From: Octopus vulgaris
Taxonomy: Eukaryota
Reading direction: 5' to 3'
Assembly: GCA_951406725.2 (NCBI GenBank)
Contig: OX597821.1
Coordinates: forward strand, 98,642,001-98,706,000
Length of the DNA: 64,000 nt
The position numbers and the translations under genes were made by a program. Every line of letters begins with the position of its first letter. The stretch's first letter is position 1. Below are positions 1 through 64,000 of this stretch, one piece after another. The notes below the pieces were generated by a model that worked only from the letters and a program-made list of their open reading frames with translations, ran no database searches and was not told where the DNA came from.

Positions 1-273
1 TAGCTTTTGTTGTTTCTTCATCTTCTCCTTCTTCATATTTGTTAGGTGGTATGATTTCTTGTTTGTATTTGTCAGCTGAGAACAGATTTTTGTTTTGCTA
101 GTGTTTTGCCGCTATTTGTATCAGTTTTCCTTGCTTCTGAAGTAGGTATTTTTGCAGTCCTATGGTGGTTATTTTATAATAGTTTTCCAGCTGTATAAGG
201 CCTCTACCACCTTCTATACGTTGTATATATAGCCTTTCTATGTCAGATTTTGGGTGATGCATCCTAGATCCTG

Positions 274-275
<2 letters not shown>
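1..275 (-). mobile_element. 5'-truncated R4/Dong-clade non-LTR retrotransposon fragment
   Basis: MHHPKSDIERLYIQRIEGGRGLIQLENYYK, the post-RT motif of the R4 clade; abuts a (TAA)n tract. Confidence 0.7.
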
Positions 276-347
<72 letters not shown>

Positions 348-380
348 TTCATTATTATTATTATCATCATCATTATTATT
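276..380. repeat. (ATT)n/(ATC)n microsatellite
   Basis: Direct reading. Confidence 0.95.
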
Positions 381-503
381 TGATTTATTTTCCAAATTTT
401 AAAAAAGAATTCTTGTCTGTTAAAACTAATTTTCCACTTCCTGACCAAAATTTTCATCGTTTTTCATGTTTGAAAAATTATTTTTCCTCAGAAATTGTTA
501 TTC

Positions 504-537
<34 letters not shown>

Positions 538-745
538 CACATATTAATTATTAAGATTTTAGATATAAATTATATGAGATTTATGAGCATTAATGTTGTA
601 CATGAGAAGAGAACAGACTTCTCTATAGGAGCAAATGTAATAGCTGCAGTGTGTGTGTGTCTTGTAGAAGGGTCTTGGTGCATTTCATATCCCAAATTAA
701 TGCTCATAAATGTTCTATAAAATATAATACTTATATATGTATACA

Positions 746-801
<56 letters not shown>

Positions 802-907
802 ATTTATATTGGAGAAATTTTTCTACTAAATATATATTGGGTATTGAACAGTTAACCAGTGAAAATTGGATGTTTTACATCCCTATAAGAGGAGCTTGTT
901 TTCTTAC

Positions 908-963
<56 letters not shown>

Positions 964-1037
964 TATATATGTGTATATATATATAAGAATATATATATGT
1001 ATATATATGTACATATATATATATATGTATATATATA

Positions 1038-1256
1038 ACGGGAAGGTTTACGAAAATAAACAAAAGACGAAGGCAGGTCGAGTACAAACAAACAATTGTA
1101 TCAGTATGGCGCTCAGGAATAGAAATAAAACAAGTCTTTTATGTTTCGAGCCTACGCTCTTCGACAGAAAGATACACAAAAAAGAAACAAGGAGAGAAAA
1201 AAAATGGGTGTTGGAGCTAACGATCCAAATGCGTGTAGGAGCTAACAATCCAACAT
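1038..1256 (-). mobile_element. Penelope-type terminal remnant with hammerhead-like motif (1136-1171)
   Basis: Minus strand CTTT-CTGTCGA-A-GAGC GTAG GCTC-GAAA-CA-TA-AAAG; related copy at 1425-1651. Confidence 0.55.
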
Positions 1257-1424
1257 GTATATATATAGGTATATATATGTGCATATATATATATATATAT
1301 ATACATATATATACATAAATATATATAACAAATAATATATTTATGTATATATATATATATGTGTGTGTGTATGTGTGTGTGTGTATGCATGCATATATAT
1401 ATATACATATGCATATTTGGGTAC

Positions 1425-1649
1425 AGGATGTCACCAACTGTGATATATAAATATAGGGAGAGTTTACGAAAAAAACAAAAGACGAAGACAGGTGGTGTAC
1501 AACACAAACAGATGTATTAGTATAACGCTCAGGAATAGAAAAAGTCTTTTACGTTTCGAGCCCACGCTCTTCTACAGAAAGGGACACAGAAAAAATAAGG
1601 AGAGAAAAATATGTGTGTAATGGTTAACGATCGATCATGGTGTCTAACC

Positions 1650-1651
<2 letters not shown>
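1425..1651 (-). mobile_element. Penelope-type terminal remnant with hammerhead-like motif (1546-1581)
   Basis: Minus strand CTTT-CTGTAGA-A-GAGC GTGG GCTC-GAAA-CG-TA-AAAG. Confidence 0.55.
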
Positions 1652-1692
<41 letters not shown>

Positions 1693-1693
<1 letters not shown>

Positions 1694-2733
1694 TAGCAGA
1701 GATACCTGGCGTTGCCCGGTTACTTTCAATTGAAGAATTAGAATTTTCTGTTATATTTTCTGTAATGAACTGGAATACCTATGTTTCTAATTTCATCAAA
1801 ATTGCAGATGAGGGTTATTTCCCTCTTTACACACCCTAAAAAAATTGTAATCGTGCCACATGTATCCCATACTACTGATTTTATGTGCATATTCCAAAAT
1901 TCCAGTATTATAGAACCTGTTAAAAGGATTTTGCTCCTGAAAAATGGAGGTCATGGAGCCCTAAAATATGAGAGTTAAGGCCCCTATTGGGGGTGGGTGT
2001 CTTAATGTCAACCAGAGAAGTTGAATCGTTGGGAATCTTTTTAACTTGGGTCTTATATCTATTGTTTGAATTTCTTTGAAATAGGAAATATATGTTCACT
2101 GGGTTTGTAAAAGAGAGCAAAGCTACAGGAAAGCAAAAGACTAATGATCACAATAAGCAGTCAGTTACCCTACCCTAGTCGGTACCACTCCCAATGTAGG
2201 ATTCCTCACCATCCAGGTGATAGGCACAGCCGTAAGATGCATTACGAATGTATAGCAATTGGAAGGGCATGACCCAACTGAAATAAACATTAACAACTGT
2301 GTGACGTGATGGCTAAGGAGAAATGAAAGTTGGAGTTTGCAAATGACCACTATACTGATATGTAACTGGACAGAATAAATTTACAATCTATAAATGTCTT
2401 TGAATAACCAGTCACTCATCCGGGATGGCTTTGAAATCAATGTTACCATCTGGGGACTATATGTGGCCCAGTGATAATAAAAAGACTGAAAGGAGGTCTG
2501 CAATCAAATAACTTTACTCAACACTTTGCAACTGAATCAGTGAAGGCAAAGATGCCTCTCATTTACTTGACAATTTATGCAGCATGGGTGTATATATGTA
2601 TGCATGTATATATGTGTATATATATGTGTACATATTGCATGTACATCTATATATATATATACATCTAGACATACATGTATATCTATAGAAATACATCTAT
2701 ACATATACATGTTTACATATACAGCTATATATG

Positions 2734-2779
<46 letters not shown>

Positions 2780-3009
2780 CATATACATACAATAGAGAGA
2801 TGTTTTTGTTTCACTTTTAACACGTAATACTGAAATAGTGGAGAAGATATGATATTGCTGTGGGCTCGCCCTAGGCAAAAAGTTAAAAATTGTTTTTGCT
2901 GATGACACTCCCCAGACCCTAAGTAAGGCATGTGTAAAATTTGAATGAAATTGGTTGTGTAGTTCTCAAGTTTTAGGGAAACACACATTCTCAGTTTTAT
3001 GTATATAGA
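1693..3009 (-). mobile_element. Non-autonomous Helitron-like element
   Basis: Minus strand begins A|TCTATATACATAAAA and ends with hairpin CCGGGCAACGCCAGG...CTAG|T; no TSD. Confidence 0.6.
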
Positions 3010-3125
3010 TTAGGTTTGGAGGTGATGTACAGATATTATATATTAGAAAAAATAAGGTACTCATAAATCTGGATGTTTGTACATTTACAGATTTTTATTA
3101 ATATGTCACATGTTTTTATAAATCA

Positions 3126-3167
3126 TATATTAGCGCTTGCATCTACACTAGTAGATTCTTCAGATTT
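3126..3167 (-). ncRNA. Degenerate hammerhead motif in a short repeat remnant
   Basis: CTGAAGA-ATCTAC TAGT GTAGAT-GCAA (for GAAA)-GCGC-TA; perfect 6-bp stem II and palindromic stem III, but weak stem I. Confidence 0.4.
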
Positions 3168-3289
3168 GAATTTTTTGAGGGGATTCCTCTCTTTTTATAG
3201 TATTATTGAGTGTGTAGGGCTGGAGAGAGATATAGGATAATAAAAGAGGGTGAGGAATGGGGAGAAAATGAGAGAGAGTGTGTGTTTTT

Positions 3290-4095
3290 GTGTGTGTATG
3301 TGTGTCTGTGTATCTGAAAGGAGTGTCAATGGAAAAGAGAAGGAACGAAAGAAGGAAGAGAGAAAGAAGAAAAAATGTGTTTACATCTATACAGCTGGTC
3401 AGTTCTTTCAATAGAAAGTGATGAGTTCATTCTTGGCCTTTAAAAATGACAAAACCAGGTGGCTACTCTAAGGGGGAGGGGTCTTACAGCTGTTCAGTTC
3501 TTTCAATAGAGGATGTCAAGACTTTTATTAACCAACTTGTCATCTATTGAAAGAACTGAACAGATGTGTAGATGTAAACACAATTTTTTCTTCTTTTCTT
3601 CCTTCTTTCTTTCCTTCTCTTTTCCATTGACACTTCTTTCAGATACACAGGCACACAAACACACACACACACACTCTCTCTCACTAGACAATGATGATAA
3701 TAAATCCAGACAATTTTTTGAAAAATAACTTTTATCAAAGCATGACCCCACCTCCTGGTTTTGCCATTTTTAAAGGCCAACAATCAACTCATCACTTTCT
3801 ATTAAAGGAACTGACCAGCTGTATAGATGTAAACACATTTTTCTTCTTTCTCTCTTTCTTCTTTCTTTCCTTCTCTTTTCCATTGACACTCCTTTCAGAT
3901 ACACAGACACACACACTCCTCTTTGAGTTATATTTAGAATACAAAATGTACTACCACCCCTTTCAAATATTCATTTTTGGAGGGAATTTTTCGATGAAAT
4001 GTAGTTAAAATGTACTACATTTCATTAAAAAATTCCCTCAAAAAACGAATGTTTGGAAGGGTACATTTTGTATTCTAAATATGACTCAAAGAGAA
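3290..4095. repeat. Complex nested inverted repeats (foldback)
   Basis: 3290-3460 mirrors 3752-3915; a third partial copy at 3488-3670; separate inverted pair within 3918-4093. Confidence 0.7.
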
Positions 4096-4549
4096 GAAAA
4101 AGAAAGAAAGAGGGAAAAAAAGGGGAAGAGAGAAAGAAAGCAAAATGACTTTCAGTGATGACCAAACCACACCTGTTTTTTTTTTTAAAGGTCGTCATCC
4201 TTACACCAATTCCAATACAATGGTAAAGGAGTAAATAAATTAATGAATGAATGGTGAATAGGAACAGGGATACCCCTTCTCTTGCTCTCTCTCTCCCTCT
4301 ACCTATCTGTCTATATGTCTGACTATCTATCTGTCCGTCCGTCCATCCATCCATCCATCTATCCATCTATCTATCTATCTATCCATCTACCCATCTATCC
4401 ATTCTATCAGCCTATCTACCTACCTATATTTCTATCTATCCATCTCCATTGTTATGGAACATCACCCAATAAAACAAAAACAATATTCTCTTCTAAACAA
4501 AATCCCCCCAAAACATCTGTTTTATATAATTGAACAAGCTGTTTGTACA

Positions 4550-4611
<62 letters not shown>

Positions 4612-4614
<3 letters not shown>

Positions 4615-4896
4615 GTAAAATAATATGTGACGATTATTCAATAGCCAAGATAAAACTGTTCAGTTTCGGATGCTGAGATGGAAATCCACAACACCATCTC
4701 TTCGGTTATCTGGCATTTTTCAGATGGCCAGATAACCGAAGAGATGGTGTTGTGGATTTCCTCCTCGGCATCCGAAACTCAGAGTTTTATCTTGGCTATT
4801 GAATAATTGTCACATATTATTTTACAGATAAATTTCCTGTATTTACATAATATTGAGGTCTCTTTCTTTCTTTCTTTTGTTATCTTACCGTTTTTA

Positions 4897-4900
<4 letters not shown>
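4612..4900. mobile_element. Palindromic element with opposing hammerhead-like motifs (+ arm 4726-4796)
   Basis: About 100-bp inverted arms; GCCAGATAA-CCGAAGA-GATG..CATC-C-GAAA-CTCAGAG-TT-TTATCTTGGC; second copy at 37948-38237; flanked by (TA)n. Confidence 0.65.
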
Positions 4901-4936
<36 letters not shown>

Positions 4937-4937
<1 letters not shown>

Positions 4938-6644
4938 TAGCTTAAGGTGACCCGCTCTCTGCATGGGTAAGAGTATGGTTGTTACTTTCTGTTGCTTCCT
5001 TTCGGCACGTAAAAAGCACCAACCGATCGTGGCCGCTGCCATCCCCCCCTTGGCACCTGTGCCGGTGGCACGAAAAAAACACCCACTACACTCACGGAGT
5101 GGTTAGCGTTTGAAGGGCATCCAGCTGTAGAAGCACTGCCAGATCAGACTGGAGCTTGGTACAGCCTCCTGGCTTCCCAGAACCCGGTCAAACTGTCCAA
5201 CCCGTGCTAGCACGGAAAACGGACGTTAAACGAAGATGATGATTCTCCCTCTTTGTTTCTCTCTCCTTTCTCTCTCACTTTCCCACTCTCTTACTCTTCC
5301 TTTCTCTTGGATTCTCCCTCGCTTTCTCTTACTCTATCTTTATCTATCTCTCCCCCATTTATAAACAACAAAAGATCTTGAGTAAGTTGAGAAAGAAATA
5401 TATTTTCAAAGATCACTCATAAATATCAGGCAATGACAACGGAAAGGTCTGCTTCAAGGCAGAAAACAAAACACTAACATTTAAAAGAGAAAGACGAACT
5501 TGCGAGCTGAATAAAAATAAAAAAATATTGGAAACCAAAGTTTGAAGGGATAAAATCTGAGGATAGTAGAGTCACCATGGCTGGCATTTCTTAACAACGG
5601 ACAGCAATGTAGTGGCAGTTTAACGGCTGGTGTAAAATTTTGAACTTGATGTAAAAGAAAATTCCTAAACACCAAGTTTTGAAGTGATTTTTTCTCACTA
5701 CAGTAGACTCACCATGGCAAGCATTCAAAACTTCTTCATCATGGACGGCAATACATTGACGATTAAAAGGCTGGCGCAAACTTTTTAGCTTGATGTAACA
5801 GAGAATTCCTAAACAGCCACTCCTGTAAATTTTAATCCCCTTCCAACTCCATTTAGACCCCTTTTCACTATTAGGCAAATCAAACAGTGAAAAACATAAA
5901 CCAAAACATAAAAATAAAAATATAATATACAAAATATATAAAATATAAAATTTAAAAATTTAAATTATTTAAATTTAAAATTAAAATTCTTAATTTATAT
6001 TTATAATTTAAAAAAAAATATATATAACTATAAAAAAATATAAAAAAGTTTAATATACATAAATACAGATATATACACTTTGTATATATACATTATATAT
6101 ATACATATTTATATATAGAACACACACATATATATAAATTAATCCAATAAATATCTCATTCATAATATTTGTTCTCATGATTGTGTGGTGGTTGTGGCGA
6201 TGATAATTCTCTCTATGAATGCAGACAGACGTAGAGAGAGAGAGAGTGTGTGACAACGCTGTCGAAGGCGGGGAGTGGGGAGATATAGAATGCTGTGAAA
6301 CGACGTTATAAAGAGAAAGTGAAGGGGAAGTAGACACTGTGAAACAACGTTATAGATAGAATGTGATGGGAGGGGAGGAAAGAGAGTGAGTGATGGAGGA
6401 AGACAGATACATAAAAGAATGAAAGTAGACTTGTCAAAGTGCGTTTTTGGCCCTAGCAACGACATCTTTTAAGATGGAGATTTCTAACCTAGCCCACTCG
6501 CATCCTCACCTCCTTTTCCATGTCCCTGTAAATTTTGGAGTCAATCCGACGGGATCTAGTGGCCTTTAACCCGTTCTCAATGCCAAAACCAGACAAACAA
6601 ACAAACAAACAAACTTTTCGCATTTCAGAATTATAATATAGAGA
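4937..6644 (-). mobile_element. Non-autonomous Helitron-like element with nested RTE 3' fragment (about 4997-5242)
   Basis: Minus strand begins A|TCTCTATATTATA with (GTTT)n and ends with an ACCC...GGGT hairpin and CTAG|T. Confidence 0.55.
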
Positions 6645-6695
6645 TATATATGTACATGTATATATATGTATGTACATATATATATATTTATATGT

Positions 6696-6743
<48 letters not shown>

Positions 6744-6749
<6 letters not shown>

Positions 6750-7331
6750 AGAAATTAAATATAAAATATAAATTACAAAGTGGGACAAGAACGCAAAAAC
6801 ACACAAAGAGACGACACAAAAAAAACAGACGGGTCACTCGAAGCCTCTAATCTTCAGTCGGGAACCGGATCATCTTAGTAATTTCGGCTGTTTAATCTCG
6901 ATATTACTCCGAACCGGCCAGCCCCAAGGAAAAACCAAGCCACAGGCATTGGATTTCTTGGAAAGAGGATCGAATGTATACGAAACAAAGACAGGATGCC
7001 ACACGAATATAAATACAAGAAACAAAAATAGAAATAAAAAACAGAAATAAAAAACACGAATGGTGGACAGTACAAGGACAGGGGCGTCTTACGACTTTAG
7101 ACAATTTTTAACTTATCTTGGCTGGCGTATATGAAAAAAGCCTTTACGGCAAAAACGAAAACAATGTTAACGTGGCCGCGGTCAAGCCGAAACGACCAGT
7201 TTGAACGCAGTCACGTGAGAGCACGGAAGAAAGAGAAAGAAAAAGAAAGGCAGGGAGCAAGGAATTAAAGAGAGAGGGAAGCGTTCTTGTCCCACTTTGT
7301 AATTTATATTTTATATTTAATTTCTATACAT
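6744..7331. mobile_element. Element with 51-bp terminal inverted repeats (Penelope-type inverted terminus or MITE) in (TA)n
   Basis: ATGTATAGAAATT...GACAAGAACGC (6744-6794) is mirrored at 7281-7331. Confidence 0.5.
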
Positions 7332-7364
7332 ATATTATTGCGGCGTAACGTACCCCTATCTCCT

Positions 7365-7370
7365 ATGTAT

Positions 7371-7454
<84 letters not shown>

Positions 7455-7552
7455 GTTTATATATATATATATACATGTATAAATATATATGTATATGTAT
7501 AAATATATATATATATGTATAAATATATGTATGTATATATATACATACATAC

Positions 7553-7584
<32 letters not shown>

Positions 7585-7585
7585 G

Positions 7586-7625
<40 letters not shown>

Positions 7626-7675
7626 TATATATATATGTATGTATATATATATATGTATGTATGTATATATATATG

Positions 7676-7734
<59 letters not shown>
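7365..7734. repeat. (TA)n/(TATG)n microsatellite
   Basis: Direct reading. Confidence 0.95.
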
Positions 7735-7736
<2 letters not shown>

Positions 7737-7899
7737 AACATTTGTAGAAAACCATAAATCCAGAGAAGAAGAATACTCTAAGATGAAGAACAGTTAATAT
7801 TATTATGGGATTGACCGATTTATGGGGTCTGGGTTTCACGTTCATAAGGGTTAGGGTTTCTCCTGTAAGTTATGTTCCAAGTGTGTCCCAAAATAATCA

Positions 7900-9325
7900 A
7901 CTTATCTAAGAAAACTCTCTCCACAACAAAAATCCATATTTTAGCTAAACGTTTAAATTTATATCCACCCCATGTAGACCCAACTTCAATGAAATTAAAG
8001 ATAATATGGCAGAATTCTGTAGAAAACTTTGATTGACAGAAGCACTAACAAACTACAACAACGATGACTAGCGAGAAATAAAAGTATCTACCACCCAAAG
8101 GAAGGAATAAAACACTAGATGACTTCTGCAACTGTATCCAGAGTTTTCTCCACACTATCTATAAACCAAAAATTGTACCTAACTTCAACAACCTACAATG
8201 GAAGCACCTACTATAGCTAAAGAAACAACAAAGACCTGACAATCAAAGAAGCAGACAAAGTAGTGCTGTAGTCCTGATGGACACAGAATACTATAAAACC
8301 CTAGCATTGTTCATACTAGAAAATGACTTCTTTTATGAAAAAGTAGCAAATTATAGGCAGCTAAAAATATTAAAAGATCATGCATCTTTAATACTCAAAC
8401 AATGGAAAAGGCCTCACAGAAAGTAAAAAAAGACTATATCACAAACTTTAAATGCAAACCAAGCCTTTTCTATGGCCTCCCCAAAATCCACAGGGGTCAA
8501 ATAATTACTAATGCCTGCAAATCAAATCCAGGTCTATAACATAAATATCCCAACATCAGAATACCTAAAACTAAGGCCTATTATAGTGGGCCCAGCCTGT
8601 GAAACACACCGCCTAAGCGACTTTTTAGACATACTATTGAAACCTTTCCTCAAATACATTAAAAATTTAATTAAAGACAATCTGGACATGCTAGAGCATC
8701 TACCAAAACCACCAACAAAGAAATACTATTAGTCTCCTTCGATGTCATCAACCTCTACACTAACATTCCATATGACTACGGAATAGAGGCATTAAAGTTC
8801 TGGTTAGAAAAATACTCCAAAGTTCTCCCTGATTGCACAAACCAGACTTTTGTCATTGAATCCCTGAAGTTCATCCTACAAAACAATTACTTCCTATTCA
8901 ATGCAACATACAACCACCAAAAATGTGGTATTGTAATGGAAACAAAAGCAGTGCCTGTCTTTGCAAACCTAATAATGGGTTTCTTTGAATCTACCCTATA
9001 TGAACTTTCGCAGCAAAAATTTGCCCTCACCCCCGTTCCAGTATATAAGAGAAAACTGGAAAAGGTACCTAGACGATTGTTTTATCATCTGGAATGAAAC
9101 CTATGACAAACTCCTGGAATTCAAATCCACACTGAACAATATAATAAACTCCAATATTCAATTTACAATGGAATATAGTAAGGAACAACTTCCATTTTTG
9201 GACATTTTGATTATAAAAAAAATCCAACAACCAAATTGCAACTGACATCTACTACAAACCAACAGAGTTAAAACAGTATCTCCTTTTCAGTTCATGCCAT
9301 CCTAAACACACCAAAATAAGTATAA
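7900..9325 (+). mobile_element. Decayed Penelope-like element reverse transcriptase
   Basis: Frameshifted motifs FYGLPKIH, LRPIIVGPACETHRLSDFLDILLKP, LVSFDVINLYTNIP, WKRYLDDCFIIW, FTMEYSKEQLPFLDILI, TDIYYKPT, SSCHPKHTK. Confidence 0.88.
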
Positions 9326-10074
9326 AAACTGTCTATTTCTCAAAGTTGGACCAGTCAAAGAAATAAGTTCCAAACGTAGAAGCAGGATCTAGAATGGTAA
9401 TCAATTTAGCAATAACGAAAATTTTCATTCAAACAAGAGCAGATCCCTACTGGACGAATGAGAAGATAGCACTTCTCAGTCCTGCACTGACTATGTAAAC
9501 CGGATGCACAACTGCCCATTCTTTCTGTTAGTCTGTTTCTCCCTGTCCCCTTTAATAGAACTAGGTCAGAGCATGAAATTGTCAGCAAGATCGATATCGC
9601 CTTTAAGCTATGCATTAAATATATATAAGCAGAACTCAAGGACGTTCTCTCTCTTTATTTCATGCAACCCAGCCAGAGTTATAAATCGGTGAAGTCAGTC
9701 ATTTTCTACTTGTTTAAACTAATCATTATAAAACAGGTTTCTGTTCAGACGAGACATCGATTTGCCATATTCTGATTCTCTCAGCTTACCATTGACATGT
9801 TGATCTTTTATCTCAGTACTTTTACTTCATGTTGCATTTCACAAACACTACTAATTACACAAATGACTTTACAAATAACTTCGTATGTGCTCAACACTAC
9901 ACATGTAGCACTTGTTATCTCAAACCTTGTTTTACTGAATGTTGTAAATGAAAATTGTTTACTTCTTTTCTGTGATACTATTTCAATCAAACCTAGTATT
10001 TTGAAATATTTGGAAGTAAATACGTTCTGTTTGACAACGATTAAGAGAACCTCTCAAGTCAGTTGTGGTATACT

Positions 10075-10307
10075 GCAGCGAGCTAGCAGAAACGTTAGCG
10101 CGCCGGGCGAAATGCCTAGCGGTATTTCGTCTGTCGTTACGTTCTGAGTTCAAATTCTGCCGAGGTCGACTTTACCTTTCATCCTTTCGGGGTTGATAAA
10201 TAAAGTACCAGTTTCGCACTGGGGTCGATGTAATCGACTTAATACCTATGACTGTCCTTGTTTGTCCTCTCTGTGTTTAGCCCCTTGTGGGTAATAAAGA
10301 AATAGGT
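10075..10307 (+). mobile_element. tRNA-derived SINE, family B
   Basis: GAGCTAGCAGAA..GAGTTCAAATTC B box, then GTCGACTTT(A/G)CCTTTCATCCTTTCGGGG..GATAAA..AAGTACCAG conserved domain. Confidence 0.8.
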
Positions 10308-11031
10308 ATACCTTTTGGTGGTAAGATATAAAGAAAACATACACACACACACACTTTATTGTTCTTTGTTTCTTCAATGTATATTTTCTACAGTGGTCAC
10401 CGAAACGGAGCTTTCTTGTTTGGCTCAGACTTTTTGCAATTTTAAAATTAAGTAAAAACTACCAAATTTGGTATATTGATGTAAATTTTTCACGCTGAAT
10501 TTGATGTTGTTATTCACTTGTTCTTGGAAAAATTTTTAGGAAAATGTTACTCAGGTTTGAGGTTTGGTTATTTTCACCCAATCAGAAATAAGGATTTGGA
10601 AGCTGGCATTTAGTACGTGATCACAATATTACAATGACAAAACATTTAACAACAGAAGTTTTAATGATTTTTTTCTTTTCTATTTTTTTTTGTGAGGTAT
10701 GTAAACAATAGAAAAAGGAAAAGTCCTCAATCAACTTCATTTTTTTCTTTTTTGAGAAAAATAAAAAATAAGAATCTTTACCGGTAGATTTAGAAAATAA
10801 TTTTTTGTAACTAAACACTTTCAAACTTCGTATACTGGTAGAATGTGTCATATAAAACATCTTTTACTCTTAGCGTTTTTGAGAAAAGTTTATGTTTACG
10901 AAGTCATTTCGTGTTAAAGTTCTCGTATTTCGGTAATTTCAACCAATCAGCTGAATAAAATTAGTTCTGTTGTTTATCAACAACAACTTCCGGCTGTGTA
11001 TATTTCGTCTGTCACTGCTATTTATGACATA

Positions 11032-11414
11032 CTAGCAGTATCGCCCGGCGTTGCTCAGGTTTGTAAGGGAAATAACTATAAAGCATTTTTAGAGAGTTAT
11101 AGCCAAAAAATAGCAAAAAAATGGGGAAAAAATGATGGTAAATTTTTTTTGAGTTAAAAAAGGTGGAGTTGCGTCCCCTAGACGGTCTGTGGTTTGGGTT
11201 TCTGATTCTCGACCCCATGTCGAATTTATCGATTTTTTTTCAGAACTGGGGGAACTTTTCAAAATTTTCGCTGCGTTAGTTTTGAATTATGACATTGGGC
11301 TATGTGTGTGTCAAGTTTCATCAGAATCGGTTGAAAGCCGTGGTCAGAGTGAGGGTACGAGAAAACAGACACACAGAAAACGCACAGACAAACTGCCGTT
11401 TATATAGAGAGAGA
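11032..11414 (-). mobile_element. Non-autonomous Helitron nested in a foldback element
   Basis: 5' TC, subterminal GAGCAACGCCGGGCGATACTG-CTAG 3' end, inserted at A|T; 3' end shared with 16527-17063. Confidence 0.75.
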
Positions 11415-11617
11415 TTTCAACTCAGTTACGTTTGTATAAATAAACGAGTGTATCTGAAGCATGTTTACTTCATGGTACCACCATAATCGTTCGAGCATTT
11501 TTATTGCTTTTAGTTTTTTTTTTCCTGCTTTTCAGCTACTATTTTCGGATTTTTTTGCCCCCCTACCCCTACCCTTACCCCTCCAATTTCTTCATTTTTC
11601 ATTTTTTTTCCGTAACT

Positions 11618-11716
11618 CTAACCCTAAAACCCTAAAATTACAACCCTAACCCTAAAATCCTAACCTTAACACCCTAACCTTAAAACCCTAACCCTAACCC
11701 TAAAACCTTAAAGCTA
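11618..11716 (-). repeat. Degenerate interstitial (TTAGGG)n-like array
   Basis: taaccctaaaaccctaa...ccctaaccctaaccctaaaacc. Confidence 0.85.
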
Positions 11717-12067
11717 AAACCAGTACAAACGCATGAACGATGTCATAAATAACAGTGACAAACGAAAAATACACAGCCGCAAGTTGTTGTTGACAAACAA
11801 CGGCACTAATTTTATTCAGCTGAATACACGTCATTGATTGGTTGAAATTACCGAAGTACGAGAACTTTAACACGAAATGACTTCGTAAACATAAACTTTT
11901 CTCGAAAACGCTAAGAGTAAAAGATGTTTTATATGACACATTCTACCAGTGTCCGAAGTTTGAAAGTGTTTAGTTACAAAAAATTACTTTCTAAATCTGT
12001 CGGTCAAAAGGTAAAAGATCTCTAACTCCTCCCTTCCTTCTTTTCATGTGTGGCGGCACCGAAAGGG

Positions 12068-12634
12068 CGATTCGTGTCGTTCACGAGAAGAGACTCAATA
12101 GATCGCAGTGTGTTAGCTGCTCTACTAAGCACGTCACTCCGAACGGCAAATCGAGTCGTCCCTTTCGTCTCGATCTCTTTCAAGTCGGGCGGGCCGTCGA
12201 CAACGAGACCGACGTCCCAGAATGGCAATTCTGCCGGCTCACCACGCGGACGCGACGGACGGCGAACGCCGAACTAAGGCATATACCTTGAAGTTGACAC
12301 ACTTTTAGTAAAACAACTCGGGTCCGGCTACGGTTCCGACTACATTTCCGGCTTAGAAGTCTTCAGCCGTTATTGCTCAGAGGTAGCCTGGCACCACCGC
12401 TCTATCGGGTGAGAGCGCAAATCCCACGTTTCCTCTCGTACTAGACAGGATAGCCGTAGCCGAGTTGACGTTTCCGACGCCCGCCTAAGGTCGGCGACAG
12501 CGACGGACGACGCGCGAACGCGCCGCCGCTACCGCGCACCGAGCTCCAGACGCGATTCGGGGAGCCGCATTCGTGCGATGCATCGGTAGGTTAAAACTAA
12601 CCTGTCTCACGACGGTCTAAGCCCGGCTCACGTT
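12068..12634 (-). pseudogene. Orphan fragment of the 28S rRNA 3' end
   Basis: Minus strand carries AACGTGAGCCGGGCTTAGACCGTCGTGAGACAGGTTAGTTTTA, the sarcin-ricin loop AGTACGAGAGGAA (12430-12442) and the 3'-terminal GCAGCT...CTGCGATCTATTG motif in the correct order; forms a GC-rich island in AT-rich DNA. Confidence 0.9.
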
Positions 12635-12720
12635 TGAAGCCGGCAGCGGCGGGTCGCTGCCCTGCAACCTGCAGAGAAAATAGCAATTTGAAAAAATATA
12701 TTAAGCATTTTTCGGCATAA

Positions 12721-13118
12721 GGCGCAGGAGTGGCTGTGTGGTAAGTAGCTTGCCTACCAACCACATGGTTCCGGGTTCAGTCCCACTGCGTGGCATCTTG
12801 GGCAAGTGTCTTCTGCTATAGCCCCGGGCCGACTAATGCCTTGTGAGTGGATTTGGTAGACGGAAACTGAAAGAAGCCTGTCGTATATATGTATATATAT
12901 ATATAAGTGTGTGTGTCTGTGTTTGTTCCCCTAGCATTGCTTGACGACCGATGCTGGTGTGTTTACGTCCCCGTAACTTAGCAGTTCGGCAAAAGAGACC
13001 AATAGAATAAGTACTGGGCTTACAAAGAATAAGTCCCGGGGTCGATTTGCTCGACTAAAGGCGGTGCTCCAGCATGGCCGCAGTCAAATGACTGAAACAA
13101 GTAAAAAGAGTAAAAAAA
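12721..13118 (+). mobile_element. tRNA-derived SINE, family A (full length)
   Basis: A box TGGCTGTGTGG, B box GGTTCAGTCCC, CORE-like TTGGGCAAGTG, central TA/TG tract, (AAAAGAGT)n tail; many copies in the window. Confidence 0.85.
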
Positions 13119-13321
13119 AGAGTATAAATACCAGTTTTTCTTCTCTTTTTTGTTCTTTTTTCTGCTTCTGTGTTTCTTCCCTTTTTTTCGAAAAGTATTT
13201 TGCAACCAAATTTTAGTACTGCCGGTTATTGCCGATTTATTCTTACGTGTCAGCATTGCCCTGGTGCAAGGGGGATAACTCGTGTCAGCACTAGAGATTC
13301 CGCATAAAAAAAAAATCTGCT

Positions 13322-13535
13322 GGCTAGCTGGCAGAATCGTTAGCGCGCCGGGCGAAATGCGCAGCCGTATTTCGTCTGACGTCACGTTCTGGGTTCAAAT
13401 TCTGCCGAGGTCGACTTTGCCTTTTATCCTTTTGGGTTCGATAAATTAAGTACCAGTTACGCACTGGGGTCGATGTAATCGACTTAATCCCTTTGTCTGT
13501 CATTGTTTGTCCCCTTGTGGGTAGTAAAGAAATAT
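13322..13535 (+). mobile_element. SINE family B
   Basis: Aligns to 10075-10307. Confidence 0.8.
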
Positions 13536-14011
13536 ATAGGAACGGACAACATCAATGTAAACTAGGAGTCATTTTCCAGAAAGTAAAAGTTCTATTGTTA
13601 GGTGTTTAGATGTGTATGTCACTCTTTACAGTTGGCAGGATTCTACACCTGTGTTAAATGCCCGCCCACAAGCTTAGAACTTTTAGAATCCGAAACCTAT
13701 GAACGTTCTCTCAAAGAGTTTACAAGCAGCTTTACCTTGCTATCAATAAGATTATGAATTTCTGTGCGTCTAGATTTTAAGCGAATATTTTGAATTACAA
13801 TTTCGCTTCCAAACAACAAGTACCAAAGAAAAGTGTTTTACAGCTCAAACACTACACCAGGTGTTTTCTGATTCTAGGCACGAACTTTTCCTTTAATTTT
13901 TGCCCATCCAGGAAGCGACTAAACTGTTTGAATAAAACACTGTTAAAAAAGCAAAATTATTTGAAGATCTTTCGAATTTGCTCAAATCTATTGCTAATAT
14001 GATAGTATTGT

Positions 14012-14350
14012 GGTAACAATTTGCTTCCCAACCAAGTGATTCCGGCTTCAGTTTCACTGTGTGGCACTTTGGGCGAGTGTCTTCTACTATAGCCTCGAGG
14101 CCAACTAATGCATTGTGAGCGGATTTGGGAGACGGAAACTGAGAGAGGCTCGTCACACACACACAAACAAACACACTCGACAACCAATGGTGGTGTGTTT
14201 ACGCCCGTAACCTCGCAGTTTAGCAAAAAAGACCGACGAAATAATTCCACTCTTAAGAAGTCCGTTCATTCGACTAAATTTCTTCAAGGTGGTATTCCAC
14301 CGTGGCTGTAGTGTAATGACTGAAACTAGTAAAATATGAAAGATAAAAGA
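14012..14350 (+). mobile_element. SINE family A, diverged copy
   Basis: Aligns by eye to 12721-13118. Confidence 0.7.
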
Positions 14351-15172
14351 TGTATAATTGATCCACTTGATCCTGATGCTTATATTAAAAAAACTTCTTA
14401 ATCTTAAACCAAATTTAGGCCATAGGCTCGAGAGAAAAATATTAGAAACTTCACTATACCAAGGAATATCAAATGTCTTTCTGTAATAGAATACCTCGAG
14501 ACATTTAAGTGGGCCAATTTTTCTTGTCTTAAAGGCAATGTATTTAAATGAAGAGAAAATTGCTTTAAATGAAATTCAATTTAAATAAAAGCTAAATGCA
14601 TCTTACGCAGAAGCATTCTTGTTAGAAGTTTTAGATTATAAAGACGCCCAAAAACTGCAGCTGAACGTGAAAAAATTCAGTGAAATTGAAGAATTTATTT
14701 CTCAGTGCTGAATGTAATTAAGGAATATAAGTAAAAATGTACATTGTGATTTCAAGTTGGCAACACTATACATAAGCACACGTTGTCACGTTGTCCGTAT
14801 AATAGAGAGATACCAAAATAGAAGGAAACAAAAAAAACGAGATATCGACAAAATGGAATGAAAGGGAAGTAACTCTGAAGTATCCGCATTTATATTTGGT
14901 AACAGAAAAACTGCGTGATAAAACAGATATCGTTAGAATTATCAGGTTGAAAGGTATTAAATTACTAGAATCAGTGAAATATCAGGTAATGTTTTGTAGT
15001 ATCAATGCTAGGTTATTATTAATATAACGAGTTTGGAATGAAGAAAGCAAAGTCGACCATAGCAAGATTTGAATTAAGGTCGTAAAGGGACATAACTCAA
15101 TACTGTAAGATTTTATTTTGTACCCTACCGATTGCGCTATTTCTTTGCCTTAACAATAATGATAATCCTTTC

Positions 15173-15880
15173 TGCTGGCAGAATCGTAAGACGCCGGGCG
15201 AAATGCGTAGCCGTATTTCGTCTGTCGTTACGTTCTGAGTTCAAATTCCGCCGAGGTCGACTTTGCCTTTCATCCTTTCCGAAAGGTCGATAAATAAAGT
15301 ACCAGTTTTGCACTGGGTCGATGTAATCGACTTAATCCCTTTGTCTGTCCTTGTTTGTCCCCTCTATGTTTAGCCCCTTGTGGGTAGTAAAGAAATATAT
15401 AGTCACAAAGTCTGAAATTTGCGGGAGGGAGATAGTCGATTATATCGACCCCAGTATTCAACTGGTACTTATTTTATCGATTTCGAAAGGACGAAAGCAA
15501 AGTCGACCCCGACGGAATTTGAACATGAAGACAGACGAAATACCCATTTCTTTACTACTCACAAGGGGCTAAACACAGAGAGAACAAACAAGGACAGACA
15601 AACGGATTAAGTTGATTATATCGACCCCAGTGCGTAAATGGTACTTCATTTATCGACCCCAAACGGATGAAAGGCAAAGTCGACCTCGGCGGAATTTGAA
15701 CTCAGAACGTAACGACAGACGAAATACGGCTAAGCATTTCACCCGGCGTGTCAACGATTCTCGACCCGAGAATGATGAAAGGTAAAATCGTCCTTGGCTA
15801 AATTTGAACTCAGAACGTAAAGCCGGATGAAATGCTGCTAAGCATTTTGTCTGGCAAGCTAACGATTCTGTCAGCCAATG
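15173..15880. mobile_element. Cluster of SINE family B copies in opposing orientations
   Basis: + copy at 15173-15395; - copies and partials at 15430-15880. Confidence 0.8.
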
Positions 15881-16044
15881 ATTTTGAATATAGCAAAAAA
15901 CCCAAAGCCTCAAATGTTGTTAAGTCAGAACAGTCGATTATATCGAGTTCAGTATTTGACAGATACTTATAGGCTGAACGATTAAGCTGACCGCTATAGG
16001 AATTGAAGTTAGAATGGTTCTTCATTTTAGGATAGATCATACTT

Positions 16045-16430
16045 GGAGGCGCAATGGCCCAGTGGTTAGGGCAGCGGACTCGCGGTCATAGGATCGCGGT
16101 TTCGATTCCCAGACCGGGCGTTGTGAGTGTTTATTGAGCGAAAACACCTAAAGCTCCACGAGACTCCGGCAGGGGATGGTGGTGATCCCTGCTGTACTCT
16201 TTCACCACAACTTTCTCTCACTGTTACTTCCTGTTTCTGTTGTACCTGTATTTCAAAGGGGCCGGCCTTGTCACTCTCTGTTTCACGCTGAATATCCCCG
16301 AGAACTACGTTAAGGGTATACGTGTCTGTGGAGTGCTCAGCCACTTACACGTTAATTTCACGAGCAGGCTGTTCCGTTGATCGGATCAACCGGAACCCTC
16401 GTCGTCGTAACCGACGGAGTGCTTCCACCA
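16045..16430 (+). mobile_element. tRNA-derived SINE, family C
   Basis: GGAGGCGCAATGGCCCAGTGGTTAGGGC (A box)...GGTTTCGATTCCC (B box) followed by a non-tRNA body. Confidence 0.7.
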
Positions 16431-16526
16431 GATCACACGAGGTCCCATATTTTAAAAACAAACTTATTTTGTAACTACATTGAACAAGAATTAAAGGATT
16501 ATTACGCATATTAGCGTGTTCATATA

Positions 16527-17063
16527 TCTATATATATAAAACTGTAGTTGGGTGAGTGTCTGTCTCCTACGATTTAGATTCCTAACTCCTCCCACATTTT
16601 GCGGTGCAGTTTAACCAAATTCGAGTATCTTATAGTCGTGATTAATATCGAGCCCGTCTGGCTATTAGCGCGCGTCTACGTTGAGTCTACGATTTTAAAA
16701 ATAATTTAACATCATTTTTTTATTCCATTTTAATGCATAATTTTTCGTGTGTCGATGGCGGCGGAGTTGGCGTCCACGCTCAAACACCTGCACCTGTGTT
16801 TGCTTCTCCCCCTTCTTCCCTCCTTCGTGAAGCTGTGGGGAAGGGAGTGTAAAGAAATCAACGTCGTAAAGCGTTGTCAAGGAAACCAGCGTTCTTTTAG
16901 AACAACGACTTCATGGCTTGAAGACACTGAGTCAACGATTTAAAAAAAAAATTATCATCATTTTTTATTCCATTTTTAATGCATTTTTTTGCTATAACTC
17001 TCTAAAAATGCTTATATAGTTATTTCCCTTACAAACCCGAGCAACGCCGGGCGATACTGCTAG
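16527..17063 (+). mobile_element. Non-autonomous Helitron
   Basis: A|TCTATATATATAAAA ... CCCGAGCAACGCCGGG hairpin ... CTAG|T. Confidence 0.8.
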
Positions 17064-19182
17064 TTTTTATATACATAATGACTAGTTGACAAGGCATTAA
17101 CATATCTATTTGTACGTTATAAGCTTGGATCTCATACATATGTCATATTGCGATTCTGATTTAACATTTCACTATGGCAATGTTACCTGTAATATACAGG
17201 CGTCCTACGATGAATTTCACATTATAATGTATGTAGGACAAAATATTCTACATTGCATCAGTCTATCTAGCTCTCACTAAGAACGTTAGATCGACATTTT
17301 ATCAAATAGGACATTTATCTTTTATCCTAGTAGCTCTATGTCAATTCTCTTTATTCTGTCTTAATTCACTTAATTGTCGATAGGAAAAATACCAGGAGGA
17401 TATTTGCTTCTTATCACTTTCATCCTAACTCCATATTTTAAGAAATGAAACTGGAACTAGGCTTGGCTCTTATAAGCCCCTCGGGCCTCGGGAAAACAGA
17501 AACGTATACGTTTTATCTTAGAAGATAATTAACAGGATGTGGTCAAATGCCTATCATAGCTATATTTTCTAGAATGTACTACACGGAAAAAAAAATTATT
17601 TAAATGAAAAATATTTTCAAAGATTATAATCCCATCTTCTGCTCCTGCTCACGCCCTTCACAAGGCGTGAATGAACGACGGTGAAAGATAAATTTAAGTC
17701 ACGACGTCCGGGTGGCCTGTTGAATAGGTTAACATTACCAGTGAGATCAATTTCAATTTTACAAAATTAGATGCAAGAAAATAAATTGAGCAATTAAAAA
17801 CTAAACAAAAACTTATTTCTGGCGGTTTAATTTTGAAATTACCGGACGTTTCAGTTAAGAATCTATTGAAATGGATTTTGTAATCCTAGGGAGCCGCATA
17901 AGCATAAGTCCCCTATGTACAATGATTGTTATTAGTAATAAAATATTGAAAACTAGCCAAAATATCTTACCCTGTTAGTACTACTAGGAAAACTTGGCAG
18001 TTATGTGGGGAAGTCACATTATCACGTTATACCTCCTTGCCCAGCTGTGTTACATTATTTAATGGATCTATTACCTTTAAGAAAGATTTTTTAATTGTTT
18101 AAATGAAAAGTTCTAGAAAGATTAAAGTAATGTTAACAAAATTTCATCTACCTGTCAGGTATTTGTAATCAGTGGAAGACGACAAAACCATAGCGATTGT
18201 GAGTCACCCTACTGGCTGATCGCGATTATATAAAACATCACAGCCAGAAATACAATGTTTGCATCCTACAAAATCACTTTAAAGTATATTACCCATGAAT
18301 ACTAGACAATGTGTATGCAGTTTCTCAGAAAATACCTCACGGAGTGACGACCGTTCCTTGCATTGTTATGGACTACCCTTTAGCAAGGTATAGCACTTGT
18401 TCAGCCACCCTGCCAGGAATACAGCGAAGTCATGGGACTGCAGTACGGAGGATTGTGAAGAGGCGTCAGAAGAGCTCAACTGAGCCAACATTCTTACATT
18501 GATGCCAAGCGGAAGAATTCTTGAAGATCAACGGTCAGAATCACTAAGCTCTATGATGAGAGTAACTGCAACGCATCTGTAGGGGTGGCATCCATGGTAG
18601 TGTAATTAGCTAATGAAAGATTCACTATGACTCCAGATCCCAATTCAAATTCATACTAAATCGCTCGTTGCGTGGATAGAATTCGATGGCGACAGAGAGT
18701 CACAGAAATTCATGCAAGCAGCACAACCAGATATCGGATAAAAGTATCTTTCGATAAATGTATGATGAAGCATACTAAGTTTGTTTTTTTCCACAAAACA
18801 CTTGTAAAATAGGAGAGCCTCTTATGCGAGGGTGCCTCTTATACGCCGGCAAATATGGTCTATAAAATGTTTAGACTTATTAATAAACATTGTTGGAGGT
18901 AATTGTTTCTCAACTAGTTATTACAACTGATTACTGAACATGTTAGTCATAATTGGTGGAACTAGTGGATGAATGCGGTTAAGTTAATTGCCCCAACAAG
19001 GACAACTTAAACGACCAGATATATGAGTGACACCGTCTTGTGTTACTGTAAGAGTGGAAATAATAATCAAGACAAAAAAAAAAGTGGTATTATTAATGAT
19101 TTCAGAGTTTAGCACAAGGTCAGTAATTTTAGGTGTAGGGACTAATCGATTACATCAATCCCCAGGGTTCAGTTGGTACTAA

Positions 19183-19975
19183 CAGTGTTCGGGCTAAATT
19201 AAACGATTTTTTAAAGTCTCCTTTTTTCAAGAACAGCTTAATGTATTGGTGACGATGCTGGAGTGCCTAAGGATTAAAGTTGTAGATGAAAAAAAGTTAG
19301 CTGATATGGAGGGCTGGAAAAAGTTTACCTATATTATGATGATTCGCGTCAGGTATCAAAATGCCAACATCGTGACTGCTGCTCAACGCTCTGTGAACAC
19401 TGTGAAGGTAGTAAGACGTGACATGGACAGTCGGAATGGAGACTACGAACCCATGACCAGCAGACGTTCTGATTGCGTCTGCACTCCGGAATTCGTCCCT
19501 ACATATTTGAACAGGACCTTAGACAGCTATGAGAAGCTGCTGGTGACTATGGTCAATCCTTGGTTGGAGACGGCGCTGCTAGAAAGCAGCTCTTTGCTAT
19601 ACCTCCAGAAAGAGTCAGAAGTGGTTGTCGGAGAATTTCTATGACTTCACCAGTCCCAATTTCTTGTCACCTATTTCTCCCTATTGTAATCCCAAGGATG
19701 ACTATGTGTGGGGCACGGTTGAAAAAGACACCAACCGCCCTCCTTGCAATACTAAGGCCGTGCTGGTTACCAAGATCAAGGAGGTATTCAAAGGTCTTTC
19801 CAGTAATACAGTCAGTCATATTTTGGAGCCGTCTTGAGGTCAGGGTGGAACCTAAGGGCGGCTACTTTGAATAAACTGTTATCTCGATTTTTTTTTAATG
19901 CTTTTATCTTTGAACAGGATATTGTGTTTTCGTTTCCTTATAATGCAAACTGTCAAATTTAACCTGAACGCCCTA
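19183..19975 (+). mobile_element. Mariner-like deletion derivative, same family as 25394-26432
   Basis: Degenerate TIRs; SPYCNPKDDYVWGTVEKDTN. Confidence 0.75.
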
Positions 19976-21493
19976 TATTTAATCTGTCCCGCGATAACTG
20001 TCACTAGCAATGAATGTCTCTATGGAGATAGCGATGGCCCAGAAACAGATAGCTGTTGATTGTTGTGTGAGTCAATAGACATTATATTTAATCGACAATA
20101 AATTAAACAGATTTCTTAGTAATCAATGACACTCCCGAGGCATACTTTATTCATTGAAAGCTTAATCTTACAATAGAGAGGTGTGTACAATTTTTCTTTT
20201 TACTCTTTCTCTCCCACTCATACTCTCTCTCTCTCTCTCTCTGACTTTTTCGTTTTCCACATGAAACGGAAAATAAGGCTGAAGAAGAAATGCCTGTCGC
20301 AAAATGTGTTTCGTAAAAGATGGAAGTCTATAGCAAGTATGTTGCGAGTGAAAGAACCTGTTTAAACGAGAATATAAAAAGGAGAAAGCAAAGTCTTCAG
20401 TGTGAGTATGTGGTTTTTGGGGTCGACCGCGTCCTCCGCTTCATTTTTTTTTAATCACTCATTCTCATTTTATTGTATATATTTTAATTGTTTGTTTATT
20501 CATACGTTTCGTCTCATTCGATACCCTGACCCCAACGTTTGTTTTGTCTGTCCCCGTATCGTCCCCTCTTTTTCTCAACCTTATGGTGAATAAAGAAATT
20601 CTCTCTCTCTCTCTGAATACAGTGGGGACGCAAGTGCTTTACTTATCTCTTCGGTATATTATAGAGATAAGTGGCGTCTACAGTAAACCGGAACAAAGCA
20701 ATATCTTTGAAATTCCTGCACGAGTGGTTCAAAAGTAAACAATCCATACATTAAGTTCGCAGTGAGAATGAAAAGTAGCAGTATAAAAATTGTTATAAAT
20801 GAATACTTTAATAAAGAGCATATCTACACAAGTGCGCCCCCATCGACTTTGTTTCCTCATAAAATCCAGAAAAATTAATATATTCTACTGAAATTTTGTA
20901 CAAATACGCTTCAGATTGTGTAGAATTCGAGTCGCTTTGTTTCCTTATAACTTTCAGAAAAATGGGTACCTTTTTAATGAAATTTTCTACAAATACTTTT
21001 CAAAGGGTGTAGATTACGGTTATATCGGAATTTAATACGAAAAAAAAAAAAAACAAACAAAAACGAACATAATCATATACTTCACTACTTTTTCGAAATT
21101 TCAAGTTTCCTTTGTATTTTGTCAACAACATTTTCTAGCGATGTCATATCAATGTGTCACTGTTATTTATAAGAAAAAAGATACCCTGTGGCCATAAACT
21201 GAGGGTTCACTCGTAAACAGCGCTGGATAACAAAACCGTTCGGCAGATATTGTATTCACCTCAATAGACGTCATTGATTAGTTGAAATTGCCGAAATGCA
21301 AGAAATTAAACAACAAATAGCTTACAAACTACAGAATTTTCTCAAGAAAGCCAAGAGAAAAAGATGTTTTATGTAACACACTACCAGTATACGAAGTTTA
21401 AAAGTGTTTGGTTACAAAGACATTATTTTAAAAATCTGCCGGTCAAAGTGAAAAGATCCTAAAATATTTTTGGCGTTATTTAATTGGTATTAA

Positions 21494-22271
21494 GGATCTT
21501 TTCGGTTTGAACGGCATTTTTTAACATAATTTCTAGGTAACTAAAAAATTTTAAACTTCGTATACTGGTAGAATGTGTTTATAAAACATCTTTTTCTTTT
21601 GGCTTTATTGAGAAAATTCTATTGTTTGTAAGATATTTGTTATTTTTTCTTCAATTTCTGCAATTTCAACCAATCAATGACGTGTATTGAGGTAAAACAA
21701 CATTCTGTGCCGTATGAATATGTCCCTCGTTTAAGAAACAGATTGGGTTTATTTACATTTGTGAAGATAAAAAGACACCCTTCCCCCCACCCCTAACCCT
21801 AAAACAGATTGAAATGCAATAGATCGATACTAGGGTCATAATTATGGGGCTGTGTGGTAAGTAGCTTGCTTACCAACCACATGGTTCCGGGTTCAGTTCC
21901 ACTGCGTGGTACCTTGGGCAAGTGTCTTCTACTATAGCCCCGGGCCGACCAAAGCCTTGAGTGGATTTGGTAGACGGAAACTGAAAGAAGCCCGTCGTAT
22001 ATATGTATATATATATATGTGTGTGTGTGTTTGTCCCTCAACATCACTTGACAACCGATGCTGGTGTGTTTACGTCCCCGTAACTTAGCGGTTCGGCAAA
22101 AGACACCGATAGAATAAGTACTAGGCTTACAAAGAATAAGACCTGGGGTCGATTTGCTCGACTAAAGGCGGTGCTCCAGCATGGCCGCAGTCAAATGACT
22201 GAAACAAGTAAAAGAGAGTAATTTCATATGACACCGCTAGAAAAAAACTGCCGTTCAAACCGAAAAGATCC
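21494..22271. mobile_element. Related TIR element (GGATCTTTTCGGTTTGAACGGCA termini) with nested SINE; adjacent single arm at 21133-21460
   Basis: Perfect 23-bp TIRs; arm shares sequence with the 10773-12020 element; short CCCTAA tract near 21790. Confidence 0.7.
21848..22220 (+). mobile_element. SINE family A nested in a TIR element
   Basis: Aligns to 12721-13118. Confidence 0.85.
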
Positions 22272-22839
22272 CAAACTTTTATATTTAACAAAACATTAAA
22301 CTAATTCTGTAAGAATATATTCTCAGCTACTTAAGATAAACGATATGTGAGTGCAAGCCAAATCAAACAAAGCGACCTCCCGTTAACTCAACGTTTATCT
22401 TATGAAAACGGAGGATGTTTCGTCAAACGGTCACTTTTCGATCTGTCACACTTCCAAACACTGATGCTGCAGTGAAGGCGAACAAGGCTGTAGAAACAAG
22501 GAAAATAATTTAACAAAATAAATAGCACAAATTGAAATATTTTAATACATATAAAATATTTCTAATTATTAAGAATAGAAAATTTATTAGTGAGAAAAAA
22601 AGTACGGATGTATATTTTGATAAAAGCCAACAATGAAGCTTATATACTCCGTTACAAGAAGTCTACGCTACTAGAGAGCATCGTTGCTGTTGATTTTGCC
22701 TCCCGCTGCAAGATTGTCTTTGATTTGTGGATAAGGATGCCAGACATCGATCCAGCATTTGAAAATGAATGAAACAGTTGATAATATTGATTATAGAATT
22801 CATAACTATCGGTTTCTATTCGATAATCAGTTATAGAGT

Positions 22840-23005
22840 TACTTTTTGATTAATTGGTCGACAAATAAACAAACTGGACAGAGTGACGACGTAAGAGCCG
22901 TGTTCTCAATTGGCAAAGCTGCACGCTTTTGAATCGGTTTTTCTCTTTTGGTGTGGAATTTACCAAAATATCTCTTTCAGGATCTTGTTTATCCAGAGTT
23001 TGCAG
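22840..23005 (+). promoter_or_regulatory. Candidate UBE2E promoter and non-coding first exon
   Basis: Unique sequence with inverted CCAAT boxes (ATTGG near 22853 and 22909), a CRE-like GTGACGACGT near 22883, and a donor-like CAG|GTACAG at 23005/23006 upstream of the acceptor at 23721. No transcript evidence. Confidence 0.4.
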
Positions 23006-23803
23006 GTACAGTCGTTATCATTTCTATTACACTCCACTCTAACTTTGCGCTCTTTTTTTTTGTCAAATAAAGTGATTCACTAAGTGTGCTTTTTTTGCTC
23101 TCTTTGTTGTTGATATGATGAGTAAAAAGAAAAAAAAAAAAATAAATACATCTCGTCTCCATCCAAGTCTTTTTATCATCCTGCTCAACTGATCTTTTAA
23201 TTTTGGTCTTGAAAATCGCTACATGTGTACTCTAAATTCTAGTGTTTTTCTATGATCGAGCCTTAAATTCGAGAATCGTAACGAGAATTTAATTCAGGTT
23301 TACTCCAGAAACAAATTTCTAAACCTTGTTGCATGTGGGGGATAAATGGGATGTTGTAGCTTTCATGCCTTTCCCAAAGCCTTTAGCGACAGAATTAAAA
23401 TGAAGTGAAATGTATTTCCGGTTGGAGACATTTGCGTCGTTGATACTCTTCAAAAAAAAGATGTCACAACTGCCTTCTAAGTATTTCCAGGTATCTTCTC
23501 TGTATAACAGTTATCAGACAACTTGAATAATATCTACTTTTATATCTGTTTAGTAAGCAATTAATATTTTAAATCTATCAATATTCTTTTGTAATTTTTT
23601 AATATATACTGAATAGTTTAGCATAAAAATAAATAGTCAGCATGTATGGACGGCAGTTTCCGTCTCTCTGAAAGGATATCTTGATTTGTGAATTGACTGT
23701 TTGTTGTTATCTCTCTACCAGGTTGGAGGTGCCTTTGTTTTCCCCCCTCCCCGTTGTGTTGTTGTGGTGTGCACGGTCTACCAACAACAATAAGTTGATG
23801 AAG

Positions 23804-24069
23804 ATGTCTAGTGATCGAGGAGGGGCCAGTACCAGCGGTCCGAGCCGCAGCGGTCATGGCGGCGGCGGCGGCGGCGGTCGTGGAAGAAGACTAACAACGA
23901 CAACAACACCACCACCAACAACAACGTCGTCTGTACGTGGTGGTGCTGTCGCTACTAGTGATGGTGCTACCTTAGATGACGGTACTGCCAGTACAAGTAA
24001 CGACTCTCCAGCCATACCTCGAGGGCCTGCCTCTAAAAACATGAAGGCCATGAGTACCAGCCTGAAACG
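23804..24069 (+). CDS. UBE2E: Ubiquitin-conjugating enzyme E2 E (class III), first coding exon (Gly/Thr/Ser-rich N-terminal extension)
   Basis: Reads MSSDRGG...MSTSLK-R and ends CG|GTAAGC (phase 2 donor). It splices in frame to 41093 to give KRIQKEL. An in-frame upstream ATG at 23798 is an alternative start. Likely acceptor ...ctctctaccag| before 23722. Confidence 0.9.
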
Positions 24070-24670
24070 GTAAGCAACCTACCTACCTTACCTACCTACC
24101 CTACCTATCTACCTTACCCACCTACCTTACTCCCTCCCTCCCTTCCTCTCTACCTATTCGTTCACTACCCACCTATCTCCAATTCTCCCTCTCTCCATCC
24201 CTTCCTCCAAGGTGCACACCTTTGCTTTTTCATCTGAGTAAAAGTGATAAAACAACCTCATGCTTCATTATTTGCATATAAGGTTGTTGAGAAATTGAAA
24301 CTGGGCATTAATAACACTTTACATCATGCAATATCTATCTATACACACACACACACACATTGTTACAATGTGCTCTGCAAGACATGATAAATAACCAGAA
24401 AAAATTAAAACTCAATATAGTCCTTCACAGTAGACACTGAAAATCCACATATACAATATTGCATATACTGCACAATAAGCTGTAAGGAAAGAACAGAGCA
24501 AAACACATTTGAAAGAATAATGATACACAATATCAGTGATATTTGGAAGACATAATTTCTGCTCCGATTTCAATAATCATATAGTGATTACAAAATCCAA
24601 ATTCACTTTTATATGCAAAATACACTCACGCACACATACATACATACACACACACATGTATATATATATA

Positions 24671-24886
24671 CCGGAGTAAACACATAAATGTGAAACAAGG
24701 TGGAAAAAAGAGTACTCAAATACCAGTGGTAGAGTAATATGCTTTATTTAAAGCAGCAGAAAATTCAACAAAACCTGTTACTTTGAGTTTCACATTGCCA
24801 TTCATCGGACCAAAAACTGTCCGATGAACGGCAACGTGAAACTCAGAGTAACAGGTTTTGTTGAATTTTCTGCTGCTTTAAATAAA

Positions 24887-24890
<4 letters not shown>
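24671..24890. mobile_element. Palindromic Penelope-type terminal remnant with opposing minimal hammerheads (24775-24810 -, 24817-24854 +)
   Basis: + arm CTGT-CCGATGA-ACG GCAA CGT-GAAA-CTCAGAG-TA-ACAG. Confidence 0.7.
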
Positions 24891-24938
<48 letters not shown>

Positions 24939-24965
24939 GTGTGTGTATTTTGCCACATGTATGTG

Positions 24966-25360
24966 CTGGCATGGCTGTGTGGTGTGCTTCCCAACCACAT
25001 GCTTTCTAGTTCAGTCCAATCTGTAGCACCTTGGACAGGTGACTTCCACTATAACCTTGGGCCAGCCAAAGCCTTGTGAGTGGGTTTAGTAGAATGAAGA
25101 AACCTGTCGTGTATGGGTGTGTGCGATTGTGTCTCTGCCTTGATATCATGTGGCAATTGTAAACAAGTGTCACCATAATACAAGATGTGTCATTCATTTC
25201 CCATCTTCCACTCAGAAGATGTCTGATCATGAGGAAATATTATCTTACTTGGAAAAGCATGGGTTAGCAATGTAAAAGACATTCAGCTACAAAAAAAAAA
25301 CCTGCCCTAATAAGTTCTTTCCAACTCATGTGAGCACAGAAAAGAGGATATTAAAATGAT
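24966..25360 (+). mobile_element. SINE with family-A head and RTE-like tail
   Basis: Family-A 5' half; 3' part ends ...gaaaagaggatattaaaatgatg, like the RTE 3' end; similar piece at 42550-42800. Confidence 0.55.
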
Positions 25361-25393
25361 GTGTGTGTGTGTGTGTGTGTATATATACACATA

Positions 25394-26432
25394 CAGGGTA
25401 TTTGGGCTAAATTTGACAGTTTGTATGAAAAGTAAAGAAAACAATATCTCATCAAAAAATGAAAGCATTTTTAAAAAATCAAAAGAAATATCATTTGGAT
25501 TATGGTTGGAAGATAACAGTTTACTCAAAGTAACTGCCCCAGCTTCCACCATAGCCTCAAGGTAGCTATGGAATCTGGTGCATGCATTTCTCACTGTGTC
25601 CCTTTGAGCATCTCCTTGATGTTGCACCTCCTCACCAGCTTGGCCATGGTGTTGTAAGCAGAACAATTGGTGTCTTTCTCAACTGCACCCCACATATAGT
25701 AATCCATGGGAATATAATCAGGGGAATGAGGAGGCCAGAAATTGGGGTCAGTGAAGTCATAGAAATTCCCTGACAACCACTTCTGACTCTTCCTGGAAGT
25801 ATGGTAAAGATCTGAATCCTACTGCCACCAGCTCTGTTGCGTGACTAACCTCTTCCCTTCAATCAAAATTCATAATCTACGCACCTTTTATTCATAGCTA
25901 TATTTTACTTTATTCTATCTGAAGTTCAATTTTTCATGTTATCCGAAAGAACATCTTAAAAAGTACAAGTTAAAAATTCATTTAGGTCCATTACAAATAG
26001 TTTAATTCTCGTTCAACATCTTAACCAAAGTATATAGATGACTCATCTATGTTCTTTGATCTTGACATGGGACCCCTCAACCACGGAGGTGCTCTGTGAC
26101 TGCAGAGGTTGCAGGGGCTTAGCAACAGCCCTGGCTGCCACACATGGCCTTCTGGAGCAACCCTCTCCAGCTTGGGTTTGACCATAGGCAACAACAGTTT
26201 CACATAGTTGTCTGAATTGAACCTAAGGCCCTGTTCAAAAGTGCTGGGTGGAATGACATCACCCTCACTGTAGACACATGGCTTTTAGTCCTCCATGTGA
26301 GCAAACTTTTTCTCAGTCACAACCTTAGTTATTATGCTCTCCAATGCTGTTGGCTATTCAGCAATACATCTAGTTGTTCCTGAATAAAAAATGGAACCAT
26401 AAAAAATTGTCAAATTTAACCTGAATACCCTG
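25394..26432 (-). mobile_element. Mariner-like (DDD) deletion derivative
   Basis: TIRs CAGGGTATTTGGGCTAAATTTGACA / TGTCAAATTTAACCTGAATACCCTG; WPPHSPDYIPMDYYMWGAVE. Confidence 0.8.
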
Positions 26433-27831
26433 TGTGTATATGTAAGTATGTCTATATATGTGTATGCATATATATGCATGAATATATGTGTGTGTATGCA
26501 TAAATATGCATATATATGTATATGTGTGTGTAATTATAATGTATATATGTGTCTGTGTGTGTACATTAGATGTTGTCATGATAGTGAAATTAGGAATAAC
26601 TATTATAATGATGTTAATCACAATATAGTTAAATGTATAATAATAATAGTAACAATAATGTCGATAATATTAACTGTTGTATTGACTACATAGATTTTCC
26701 TACAATAACAATTATACTCATTCTATTTATGTAACATTTAGCAGTTCAAGCAGCCGAATCAGGCCCAAATATTCTACCTGTTTTTCTGTTCAGCCTCTCT
26801 CCCACCCTGAAAATAGACAGTCGCATCATTGACATCTCATAGCTACAAGGTGATGCACGATTAATTGAAAACAATGTGGATAAGTAAACATTACATTTGA
26901 CAAAGTAATCTGAATGTTAAAGGGGTAAAAGGGGCCTTCAAAACTCTATTCTTTGAAGTTACATGAGGTTTTATTATTAACTCTCTGATGGTCTGGACTA
27001 GATACAGAGCTGTACACATTATTCTCCCTGTAACTTACCTTCTTATGGTTTCAAGTTTTATCTGCTGGGAAAATAACTGTAGTTTTGAATTTCTTTTAGC
27101 CTGTTTTCCACTTCTTTGCCAGTGTTTAATTGTACCTGCTAATGGTTACTACTTTAAGTGATTGATGATTCTTTGACGATGCTCTACCTATACTTTTCTT
27201 ACCTTTAAACCCATAATCTTTGATGGTACCTGTCCGATTTATGCCTTGTATCCACTCTTCCCTTGATTCTTCAATAGTGCCATCCCATTTTCTTTTCTCT
27301 CTTTAACCCTTTCGTTACTGAATTTATTTTGAGATGCTCTGTGTTTCTTTCAGTTATTTTAACCCTTTAGTATTTAAACCGGCCATATCCGGCCAAAAGT
27401 ATTCGGCCTGTTCTATGTTCAAACTGGCCAGATCTTGTCTCTCATACCAACCCTACAATATCATTTTAAAAATTAACAGCTACCTCATCTTTGAGTATGG
27501 CTTCAAAAATCATATATTATGTACTGAATTCTAGATTCTTTGTATGCATTTTGCATGTGTGTGTGTGTACACACACAAGCACATGCATGCATATGCACAC
27601 TTGCAATCACACACACACATACACACACGCCTTTTCAACCTGTTTCAGTCATTGGATTGCAGCCATGCGAGGTCACTATCTTGAACTATTTCAGTTGAAC
27701 GAATTGACCTTAGTGCTTTTCTTATAAATCTCGGATACTGAACTAAGTTGCAGGGACATAAACAAACAGACATCAGTTTTACAAGTGGTGGTGTGTGGAA
27801 AGAATCACACAAACAAATACAAACACATCAT

Positions 27832-28572
27832 CATCATCATCATCGTTTAACGTCCGCTCTCCATGCTAGCATGGGTTGGACGGTTCGACCGGGGATCTGG
27901 GAAGCCAGAAGGCTGCACCAGGCTCCAGTCTTATCTGGCAATGTTTCTACAGCTGGATGCCCTTCCTAACGCCAACCACTCCGTGAGTGTAGTGGGTGCT
28001 TTTTACATGCCACCGGCACAGGTGCCAGGCGAGGCTGGCAACGGCCACGGTCGGATTGGTGCAATTTACGTGCCACCGGCACGGAAGCCAGTCGAGGCGG
28101 CGCTGGCATCGGCCACGATTCGGATAGTGCTTTTTACGTACCACCAGTCCAGGGGTCCTGGCATCTGCCGGGTGCCAGTCATAGGATTGGTTCAATTTCG
28201 ATTTCGATTTCACTTGCCCCAACATGTCTTCGCAAGCAAGGGGGTTGGCATGGGTGCCTGTCGTCGGATGAGGTTCGATATCGACTTCGCTTGCCTCAAC
28301 AGGTCTTTGTGTCCAAGGAGGAAAGGCATGCATAAGTGGGCTGGGCTCACTTGTCTTGCCTGGTCTTCTCACATACAGCATATTTCCAAAGGTCTCGGTC
28401 GCTGGTCATTTCCTCAGTGAGGCCTAAAGTTCGAAGGTCGTGCTTCACCACCTCGTCCCAGGTTTTCCTGGGTTTACCTCTTCCAGGGGTTCCCTCAACT
28501 GCTAGGGATTGGCACTTTCTCACACACCTATCTTCATTCATTCTCGCCACATGACCATACCAGCGCAATCGT
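27832..28572 (-). mobile_element. RTE-clade LINE 3' fragment with (GAT)n tail
   Basis: RWYGHVARM...GRGKPRKTW C-terminal motif; repeat-containing 3' UTR. Confidence 0.85.
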
Positions 28573-28573
28573 C

Positions 28574-28608
<35 letters not shown>

Positions 28609-28688
28609 ATATGTACAAAATATGGGGATTTAGTCCACAGGTGATCTAAATGACTAGGTACACTAGATAAGTGCTAGCCCTGGTAATA

Positions 28689-28731
<43 letters not shown>

Positions 28732-28895
28732 ATGCATATTAATGTATATTCTTTCATTCTTTTATTTGTTTCAGTCATTTGACTATGGCCATGCTGGAGC
28801 ACCACCTTTAGTCAAACAAATCAACCCCAGCACTTATTCTTCATAATCCTAGTACTTATACTATCAGTCTCTTATGCCAAACTACTAAGTTGTGG

Positions 28896-30070
28896 GGGCC
28901 AGTCAAGGCAGTGCTGGCATCGACGACGTACGGATGGTGCTTTTTACATGCCACCGGCACAGGTGCCAGGGTAGGCTGGCAACGGTCACAATTAGTGTGC
29001 TTTTTACATGCAACCGGCACAGAAGCCAGTCAAGGTGATGCTGGCATCGGCCACGTATGGATGGTGCATTTTACGTGCCTCCGGCACAGGTATCACAACT
29101 GCAGTTTCCATTTGATTTTTTGATGTTGATGGTGATGTACTTGACTCAATAGGTATCATCAAGCACAGCAGGTCGCCATACAATCCAATGTAAGTACAGC
29201 AGGCCGTCCTGCGATCCAAGGCACTTTGGAAGGGCTGAGGCTTCTATGTGAAGCTGGTGCAGGAAACAGCCATGAACTCACGTTATTTGTTGGGTCTTCA
29301 CAGTCACAGCATATCTCCAGAGGTCTCTGTCTTTCTTCATTGCCTTTGTGAGACACAGCATTTGAAGGTCATGCTTGACCACCTCATCCCATGTCTTCCT
29401 GGGTCTACCTCTACCCTGGATTCCTTCAACTGTTTCGGAGTGACACTTCTTCACACATCTCTCCTCATTCATCCGTAGTACATGACCATACCAGCACAGA
29501 TGTCTCTCTTGCACGCCACATCCAATGCTTCTTATGTCCAGCATTTTTCTCAGGGAACTTACACTTTGTCGTGTATGCACACTGACATTATACATCCAGC
29601 GGATCATGCTAGCTTCATTTCTTTCAAGCCTACGCATGTCCTCTGCAGTCACAGCTCATGTTTCTCTACCGTGAAGCATGGCAGTTCACACACATGCGTC
29701 GTACAATCTGCCTTTCACTCTGATTGAAAGATCCTTTGTCACCAGTAGGGGTAGGAGCTTTCTAAACTTTACCCAGGCTATTCTTATTCTAGTGGTAACA
29801 CTCTGAGCATCCACTCCCACTACTAACTTGGTCACCTAGGTAGCGGAAATTATCAACTACTTCTAGTTTCTCCCCCAGGAGTGTAATAGAATCTGTTTTC
29901 TGAGTATCAATGTTGTCTATTGCCCCTGTGCATCTGCCACTCACGAAAGCTATCTTCTTGGTTAATTTTCCTTTGATGTTGCCGCACCTCTTATGTGTCC
30001 ATAGCTTACACTGGGTACATCTTATGGAGTTTCTACCTACACCTTTTCTACAGATCAAGCAGGGCCACCT
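28896..30070 (-). mobile_element. RTE-clade LINE fragment
   Basis: Cys/His finger, FRYLGD, WYGHV and GRPRKTW motifs. Confidence 0.85.
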
Positions 30071-30350
30071 ATGTTTGGTAGACGGAAACTGAAAGAAGCC
30101 CGTCATATATATATATATATATATATATATTTATGTTTGTGTCTGTTTTGTGTCTCCTCACCCTTGCTTGACAACCAATGTTGGTGTGGTTATGCCCCCA
30201 CAACTTAGTGGTTCGGCATAAGAGACTGATAGTATAAGTACTAGGATTATAAAGAATAAGTGCTGGGGTTGATTTGTTTGACTAAAGCTGGTGCTCCAGC
30301 ATGGCCATAGTCAAATGACTGAAACAAATAAAAGAATGAAAGAATATACA

Positions 30351-30399
<49 letters not shown>

Positions 30400-30401
<2 letters not shown>

Positions 30402-32700
30402 TCATCATCATCGTTTAACGTCCACTTTCCATGCTAGCATTGGTTGGATGATTTGACTGGGGACTGGCGAACCAGATGGCTGCACTAGGCTCCAATCTTT
30501 ATCTGGCAGAGTTTCTACAGCTGGATGCCTTTCCTAACGCCAACAACTTCGAAAGTGTAGTGAGTGCTTTTCCATGCCACTGGCACAAGGGCCAGTCAGG
30601 CAGTACTGGCAACGTCCACATTCATGGTGCTTTTTACATGCCACCTGCACAGGAGCCAGTCCAGCAGCACTGGCAACGACCTCGCTCAAATGCTTTTTCA
30701 TGTGCTACAGGCACATGTGCCAGTAAGGCAATGCTGGCAACGATCACGCTCAAATGGAGCTTTTTACGTGTCACCGGCACAGAAGCCAGTTAGCCGCTCT
30801 GGCAATGATCATGCTCAGATAGTACTCTTAGTGTTCCACTAGCATGGATACCAGTCATCAAATTTGATTTCGATTTCACTTGCCTCAACAGATCTTCGCA
30901 AGCAGAGTTTAATATCCAATGAAGGAAAAGGTATGCATAAGTGGGCTGGCTACACCCCTGGCATAGGCCATGAGGTTATGGTCTCATTTGGCTTATCGGG
31001 TCTTCTCAAGCACAGCATATTTCCAAAAGTTTTGGTCACTAGTCATTGCCTCGGTGAGGCCTAATGTTCGAAGGTCGTGCTTCACCACTTCATCCCAGGT
31101 CTTTCTGGGTCTACCTCTTCCACAGGTTCCTTCAACCTCTTGAGTGTGGCACTTTTTCACACAGCTATCCTCATAGAATGGTCTTGCCACATGACCATAT
31201 TAGTGCAGTTGTCTCTCTTGCACACCACATCTGATGTTTCTTAGGTCCAACTTTTCTTTCAAGGTACTTACACTCTGTCGAGTATGCACACATTCATTGG
31301 ATCATACTGGCTTCATTCCTTGTGAGCTTACGCATGTCCTCATGGCCCATGTTTCACTGCCATGTTACATGGCTGTTCATACACATGCGTCATACAGTCT
31401 ACCTTTTACTCTGAGCAAGAGGCCCTTTGTCACTAGCAGAGGTAAGAGCTCTCTGAACTTAGCCCAGGCTATTCTTATCCTAGCAGCTACACTTTCAGTG
31501 CACCCTCCCTCATTACTGACTTGGTCACCTAGGTAACGGAAGCTAACAACAACTACATCTAGTTTTTCTACCTGGAATGTAGCAGAAGTTGTTCTCTGCA
31601 CATTTTCAGTGTTTATTGCTCCTGAGCATCTGCCACATACAAAAAATATCTTCCCAGTTAGCCTTCCTTTGATATTGCTGCACCTCTTATGTGTCCATAG
31701 CTTACACTGGGTACATCTTATATATTTCCTACCTACGCCTTTTCTACAGATCGATCAGAGCCATCTACCTGAAGGGATTTGTGGTTTGCCTGCCTTCCTA
31801 CTTATTAGGACTTTGGTTTTAGCTAGGTTGAATCTAAGGCCCTTCGATTCTAATCTTTGTTTCCACACCTGAAACTTCTCTAGTTCTGATAGTGACTCAG
31901 CAATTAGAGCAAGGTCATCAGCATAGAGGAGCTCCCAAGGGCATCCTGTCTGGAATTCCTCTGTTATTGCTTGGAGGACTATGACAAATAGGAGGAGTTT
32001 AAGGACTGAACCTTGGAGGGCCCCTACCTCTACCCGGAATTCTTCACTGTACTCATTGCCAACCCTCACCTTACTGACAGCGTCCCTCTACATGACTTGC
32101 ACAGCCATCACTAACCATTCGTCTATCCCTAGTTTTATCATTGACCACCAGATAAGGGATCGAAGGATCTTGTCAAAGGCTTTCTCCATGTCAACAAAAG
32201 CCATGTACAGAGGTTTATCTTTGGCTAGGTATTTCTACTGCAGCTGTCTTACCAGAAATATAGCATCAGTGGTGCTTTTCCCTTGCATGAACCCAAACTG
32301 CATCTCATCTAAACTGACTCTCTCCTTAATTAGTTGGGCTATGACCCTCTCTGTGACCTTCATTACCTGATCCAACAACTTGATACCTCTGTAATTATTT
32401 GTATCTAAAGCATCACCTTTACCTTTGTAGCAGTTGACTATAGTGCTGCTACACCAGTGATAACTTCGTGTATCACCTGGTTAACTATACGGGTGACTAG
32501 GCTTTAGCCATCACTGCCAGATATTTTGAGCATCTCTGCAGTGATTCCTGATGGGCCGGGGGCTTTCCCTGTCTTCATACTCTTAATTGCGTTATCTACC
32601 AAGGTACTGTCAACTCGGATAGCTGGTCCCGCCAATGGGTCAACATTCGGCAGACTCTCTTTCTTCCGTTCATTTTCTTTATTCAGCAACCTTTCATACG
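30400..32700 (-). mobile_element. RTE-clade LINE, 5'-truncated and decayed
   Basis: GKAPGPSG, ELLYADDLALIAE, FRYLGD and GRPRKTW motifs; (GAT)n tail. Confidence 0.9.
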
Positions 32701-32829
32701 CTCTAAGGAATAGAGTCTTAATCTCTTGAGTCTTTCCCAATAGCTTATATGCTACATAGAGTCTATCTTCTTCGTGTAGCTTTGTTGGATTGCCTCAAGT
32801 TCTGAGATTAATTTGACACTGGTTGGTGA

Positions 32830-34060
32830 CTATAGCTGAGAGCAATAGTCAAAGTGGCTTAGGACAAGTGTCCTCCAGAGGACCATCATGGTTTTCTGGT
32901 CTCTTGTTCGAAAGGTTCTAAAAATCCATCTGGTCAGCCACCTACATTTCATTGCCAATTTAGTAACATGCACATGAAAGGTTGCATCATTACTCATGTA
33001 AATGCCCAGGTCTCGCACTGATTGTGCCTCTGGGATTGCAATCCCTCCAAGTCCAGTGCATTTATTGGGTATTGCATTTAGTTTTGCATGCTGATAGAAA
33101 GCTTGAAACTTTTCAGCATTGAACTGCATGCTATTCTTTTCAGCCCGCTTGTATATTTCGTCCAGTTCACGTTGCAGGTGCATAGTGTCTTCAGGGTTCT
33201 GTATTACCTGTGAAACTTTTGTATCATCTGCATAACTTGTGATCGTGGCTCTCTGTGTGGCTGAGGGCATGTCTGAGAAGGCCATTATGAACAGTAGTGG
33301 TCCCAAAACAGTGTCTTGCTGAACACTGCTCACTATTTGCGTGTCATTGGAGGTGGCCCCTTTGGCTACTACCACCTGACTTCTATCCTTCAGAAAGTCA
33401 TGAAGCCATTCTCCCAATTTTCCAACTATGCCAAGATCATTCAGTTTGTGACATATCATTCCATGATTGACTTTTTCAAGGGCTGTTGCAAAGTCAAGAT
33501 AAATCACTTCCACATTTGAGTGGTTGAGCAGTTGTTTCAGCACTCAGTCATTGTGTTGTAAGAGCTGAGTTAGGCAGCTTCTTCCTGGTTGGAAACCACG
33601 TTGGGTGTCAGGCAGCAAGTCACTTTCTTCAAGGAAGGCGATTAGTTTTCTTCTGACTATACGTTCCATGACCTTGCTGATGTGTGAGGTCAGAGAGATA
33701 AGGCCAGTTTTGTTTGAGGATCTCTTTCTCAATTTGTTTCCAGTTTGCCTTATGGAAGTTCAAGCTGGAGAGCTTCTGAGAGTTTCTTGTAGGCTGCAGT
33801 CCATGCTTTCCTTTGGCCCGTACATGGTCAGCTCTACCATGTTGTGATCCGAGGTAGCGTCGGTGTCACTTTCACATTATGGATGAGATCTATATTATTT
33901 GTGAAGCAGAGATCCAGTATGTTTCCTGCCCTGGTTAGTTGGTGTACTGTTTGCTCCATGTACAAAGTGTTGATGAGGTTCAGAAGGGACATCACCTGTC
34001 CTTGTTCATATCGTATCATTCCTGGGAGAGAAAGGCCTTCAGGCCATCTGACATTGGGCA
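32830..34060 (-). mobile_element. CR1/L2-group LINE RT fragment
   Basis: QRGFQPGRSCLTQLL, VIYLDF, LGPLLFI, SYADDTK, VRDLGI motifs. Confidence 0.85.
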
Positions 34061-34064
34061 GATT

Positions 34065-34690
34065 TGTTCATAATTTTTACTTTTTACATTCTATTTTTAT
34101 TTTTATTATATTACCTTATTAATTTTTTCGTATTTTTATTTGTATTTTTTATTCGTAATTTTTATATGGATTTATTCACATGTTTTTCATTTGTATTTTT
34201 TAGCCGGTTTTCATATCTGTTTTTATTCCTTAAATTTTTATGTCTTAAATTTATAAGGTTCATGAATTTATTTGTTTACTTATTTATATTTATATACTTG
34301 GAATAAATTTTGACAAGCATAGTGATATATAAGGGGTATATATTTATAAATGTGGGGAAAGTAGACCTGATGATTGGGAGTGTGTAAACATAATGAGTTT
34401 TTGAATGAAACTTTGTGTCTTAACAATACCATACGTACCCTCATGAAACATGTGTAGTCCGTAATAGGGAAAATCTTTGGATTATGAATAGAAATAGTAA
34501 GTATAATATTCAATAATTTATGGCTTGGTTGAGTTAATACTTTTCGGAGTTGATGAAGTTGTAGGTGTTTCTATCTCTAACGCTATTTTGATATATAAGA
34601 ATTAATCATTGAGAGCAATTCAATTTAATATTTTTAATTTGAATGTCTCATTTCTGTGGCACTGGAATTGATCTTCCCTAATTATTATAA
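34065..34690 (-). mobile_element. Decayed Penelope-like GIY-YIG-region remnant
   Basis: Translation piece ...RMVLLRHKVSFKN... resembles the PLE endonuclease R-x3-H-x2-SF motif; heavily degenerate. Confidence 0.35.
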
Positions 34691-34718
34691 TAATATGTAT
34701 ATATATATATGTATATAC

Positions 34719-34944
34719 TTTATTTAAAAGCAGCAGAAATTCAACAAAACCTGTTACTCAGAGTTTCACGTTCCTGTTCGTCGGACAGTTTTGTTAACAA
34801 AACTGTCTGACGAACGGGAATGTGAAACTCCGAGTAACAGGTTTTGTTGAATTTCTGCTGCTTTTAAATAAAGCATATTACTCTACCCCTGGTATTTGAG
34901 TACTCTTTTTTCCACCTTGTTTCACATTTATGTGTTTACTCCGG
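34719..34944. mobile_element. Palindromic Penelope-type terminal remnant with two opposing minimal hammerheads (34751-34788 -, 34803-34840 +)
   Basis: + arm CTGT-CTGACGA-ACG GGAA TGT-GAAA-CTCCGAG-TA-ACAG; inverted mirror arm; same family as 24671-24890. Confidence 0.7.
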
Positions 34945-35056
34945 TATATATATGTATATATATATATGTATATTTGTATATGTATGTATATCTATGTATG
35001 TCTATATATATGTATGCATATATATATGTATATATATGTATATATATATATCAATA

Positions 35057-35096
<40 letters not shown>

Positions 35097-35099
<3 letters not shown>

Positions 35100-36370
35100 T
35101 GGGGGGAAATAAATATTCGTACATGTCAAAATTCTTTATTTAATTTCTAATGAACATAAATGGGATATACCAATACTATATTTGCATACACATGCATAAA
35201 CTAAGAATATGCAAAAGAAACTAATAAATTATAGTAACTAAGGAATTTATATTCAATTATAAATATTTAGGGGTGAAAAAAGTATTCGTACACAACATAA
35301 ATAACTGATAATTCTGATTTAATACATCGTAGCATAACCATTATTCAGTTCCACTTCAACCAATCTATTCTTGTAGTTCTTGATCAATGACTCGCAGGAA
35401 TTTTTTCCCATTCTTCTTGACAAATTTTCTTCAAATCTGCAATGCACGTAGGGGCTCTTGAATGAATTTTAAATTTCAAATAATGCCACAAATTTTCAAT
35501 GGGGTTCAAGTCAGGTGACAGGCTTGGCCATTCTAATAATTTTATATTGTGATCGACAATCCATTTTTTGGTAAACTTCGTCGCGTGCTTAGGATTGTTA
35601 TCCTGTTGTAAAACCCAACCTTCACAAAGCTGGAGCTTTTCTACAGAGTCCCATAAATCATTGTTCAAAATATTTTGGTACATCTCTGCATTCATTCTAC
35701 CATCTATCACATGTAAATTACCAGTACCATTTGCAGAGAAACACCCCCACACCATGATGTTGCCACCTCCAAACTTTACGGTAGGAATTGTGCTTTTCGG
35801 CATGGCTATGCAAATTTCGTCCAAACAATTCAATTTTCGACTTGTCTGTCCATAGAACATTTTCCCAGAATGTATCAGATTTATCTTTATGTTCATAAAC
35901 AAATTTTAAATGGGCATCTCTATGCCTTTTAGTCAACAGCAGAGTTTTTCTAGGCGAGCGTTATTTCAGTTCATTTCTATGAAGTTCATTGCTGATTGTT
36001 CGTAGTGTAACTTAGTCCCTGAAGCTAACAAATCTTCTTGCAACTCCTTTCTGGTGATCATTGTGTTTTTTCCGATTCTTTGCTCATTTTTCTTAAAGAT
36101 CTAGGGGAAATCATGCATGGTGCACCGGATCTTATTCTGTTTTCAACAGATCCCGATTTTGAATAAATGAAGATATGGTAGAAAATGGAATACAAAGGGT
36201 CTCTGATATTTTCCTGTAACTTTTACCTGCTTTCCACTGTTCAATAATTAAGTTTTTCATTGAATTTGTGAGTTCCTTACTTTTCCCCATTATTACGATG
36301 CTACTTTATGTTGTCTCAATGCTGAATGAAGAAGCTAGCGTTTTGACACTTAAAAATGACAACTGATAAG
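35097..36370 (-). mobile_element. Tc1-family transposon, decayed transposase
   Basis: WTDKSKIE, TVKFGGGNIMVWGCF, QQDNNPKH, WPSLSPDLNPIENLW (DDE); TA|CAGTGGGGG terminus with internal direct repeat near 35277. Confidence 0.9.
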
Positions 36371-36389
36371 ATTATTGGCACAAACGAGA

Positions 36390-36830
36390 AAGTTTATTCC
36401 AATAGAATCCAGGAACAAATTCTGCAGGCCATGTCAACTTTGCAGCTTATATGTGTAGCCCAACTTATGTTGTTGTCCACAGTTACTCCCAAGTCTCTAA
36501 TGTTGTTAGATGCCATGAGAATTTCACCAGAAGGAAGGGAGTATTGCATCTCATAACAATACGGCAAAATTATTTCACCTCAATTGGACCCGCCCTCTTC
36601 AACATTACACCAGGTAACATCAAAACAGAAACTGACCACACGAAATTTAAGAAGTCTTTGGACAAATTCCTTCAAACAGTCCTGGACAGACCACCCACAC
36701 CCGGATATGTCTCTGCAAACAATAACTTTCTGCTCAAATGGGCCTTGGTGCCCAAATCCTGAATTGAAAGACTTCGCCAGGTGATGCTATTAAGTTAGAC
36801 ATGGCCTGGGCCAACACTGGCCAAGACCTT
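36390..36830. mobile_element. CR1-group LINE 3' fragment with probable 5' inversion
   Basis: Plus strand GPALFNITP..FKKSLDKFL..DRPPTPGY; the preceding 36390-36520 reads as RT motif 7 on the minus strand. Confidence 0.55.
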
Positions 36831-36839
36831 TCTAAGTTA

Positions 36840-37677
<838 letters not shown>

Positions 37678-37678
<1 letters not shown>

Positions 37679-37922
37679 CATCATCATCATCGTTTAACAT
37701 CCACTTTCCATGCTAGCATGGGTTGGACGTTTTGACTGAGGACTGGTGAACCAGATGGCTGCACCAGACTCCAATCTGATCTGGCAGAGTTTCTACAGCT
37801 GGATGCCCTTCCTAACGCCAACCACTCCAAGAGTGTAGTGGGTGCTTTTACGTGCCACGAGGGCCAGTCTGGTGGTACTGGCAACAGCCATGCTGAAATG
37901 ATACTGTTTATGTGCCACCTGC
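37678..37922 (-). mobile_element. RTE 3' UTR fragment
   Basis: catcatcgtttaacatccactttccatgctagcatgggttgg... shared with other copies. Confidence 0.75.
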
Positions 37923-37947
37923 ACACACACACACATATATATATATA

Positions 37948-38233
37948 TCTGTAAAATAATATGTGACAATTATTCAATAGCTAAGATAAAACTCTGAGTT
38001 TCGGATGCTGAGGTGGAAATCCACAACACCATCTCTTCGGTTGTCTTGCCATCTGGTTTTTCAGATGGCCAGATAACCAAAGAGACGGTGTTGTGGATTT
38101 CCACCTCAGCATCCAAAATACAGAGTTTTATCTTGGCTACCGAATAATTGTAACGTATTATTTTACAGATAAATTTCCTCTATTTATATAGTATTGAGGT
38201 CTCTTTCTTTCTTTTGTTATCTTACCGTTTTTA

Positions 38234-38237
<4 letters not shown>
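37948..38237. mobile_element. Second copy of the 4612-4900 palindromic hammerhead-bearing element
   Basis: Near-identical sequence; the minus-arm motif is intact and the plus arm is mutated (CCAAAGA, CAAAA). Confidence 0.65.
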
Positions 38238-38269
<32 letters not shown>

Positions 38270-38282
38270 TGTATATATATAT

Positions 38283-38670
38283 ATTAGAAATATTGAATTT
38301 CTAAATGTCTCATAGAGACATGAGCGGTGGTGGAGCGATAGAGTGGTTGTATAATGTCAACATAGCGTGATGGTCCCGTAAAGGGAATTACACCACTGCT
38401 ATATAGCACTAGGAAGCATCGACGCTTCCTGTCGGCTTTGACACATTTCCTGTGTCCTTATATGTGCAAAGGGGGAGGCAAGCACCCCCACCAGCTAAGA
38501 CTAGCAACCTGAAGACATGCATGTTTCTGTGTCTTGCCCGTCATCAGCACAGAGTAGTGAGTCCCGCTAGCGGTGATACCTGCGAAGCCTCTGCAAATAT
38601 ATATATTTACAGTGAAATCTATTCACTGGTCACAGTAATTAGAAATATTGAATTTCTAAATGTCTCATAG
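38283..38670 (-). mobile_element. Retrozyme-like element: 355-bp structured monomer plus 33-bp terminal direct repeat, with a hammerhead motif at 38507-38552
   Basis: Identical 33-mers at 38283-38315 and 38638-38670; minus strand CTGATGA-CGGGCAAGACACA-GAAA-CATGCATG-TC; many internal hairpins. Confidence 0.75.
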
Positions 38671-38775
38671 CATAGAAAATGGACGTTAATAGAAGGGTAA
38701 AATTTATAAATTAAATTAATTAATTAATTAATAAATTAATTAATTAATTAATTAATTAATTAATATATATGTGTG

Positions 38776-38815
<40 letters not shown>

Positions 38816-38829
38816 TACATATATATCGA

Positions 38830-39474
38830 GATTCTTAGAGTAGCAGAAAAGGAATTTTAACTCCTATTTCTAAATTCGGTATGTGGTGAAGCAATTAACT
38901 AAACTCTAATTATAATTATGTGAATAATTTTACCTATAAAGGTTATTTTAACGTACCAATCTACTTGGTAAAATTATTAATTAATTGATTAATTAATTAA
39001 TTTGATTAATAAATTTTACCCTTCTATTATTAATTTAGAATTATAATTTACTCCATGGTAGAATACTGCAGTTTTCTGCAGTATTGCTCATAGCATACAT
39101 GTGGGTAAAGAGTTTGAATAGTGTATTCACATTCGGGTCTGTAAATTTTGGAAGTGTTGGTTGGATATCTGTTGCATGATGACACTCAATTGTGTGCATA
39201 TTCAGCCCTAGCACTTTCAAATTTTATTTAAAAAACTGGAAATATTATACTGAAGAGAGAAGTAAGTAAAATTTAAATCGCTTTAATCTCGAAACGCATA
39301 TATAATTAATCCTGGTCATGTTGATTCATTGTTTTTCTCTTTGCCTTCATAAAAAAGTATCTTTACTGTCATAGAGGTTCTTATAGTAGCAGAAAAGGAA
39401 TTTTAACTCCTATTTCTAAATTTGGTATGTGGTGAAGCAGTTAGCTGAACCCTAATTATATTTATGTGTATATA

Positions 39475-39526
<52 letters not shown>

Positions 39527-41075
39527 AAATCAATCAATGTGAGTCCATAATTCATGATGAATCCCTGAAGAGGATGAAAGCACTCTTTCTCCAAATTTTG
39601 ACTTTTTGTTAAAATGTAAAATTTTACCCCACTATAAACAATCCATATACAGGGTGTGATAGGTAAATTTATAGTTGACCTCACTACCTCCATCCAGTAC
39701 ATTACCTTTATTTTTGTTATCAATTTCATGTGTGATAAGATAACTTGATGTTCCAACTTATTCTTGTTACTATATTTATTCAATTGATGCCTATTAGAAC
39801 AAGGTTTAAATAAAGAAGTAGTAACCCAGTTGTAGGTATCTACATTATTATTGGTAGTAAGGAACAAATTTTTCAATATACTATGGCTAATAGCAACAAT
39901 ATTGTCTAAGTTAGTGGAATAGGAAAGGTTGATGGTATGTTTATTGAAAATATTCCTATATTAACAAGAATGGGTGAAATTATATTCTAAAGCTCTGAAA
40001 AATATTTTTGGTTTTTGAGAAATTAAATTTGCTGCATAAGGAAGATCATACCACAATATCTTTCATATATAGTTTATTATTACCATTTTTAGGTTGGGTA
40101 TTCAAAGTGCTGTTGATGTTAGTGTTGGTATAGTTATGGTATTTGTCAGGATGTTTCTCCACTCAATCCAATTGGGAATTCTCATGAGATGATTTCTTAT
40201 TAGAAGGTTTATTCATATTAGAGGTATGTAGGCTATGTAAATCCTTACTTTTTACAACATTCTTAGAATTATTAGACTTCATCATCATCATCGTTTAATG
40301 TCCGCCTTTCATGCTGGTATGGATTGGATGGTTTGACAGGAGCCTGCACCAGATTTCTGTGTCTGTTTTGGCATGGTTTTTGCTGCTGGATGCCCTTCCT
40401 AACATCAATGATCCAGTAGAGTGGACAGTGCTTTTTATGTAGCATAAGCACAGGCAAGGTCAGTTATGGCAAGGTTTTTACAGCTGGATAATCTTCCAAA
40501 TGCCAACCACTTTACAGTGTGGACTGGATGCTTTTTATGTGGCATCAGCACTGGCAGGCTCACCAAGTAACTTGCAAGACAAAAATCCTTTGAGAGGGGA
40601 GGGGCCATTGATTTTTAGTTGTATGTTTATAGTAGTGTAGTCGTTAGCTTAATTCTTTATTTTGTTTCTGGTTTCATACATTTAATTGTAATCATGTACA
40701 TTGGTTTTAGTAAGTTATCATTGTCAAGATATATCTTATTTTTTCTTTATATATTCAGGTTTACTTAGTACCTTGACATAGTAAATTGCACACTCTAAAA
40801 ATTTCCATACAAGCCAACAATTTAGATATTCTAGTTAAAATACCTTTAATAATAAAACTAATTATAGTTTTAGGGTGATTGGAAAGTGTATTGATGTAAT
40901 TCTTGTTTGTGAAATAGATATAAAAGACTAATATTCAATTCTAATGTGTCAACTAGTGTAAGATTGTTCCCTATTGAAAACAAAAGACCAAAATTCTTAA
41001 AAATTTTTCTTAATTTCTTTCTAATTCCTTCTATTTCTAAGTTACTACTGTTGCTAAGTCTGTCCTGAAATCTGA
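38830..41075 (-). mobile_element. Decayed Penelope-like element (RT thumb and C-terminal remnants, duplicated terminal segment), interrupted by an RTE 3' fragment at about 40277-40590
   Basis: ORF piece EIEGIRKKLRKIFKNFGLLFSIGNNLTLVDTLELN resembles the PLE RT region after YRDD; 38833-38915 is duplicated at 39380-39460. Confidence 0.6.
39244..39306 (+). ncRNA. Type I hammerhead ribozyme motif, canonical core
   Basis: ATTATA-CTGAAGA-GAGA[26-nt loop]TCTC-GAAA-CGCA-TA-TATAAT: 6-bp stem I and 4-bp stem II. Confidence 0.7.
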
Positions 41076-41092
41076 ACCTATTTTCTTTATAG

Positions 41093-41143
41093 CATTCAGA
41101 AAGAATTGGCTGAGATAACTCTGGATCCACCACCCAACTGCAG
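41093..41143 (+). CDS. UBE2E: UBE2E 51-bp coding exon (R-IQKELAEITLDPPPNC-S), not shown in the ORF track
   Basis: ttttctttatag|C ATT CAG AAA GAA TTG GCT GAG ATA ACT CTG GAT CCA CCA CCC AAC TGC AG|gtaaac; phases match both neighbouring exons. Confidence 0.97.
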
Positions 41144-41726
41144 GTAAACTGGAAGCTGTTAAATTTTTTCTTAATTTAAAAAAACTTTGATTCAATAAGA
41201 AAAATCCAAAATTAGAACCTGTGTTTTATGAAATAGTATCTGACAGTAAACATCATCCATATTATGTCCATCAGCATGTGATGTTTACTTATAATTGTGA
41301 TATATTATACATGTGCCCCAGCATGGCCACAGCTCATGAGCTGAAACTAGAATCAATCAATCAATCATACATATGCATGTGTTTGTGTGTGTGTATATGC
41401 TCAGACATGACTGTGCAGTGAGAAGTCCCCCCCCCCCCCAATCACATATTTTCAGGTTCAGTCCCACTGTGTGGTACCTTGGACAAGCATCTTCTATTAT
41501 AGCCTTAGGTTGACTAAAACCTTGTGAGTGGATTCGGTAGACAGAAAGTGAAAGAAGCCTGGCATATTTATATATATATATGTATATTTTCTCCTAAAAT
41601 ATATAAAGGTTTTTCAACTCATCTCTGCTTTGTTAGAAGCTTTCCTTTTCATTTATTATCCTACTTCCATACACACACATGTATATATGTATACATAATG
41701 TGTATATATATATATATATATATATA

Positions 41727-41925
41727 AAGTTAATCCAAACATGAAAACACAAAGAGAAAACACAACAACGCGAGGACGTGGAACAAATATAGTATTATTG
41801 GACGCTCAGGAAGGAAGGGAAGAAGGAGGGTTTAACATTTCGAGCGGAGCTCTTCGTCAGAAACATAGAAGGGAAGACAGAGGGAAAAAAATCGCCAACG
41901 GTACACACGCGGTCACATTTTGAAT
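41727..41925 (-). mobile_element. Penelope-type terminal remnant with minimal hammerhead (41830-41864)
   Basis: Minus strand GTTT-CTGACGA-A-GAGC TCC GCTC-GAAA-TG-TT-AAAC. Confidence 0.6.
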
Positions 41926-42995
41926 ATATATATATTTATCTACCTATTTATCTTGAATAGCTAAAAGTGTCAAAAAAGTGAGAGATGAGAGGATGTCAAG
42001 CTGTTAGGGTCACAGCAATAGTAGAATGATAGAGGGTGACAGGGAAGTAGGTAATAAAAGGATATCTATGCATGGATATACATTTTATGTCCATCCATCT
42101 ACCTGTCTTTTCTTCCTTCCCCTCTTCCTCCCTACCTTATAGGTGTAGCTGTGTGGTAAGGAATTTGCTTCCAACCAAAGGATTCTGGGTTCAGTTGCTC
42201 TGTGTGGCACTAAGTATCTTCTACTATAGCCTTGCACTGACCAGAGCCTTGTAAGTAGATTTGGTACATGGAAACTGAAAGGAATCTGTTGTGTATACAG
42301 GGAAACACGCATTTACACATGTTTTGTTGATGTCAAAAATTTTGAAAGTTTGAAGTAATTCCTTTTAAGGAACAGTGGATCTTGAAGCAAATAGGCTGTA
42401 AATAACATCATATAATTTCTAAACTTTTTCTTTCCAAATGGTTTTTAATCCAGTATTTACAAGCTGTTATTTATAGTTTTATTTGCTTTGGGATTCACCA
42501 TGCCTAAAAAAAGAATGTGTGTGTGTGTGTGTGTGTGTGTGTTGCTGTTCGCTTGCCCTGGCTTCACATGATAGTTTTAAATGAGTGTCAGTGTCATACA
42601 AGTGGTGGACTTCATTTCCAATCTTCTATGAAAACACTTCTGGTCATGGAGAAATATTACTTTCTTTGGAAACAGGCAAGGGTTGATGATAGGAGGGGGG
42701 CATCTAGCTGTAAGAAATCCACCTCAACAAATTGCATCTGATCCATACAAGCATAGAAAAGTGGATGTTAAAACAATGATGATGATGATGATGATGATGA
42801 TGGTGGTAGTGTGTGTGTGTGTGTGTATAAATATATATACCATAGAAACCATGCCAAAGCAGACAGCAGAGCCTGGAGCAGCTCGCTCACTTGCCAGCTC
42901 TTGTCAAACCATCCAACCCATGCTAGCATAGAAGATGAATGTTAAATGATACTGATGGTGATAGATATTTACACACATACATACACACACACACA

Positions 42996-43040
<45 letters not shown>

Positions 43041-43356
43041 ACATACACACACACACATATTGTGTGTGTGTGTCTGTTAGAATAATTGTATATAGGAAAA
43101 TCTAACATCATTAAAAACTCCAGCATAACTAGAATTTGAATATATATATTCATGATTGACTAGTACTTACAAGTGAATAATGTCATGTCATCATAGTATC
43201 AGTATAAAAAATGGTTACTGTTGAAGTTTTTGTAGTGTTTAGCTTCTAAATTTGAAGACTTTTGCAACCAGTGAATGGTGTAATTACGCAACATTTTAGG
43301 CTTAGCATTATCATATAAATAGGAAAGATTATTGTGGTGTGTATATATATATGTAT

Positions 43357-45625
43357 CATCATTTAACATCCGTTTTCCATGCTAGCATGGGTCAGACGGT
43401 TTTGACTGAGGGCTGGCAACCAGATGGTTGCACCAGGCTCCAGTCTTGATCTGGCAGAGTTTCTACAGCTGGATGCCCTTCCTAACGCCAACCACTCTGA
43501 GAGTGTAGTGAGTGCTTTTTACGTTCCACCTGCACGGGGGCCAGTCAGGCGGTACTGGCAATGACCTCGCTCGAATCTTTTTACACATGCCCACTGGCAC
43601 AGGTGCCAGTGAAGCGGCGTTGGTAATGATCACACTCGAATGGTGCCCTTTTACGTGCCACGGGTACAGAAGCCAGTTGGCTGCTCTGGCAACGATCATA
43701 CTCGGATGGTGTTCTTGGCACCCTACTAGCACAGGCATAAGTGCCAGTAAGGCGACGCTGGTAACGATCATACTCGAAAAGCCGCTCTGTCAACGATCAC
43801 ACTCGTATGGTGCTCTTTGCACCCCACTAGCACGGATGCCAGTCATCGAAGTGATTTTGATTTTGATTTGATTTGATTCACTTGCCTCAACAGGTCTTTG
43901 CAAGCAAAGTTTAGTGACCAAAGAAGGCAAAGCTATTCATAAGCGGGCTGGTTATGCTCCTGCCATAGGCCACGAGTTATGGTTTCATCTGGCTTGCCGG
44001 GTCTTCTCGAGCACAGTATATTTCCAAAGGTCTCGGTCGCTAGTCATTTCCTTGGTGAGGCCTACTGTTCGATGGTCATACTTCACCACTTCATCCCAGG
44101 TCTTCCTGGGTCTGCCTCTTCCACAGGTTCCCTCAACGACTAGGGTGTGGCACTTTTTCACACAACTATCCTCATCCATTCTCACCACATGACCATACCA
44201 GCGCAGTTGTCTCTCTTGCACACCACATCTAATGCTTCTTAGGTCCAACTTTTCTCTCAAGGTACTTGCACTCTGTTGAGTATGCACACTGACATTACAC
44301 ATCCATCAGATCATACTGGCTTCATTCCTTGCGAGCTTACGCATGTCCTCAGCACTCATGGCCCATGTTTCACTGCCATGTAGCATGGCTGTTCGTACAC
44401 ATGTATCATACAGTTTACCTTTTACTCTGAACGAGAGGCCCTTTGTCACCAGCAGAGGTAAGAGCTCTCTGAACTTTGCCCAAGCTATTCTTATCCTAGC
44501 AGCTACACTTTCAGTGCACCCTCCTCCACTACTGATTTGGTCACCTAGATAACGGAAGCTATCAACTACTTCTAGTTTTTCTCCCTGGAATGTGACGGAA
44601 GTTGTTCTCTGCACATTTCCAGTGTTTATCACTCCCGAGCATCTGCCACATATAAAAACTATCTTCCCAGTTAGCCTTCCTTTGATATTACTGCACCTCT
44701 TATGTGTCCATAGCTTACACTGGGTACATCTTATAGAGTTTCTATCTACACCTTTTCTACAGATCGAGCAGGGCCATCTACCTGAAGGGATTTTTGGTTT
44801 GCCTGCCTTCCTACTTATTAGGACTTTGGTTTTAGCTAGGTTGATTCTAAGGCCCTTCGATTCTAATCCTTGCTTCCACACTTGAAACTTTTCCTCTAGT
44901 TCTGATAGCAACTCAGCGATTAGTGCAAGGTCATCAGCATAGAGGAGCTCCCAGGGGCATCCTGTCTGGAATTCCTCTGTTATTGCCTGGAGGACTATGA
45001 TACATAGGAGGGGGCTGAGGACTGAACCCTGGTGGACCCCAACCTCTACCTTGAATTCTTCAGTGTACTCGTTGCCAACTCTTACCTTACTAGCAGCGTC
45101 CTTGTACATGGCTTGCACAGCTCTCACTAACCATTCATCTATCCCTAGATTCCTCATTCACCACCAGATAAGGAATCGGGGGACTCTGTCAAAAGCTTTT
45201 CCATGTCAACGAAAGCCAGGTACAGGGGCTTATCTTTGGCCAGATATTTCTCCTGCAGCTGTCATACCAGAAATATGGCATCAGTGGTGCTTTTCCCTGG
45301 CACGAAACCAAACTGCATCTCATCCAAGTTGACTCTCCCTAATAATTTGGGCTATGACCCTCTCCGTAACCTTCATTACCTGATCCAACAGCTTGATACC
45401 TCCGTAATTATTTGTATCTAGGGCGTCACCTTTACCTTTGTAGCAGTTAACTATTATGCTGCTACCTCAGTCATTGGGTATGACTCCTTTGTGTATCACC
45501 TGGTTAACTGTACGGGTGACTAGGCTATAGCCGACACTACCAGATATTTTGAGCATCTCTGCATTAATTCCTGATGGGCCTGGGACTTTCCCTGTCTTCA
45601 TGCTTCTAATTGCCTTGACTACCTG
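43357..45625 (-). mobile_element. RTE-clade LINE, 5'-truncated (283-aa ORF piece 44306-45157)
   Basis: GVHQGSVLSPLL, YADD, GLRINLAKTK, Cys/His finger, FRYLGD. Confidence 0.92.
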
Positions 45626-46009
45626 ACTATATATATATGTTAAAACATATATATATATATATACACATAGACTTGATTTCATATTAAAATATTGGAATAA
45701 ACAAGTTCAAATTGTGATTCAGAGCAAAAAAGAACTGGAAAATTCAAAATAGTTGAAAATATATAACTAAAGAAAGTATGATAGTAGATACTTTTTAAAT
45801 CAAAAACTATATTCAAAGACTTTACAGTTTTTTTTTTCAGAGACAGATAAGTGCTGAACTCCTCAAAATATTTTAACAAGATAATTCCAAATTTGGATGA
45901 GTAAATAACTATGTTAGCAATTCTATCTTAAATAATTTATACTTTTTACATGTCATGATTGAATTTCTAATGATTAAGGTGAGAAATTACTGTTAGAGAA
46001 TTATGATGA

Positions 46010-46210
<201 letters not shown>

Positions 46211-46369
46211 TGAATATAATTCATCTTAATATCAGGAAATCTGATGAACATTTTATCCAATGAGACGATGATAACAACAGCAACATATATGAAATTGAAC
46301 AAAATATACCACCTTATAGCTTATGTTTTTTTTCTCCTTCAAAAATGGACCGTCAACATCAGTTGCATA

Positions 46370-46409
<40 letters not shown>

Positions 46410-46412
<3 letters not shown>

Positions 46413-46926
46413 GACGAGGTGGTGAAGCACGACCTTCGAACATTAGGGCTCACCGAGGAAATGACTAGTGACCGAGACCTTTGGAAGTATGCTGTGCGTG
46501 AGAAGACCTGGCAGGACAAGTGAGACCATAACCCGTGGCCTCTACCTGGGATGTAGCCAGTCCACTTATGCATACCTTTCCTTCTTGGGACACAAAACTC
46601 TACTTGTGAAAACCTGTTGAGGCAAGTGAGAATCAAAATCGAAATTGATCAACATCAATGGAAATTGTAGTTGTGATACCAGTGCCGGTGGCACGTAAGA
46701 GAGCCATCTGAACATGGCCGTTGCCAGCGCAGCCCCAACTGGCCTCCATGCCGGTGGCACGTAAAAAGCACCCACTACACTCATGGAGTTGTTGGCATTA
46801 GGAAGGGCATCAAGCTGTAGAAACACTGCCAGATCAGACTGGAGCCTGGTGCAGCCTTCTGGCTTCCCAGACTCCAGTTGAACCGTCCAACCCATGCTAG
46901 CATGGAAAGTGGACGTTAAACGATGA

Positions 46927-46930
<4 letters not shown>
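46410..46930 (+). mobile_element. RTE-clade LINE 3' fragment (sense)
   Basis: WDEVVKHDLRTLGL... followed by the 3' UTR and GAT tail. Confidence 0.85.
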
Positions 46931-46961
<31 letters not shown>

Positions 46962-46999
46962 TGTGTGTGTATATATATATATATATATAGATGTATATA

Positions 47000-48368
47000 T
47001 CATCATCATCATCATCGTTTAACGTCCGCTTTCCATGCTTGCATGTGTTAGACGATTTGACTGAGGACTGGCGAACCAGATGGCTGCACCAGGTTCCAAT
47101 CTTGATCTGGCAGAGTTCTACAGTTGGATGCCCTTCCTAACGCCAACCACTCTGAGAGTGTAGTGGGTACTTTTACGTGCCACCTGCACAGGAGCCTGTC
47201 CAGCGGCACTAGCAATGACCTCACTCGAATGTTTTTTCATGTGCCACCAGCACCAAGTGCCAGTAAGGCGACGCAGGTAATGATTACGCTCGAATGGTGC
47301 TTTTTACGTGCCATCGGCATGGCGGCCAGCTTGTTGCTCTGGCAACGATCACACTCGTATGGTACTCTTAGCACTCCACTAGCACGGATGTCCTTCATTG
47401 AATTTGATTTCGATTTCACTTGCCTCAACAGGTCTTCACAAGCAGAGTTTAGTGTCCAATGAAGGAAAAGTATGCATAAGTGGGCTGGTTATACCCGAGG
47501 CATAGGCCACAAGGTTACGGTCTCACTTGAGCTTGCCGAGTCTTCTTGAGCACAGCATATATCTAAAGGTCCCAGTCACCAGTCATTGCCTCGGTGAGGC
47601 CTAATGTTCGAACGTCATGCTTCACCACCTCATCCCAGGTCTTTCTGGGTCTACCTCTTCCACAGGTTCCCTCAACCGCTAGGGTGTGGCACTTTTTCAC
47701 ACAGCTATCCACATCTATTCTTGCCACATGGCCATACCAGCGCAATTGTCTCTCTTGCACACCGCATCAGATGCTTCTTAGGTCCAACATTTCTCTCAAG
47801 GTACTTACACTCTGTCGAGTATGCACACTGACATTTCACATACATCAGAGCATACTGGCTTTATTCCTTGCGAGCTTACCCATGTCCTCAACAGTCACGG
47901 CCCATGTTTCACTGCCATGTAGCATGGCTGTTCGTACACATGCGTCATACAGTCTACCTTTTACTCTGAGCGAGAGGCCCTTTGTTACCAGCAGAGGTAA
48001 GAGCTCTCTGAACTTTGCCCAAGCTATTCTTATCCTAGCAGCTACACTTTCAGTGCACCCTCCTCTGCTCCTGATTTGGTCACCTAGGTAACGGAAGCTA
48101 TCAACTACTTCTAGTTTTTCTCCCTGGAATGTGGCAGAAGTTGTTCTCTGCGCATTTTCAGTGTTTATCGCTCCCGAGCATCTGCCACATACAAAAACTA
48201 TCTTCCCAGTTAGCCTTCCTTTGATATTGCTGCACCTCTTGTGTGTCTATAGCTTACACTGGGTACATCTTAAAGATTTTCTACCTACACCTCCACTACA
48301 GATCGAGCAGGGCCATCTACCTGAAGGGATTTGTAGTTTGCTTGCCTTCCTACTTATTAGGACTTTGA
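47000..48368 (-). mobile_element. RTE-clade LINE 3' fragment
   Basis: Closely matches the 3' part of the 43357-45625 copy. Confidence 0.88.
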
Positions 48369-49391
48369 TTCTAATCCTTGTTTCCACCTTTTCTACCTAT
48401 CACAATGGAGCACCATTGACATTACATAGTGATATGGATTTTCCTGATGGAAAAAATGTTATGAAATGGATAATCTTGATTGTTTGTTATTGTTTTTGTC
48501 ACTAGACACAGTTTTAAGTTTGTCGTACTGTTTATGCCAATTTCGAATATTGGCTTCATTAACATTAAAATGCCTTCTGGCATCTCTATTGCCATGTTCA
48601 AATGCATATTCAACATATTTAATTTCACCTTCACAGTAAACGATTCATAAGTTCTGCCTATACTGACAATAATGGTAATGACAAATTTTAAAGTTTGCTT
48701 GACATTTTATAAGTGTGAAAGGGATTAAAATTTCGATACTCTATATCAAAGAATTGGCAGAAAAGCATTCTGTTTACATAATCAGTTTGATCGGTCACCT
48801 CCCTCTGTCGGTTGAGTAAAGTGTCATCCAAGCTGATGTTTATTGGTAATTAAACTTAATTTGCAACACCTGTGCATATTTATCAGCTTTGTTTTTGTTG
48901 GTAATTCTTATCAACAACTTTTCTTGTGATTGTGATTTGAGAAGACATACAGAAGTATGCTAAAGATCGGAGATAATCCCTTGTGGGCAAGAAATGTAAA
49001 ATAAAGTTTATGATAAACAACACAAACCACTTTGTAATTTAATAGTTTTCAATGTGATACCTGTTAAATAGAAATTATTTTTATTCAATGAAAATTTAAT
49101 AAAATCTAATCATAAGGAAGTGAAATTATGCTAAATATAACTAAATTGAAAAGCTTTTTCCCTTGACTATATCGGCAATTCTGAAAACTTATGGGTGTGA
49201 ATTTTACGTGAGTAGAAGCTTTTTTTTTAACAAATTTTATCCTGAAAATAACCTGTGTAAATTACACCAGTGCACAAATTTCATAGGTTCTTATAAAGTA
49301 TACATGAATACAAATAAATGAAAATAAAAATAAAAGTTACTCCAGAAATTATCCATTTTCATTTACTTTGCAAAATGATTTATTTAATTAA

Positions 49392-49688
<297 letters not shown>

Positions 49689-50185
49689 TGGTGGCTGTAT
49701 GGCTGTGAGCAAACCCTCCAGCCATATTATGAACTCTGAATTGATAAAGACAGATGTCTAATGGTGAGATGTTATCTGTAATGATTGTTAAGCTCACTGC
49801 AAACTCTGTCAGAGCACATGGCTTATCTCTTCAATGAAGAAGACATGAGAAGAGAACTACTGATTGTGATGACTAAAAATATAAAAGAAATCAGGAGAAA
49901 TCCTTCCTCTGTCCATCATTTGTATCTGGTCAATGAACTTGATGCTAAATGTGGTTATCAGTGAAATGTAGATGCATTGCTTGCTTAATTGTCCACTTCC
50001 ACTGGCAATATATGTCTAGCTACAATGACCACAGTTGTAATCAAACTGTCATTACCAGACAGACAAATGAATTTTTCTAGACCAACATCAGTAACATTTG
50101 ATCTGCTGGCAGCTTGACACTATTAAAAAACCAAAAAAAAAACAAAAGCAAAAAACTAAACAAAACAATTTTTTTTTTTTTTATA

Positions 50186-50191
50186 AATAAA
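50186..50191 (+). terminator. Candidate polyadenylation signal for UBE2E
   Basis: AATAAA about 500 bp after the stop codon, followed by T-rich sequence. Confidence 0.45.
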
Positions 50192-50560
50192 GCATTACCA
50201 AAGACATTTTCTGTATCATTTTAGTTCACCCTTTACAAATCTTTTCTAATTTTACTGATATTACAGTGTTATTTTAATTGAATGTTGGGCAATATATTAA
50301 ATTTTTTGTCTTTTGGTTTTCTCTATATAAAAAAGCAGTTTATTTCTCTCTCTATTCATTTCCATGGATCCTTAAGTTTATAAATATAAATATTCAAAAT
50401 GTTAGCTTAATTGGCCTCATGTTATATGAAAGTTTTGGGAGATATACTCCTTTAGGAATGTGGCCAATTATGGAAAAAGTCACGCCTGGAATATAAAGTT
50501 ATGGGTTACATACCATAAATGTTCACATAACAAGAGACTAAGTAAAACTATTATTATAAA

Positions 50561-50957
50561 ATATTGTTATATTTCGGAATAGTCATTTTACCAGTTTAGC
50601 CAATAAAAACACACGCACTATATATTTGGTGTTACTTTGCTTCAGTGTTATTTATTTTTTACATTAATCTTATTCTTATTTTGGCCAGAGTTCTTTCGTC
50701 ACACTCCTGTGACCGCATCAGTGGTCCTTTGTTTTCTTCTTTGTTGGCTGATGGTTAGTAAGGAGAGACACAAATAAGAAAGAAGAAAAAGGACCACTGA
50801 TGCAGTCACAGGAATGTGACGAAAGAACTCTGGCCGAAATAAGATTAAGATTAATGTAAAAAATAAATAACACTGAAGCAAAGTAACACCAAATATATAG
50901 TGCATGTGTTTTTATTGGCTAAACTGGCAAAATGACCATTCCGAAATATAACAATAT
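50561..50957. mobile_element. Palindromic element (about 180-bp arms) with opposing hammerhead-like motifs (50683-50727 -, 50791-50835 +)
   Basis: GGACCA-CTGATGC-A-GTCACA GGAA TGTGAC-GAAA-GAAC-TC-TGGCC and its mirror arm. Confidence 0.6.
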
Positions 50958-51282
50958 CTGTTTCAACACACGACTTCACATAAAAAAATCTTGCACAACA
51001 AATATATAAACGTATTATTATAAAAGTTGTGTAACAAACGTTCATTCAACAACAGATATTTCAGCAATCAAGTTTGAACCGTCTAGTTACTTTACAATTA
51101 TTATTTGGAAGTAATCAGTATAATTTAGCTTGGGGCTACAATATTTCAAATCGAATGCAGTTCATATAATTTTAAATTAATCCTTTAGCATTCAGATTTC
51201 TTTGTCAAGTGTATTGCTTACTTATTCACATTGTTTTGAATTTATCACGCATTATCTTGTAGCTTCAAGATTTCAATGGTAT

Positions 51283-51688
51283 TACTCTTTACTCTTTTAC
51301 TTGTATCAGTCATTTGACTGCGGCCATGCTGGAGCACCGCTTTTAGTTGAGCAACTCGACCCCGGGACTTATTCTTTGTAAGCCCAGTACTTATTCTATC
51401 GGTCTCTTTTGCCGAACCGCTAAGTGACGGGGACGTAAACACACCAGCATCTGTTGTCAAGCAATGCTAGGGGGACAAACACAGACACACAAACATGCAC
51501 ATACATATATATATATATATATACATATATACGACGGGCTTCTTTCAGTTTCCGTCTACCAAATCCACTCATAAGGCATTGGTCGGCCCGGGGCTATAGC
51601 AGAAGACACTTGCCCAAGATGCCACGCAGTGGGACTGAACCCGGAATCATGTGGTTGGTTAGCAAGCTACTTACCACACAGCCACTCC
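51283..51688 (-). mobile_element. SINE family A
   Basis: Reverse complement of 12721-13118. Confidence 0.85.
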
Positions 51689-53467
51689 TTGTATGTTGGC
51701 ATATTTTTAGAATGACCTTGTAGGATAGGTGTGAGAGGTTGGATGTGGTCTGTTTTAATATAGAATACGTGGAATATTGGGCTGGCTTGTGCAAGCCATG
51801 CCAGCATGGAAGGCAGACGTTAAATGATGATGGTAGTGGTGGTGGCCAGATTAAACGTTAAGGGGTAAAAATACCAAATAGAATTAAAATCAAAATTTCA
51901 ACTAGAATGCTGTTACTATAAGTTTAAATTAAAATATATTTATTAACTTTACTAATAAATGAAAGGAATAAAATGCCGTTGCTTTCTGATAGCCTGTTGA
52001 ATAAATTTGTAAATTGATACAGGAATTGTGTGACAAGTATTATTTGATAGATGCTCATTCCATTACTATAAGTTGACAGTAAAACTTTGATAGGCTTGAA
52101 TAGGTAAGATATCTTACTTTGCCCTAAAGCTCTAATGCCCAAGGGCTTACTCGGGCATTATTTCTGAGGCCTTAGCAGAAGTGAGTTTAGTTATATTTAG
52201 TAAAAAATTTGAAATTTAATTCTGTTCCAGGCGAAACTCTTTCATATTTTTGGGCCCATATATGGAGGAAGACGCAATATGCAAAATAAATTTCTAATTT
52301 AGGACCAGATTAAATTTTTGACATAATCACATTTTAGTGATTATTATATTATGAAGGATAGAAAGATATAAAAATGTATTTTATAGGTATATTTTCAGCT
52401 TTAAAAATTGATTTTACTAAATAAGTGTTTATGGTACATGGGAGGTAACTGTGTTTTATATAATCTGAATGAATATTGATTTGCTTCTAGTAAATCAACT
52501 TATAAACTCCCTTCACTGGTAGAAACAAATGTGTAAGTTGATCAGATGTGTATTTTTGGTTAGTCGAAACAAAAAGAAATTATTAGAATGTATCTTTGAC
52601 TTATCAGCTTGTCTAGCGAGTTAGACAATATTTTTTGATGTCACACATGATTCAGACTATTATCTCTTCTGTTTCTTCTTTATACTTCATCAGTATAAAA
52701 TTTCTATATGTTTATCTATTATGCTACAGTCCTTAGAAATATACAGTCCTTGTAATAGTAGAGATACTTAGCAGACCAAACAAATCAGAATTGCAAACTG
52801 TAGAGATACCTTTGACTGAATAATTTTCAAGTATAAAATTTTCTGAAACCCAAAGCGTCCATCTCTTATTTTTACACACTCAGTCAATGAACATTCTCAG
52901 TTTTCCAGAGCAAATGTACAACAAATTTTCCCTTATATTCTCATACAAAGAATAAAATGAGGATTACATAAAGCTTTGCATATTTATATTTGATGAACGT
53001 TAACCCATAAACAAAAGCCTTAATTTTTTTCCCTTTTACAAAGTAGTATGCAAAACAACTTTCAACACTGAATCGCATTTGTCTGTTTTGAATCTTCACA
53101 TCTCTCCAAAATAATTGAAAGCAGGAAAGAAACATTCAATAATAAGATTAATGATAAATAAACAGAAAATTCACTTAGTGAATATTATTACTGAATCCCA
53201 CATCATGATGAATAATTCTCATGTCTATGATAAACGTAACTGGTCAGAGAGTAAAATTGACAGAGGTTATACATATATCATGTTTTATAGTTGTGAAAAT
53301 TGTCTCACTTTTAAATAATTGATTAGCCAGACAAATTGAAACAGACTAAAATGGAGCCTTCTGTCTTAGTAAAAACAAAAAAACAAACAATGTCTGGTAC
53401 AGTTCAGCAACAAGATCAAAAACAATCTACATAGCTCTGACTTCTGTGGCCTTATAGTTCCCCATTA

Positions 53468-53885
53468 AGGCGGCGAACTGGCAGAAATGTTAGCACGGCG
53501 GGCGAAATGCGTAGCCGTATTTCGTCTGATGTTACGTTCTGGGTTCAAATTCTGCCGAGGTCGACTTTGCCTTCCATCCTTTCGGGGTCGATAAATTAAG
53601 TACCAGTTATGCACGGGGTCGATGTAATTGACTTAATCTGTTTGTCCATCCTTGTTTGTCCCCTCTGTGTTTAGCCCCTTGTGGGTAGTAAAGAAATAAG
53701 TATTTCGTCTCTCTTTACGTTTTGAGTTCAAATTCCGCCAAGGTTGACTTTGCCTTTCATCCTTTCAGGGTCGATAAATTAAGTACCAGTTACGCACTGG
53801 TATCGATGTAATCGACTTAATCCGTTTGTCTGTCCTTGTTTGTCCCCTCTGTGTTTAGCCCCTTGTGTGGCTAGTAAAGAAATAT
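53468..53885 (+). mobile_element. SINE family B with tandemly duplicated 3' part
   Basis: Full copy followed by a second unit starting at tatttcgtct (about 53700). Confidence 0.8.
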
Positions 53886-54466
53886 AGCTCCCCATTCTAT
53901 CATTGCTGGCACAGCACATTCCCTCCATTGCTCAATTACTACATTCACTTTCATGGTTAACCTCTGTACTCATCAACATTACTATCATTACCATCAGCAT
54001 CATCTGTTGCTGCTATTGCTCTACTACTATCTCTCCCAGTATGAAGACATCACTCTTTGCTTCTTCTCTATCTCAGTTCAACAACATGTCTACTGATACT
54101 ACATTTCCCCCAAAATCCAACTCATCCAATAGCCAGGGCATACCCTCAACCTGCAGTCTATGCCACCCCTACAGCAACACTGCCCAAATCATCTCTGGAA
54201 CATTCTATCAATATGAATAAAATGGAATCCCAAAATCTGTTACAATTGTCTACATGAGGGAATATGACTATCCCCTTGTCCACCTTCCAGATATCAGATG
54301 CATAATTAAGAGACACTACCAACCAAAAAATGATACTCTTATTTATCTGCACTCCAACAAATTTAACACAATGATATTGCTGTTGGAGCTATTTCCTTCT
54401 CAAGTTGAAATGATCATGAGGGTTATTTTCAGGATTCATTAAGGCAAATCCTCAGGAATTGTTTAC

Positions 54467-54974
54467 AGGAGTGGCTGTGTGGTAAGTAGCTTGCTAACCA
54501 ACTGTGTGGTAAGAAGCTTGCTTCCCAACCGCATGGCTCCGGGTTCAGTCCCACTGTGTGGCACCTTGGGCATGTGCCTTCTACTATAGCCAACCAAAGC
54601 CTTATGAGTAGATTTGGAAATTAAAAGAATCCCATCGTATCATCATCATCATCATTTAGCGTCCGTTTTCCATGCTAGCATGGGTTGGACCATATATATA
54701 TATATATATATATACGAATATGTTTGTGTGTCTTTGTGTTTGTGATCCCCACCCCCATCAGCACTTGACAACCGGTGATAGTAAGTTTATATCCCCGTAA
54801 CCTAACGGTTCGGCAAAAGGGACATATAGAATAAGTAACAGACTATAAAAGAAATACGTCCTGGGGTCGATTTGTTTGACTAAAACCCTTCAATGCCCAA
54901 GATGCCACGCAGTGGAACTGAAACCGGAACCATGTGGTTGGTTAGCAAGCTACTTACCACAGCCACTCCTGCGC
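54467..54974. mobile_element. SINE family A cluster (+ copy plus inverted head at 54893-54974)
   Basis: Aligns to the family-A sequence. Confidence 0.7.
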
Positions 54975-55496
54975 CTATTAATATTTTTCTTGTACACCCA
55001 TTTGGTAACATGGACCGACATAAAGTGAACAGGAGTACAATTACACATGACCTATCACTTGTTGACTGGTCTTTCACTCTTCCTCCCTCCAATATAAAAA
55101 TGTCTTGGTAGCTATTTGAGGACACTTATTCACGTATGTGCAAATCGCATCCCATCATGCCCTGCAAACATAGATGCAGACTCTCTTGAGAAAAAAAATC
55201 ACTCATCAGAAAAATAGAGTTAACAGGAAACAAAAAAACAAAAGCTAAAATACTTCCAGCAGCAGCAGCAGCACGTCTCTCAAGGGCAATAACTTACACT
55301 GGAATCAGAAAACGAACGTCTCCAGAACTGTACGAGGTCTCTCATTAATAACCAAAGTGGTGTCGAGAAGACAGTGCCTTTGCAAAAATTAGGCACAGTT
55401 CTAAAGTCTCCAATTTCTTTGCTAGAAAGCCTAGGGCAACGTTTTTCATTCATTGGCTCACTGATCAAGGAATACAACGACTTCATTCACAATGAT

Positions 55497-55694
55497 ACTC
55501 CCTCTTTTACTTGTTTCAGTCAGTTGACTGCGGCCATGCTGGAGCACCGCCTTTTAGTCGAGCAAATCGACCCCGGGACTTATTCTTTGTAAGCTCAGTA
55601 CTTATTCTATCAGTCTTTTTTGCCAAACCGCTAAGTGACGGGACGTAAACACACCAGCATCGGTTGTCAAGCAATGCTAGGGGGACAAACACAG

Positions 55695-55755
<61 letters not shown>

Positions 55756-55915
55756 TACGACAGGCTTCTTTCAGTTTCTGTCTACCAAATCCACTCACAA
55801 GGCATTGGTCGGCCCGGGGCTATAGCAGAAGATACTTGCCCAAGATGCCACGCAGTGGGACTGAACCTGGAACCATGTGGCTGGTTAGCAAGCTACTTAC
55901 CACGCAGCCACTCCT
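55497..55915 (-). mobile_element. SINE family A
   Basis: Reverse complement of 12721-13118. Confidence 0.85.
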
Positions 55916-56275
55916 GGGCCTGATGTCACAGATACAAAGGAGATTCTACAGAAGCAATACTGCTTTGTCTTCAATGATCCTGATGTGGTTGAATTAGGCA
56001 TTATTAATGTAATAAATCCCCCCAAAGCATCCTCCCTGACATAACTTTCAGCATTGCAGACATCATTGCAGCAATTAATAAAATTAACCAATCTTCAGGT
56101 GTAGGCTCTGATAGATTCTCTGCTAGTGTCCTGAAGGAGTGTAAAGGATTTTGTCCAATGCTTTAGGTTTTTGATAATGCATTGCTGAATACTAATGACA
56201 CCTTGCCTTTTAACACACCAATGTTTTGACACATTTTAGTATGCTGTCATGGTAATTAAAGAAATGGTAGTAGAT

Positions 56276-56663
56276 TACTCTTTACTCTTTTACTTGTTTC
56301 AGTCATTTGACTGTGGCCATGCTGGAGCACCGCCTTTAGTCGAGCAAATCGACCCTAGGACTTATTCTATCGGTCTCTTTTGCCGAACTGCTAAGTGACG
56401 GGGACGTAAACACACCAGCATCGGTTGTCAAGCAATGCTAGGGGGACAAACACAGACACACAAACACACACACACACGCATATATATATATACATATATA
56501 CGACAGGCTTCTTTCAGTTTCCATCTACCAAATCCACTCACAAGGCATTGGTCGGCCCGGGGTTATAGCAGATGACACTTGCCCAAGATGCCACGCAGTG
56601 GGATTGAACCCGGAACCATGTGGCTGATTAGCAAGCTACTTACCACACAGCCACTCCTGCGCC
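56276..56663 (-). mobile_element. SINE family A
   Basis: Reverse complement of 12721-13118. Confidence 0.85.
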
Positions 56664-57404
56664 TATTAATATTTTCCATTTAGGATTTATTGTTACATCC
56701 AATGTGACACTTGTAATGGTGTATGGTAGTGAAATGCAAACCATGACTGCAAAAACAAGAAAGAAATGAGGCGAGCATGCCTCAATGGATGTGTAATGTG
56801 CATAAAGACTATCTGAGAGAAAAATTGGTATCGGAGGAATCAGATGTTGTGTACAAGAGAGAAGGTTGTGCTTGTATGAGCATGTGATGCATATGTAAGA
56901 TGGTTGCTGCACTTGTAAGTGCCAAGCACTCCAAATTAGTGTAACTTGTAGAAAAAAGAGACCAAGGAAGACTTGGGATGAAGTAATGATGGATAAGCTG
57001 CAAATGATGGAGAAGATGATAGGACCATACTGATTGGTGATGTGCTACAGAAGACCAAACCACCCTTGGCAGAATGTATCCTTACACAAAACATTTTACA
57101 TGTCAGGAAGGATGTTTTGAAGATTTATTACATTAATAATGCTTAATTCAACCACACCAGGATCATTGAAGACAAAGCAGTATTGCTTCTGTCGAATCTC
57201 CTCATATTTTGTATCCTGCCAAGTCTATGTTTGCTGCTCCCTAACCTTGCATTCTTGACCCTGCCTCTCATCTGCCTATTACTCCTGTTCCTCCTTTTAC
57301 TTGTCTTCTCATCACTCTACTCTTCTCCACTCCTTGCACTTTACTATATATATAACAGGCTATATTGTATCACCATCACCCATCTACCCAGCACAGTCTA
57401 ACTT

Positions 57405-57885
57405 TACCTGAACGCCTTACTTCCCTGGGCATGGACACATTGAAACTCCAACGTCTGGCAGCTGACTTGGCAGACACCCATAAAATTATCAACCATCTTA
57501 CAAACAATAACTCTGAGTACCTTTTCAAACTCCACCCATCTAACACCCGTGGACATATTTACAAAGTAAGAAAACAGCACATCTCCCATGACTTCAGGAA
57601 ACATTTTTTCACACTGAGAGTTGCTGAAGCATGGAACAAACTGCTGGCATCAGTTGTTAGTCGTCGGAGCACTGCATCCTTCAAAACTTCCATGCTTCCT
57701 GAGATTTGCCAACACTACACTTGATTTTCTCCCCTCCATACACACACAAGCATGTATCTGACTCATGCATTGTTCGCTTTCCAGACATTTGTACATTACT
57801 GCATGTACTTTATATGCACTTTCTGACAAGTTGTGGTGCACCTGAGCACTGTTTACAATAATTTCATTATTATTATTATTATTTT
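57405..57885 (+). mobile_element. CR1/L2-group LINE 3' end with (ATT)n tail
   Basis: ERLTSLGMDTLK..TRGHIYK..RKHFFTLRVAEAWNKL; near-identical to 61290-61792. Confidence 0.85.
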
Positions 57886-58571
57886 ATTCTGCTGTTCCAC
57901 CAACCAGCACTTTATTCTCTCTAGGTCATGTCTTTACCATCCATCATCTTTTCCATGTTTTTATCTCATCACCCAATCTTAATTTTGCTCATCTCTGCAA
58001 TTGTCAATTACTCCTTTCCAAACATCAAACATCTTTGCTTTTTCCTATCCCCACCTATCCAGTCTTTCTCATGTCAATACCCTATTTTCTACCATGGTCA
58101 CCCGAGCCGATATACATAACCTAGGTTTTATTTAATACACTCTCTCACAACTACCGATTTCCGGTCCTTTTGCTGCATTCATTGCCTCTTCTACCCTTCA
58201 AGCTCAGTCTATAAGCCTTAGGTTACCAAGTACTCTTGTTAAGTGAATAGTGAGTGCTGGACATAGAAAAATATACACACTGTAAAGGATTTAGCAAGTG
58301 TGTAGCAAAAGTGTTGGATTAGTGAGGTCTCTCTAGTCTCATTGAGGACCATTCAAGCTCTCTAGTGTTGGTGCCTCAAGAAAATGCACCCAGTACACTA
58401 TAAAGAGACTGGCAATAAAAAGGGTATTTACCTGTAGAAACCAAGCAAAATGGCATGTACAAGAACCGGCCTACAGAAACTGGTTCTCAGCATAAGAAAT
58501 AACTTGGACCGTGATGAAGTTCATCTCATGTCAGCATGGAAAGCGGATGTGAAATGAATGTGATGATACGT

Positions 58572-58972
58572 GCAGGAGTGGCTGTGTGGTAAGTAGCTTG
58601 CTAACCAACCATATGGTTCCAGGTTCAGTCCCACTGCGTGGCATCTTGGGTAAGTGTCTTCTACTATAGCCCCGGGCCGACCAATGCCTTGTGAGTGGAT
58701 TTGGTAAACGGAAACTGAAAGAAGCCCGTCGTATATATGTATATATATATATATATGTATGTGTGTGTTTGTGTGTCTGTATTTGTCCCCTAGCATTGCT
58801 TGACAACTGATGCTGGTGTGTTTATGTCCCCATCACTTAGCGGTTCGGCAAAAGAGACCAATAGAATAAGTACTGGGCTTACAAAGAATAAGTCCTGAGG
58901 TCGATTTGCTTGACTAAAGGCGGTGCTCCAGCATGGCCACAGTCAAATGACTGAAACCAGTAAAAGAGTAAA
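58572..58972 (+). mobile_element. SINE family A
   Basis: Aligns to 12721-13118. Confidence 0.85.
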
Positions 58973-61289
58973 TACTGAAATTATATAGTGCAAGAATGTT
59001 TGGATATATTATTGTTTCCAAAGAATGTGTGTCATCAAAATTTAAAAACGTACATTTTTGTTGGTTTCTGCAATAAAAACTTCCTTCAGTTCCCATGTCT
59101 TTGGGAAAAGAGTTTCTAATGTTTAAAACAAAATCATTCCTTTGGGTGTGAGAAAAGTTGGGTTTTTTTTTTTCATTATTTTTGTGGACTAAGGAACTTT
59201 TCTCACTCTCCAAAGTAAGACTTTATGTGAAACATCTCACTCTTCAAAGCATATAAACTTAAGAATTTTACAGCAAATGCAATTTTCACAGATACAGGTT
59301 ACCCAGGATCTCTCTAGATGCTACTTTTGAAATATTTTTATTAAGTATTAGTCGTTATTGGTGAAAACCCATGATCATCACTTTCAATAATTAGGTAGAC
59401 TTTGTTTCAGCTGGAAATTTTGTTTTATACTGATAATCAACGTTTTCATTGTAGTATTTGAACTTTTTCTCTAATACAGTCCTGACAACCAATACAATTT
59501 CATGCGTTAGAACTACTGAAAATAGGCTGTCATATAACAGAACATCATGGTCATGTTTTTGCTCAGAATTTGTTTGTTTTTATTTTCTTTAATGTGTGAG
59601 GTTCAGCTACAAGAATTCAAGATGTTTAATAAAACATTGCACGACCTCACCAATACTGGTGCCATGACAAAATGCACCCAGTGCACTCTGTGAAGTGGTT
59701 GGCATTAGGAAAGGCATCCAGCTATAGAAACCATGCCACAACAAACACTGGAGCTCAGTGAAGCCCTTTGGCTTCACAGTTTATGTTGAACTGTTCAACC
59801 CATACTAACAGGGAAAACAAGACATTAAATGATGAAGATGATGATAAATACTTGTGAAAGCATACGATGAATGTTGGAGTGATTTGTAGACAAAATAGTG
59901 CCTTTCGCTCTAATCGTTTGTTGGCATCTTCCCTTGACCTTTTTAACTCTCCAGTCTTCAAAACATCATTACTTCCTGAATGTGGGCAGCAGCATCGAAC
60001 TCCCTTGTTGATCAAGTGTCACGTATCAGAGGTGGTTTCACATATTAGTGTAGTTCATTCAGTGGTGGTGCCCCAGCATGGCCACGGCCTTCGGGCTAAA
60101 ACATTTTTAAGGATTTAAGAATTTTTCCCTGCACATCACATCAAGATTGTTTAATTATGACGATACTGATTTCACACACTTTGTAGTCTGATAAATGCTA
60201 GGTTTGATAATTGCATATACAAGATAGAGTTGGCAATGAGGTCTTGGTGTTCACCAGGGTTACCTTATTGCTCTCTTATTCATGAAAGTTTTTTAGGCAA
60301 TGGGGCAATAGCTTAAGGCTGGTTGTCTGTTCTTGCCTGTTTCGTGCATTTGTTTTCTATTAATATTCCAACAGTATCAGATTCAAATATTCCACAAACA
60401 TTTCCCTACCAGTCATTACTCTCCAGAAATGCCGCCTTTCTTTCATTACTTTATACAGAAATTCAAAAAGTTCATGGAAGCTGCTCCTTTTCTCATTAGT
60501 AAAATGTAAAACAAAAATAACTGACATGCTACACTGCAACTAGTTTTATTATTATTATTATTATCTGTTAGTCAGAAATTCTATGACTGCTTTAAATCTG
60601 CAAGTGTATTTTCTGATCTCCTTAACAAAACAATCTGTTCTATGATTTTTTCATTAATTATTATTAGAATCTAGACTAAGTAACAAATTTTTAAAACACA
60701 CTTAAAAACTTGTATTATCATATCTGTTAACATTTGCACAACATAATCCTCTCAGAAATACCAGGAGTATTTTGACTTATATCATTTAAAATGTCAGTTG
60801 ACAAACTGAATGTTTTAGAATAAAGAGCATCCACTAAGAATTGCTTGTGAAATTACTATCTTCTCTCTTATAGAATTTTATTGATGATTACCAGTTTAAA
60901 GCTATCAAAGGTCTGTGTTTTTCTTGTTGTTCATAGCATTATAAAACCAGTCATTTGGCAACTGTAATGTTCCCTAGTGTAAAAATGGCCAATCACTTGT
61001 TGGATGACTAGCTGAGGTTGATTTTTTTATGGCTTATCATCACTGTACAATGCCTGGTACTAAAATACTTAACTTTTTCTGGGCTAGTTGACCTAGATGC
61101 AAACAAGTACCACAGAGAAGACAAGCTTCCATTGTAAGCAACTGGAGTAGAGTTAAAGATCATCTGCTTAGTGCCAGGCTCAAGTTCTATGAGTTTGGAG
61201 AAAACAACAGAAACTTATACAAGTAAATTCTTCTTATGAGTCTTACACTAACTTATTAAGTACCCAATTCATAATGTTAAGTGAGGATG

Positions 61290-61792
61290 GACCCTCCATC
61301 AGGCATTTGCCATATTCTGAACGCCTTACTTCCCTGGGCATGGACACATTGAAACTCCGACGTCTGGCAGCTAACTTGGCAGACACCCATAAAATTATAA
61401 ACCATCTTACAAACAATAACTCTGAGCACCTTTTCAAACTCCACCCATCTAACACCCATGGACATATTTACAAAGTCAGAAAACAGCACAGCTCCCATGA
61501 CTTTAGGAAACATTTTTTCACACTGAGAGTTGCTGAAGCATGGAACAAACTGCCGGCATCAGTTGTTAGTTGTTGGAGCACTGCATCCTTCAAAACTTCC
61601 ATGCTTCCTGAGATTCGCCAACACTACACCTGATTTTCTCCCCTCCATACACACACAAGCATGTATCTGACTCATACACTGTTCGCTTTCCAGACATTTG
61701 TACATTACTGCATATACTTTATACGCACTTTCTGACAAGTTGTGGTGCACCTGAGCACTGTATACAATAATTTCATCATTATTATTATTATT
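61290..61792 (+). mobile_element. CR1/L2-group LINE 3' end with (ATT)n tail
   Basis: LPYSERLTSLGMDTLKLRRL...WNKLPASVV. Confidence 0.85.
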
Positions 61793-62764
61793 TAACTATC
61801 TGAAAATGGTTATATAACTGCTAATGTCAGTGGATTTATCCCTATAACACATGCACGCTCATACACACACACAACAGAAAAATGTAAAACAATTTCCATG
61901 AACTGTTATCTATTATTTATTCCCAGTAATTTATTTACCAAGTCAGTTTTCTCTCCAGTTTCTTTATCTGTTAAACTAATGTAGCCATATTTTCTTATGG
62001 TTATTTAACAAAATGTTATTTTTTTCATAGTGAAACTGTTCCATTATTTTAAAATAGAAAATGTGATTTCCTATTTCTGTCTGTTTGTCTGTCTCTCTGT
62101 TACATGTCTACTTATATATGTAAAGATTTGATTTCTACAAAAATCTTGATTCGCACCTCCCTGTTTGTGTGTATATATTATCAGTTAGTTGTCCAGAAGT
62201 CAGGGTGAAAAAGCACACTCAATATAAATGATGGTACATGTATATTTTTATATCATTAAGTAATATAACTAGTCAGAATGTTACTGTTGGTTTCATATAA
62301 AATATTGCCACTGGACATTTGTTAATACAAATCTTCTAACATGTTGATAGTGTTTAGCATCCTTTATGCTGAAGGTGTACAGGGTCTAGATTGGTTGGAT
62401 GGTGACAAAAAGTGGAGCAAAACACAGTGAAAAATATTATTTCTAAGGAGAAGAGTTGGTGTTAACCATGGTGAAGCATGTAAGCTGTGTAAATATATAT
62501 AATATTCCCCTGTTCAAAAACAGACCTGACCATGTTACAAAATGAATTTGTAGTTATAAGAGCAGCATCTGAAAATTTCTTGTCTTATGTTCATGAAACT
62601 GCCTGGATCATGTGAATGTTTTAGAATGATTCTTCTCTCCATCAAACAGAATCTGCATCTTCTCTATGAAGGCAATGCTTTAGCCATTTCTAGAAGTGTG
62701 AACAGTCACAATTGGACAGGGCTCACAAAAGACCTGGTATACAACCAAGTTCCACAGGGATCAA

Positions 62765-63040
62765 GATAACTATAAAAACTAACCTACCTGTAGTTAATTT
62801 CCTAGAAATAATGCTTTATTTAGATACAGGTCATACAGACCTTACTGTAAAGTGAACCAGAGGCACCCATACATCAACATAGTTTCCTGTCACTCACCTT
62901 TAATGTTTAAAATCCTTGTAAAGCATGTCAGTAGAAGGATCTTGAATCTATCCTCCAGTAAAAATGTTTTCAACACTGCAGCTCACTACTATAGTGAGCG
63001 TTTGGCACCTGGTGAATTTAAAGATCAGCTAGGGCTGTCT
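62765..63040 (+). mobile_element. Penelope-like RT thumb fragment
   Basis: KTNLPVVNFLE...YINIVSCHSPLMFKILVKHVSRRILNLSSSKNVFNTAAHYYSERL. Confidence 0.65.
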
Positions 63041-63204
63041 TAGACTGATAGATAAACATTTCATGCAAGGTCATAGACATACCTTAAGCTGTGCACCTAG
63101 TGCCAAAAAATATATCGGTAGCTCTAAACCATGAGCTGAGGCATGATGCTCATGCAGGGTTTACAGTGAGAGTCCAGTGAATGGTCAATGTAACACAGAA
63201 GCTG

Positions 63205-63545
63205 TGATCTGTGAACTCTGTAAAAACTGTAAGACATGACATGAAAAGCTGCTATGGAGACTATGAGGCCATAACTAGCATGAAGGGACACTGCAGGCAT
63301 TCTGACTGTGTCTGCATGCCAGATTTCATCCCGTCTTTGAATGGGGCCTTAAGTATAGTTGAGGAAGACACTAACTGCTCTGCCTGCAACAAGGCCAAGA
63401 TCAAGGAGGTGTGTGAAACTCTTCCTAGGGACACAGTGAAGAATGCATATGTCAAGTTCTAGAGCTGTCTTGATGTCATAATAGAAGCTGAGGGTGACTA
63501 CAATGAGTAAACAGTCATAATGTAATTGATGTTTTTTGATTTTTT
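63205..63545 (+). mobile_element. Mariner-like fragment, same family
   Basis: NSVKTVRHDM...VEEDTNCSACNKAKIKEV matches the pieces at 19183 and 25394. Confidence 0.65.
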
Positions 63546-63573
63546 AAATACACACATATATGTGTGTATATTT

Positions 63574-63757
63574 ATCATCGTTTAACGTCCGTTCTCCATG
63601 CTAGCATGGGTTGGACGGTTCGACTGGGGATCTGGGAAGCCAGAAGGCTGCACCAGGCTCCAGTCTGATCTGGCAGTGTTTCTACAGCTGGATGCCCTTC
63701 CTAACGCCAACCACTCCGAGAGTATAGTGGGTGCTTTTTACGTGCCACCGGCACAGG
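63574..63757 (-). mobile_element. RTE 3' UTR fragment
   Basis: Near-identical to 27840-28020. Confidence 0.8.
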
Positions 63758-64000
63758 GTATCAAATTAAATACACAATCAAAACAGCTACTAATAGTTTT
63801 ATGCTATTATGATCCTTGAACAGGCATATTTATAAAATACACCATGTACCTAAAAGCAATCTTTCAGGCCGTTTATGTGTTATATATAAGTTTTAAAAAC
63901 AAGGATGCCGGTCTGTAAGAAAACAAGAAAAAACGTAAAGGTTGGTGCAAAAAATGGAATGAAAAAAAGAAATTAAATCAAGTATTACGATCCTTATCAT

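Follow-up and report, generated by a model that had tools for sequence, protein, structure and literature searches.

A hammerhead retrozyme family of Octopus vulgaris whose insertions carry Penelope-like ends

How animal retrozymes return to DNA is an open question, and Penelope-like elements (PLEs) have been proposed as their helpers from shared ribozymes, co-occurrence and homology to pLTRs. A short repeat in the genome of Octopus vulgaris, found within a stretch of 64,000 nucleotides (hereafter the window, numbered from its first letter), raises this question anew: it occupies 38283..38670 on the minus strand, contains a hammerhead motif and, at 388 nt, amounts to 1.09 copies of a 355-nt unit. 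What is it, and how was it inserted? Here we report that it belongs to a real, hitherto undescribed family of cephalopod non-LTR retrozymes, family A. We consider it probable that this 1.09-unit dispersed hammerhead repeat was inserted by the reverse transcriptase (RT) and GIY-YIG activities of a PLE, with a circular RNA of unit length as the likely template. The original prediction recognised a multi-copy unit and a hammerhead that does covary; it missed the Penelope-type insertion signature and an ORF1-only passenger.

In the sense of the ribozyme, the window copy has its 3' end at 38283 and a truncated 5' end at 38670. One full unit (38283..38637, minus strand) is joined to the 33-nt start of a second turn (38638..38670, minus strand), at whose far side lies the truncation point, and 38283-38315 and 38638-38670 form the exact 33-bp direct repeat that first drew attention to the locus, at a spacing of 355. 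No target-site duplication (TSD) was seen at the ends of this copy, and the fixed end abuts a (TA)n target (38237..38282). The unit has no LTR, PBS or PPT, and it is non-coding, with no ORF, and of retrozyme size, as had been proposed. The hairpin arms named at the outset are all present, but GGGGG/CCCCC and CCGCTAGCGG are, on the ribozyme strand, arms of one long rod and not local hairpins; CACCACTGCT begins at 38391 and pairs with AGCGGTGGTG with one non-Watson-Crick position. The placement in a UBE2E intron was also correct. The last coding exon of the plus-strand host gene (23798..49688) has its best match in UBE2E1/2/3 (E 3e-48) and, judged by the splice sites, the element lies within intron 1 (24070-41092), downstream of a putative coding exon 1 at about 23798-24069 and upstream of plus-strand coding exons at 41093-41143, 46042-46174 and 49437-49688. 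Since the splice sites place the host gene on the plus strand, the ribozyme strand is antisense to UBE2E. The window copy is decayed and probably dead: because its single ribozyme is damaged and it is antisense to UBE2E, neither circles nor cleavage of the host pre-mRNA should be expected from it, and a lone copy in an intron matters little to UBE2E.

The type I hammerhead lies at 38508..38553 on the minus strand and has the elements first described for it, namely CTGATGA (38547-38541), GAAA (38527-38524), a GUC triplet with C17 at 38514, and hence a predicted cut between 38514 and 38513; stem III is, as stated then, the perfect palindrome ACATGCATGT (38524-38515). The core CUGANGA...GAAA...NUH is intact. 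Stem I (38553-38548 / 38513-38508) contains a U.U mismatch and stem II (38539-38537 / 38531-38529) a G.A mismatch, which leaves five of six and two of three pairs, respectively, in line with the damage reported originally. Rfam hammerhead models, suggested as a check, returned no match at the window copy at the gathering threshold or at E<=10. Despite the broken pairs of this copy, the expectation that stems I and II are paired in the family was borne out by their covariation across copies. Among 52 hammerheads, hand-chosen from the core-pattern matches in the sampled loci, so that core invariance is by construction and the counts are of sequences rather than events, 72 cells had changed on both sides against 15.6 +/- 4.6 after shuffling (0/500); slid controls fell far below the real score, and compensatory pairs were found at 5/6 positions of stem I and 2/3 of stem II. 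Stem III is invariant within each family, the palindrome being ACATGCATGT in family A and ACTGCAGT in the related family B. The closing pair of stem II, 10.1-11.1, is non-canonical in 41 of the 52; according to the available part of PMC7229834, the axolotl ribozyme HHR_Amex2 has a similarly weak stem II base, with a U.U mismatch at that position, and cleaves. Intact cores were present in 77 of 104 arms covering the motif, 45 of them with full stems I and II as well, figures inflated by 30 loci that had been chosen for an intact core. An older subfamily of family A has a CCGATGA core (U4 to C) with compensated stems (L104, L128, L160, L167 and L281), and the core of family C, CTGCATTGA, has a two-base insertion.

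The unit is strongly structured on the ribozyme strand, with z = -4.79 for the linear fold (0/100 shuffles as stable) compared with -2.18 for the opposite strand. The circular fold, which had been recommended, gave z = -5.5; of 22 GC-matched windows taken from the 64-kb window, one was lower and two more reached -4.6 and -4.2. The predicted fold is branched with one long rod (38462..38601, minus strand), and because the rod pairs both sides of the cut, the two ends of a doubly cut monomer would lie side by side. 'Viroid-like' was thus a fair term for the fold but for nothing beyond it, as the ribozyme is on one polarity only and the family is integrated. The predicted energy of the active fold is +5.7 kcal/mol in the window copy versus -6.7 to -7.8 kcal/mol in four intact copies, and in 5/5 copies tested the active fold was not the predicted minimum-energy fold.

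The anticipated dispersed, many-copy family was readily found: 68 matches came from the 40 scored of 2478 first-look candidates, and exact patterns gave 205 intact-core matches and 969 matches to one 20-mer, with 0 for reversed controls. The sole named relative of a protein associated with the family is a UniRef entry from Octopus bimaculoides. The unit at 38283..38637 is 87-94% identical to 29 other best-hit loci, and the copies fall into old subfamilies nested within one another, with about 95% identity to the majority outside the diagnostic sites. Family B (354 nt, 3892 candidates) has the same architecture with different stems I and III, and the period of 353-357 nt is kept across A and B despite their sequence divergence; a family C exists alongside them. 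No long arrays were seen among the first 100 places listed per exact-pattern search, and L003, the one dimer among the top matches, has units 91.8% identical. At L142 (3660-4401), what seems to be one insertion combines a 2.1-unit family A dimer with an inverted fragment plus the 3' half of a PLE. Contigs with 85-99% likeness to family A carry three different organism labels (runs X12, X18 and X20; organisms B and C), and contigs of four runs guessed to be RNA and three of unrecorded kind have the same uneven profile on L028, which is uninformative on circles.

The suggestion that this family was uncharacterised agrees with the available parts of the literature on octopus and cephalopod retrozymes, hammerheads and Penelope, which contain no description of it; the supplement of PMC7229834 may list cephalopods, and the family A repeat may be catalogued, unnamed, in Repbase or Dfam. 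For the giant squid genome, the accessible portion of the report lists 235 hammerhead-1 matches without analysis (PMC6962438). As far as they are described in the available text of Cervera and de la Pena (2020, PMC7229834), metazoan non-LTR retrozymes resemble the octopus family in being non-coding units of about 350 nt (350-390 bp in mussel, 330/350 bp in axolotl) with a type I hammerhead, a short palindromic stem III and a strongly self-paired fold, in genomes where PLEs coexist. Unlike them, the octopus copies are mostly dispersed, 5'-truncated pieces of less than one or of one to two units and not arrays, have two mapped fixed 3' ends, and in some cases carry a 1.7-kb protein-coding passenger.

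Insertion ends were mapped at 65 loci, being 70 of the first 100 listed matches to the 20-mer (of 969) minus five duplicates; these gave 99 arms, 96 of them at least 40 nt long. The 20-mer (unit positions 128-147) is outside the ribozyme, and very short arms are under-counted. In the ribozyme sense, 87 of the 96 arms ended on the 3' side at either of two fixed sites separated by 55 nt, 39 at unit positions 1-8 (38283..38290, minus strand, the end of a 55-nt tail and putative RT start site 1) and 48 at positions 46-68 (38328..38350, minus strand, mode 38338, putative RT start site 2), with 9 elsewhere. The short site is an AC-rich stretch, unpaired in the predicted fold. The 5' ends were scattered, and only 1/96 lay 5 nt or less from the cut site. 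The terminal redundancy is indeed unrelated to the cleavage site; random circular permutation, which had also been expected, did not appear, since one end is fixed at two sites and the other end alone varies. Family B has the same two fixed 3' ends with variable 5' ends. Among the 89 arms that start at position <=68, 38 read through the cut site, 15 continue beyond the unit junction in a head-to-tail join and 13 are longer than one unit. Two cut sites are spanned by 1 of the 89 and by the dimer L003, and by nothing at the window locus, a scarcity implying that circle-producing masters are rare. In the first mapping, both orientations were present at 26/65 loci, such that inverted arms are common, and TA repeats flanked 26/77 fixed ends compared with 72/3185 control 20-mers (about 2%). 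An apparent pile-up of 5' ends at unit position 181 was dismissed, as it largely vanished with multi-subfamily queries. Redundant parts of the same locus had diagnostic bases in common at 370/423 sites for tandem and 441/509 for inverted arrangements, versus 57% and 53% between loci. Each insertion therefore stems from the RNA of one subfamily, a result equally compatible with a circle and with a homogeneous dimer; raw identity within loci (83-100%) was no better than to the best other locus, and the diagnostic-site test alone was used for this reason.

Internal fixed 3' ends, scattered 5' ends and inverted arms are the PLE footprint of an internal RT start. For a lizard PLE, in vitro work has demonstrated reverse transcription from two internal sites that bound the tail, nicking of AT-rich DNA and synthesis on either nicked strand (PMC11167929). 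EN+ PLEs of the Neptune type share with the octopus family, in the available parts of PMC8557442, PMC11167929 and PMC4209133, partial tandems, an inverted 5' arm or copy, a bias to (TA)n targets, an optional 3' tail between two start sites of which the short one is AC-rich, and a type I hammerhead located 5' to the start sites; both minimal hammerheads and cleavage by dimers have been described for PLEs as well (PMC4209133). The octopus unit differs from them in having no RT/EN ORF, its long forms encoding ORF1 only, in a tail of 55 nt versus the 30-40 nt described in those parts, and in having no sequence match to the PLEs sampled in its own genome. Possible helpers exist nonetheless: intact RT+GIY-YIG ORFs occur in the genome, and PLE 3' ends also abut (TA)n. 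Many near-identical, intact RT+GIY-YIG ORFs of 781 aa were seen (L091, L092, L093 and L094; G000 C16, C17 and C2), and this PLE family is recently active and a candidate helper. A search for the cognate autonomous PLE gave no DNA match of the unit to 42 PLE loci (from the top 150 of 6136 GIY-YIG candidates). By eye the unit tail resembled a PLE tail, a likeness we discarded since shuffled sequences came as close to two autonomous PLE tails as the unit tail did (p 0.55 and 0.94). Units adjoin PLE ORF pieces at L142 and at L177/L220, joins that may be chimeras or shared targets; L177/L220 was also considered as a PLE ending in a unit homolog and rejected, the join being inside the ORF at about residue 686. 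The 3' ends of the PLE family L222-L251 have a hammerhead-like motif with ATGAATA for CTGANGA (an A3-U8 swap) and a palindromic ACCGGT stem III. A broken PLE RT with 35-66% identity to the 781-aa family is located in the window itself (7890-9324, plus strand).

These features suggest a route by which the family may spread. Rare two-ribozyme loci would be transcribed and the RNA cut twice, probably as ribozyme dimers formed through the palindromic stem III, after which the monomer ends would meet in the rod and, if the retrozymes of mussel and axolotl are a guide, be ligated. A competing helix between CUGAUGAC and GUCUUCAG is predicted to hold the ribozyme in an inactive fold. A PLE protein would nick (TA)n DNA and prime reverse transcription at either internal RNA site, 176 or 231 nt 3' of the cut; synthesis would run round the template until random fall-off, in the window copy once round plus 33 nt, and extension of both nicked strands could yield the inverted arms. 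As the 33-mer begins a second turn, the RNA that was copied was either circular or a multimer left uncleaved. It was not a linear monomer released by cleavage, because RT begins 176/231 nt 3' of the cut and frequently continues past it.

Which of these two templates was used is harder to say. An uncleaved tandem transcript explains the 1.09 turns at the window locus equally well; a circle explains copies longer than one unit while two-unit sources are rare, and an uncut dimer is also possible. We regard as improbable, but worth serious consideration, an account with the same family and PLE helper in which the template is a linear uncleaved tandem transcript, the element being a mini-PLE whose hammerhead is maintained but secondary and in which circles are uninvolved. 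It accords with the read-through of the cut site in 38/89 arms, with the predicted off-fold and with the diagnostic bases common to parts of a locus, which fit a homogeneous dimer as well as a circle. In the lizard PLE, according to the available portion of PMC11167929, insertion in vitro did not require the ribozyme and the template was mainly uncut RNA; eight of nine Xenopus dimers were without cleavage in the accessible part of 10.64898/2026.07.22.740005. Yet inward copying of a linear template only shortens, and 13/89 arms exceed one unit although two-unit loci are rare; moreover, the rod is predicted to pair the two sides of the cut, and the 353-357 nt period has been kept across the diverged families A and B.

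A PLE-inserted retrozyme, probably copied from a circle, also has to be set against readings that deny the unit a life of its own or a retrotransposed origin. We give little credence to the units being mere truncated pLTR ends of an unfound autonomous PLE, even though Xenopus retrozymes resemble pLTRs in the available part of the same report (10.64898/2026.07.22.740005) and two loci (L142 and L177/L220) have units fused to pieces of PLE ORFs: arms passing the unit end re-enter unit sequence (15/89), the long segment common to unit breaks is an ORF1-only module and not RT, and the two PLE joins are mid-ORF or inverted, that is, insertions or chimeras. An endogenised viroid-like agent replicating from RNA to RNA is less probable again. 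Hammerhead viroids have a similar size, a branched fold with a rod and a ribozyme, and the unit resembles them in each respect, but its ribozyme is on one polarity only and the age and nesting of its subfamilies, with about 95% identity to the majority, are as for a vertically inherited retroposon. We attach next to no likelihood to the 33-mer being a TSD or a short LTR around a SINE- or MITE-like insert. The exact direct repeat at both ends invites that reading, which is refuted by the presence of the 33-mer within the family sequence of other copies and by a duplicated length varying from 21 to over 280 nt (21-288 nt and more among the 30 best copies), as the original prediction had held.

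Several unit copies break near unit position 290 into a common 1.7-kb segment with 13,703 first-look candidates. The protein encoded by this module (443-460 aa) contains a CCHC knuckle, for which the Pfam match is below cut-off (E about 0.002), and ZCCHC3-like RNA-binding features (atlas match at 0.90); its structure model is weak (mean pLDDT 58.5), and a PDB sequence search with the protein gave knuckle-level matches only. The module has no RT and ends in AATAAA. The labels Neptune, ZCCHC3-as-ORF1 and tRNA-SINE are in part presumptive. TSDs of 13-17 bp at non-retrozyme sites, and a 3' tail common to an abundant SINE (19,065 exact matches; 30/30 inspected SINE-like), identify the module as an independent HAL1-like element. 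We considered whether the segment is an intron, or the body that a parent element lost by deletion, and rejected both because this module also occurs, with TSDs, at unrelated places and builds its own arrays. HAL1 (half-L1), in the available part of PMC5753468, likewise has ORF1 only, an AATAAA end and TSDs; unlike HAL1, the octopus module clusters immediately 5' to retrozyme ribozymes and also in arrays arranged head to tail, and it is HAL1-like by layout. A search for the parent LINE through the 3' tail returned only SINE copies (30/30), we found no ORF2-bearing relative, and literature searches yielded no account of an ORF1-only element that targets retrozymes. Head-to-tail module arrays with a 1.8-kb period were seen at L180, L183, L185, L190 and L196, some of them mixing subfamilies (33-90% protein identity), with 5' leaders that contain remnants of earlier targets. 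The L191 module has many A-to-G changes relative to that of L190 (Lys/Arg and Asn/Gly shifts in the protein), possibly from ADAR hyper-editing of the RNA before insertion. At L344-L373, a SINE-like repeat of about 235 nt has the module 3' tail, is often self-inserted and also forms 184-nt tandem runs.

The module recurs beside the ribozyme. Among its best 30 matches, 27 lie within retrozyme units of families A, B or C, a fraction raised by a query taken from a family A locus and by PLE spread of composite units; in 29 distinct linkers its AATAAA is 20-38 nt before the ribozyme core. The corresponding insertion zone is empty in the window copy (38562..38580, minus strand) and may mark a transcription start, with a TATA-like box about 25-35 nt upstream as the putative promoter (38598..38605, minus strand). 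TSDs were obtained at 26/75 loci, five of which were set aside (mis-match to upstream unit or module); of the remaining 21, 17 had a TATA-like word 24-36 nt upstream versus 5-8% background, or 4/6 by independent target type. These sequence patterns are a hint of module insertion at transcription starts and of a promoter inside the unit, for which the sole mapped Penelope promoter, TATA-less in the available part of PMC2377424, offers no support. At two non-retrozyme targets of the module, hammerhead-like motifs and (TA)n follow. We judge the chances to be about even that this ORF1-only module homes to an internal promoter just before the ribozyme. It is distinctly doubtful that the whole forms a three-tier stack, in which PLEs would move hammerhead circles, an ORF1-only retroposon would home to their internal promoter, and the resulting ribozyme-flanked units of about 2 kb would possibly be protein-coding circles; a protein-coding circle is unlikely because the module's AATAAA stands just before the second ribozyme.

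The retrozyme is flanked in the window by two separate repeats. To its left, a PLE-type piece (37943..38236, plus strand; 1778 first-look candidates for the family) is palindromic, with inverted arms of which one has a 65-nt tail, and contains a minimal-hammerhead-like motif, GATAA CCGAAGA ... GAAA CTCAGAGTT TTATC; in its family the 3' end was fixed on (TA)n at 20/20 loci. To its right lies a tandem/inverted repeat family of 546 nt (38687..39472, minus strand; 2667 first-look candidates), in which no canonical hammerhead was found. Its main arm is on the minus strand (38825-39472), and a short inverted piece (38687-38760) lies beside the retrozyme, 5' end to 5' end across a gap of 16 nt, a layout resembling a two-armed PLE insertion with arms of different families.

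In summary, the octopus family carries the footprint of the PLE mechanism itself, together with exact candidate RNA start sites. For Xenopus retrozymes the same PLE helper has been proposed and many monomers are described; that case rests, in the available part of 10.64898/2026.07.22.740005, on co-occurrence and pLTR homology, whereas the octopus case rests on the insertion-end footprint, pLTR homology having not been found. Our data add cephalopods to the map of retrozymes and reveal an ORF1-only element that has repeatedly landed beside a ribozyme. If the three-tier stack were true, the units spread by PLEs could be circular RNAs encoding an RNA-binding, Gag-like protein, and a genome layout like that of deltaviruses or Obelisks would have arisen inside an animal genome.
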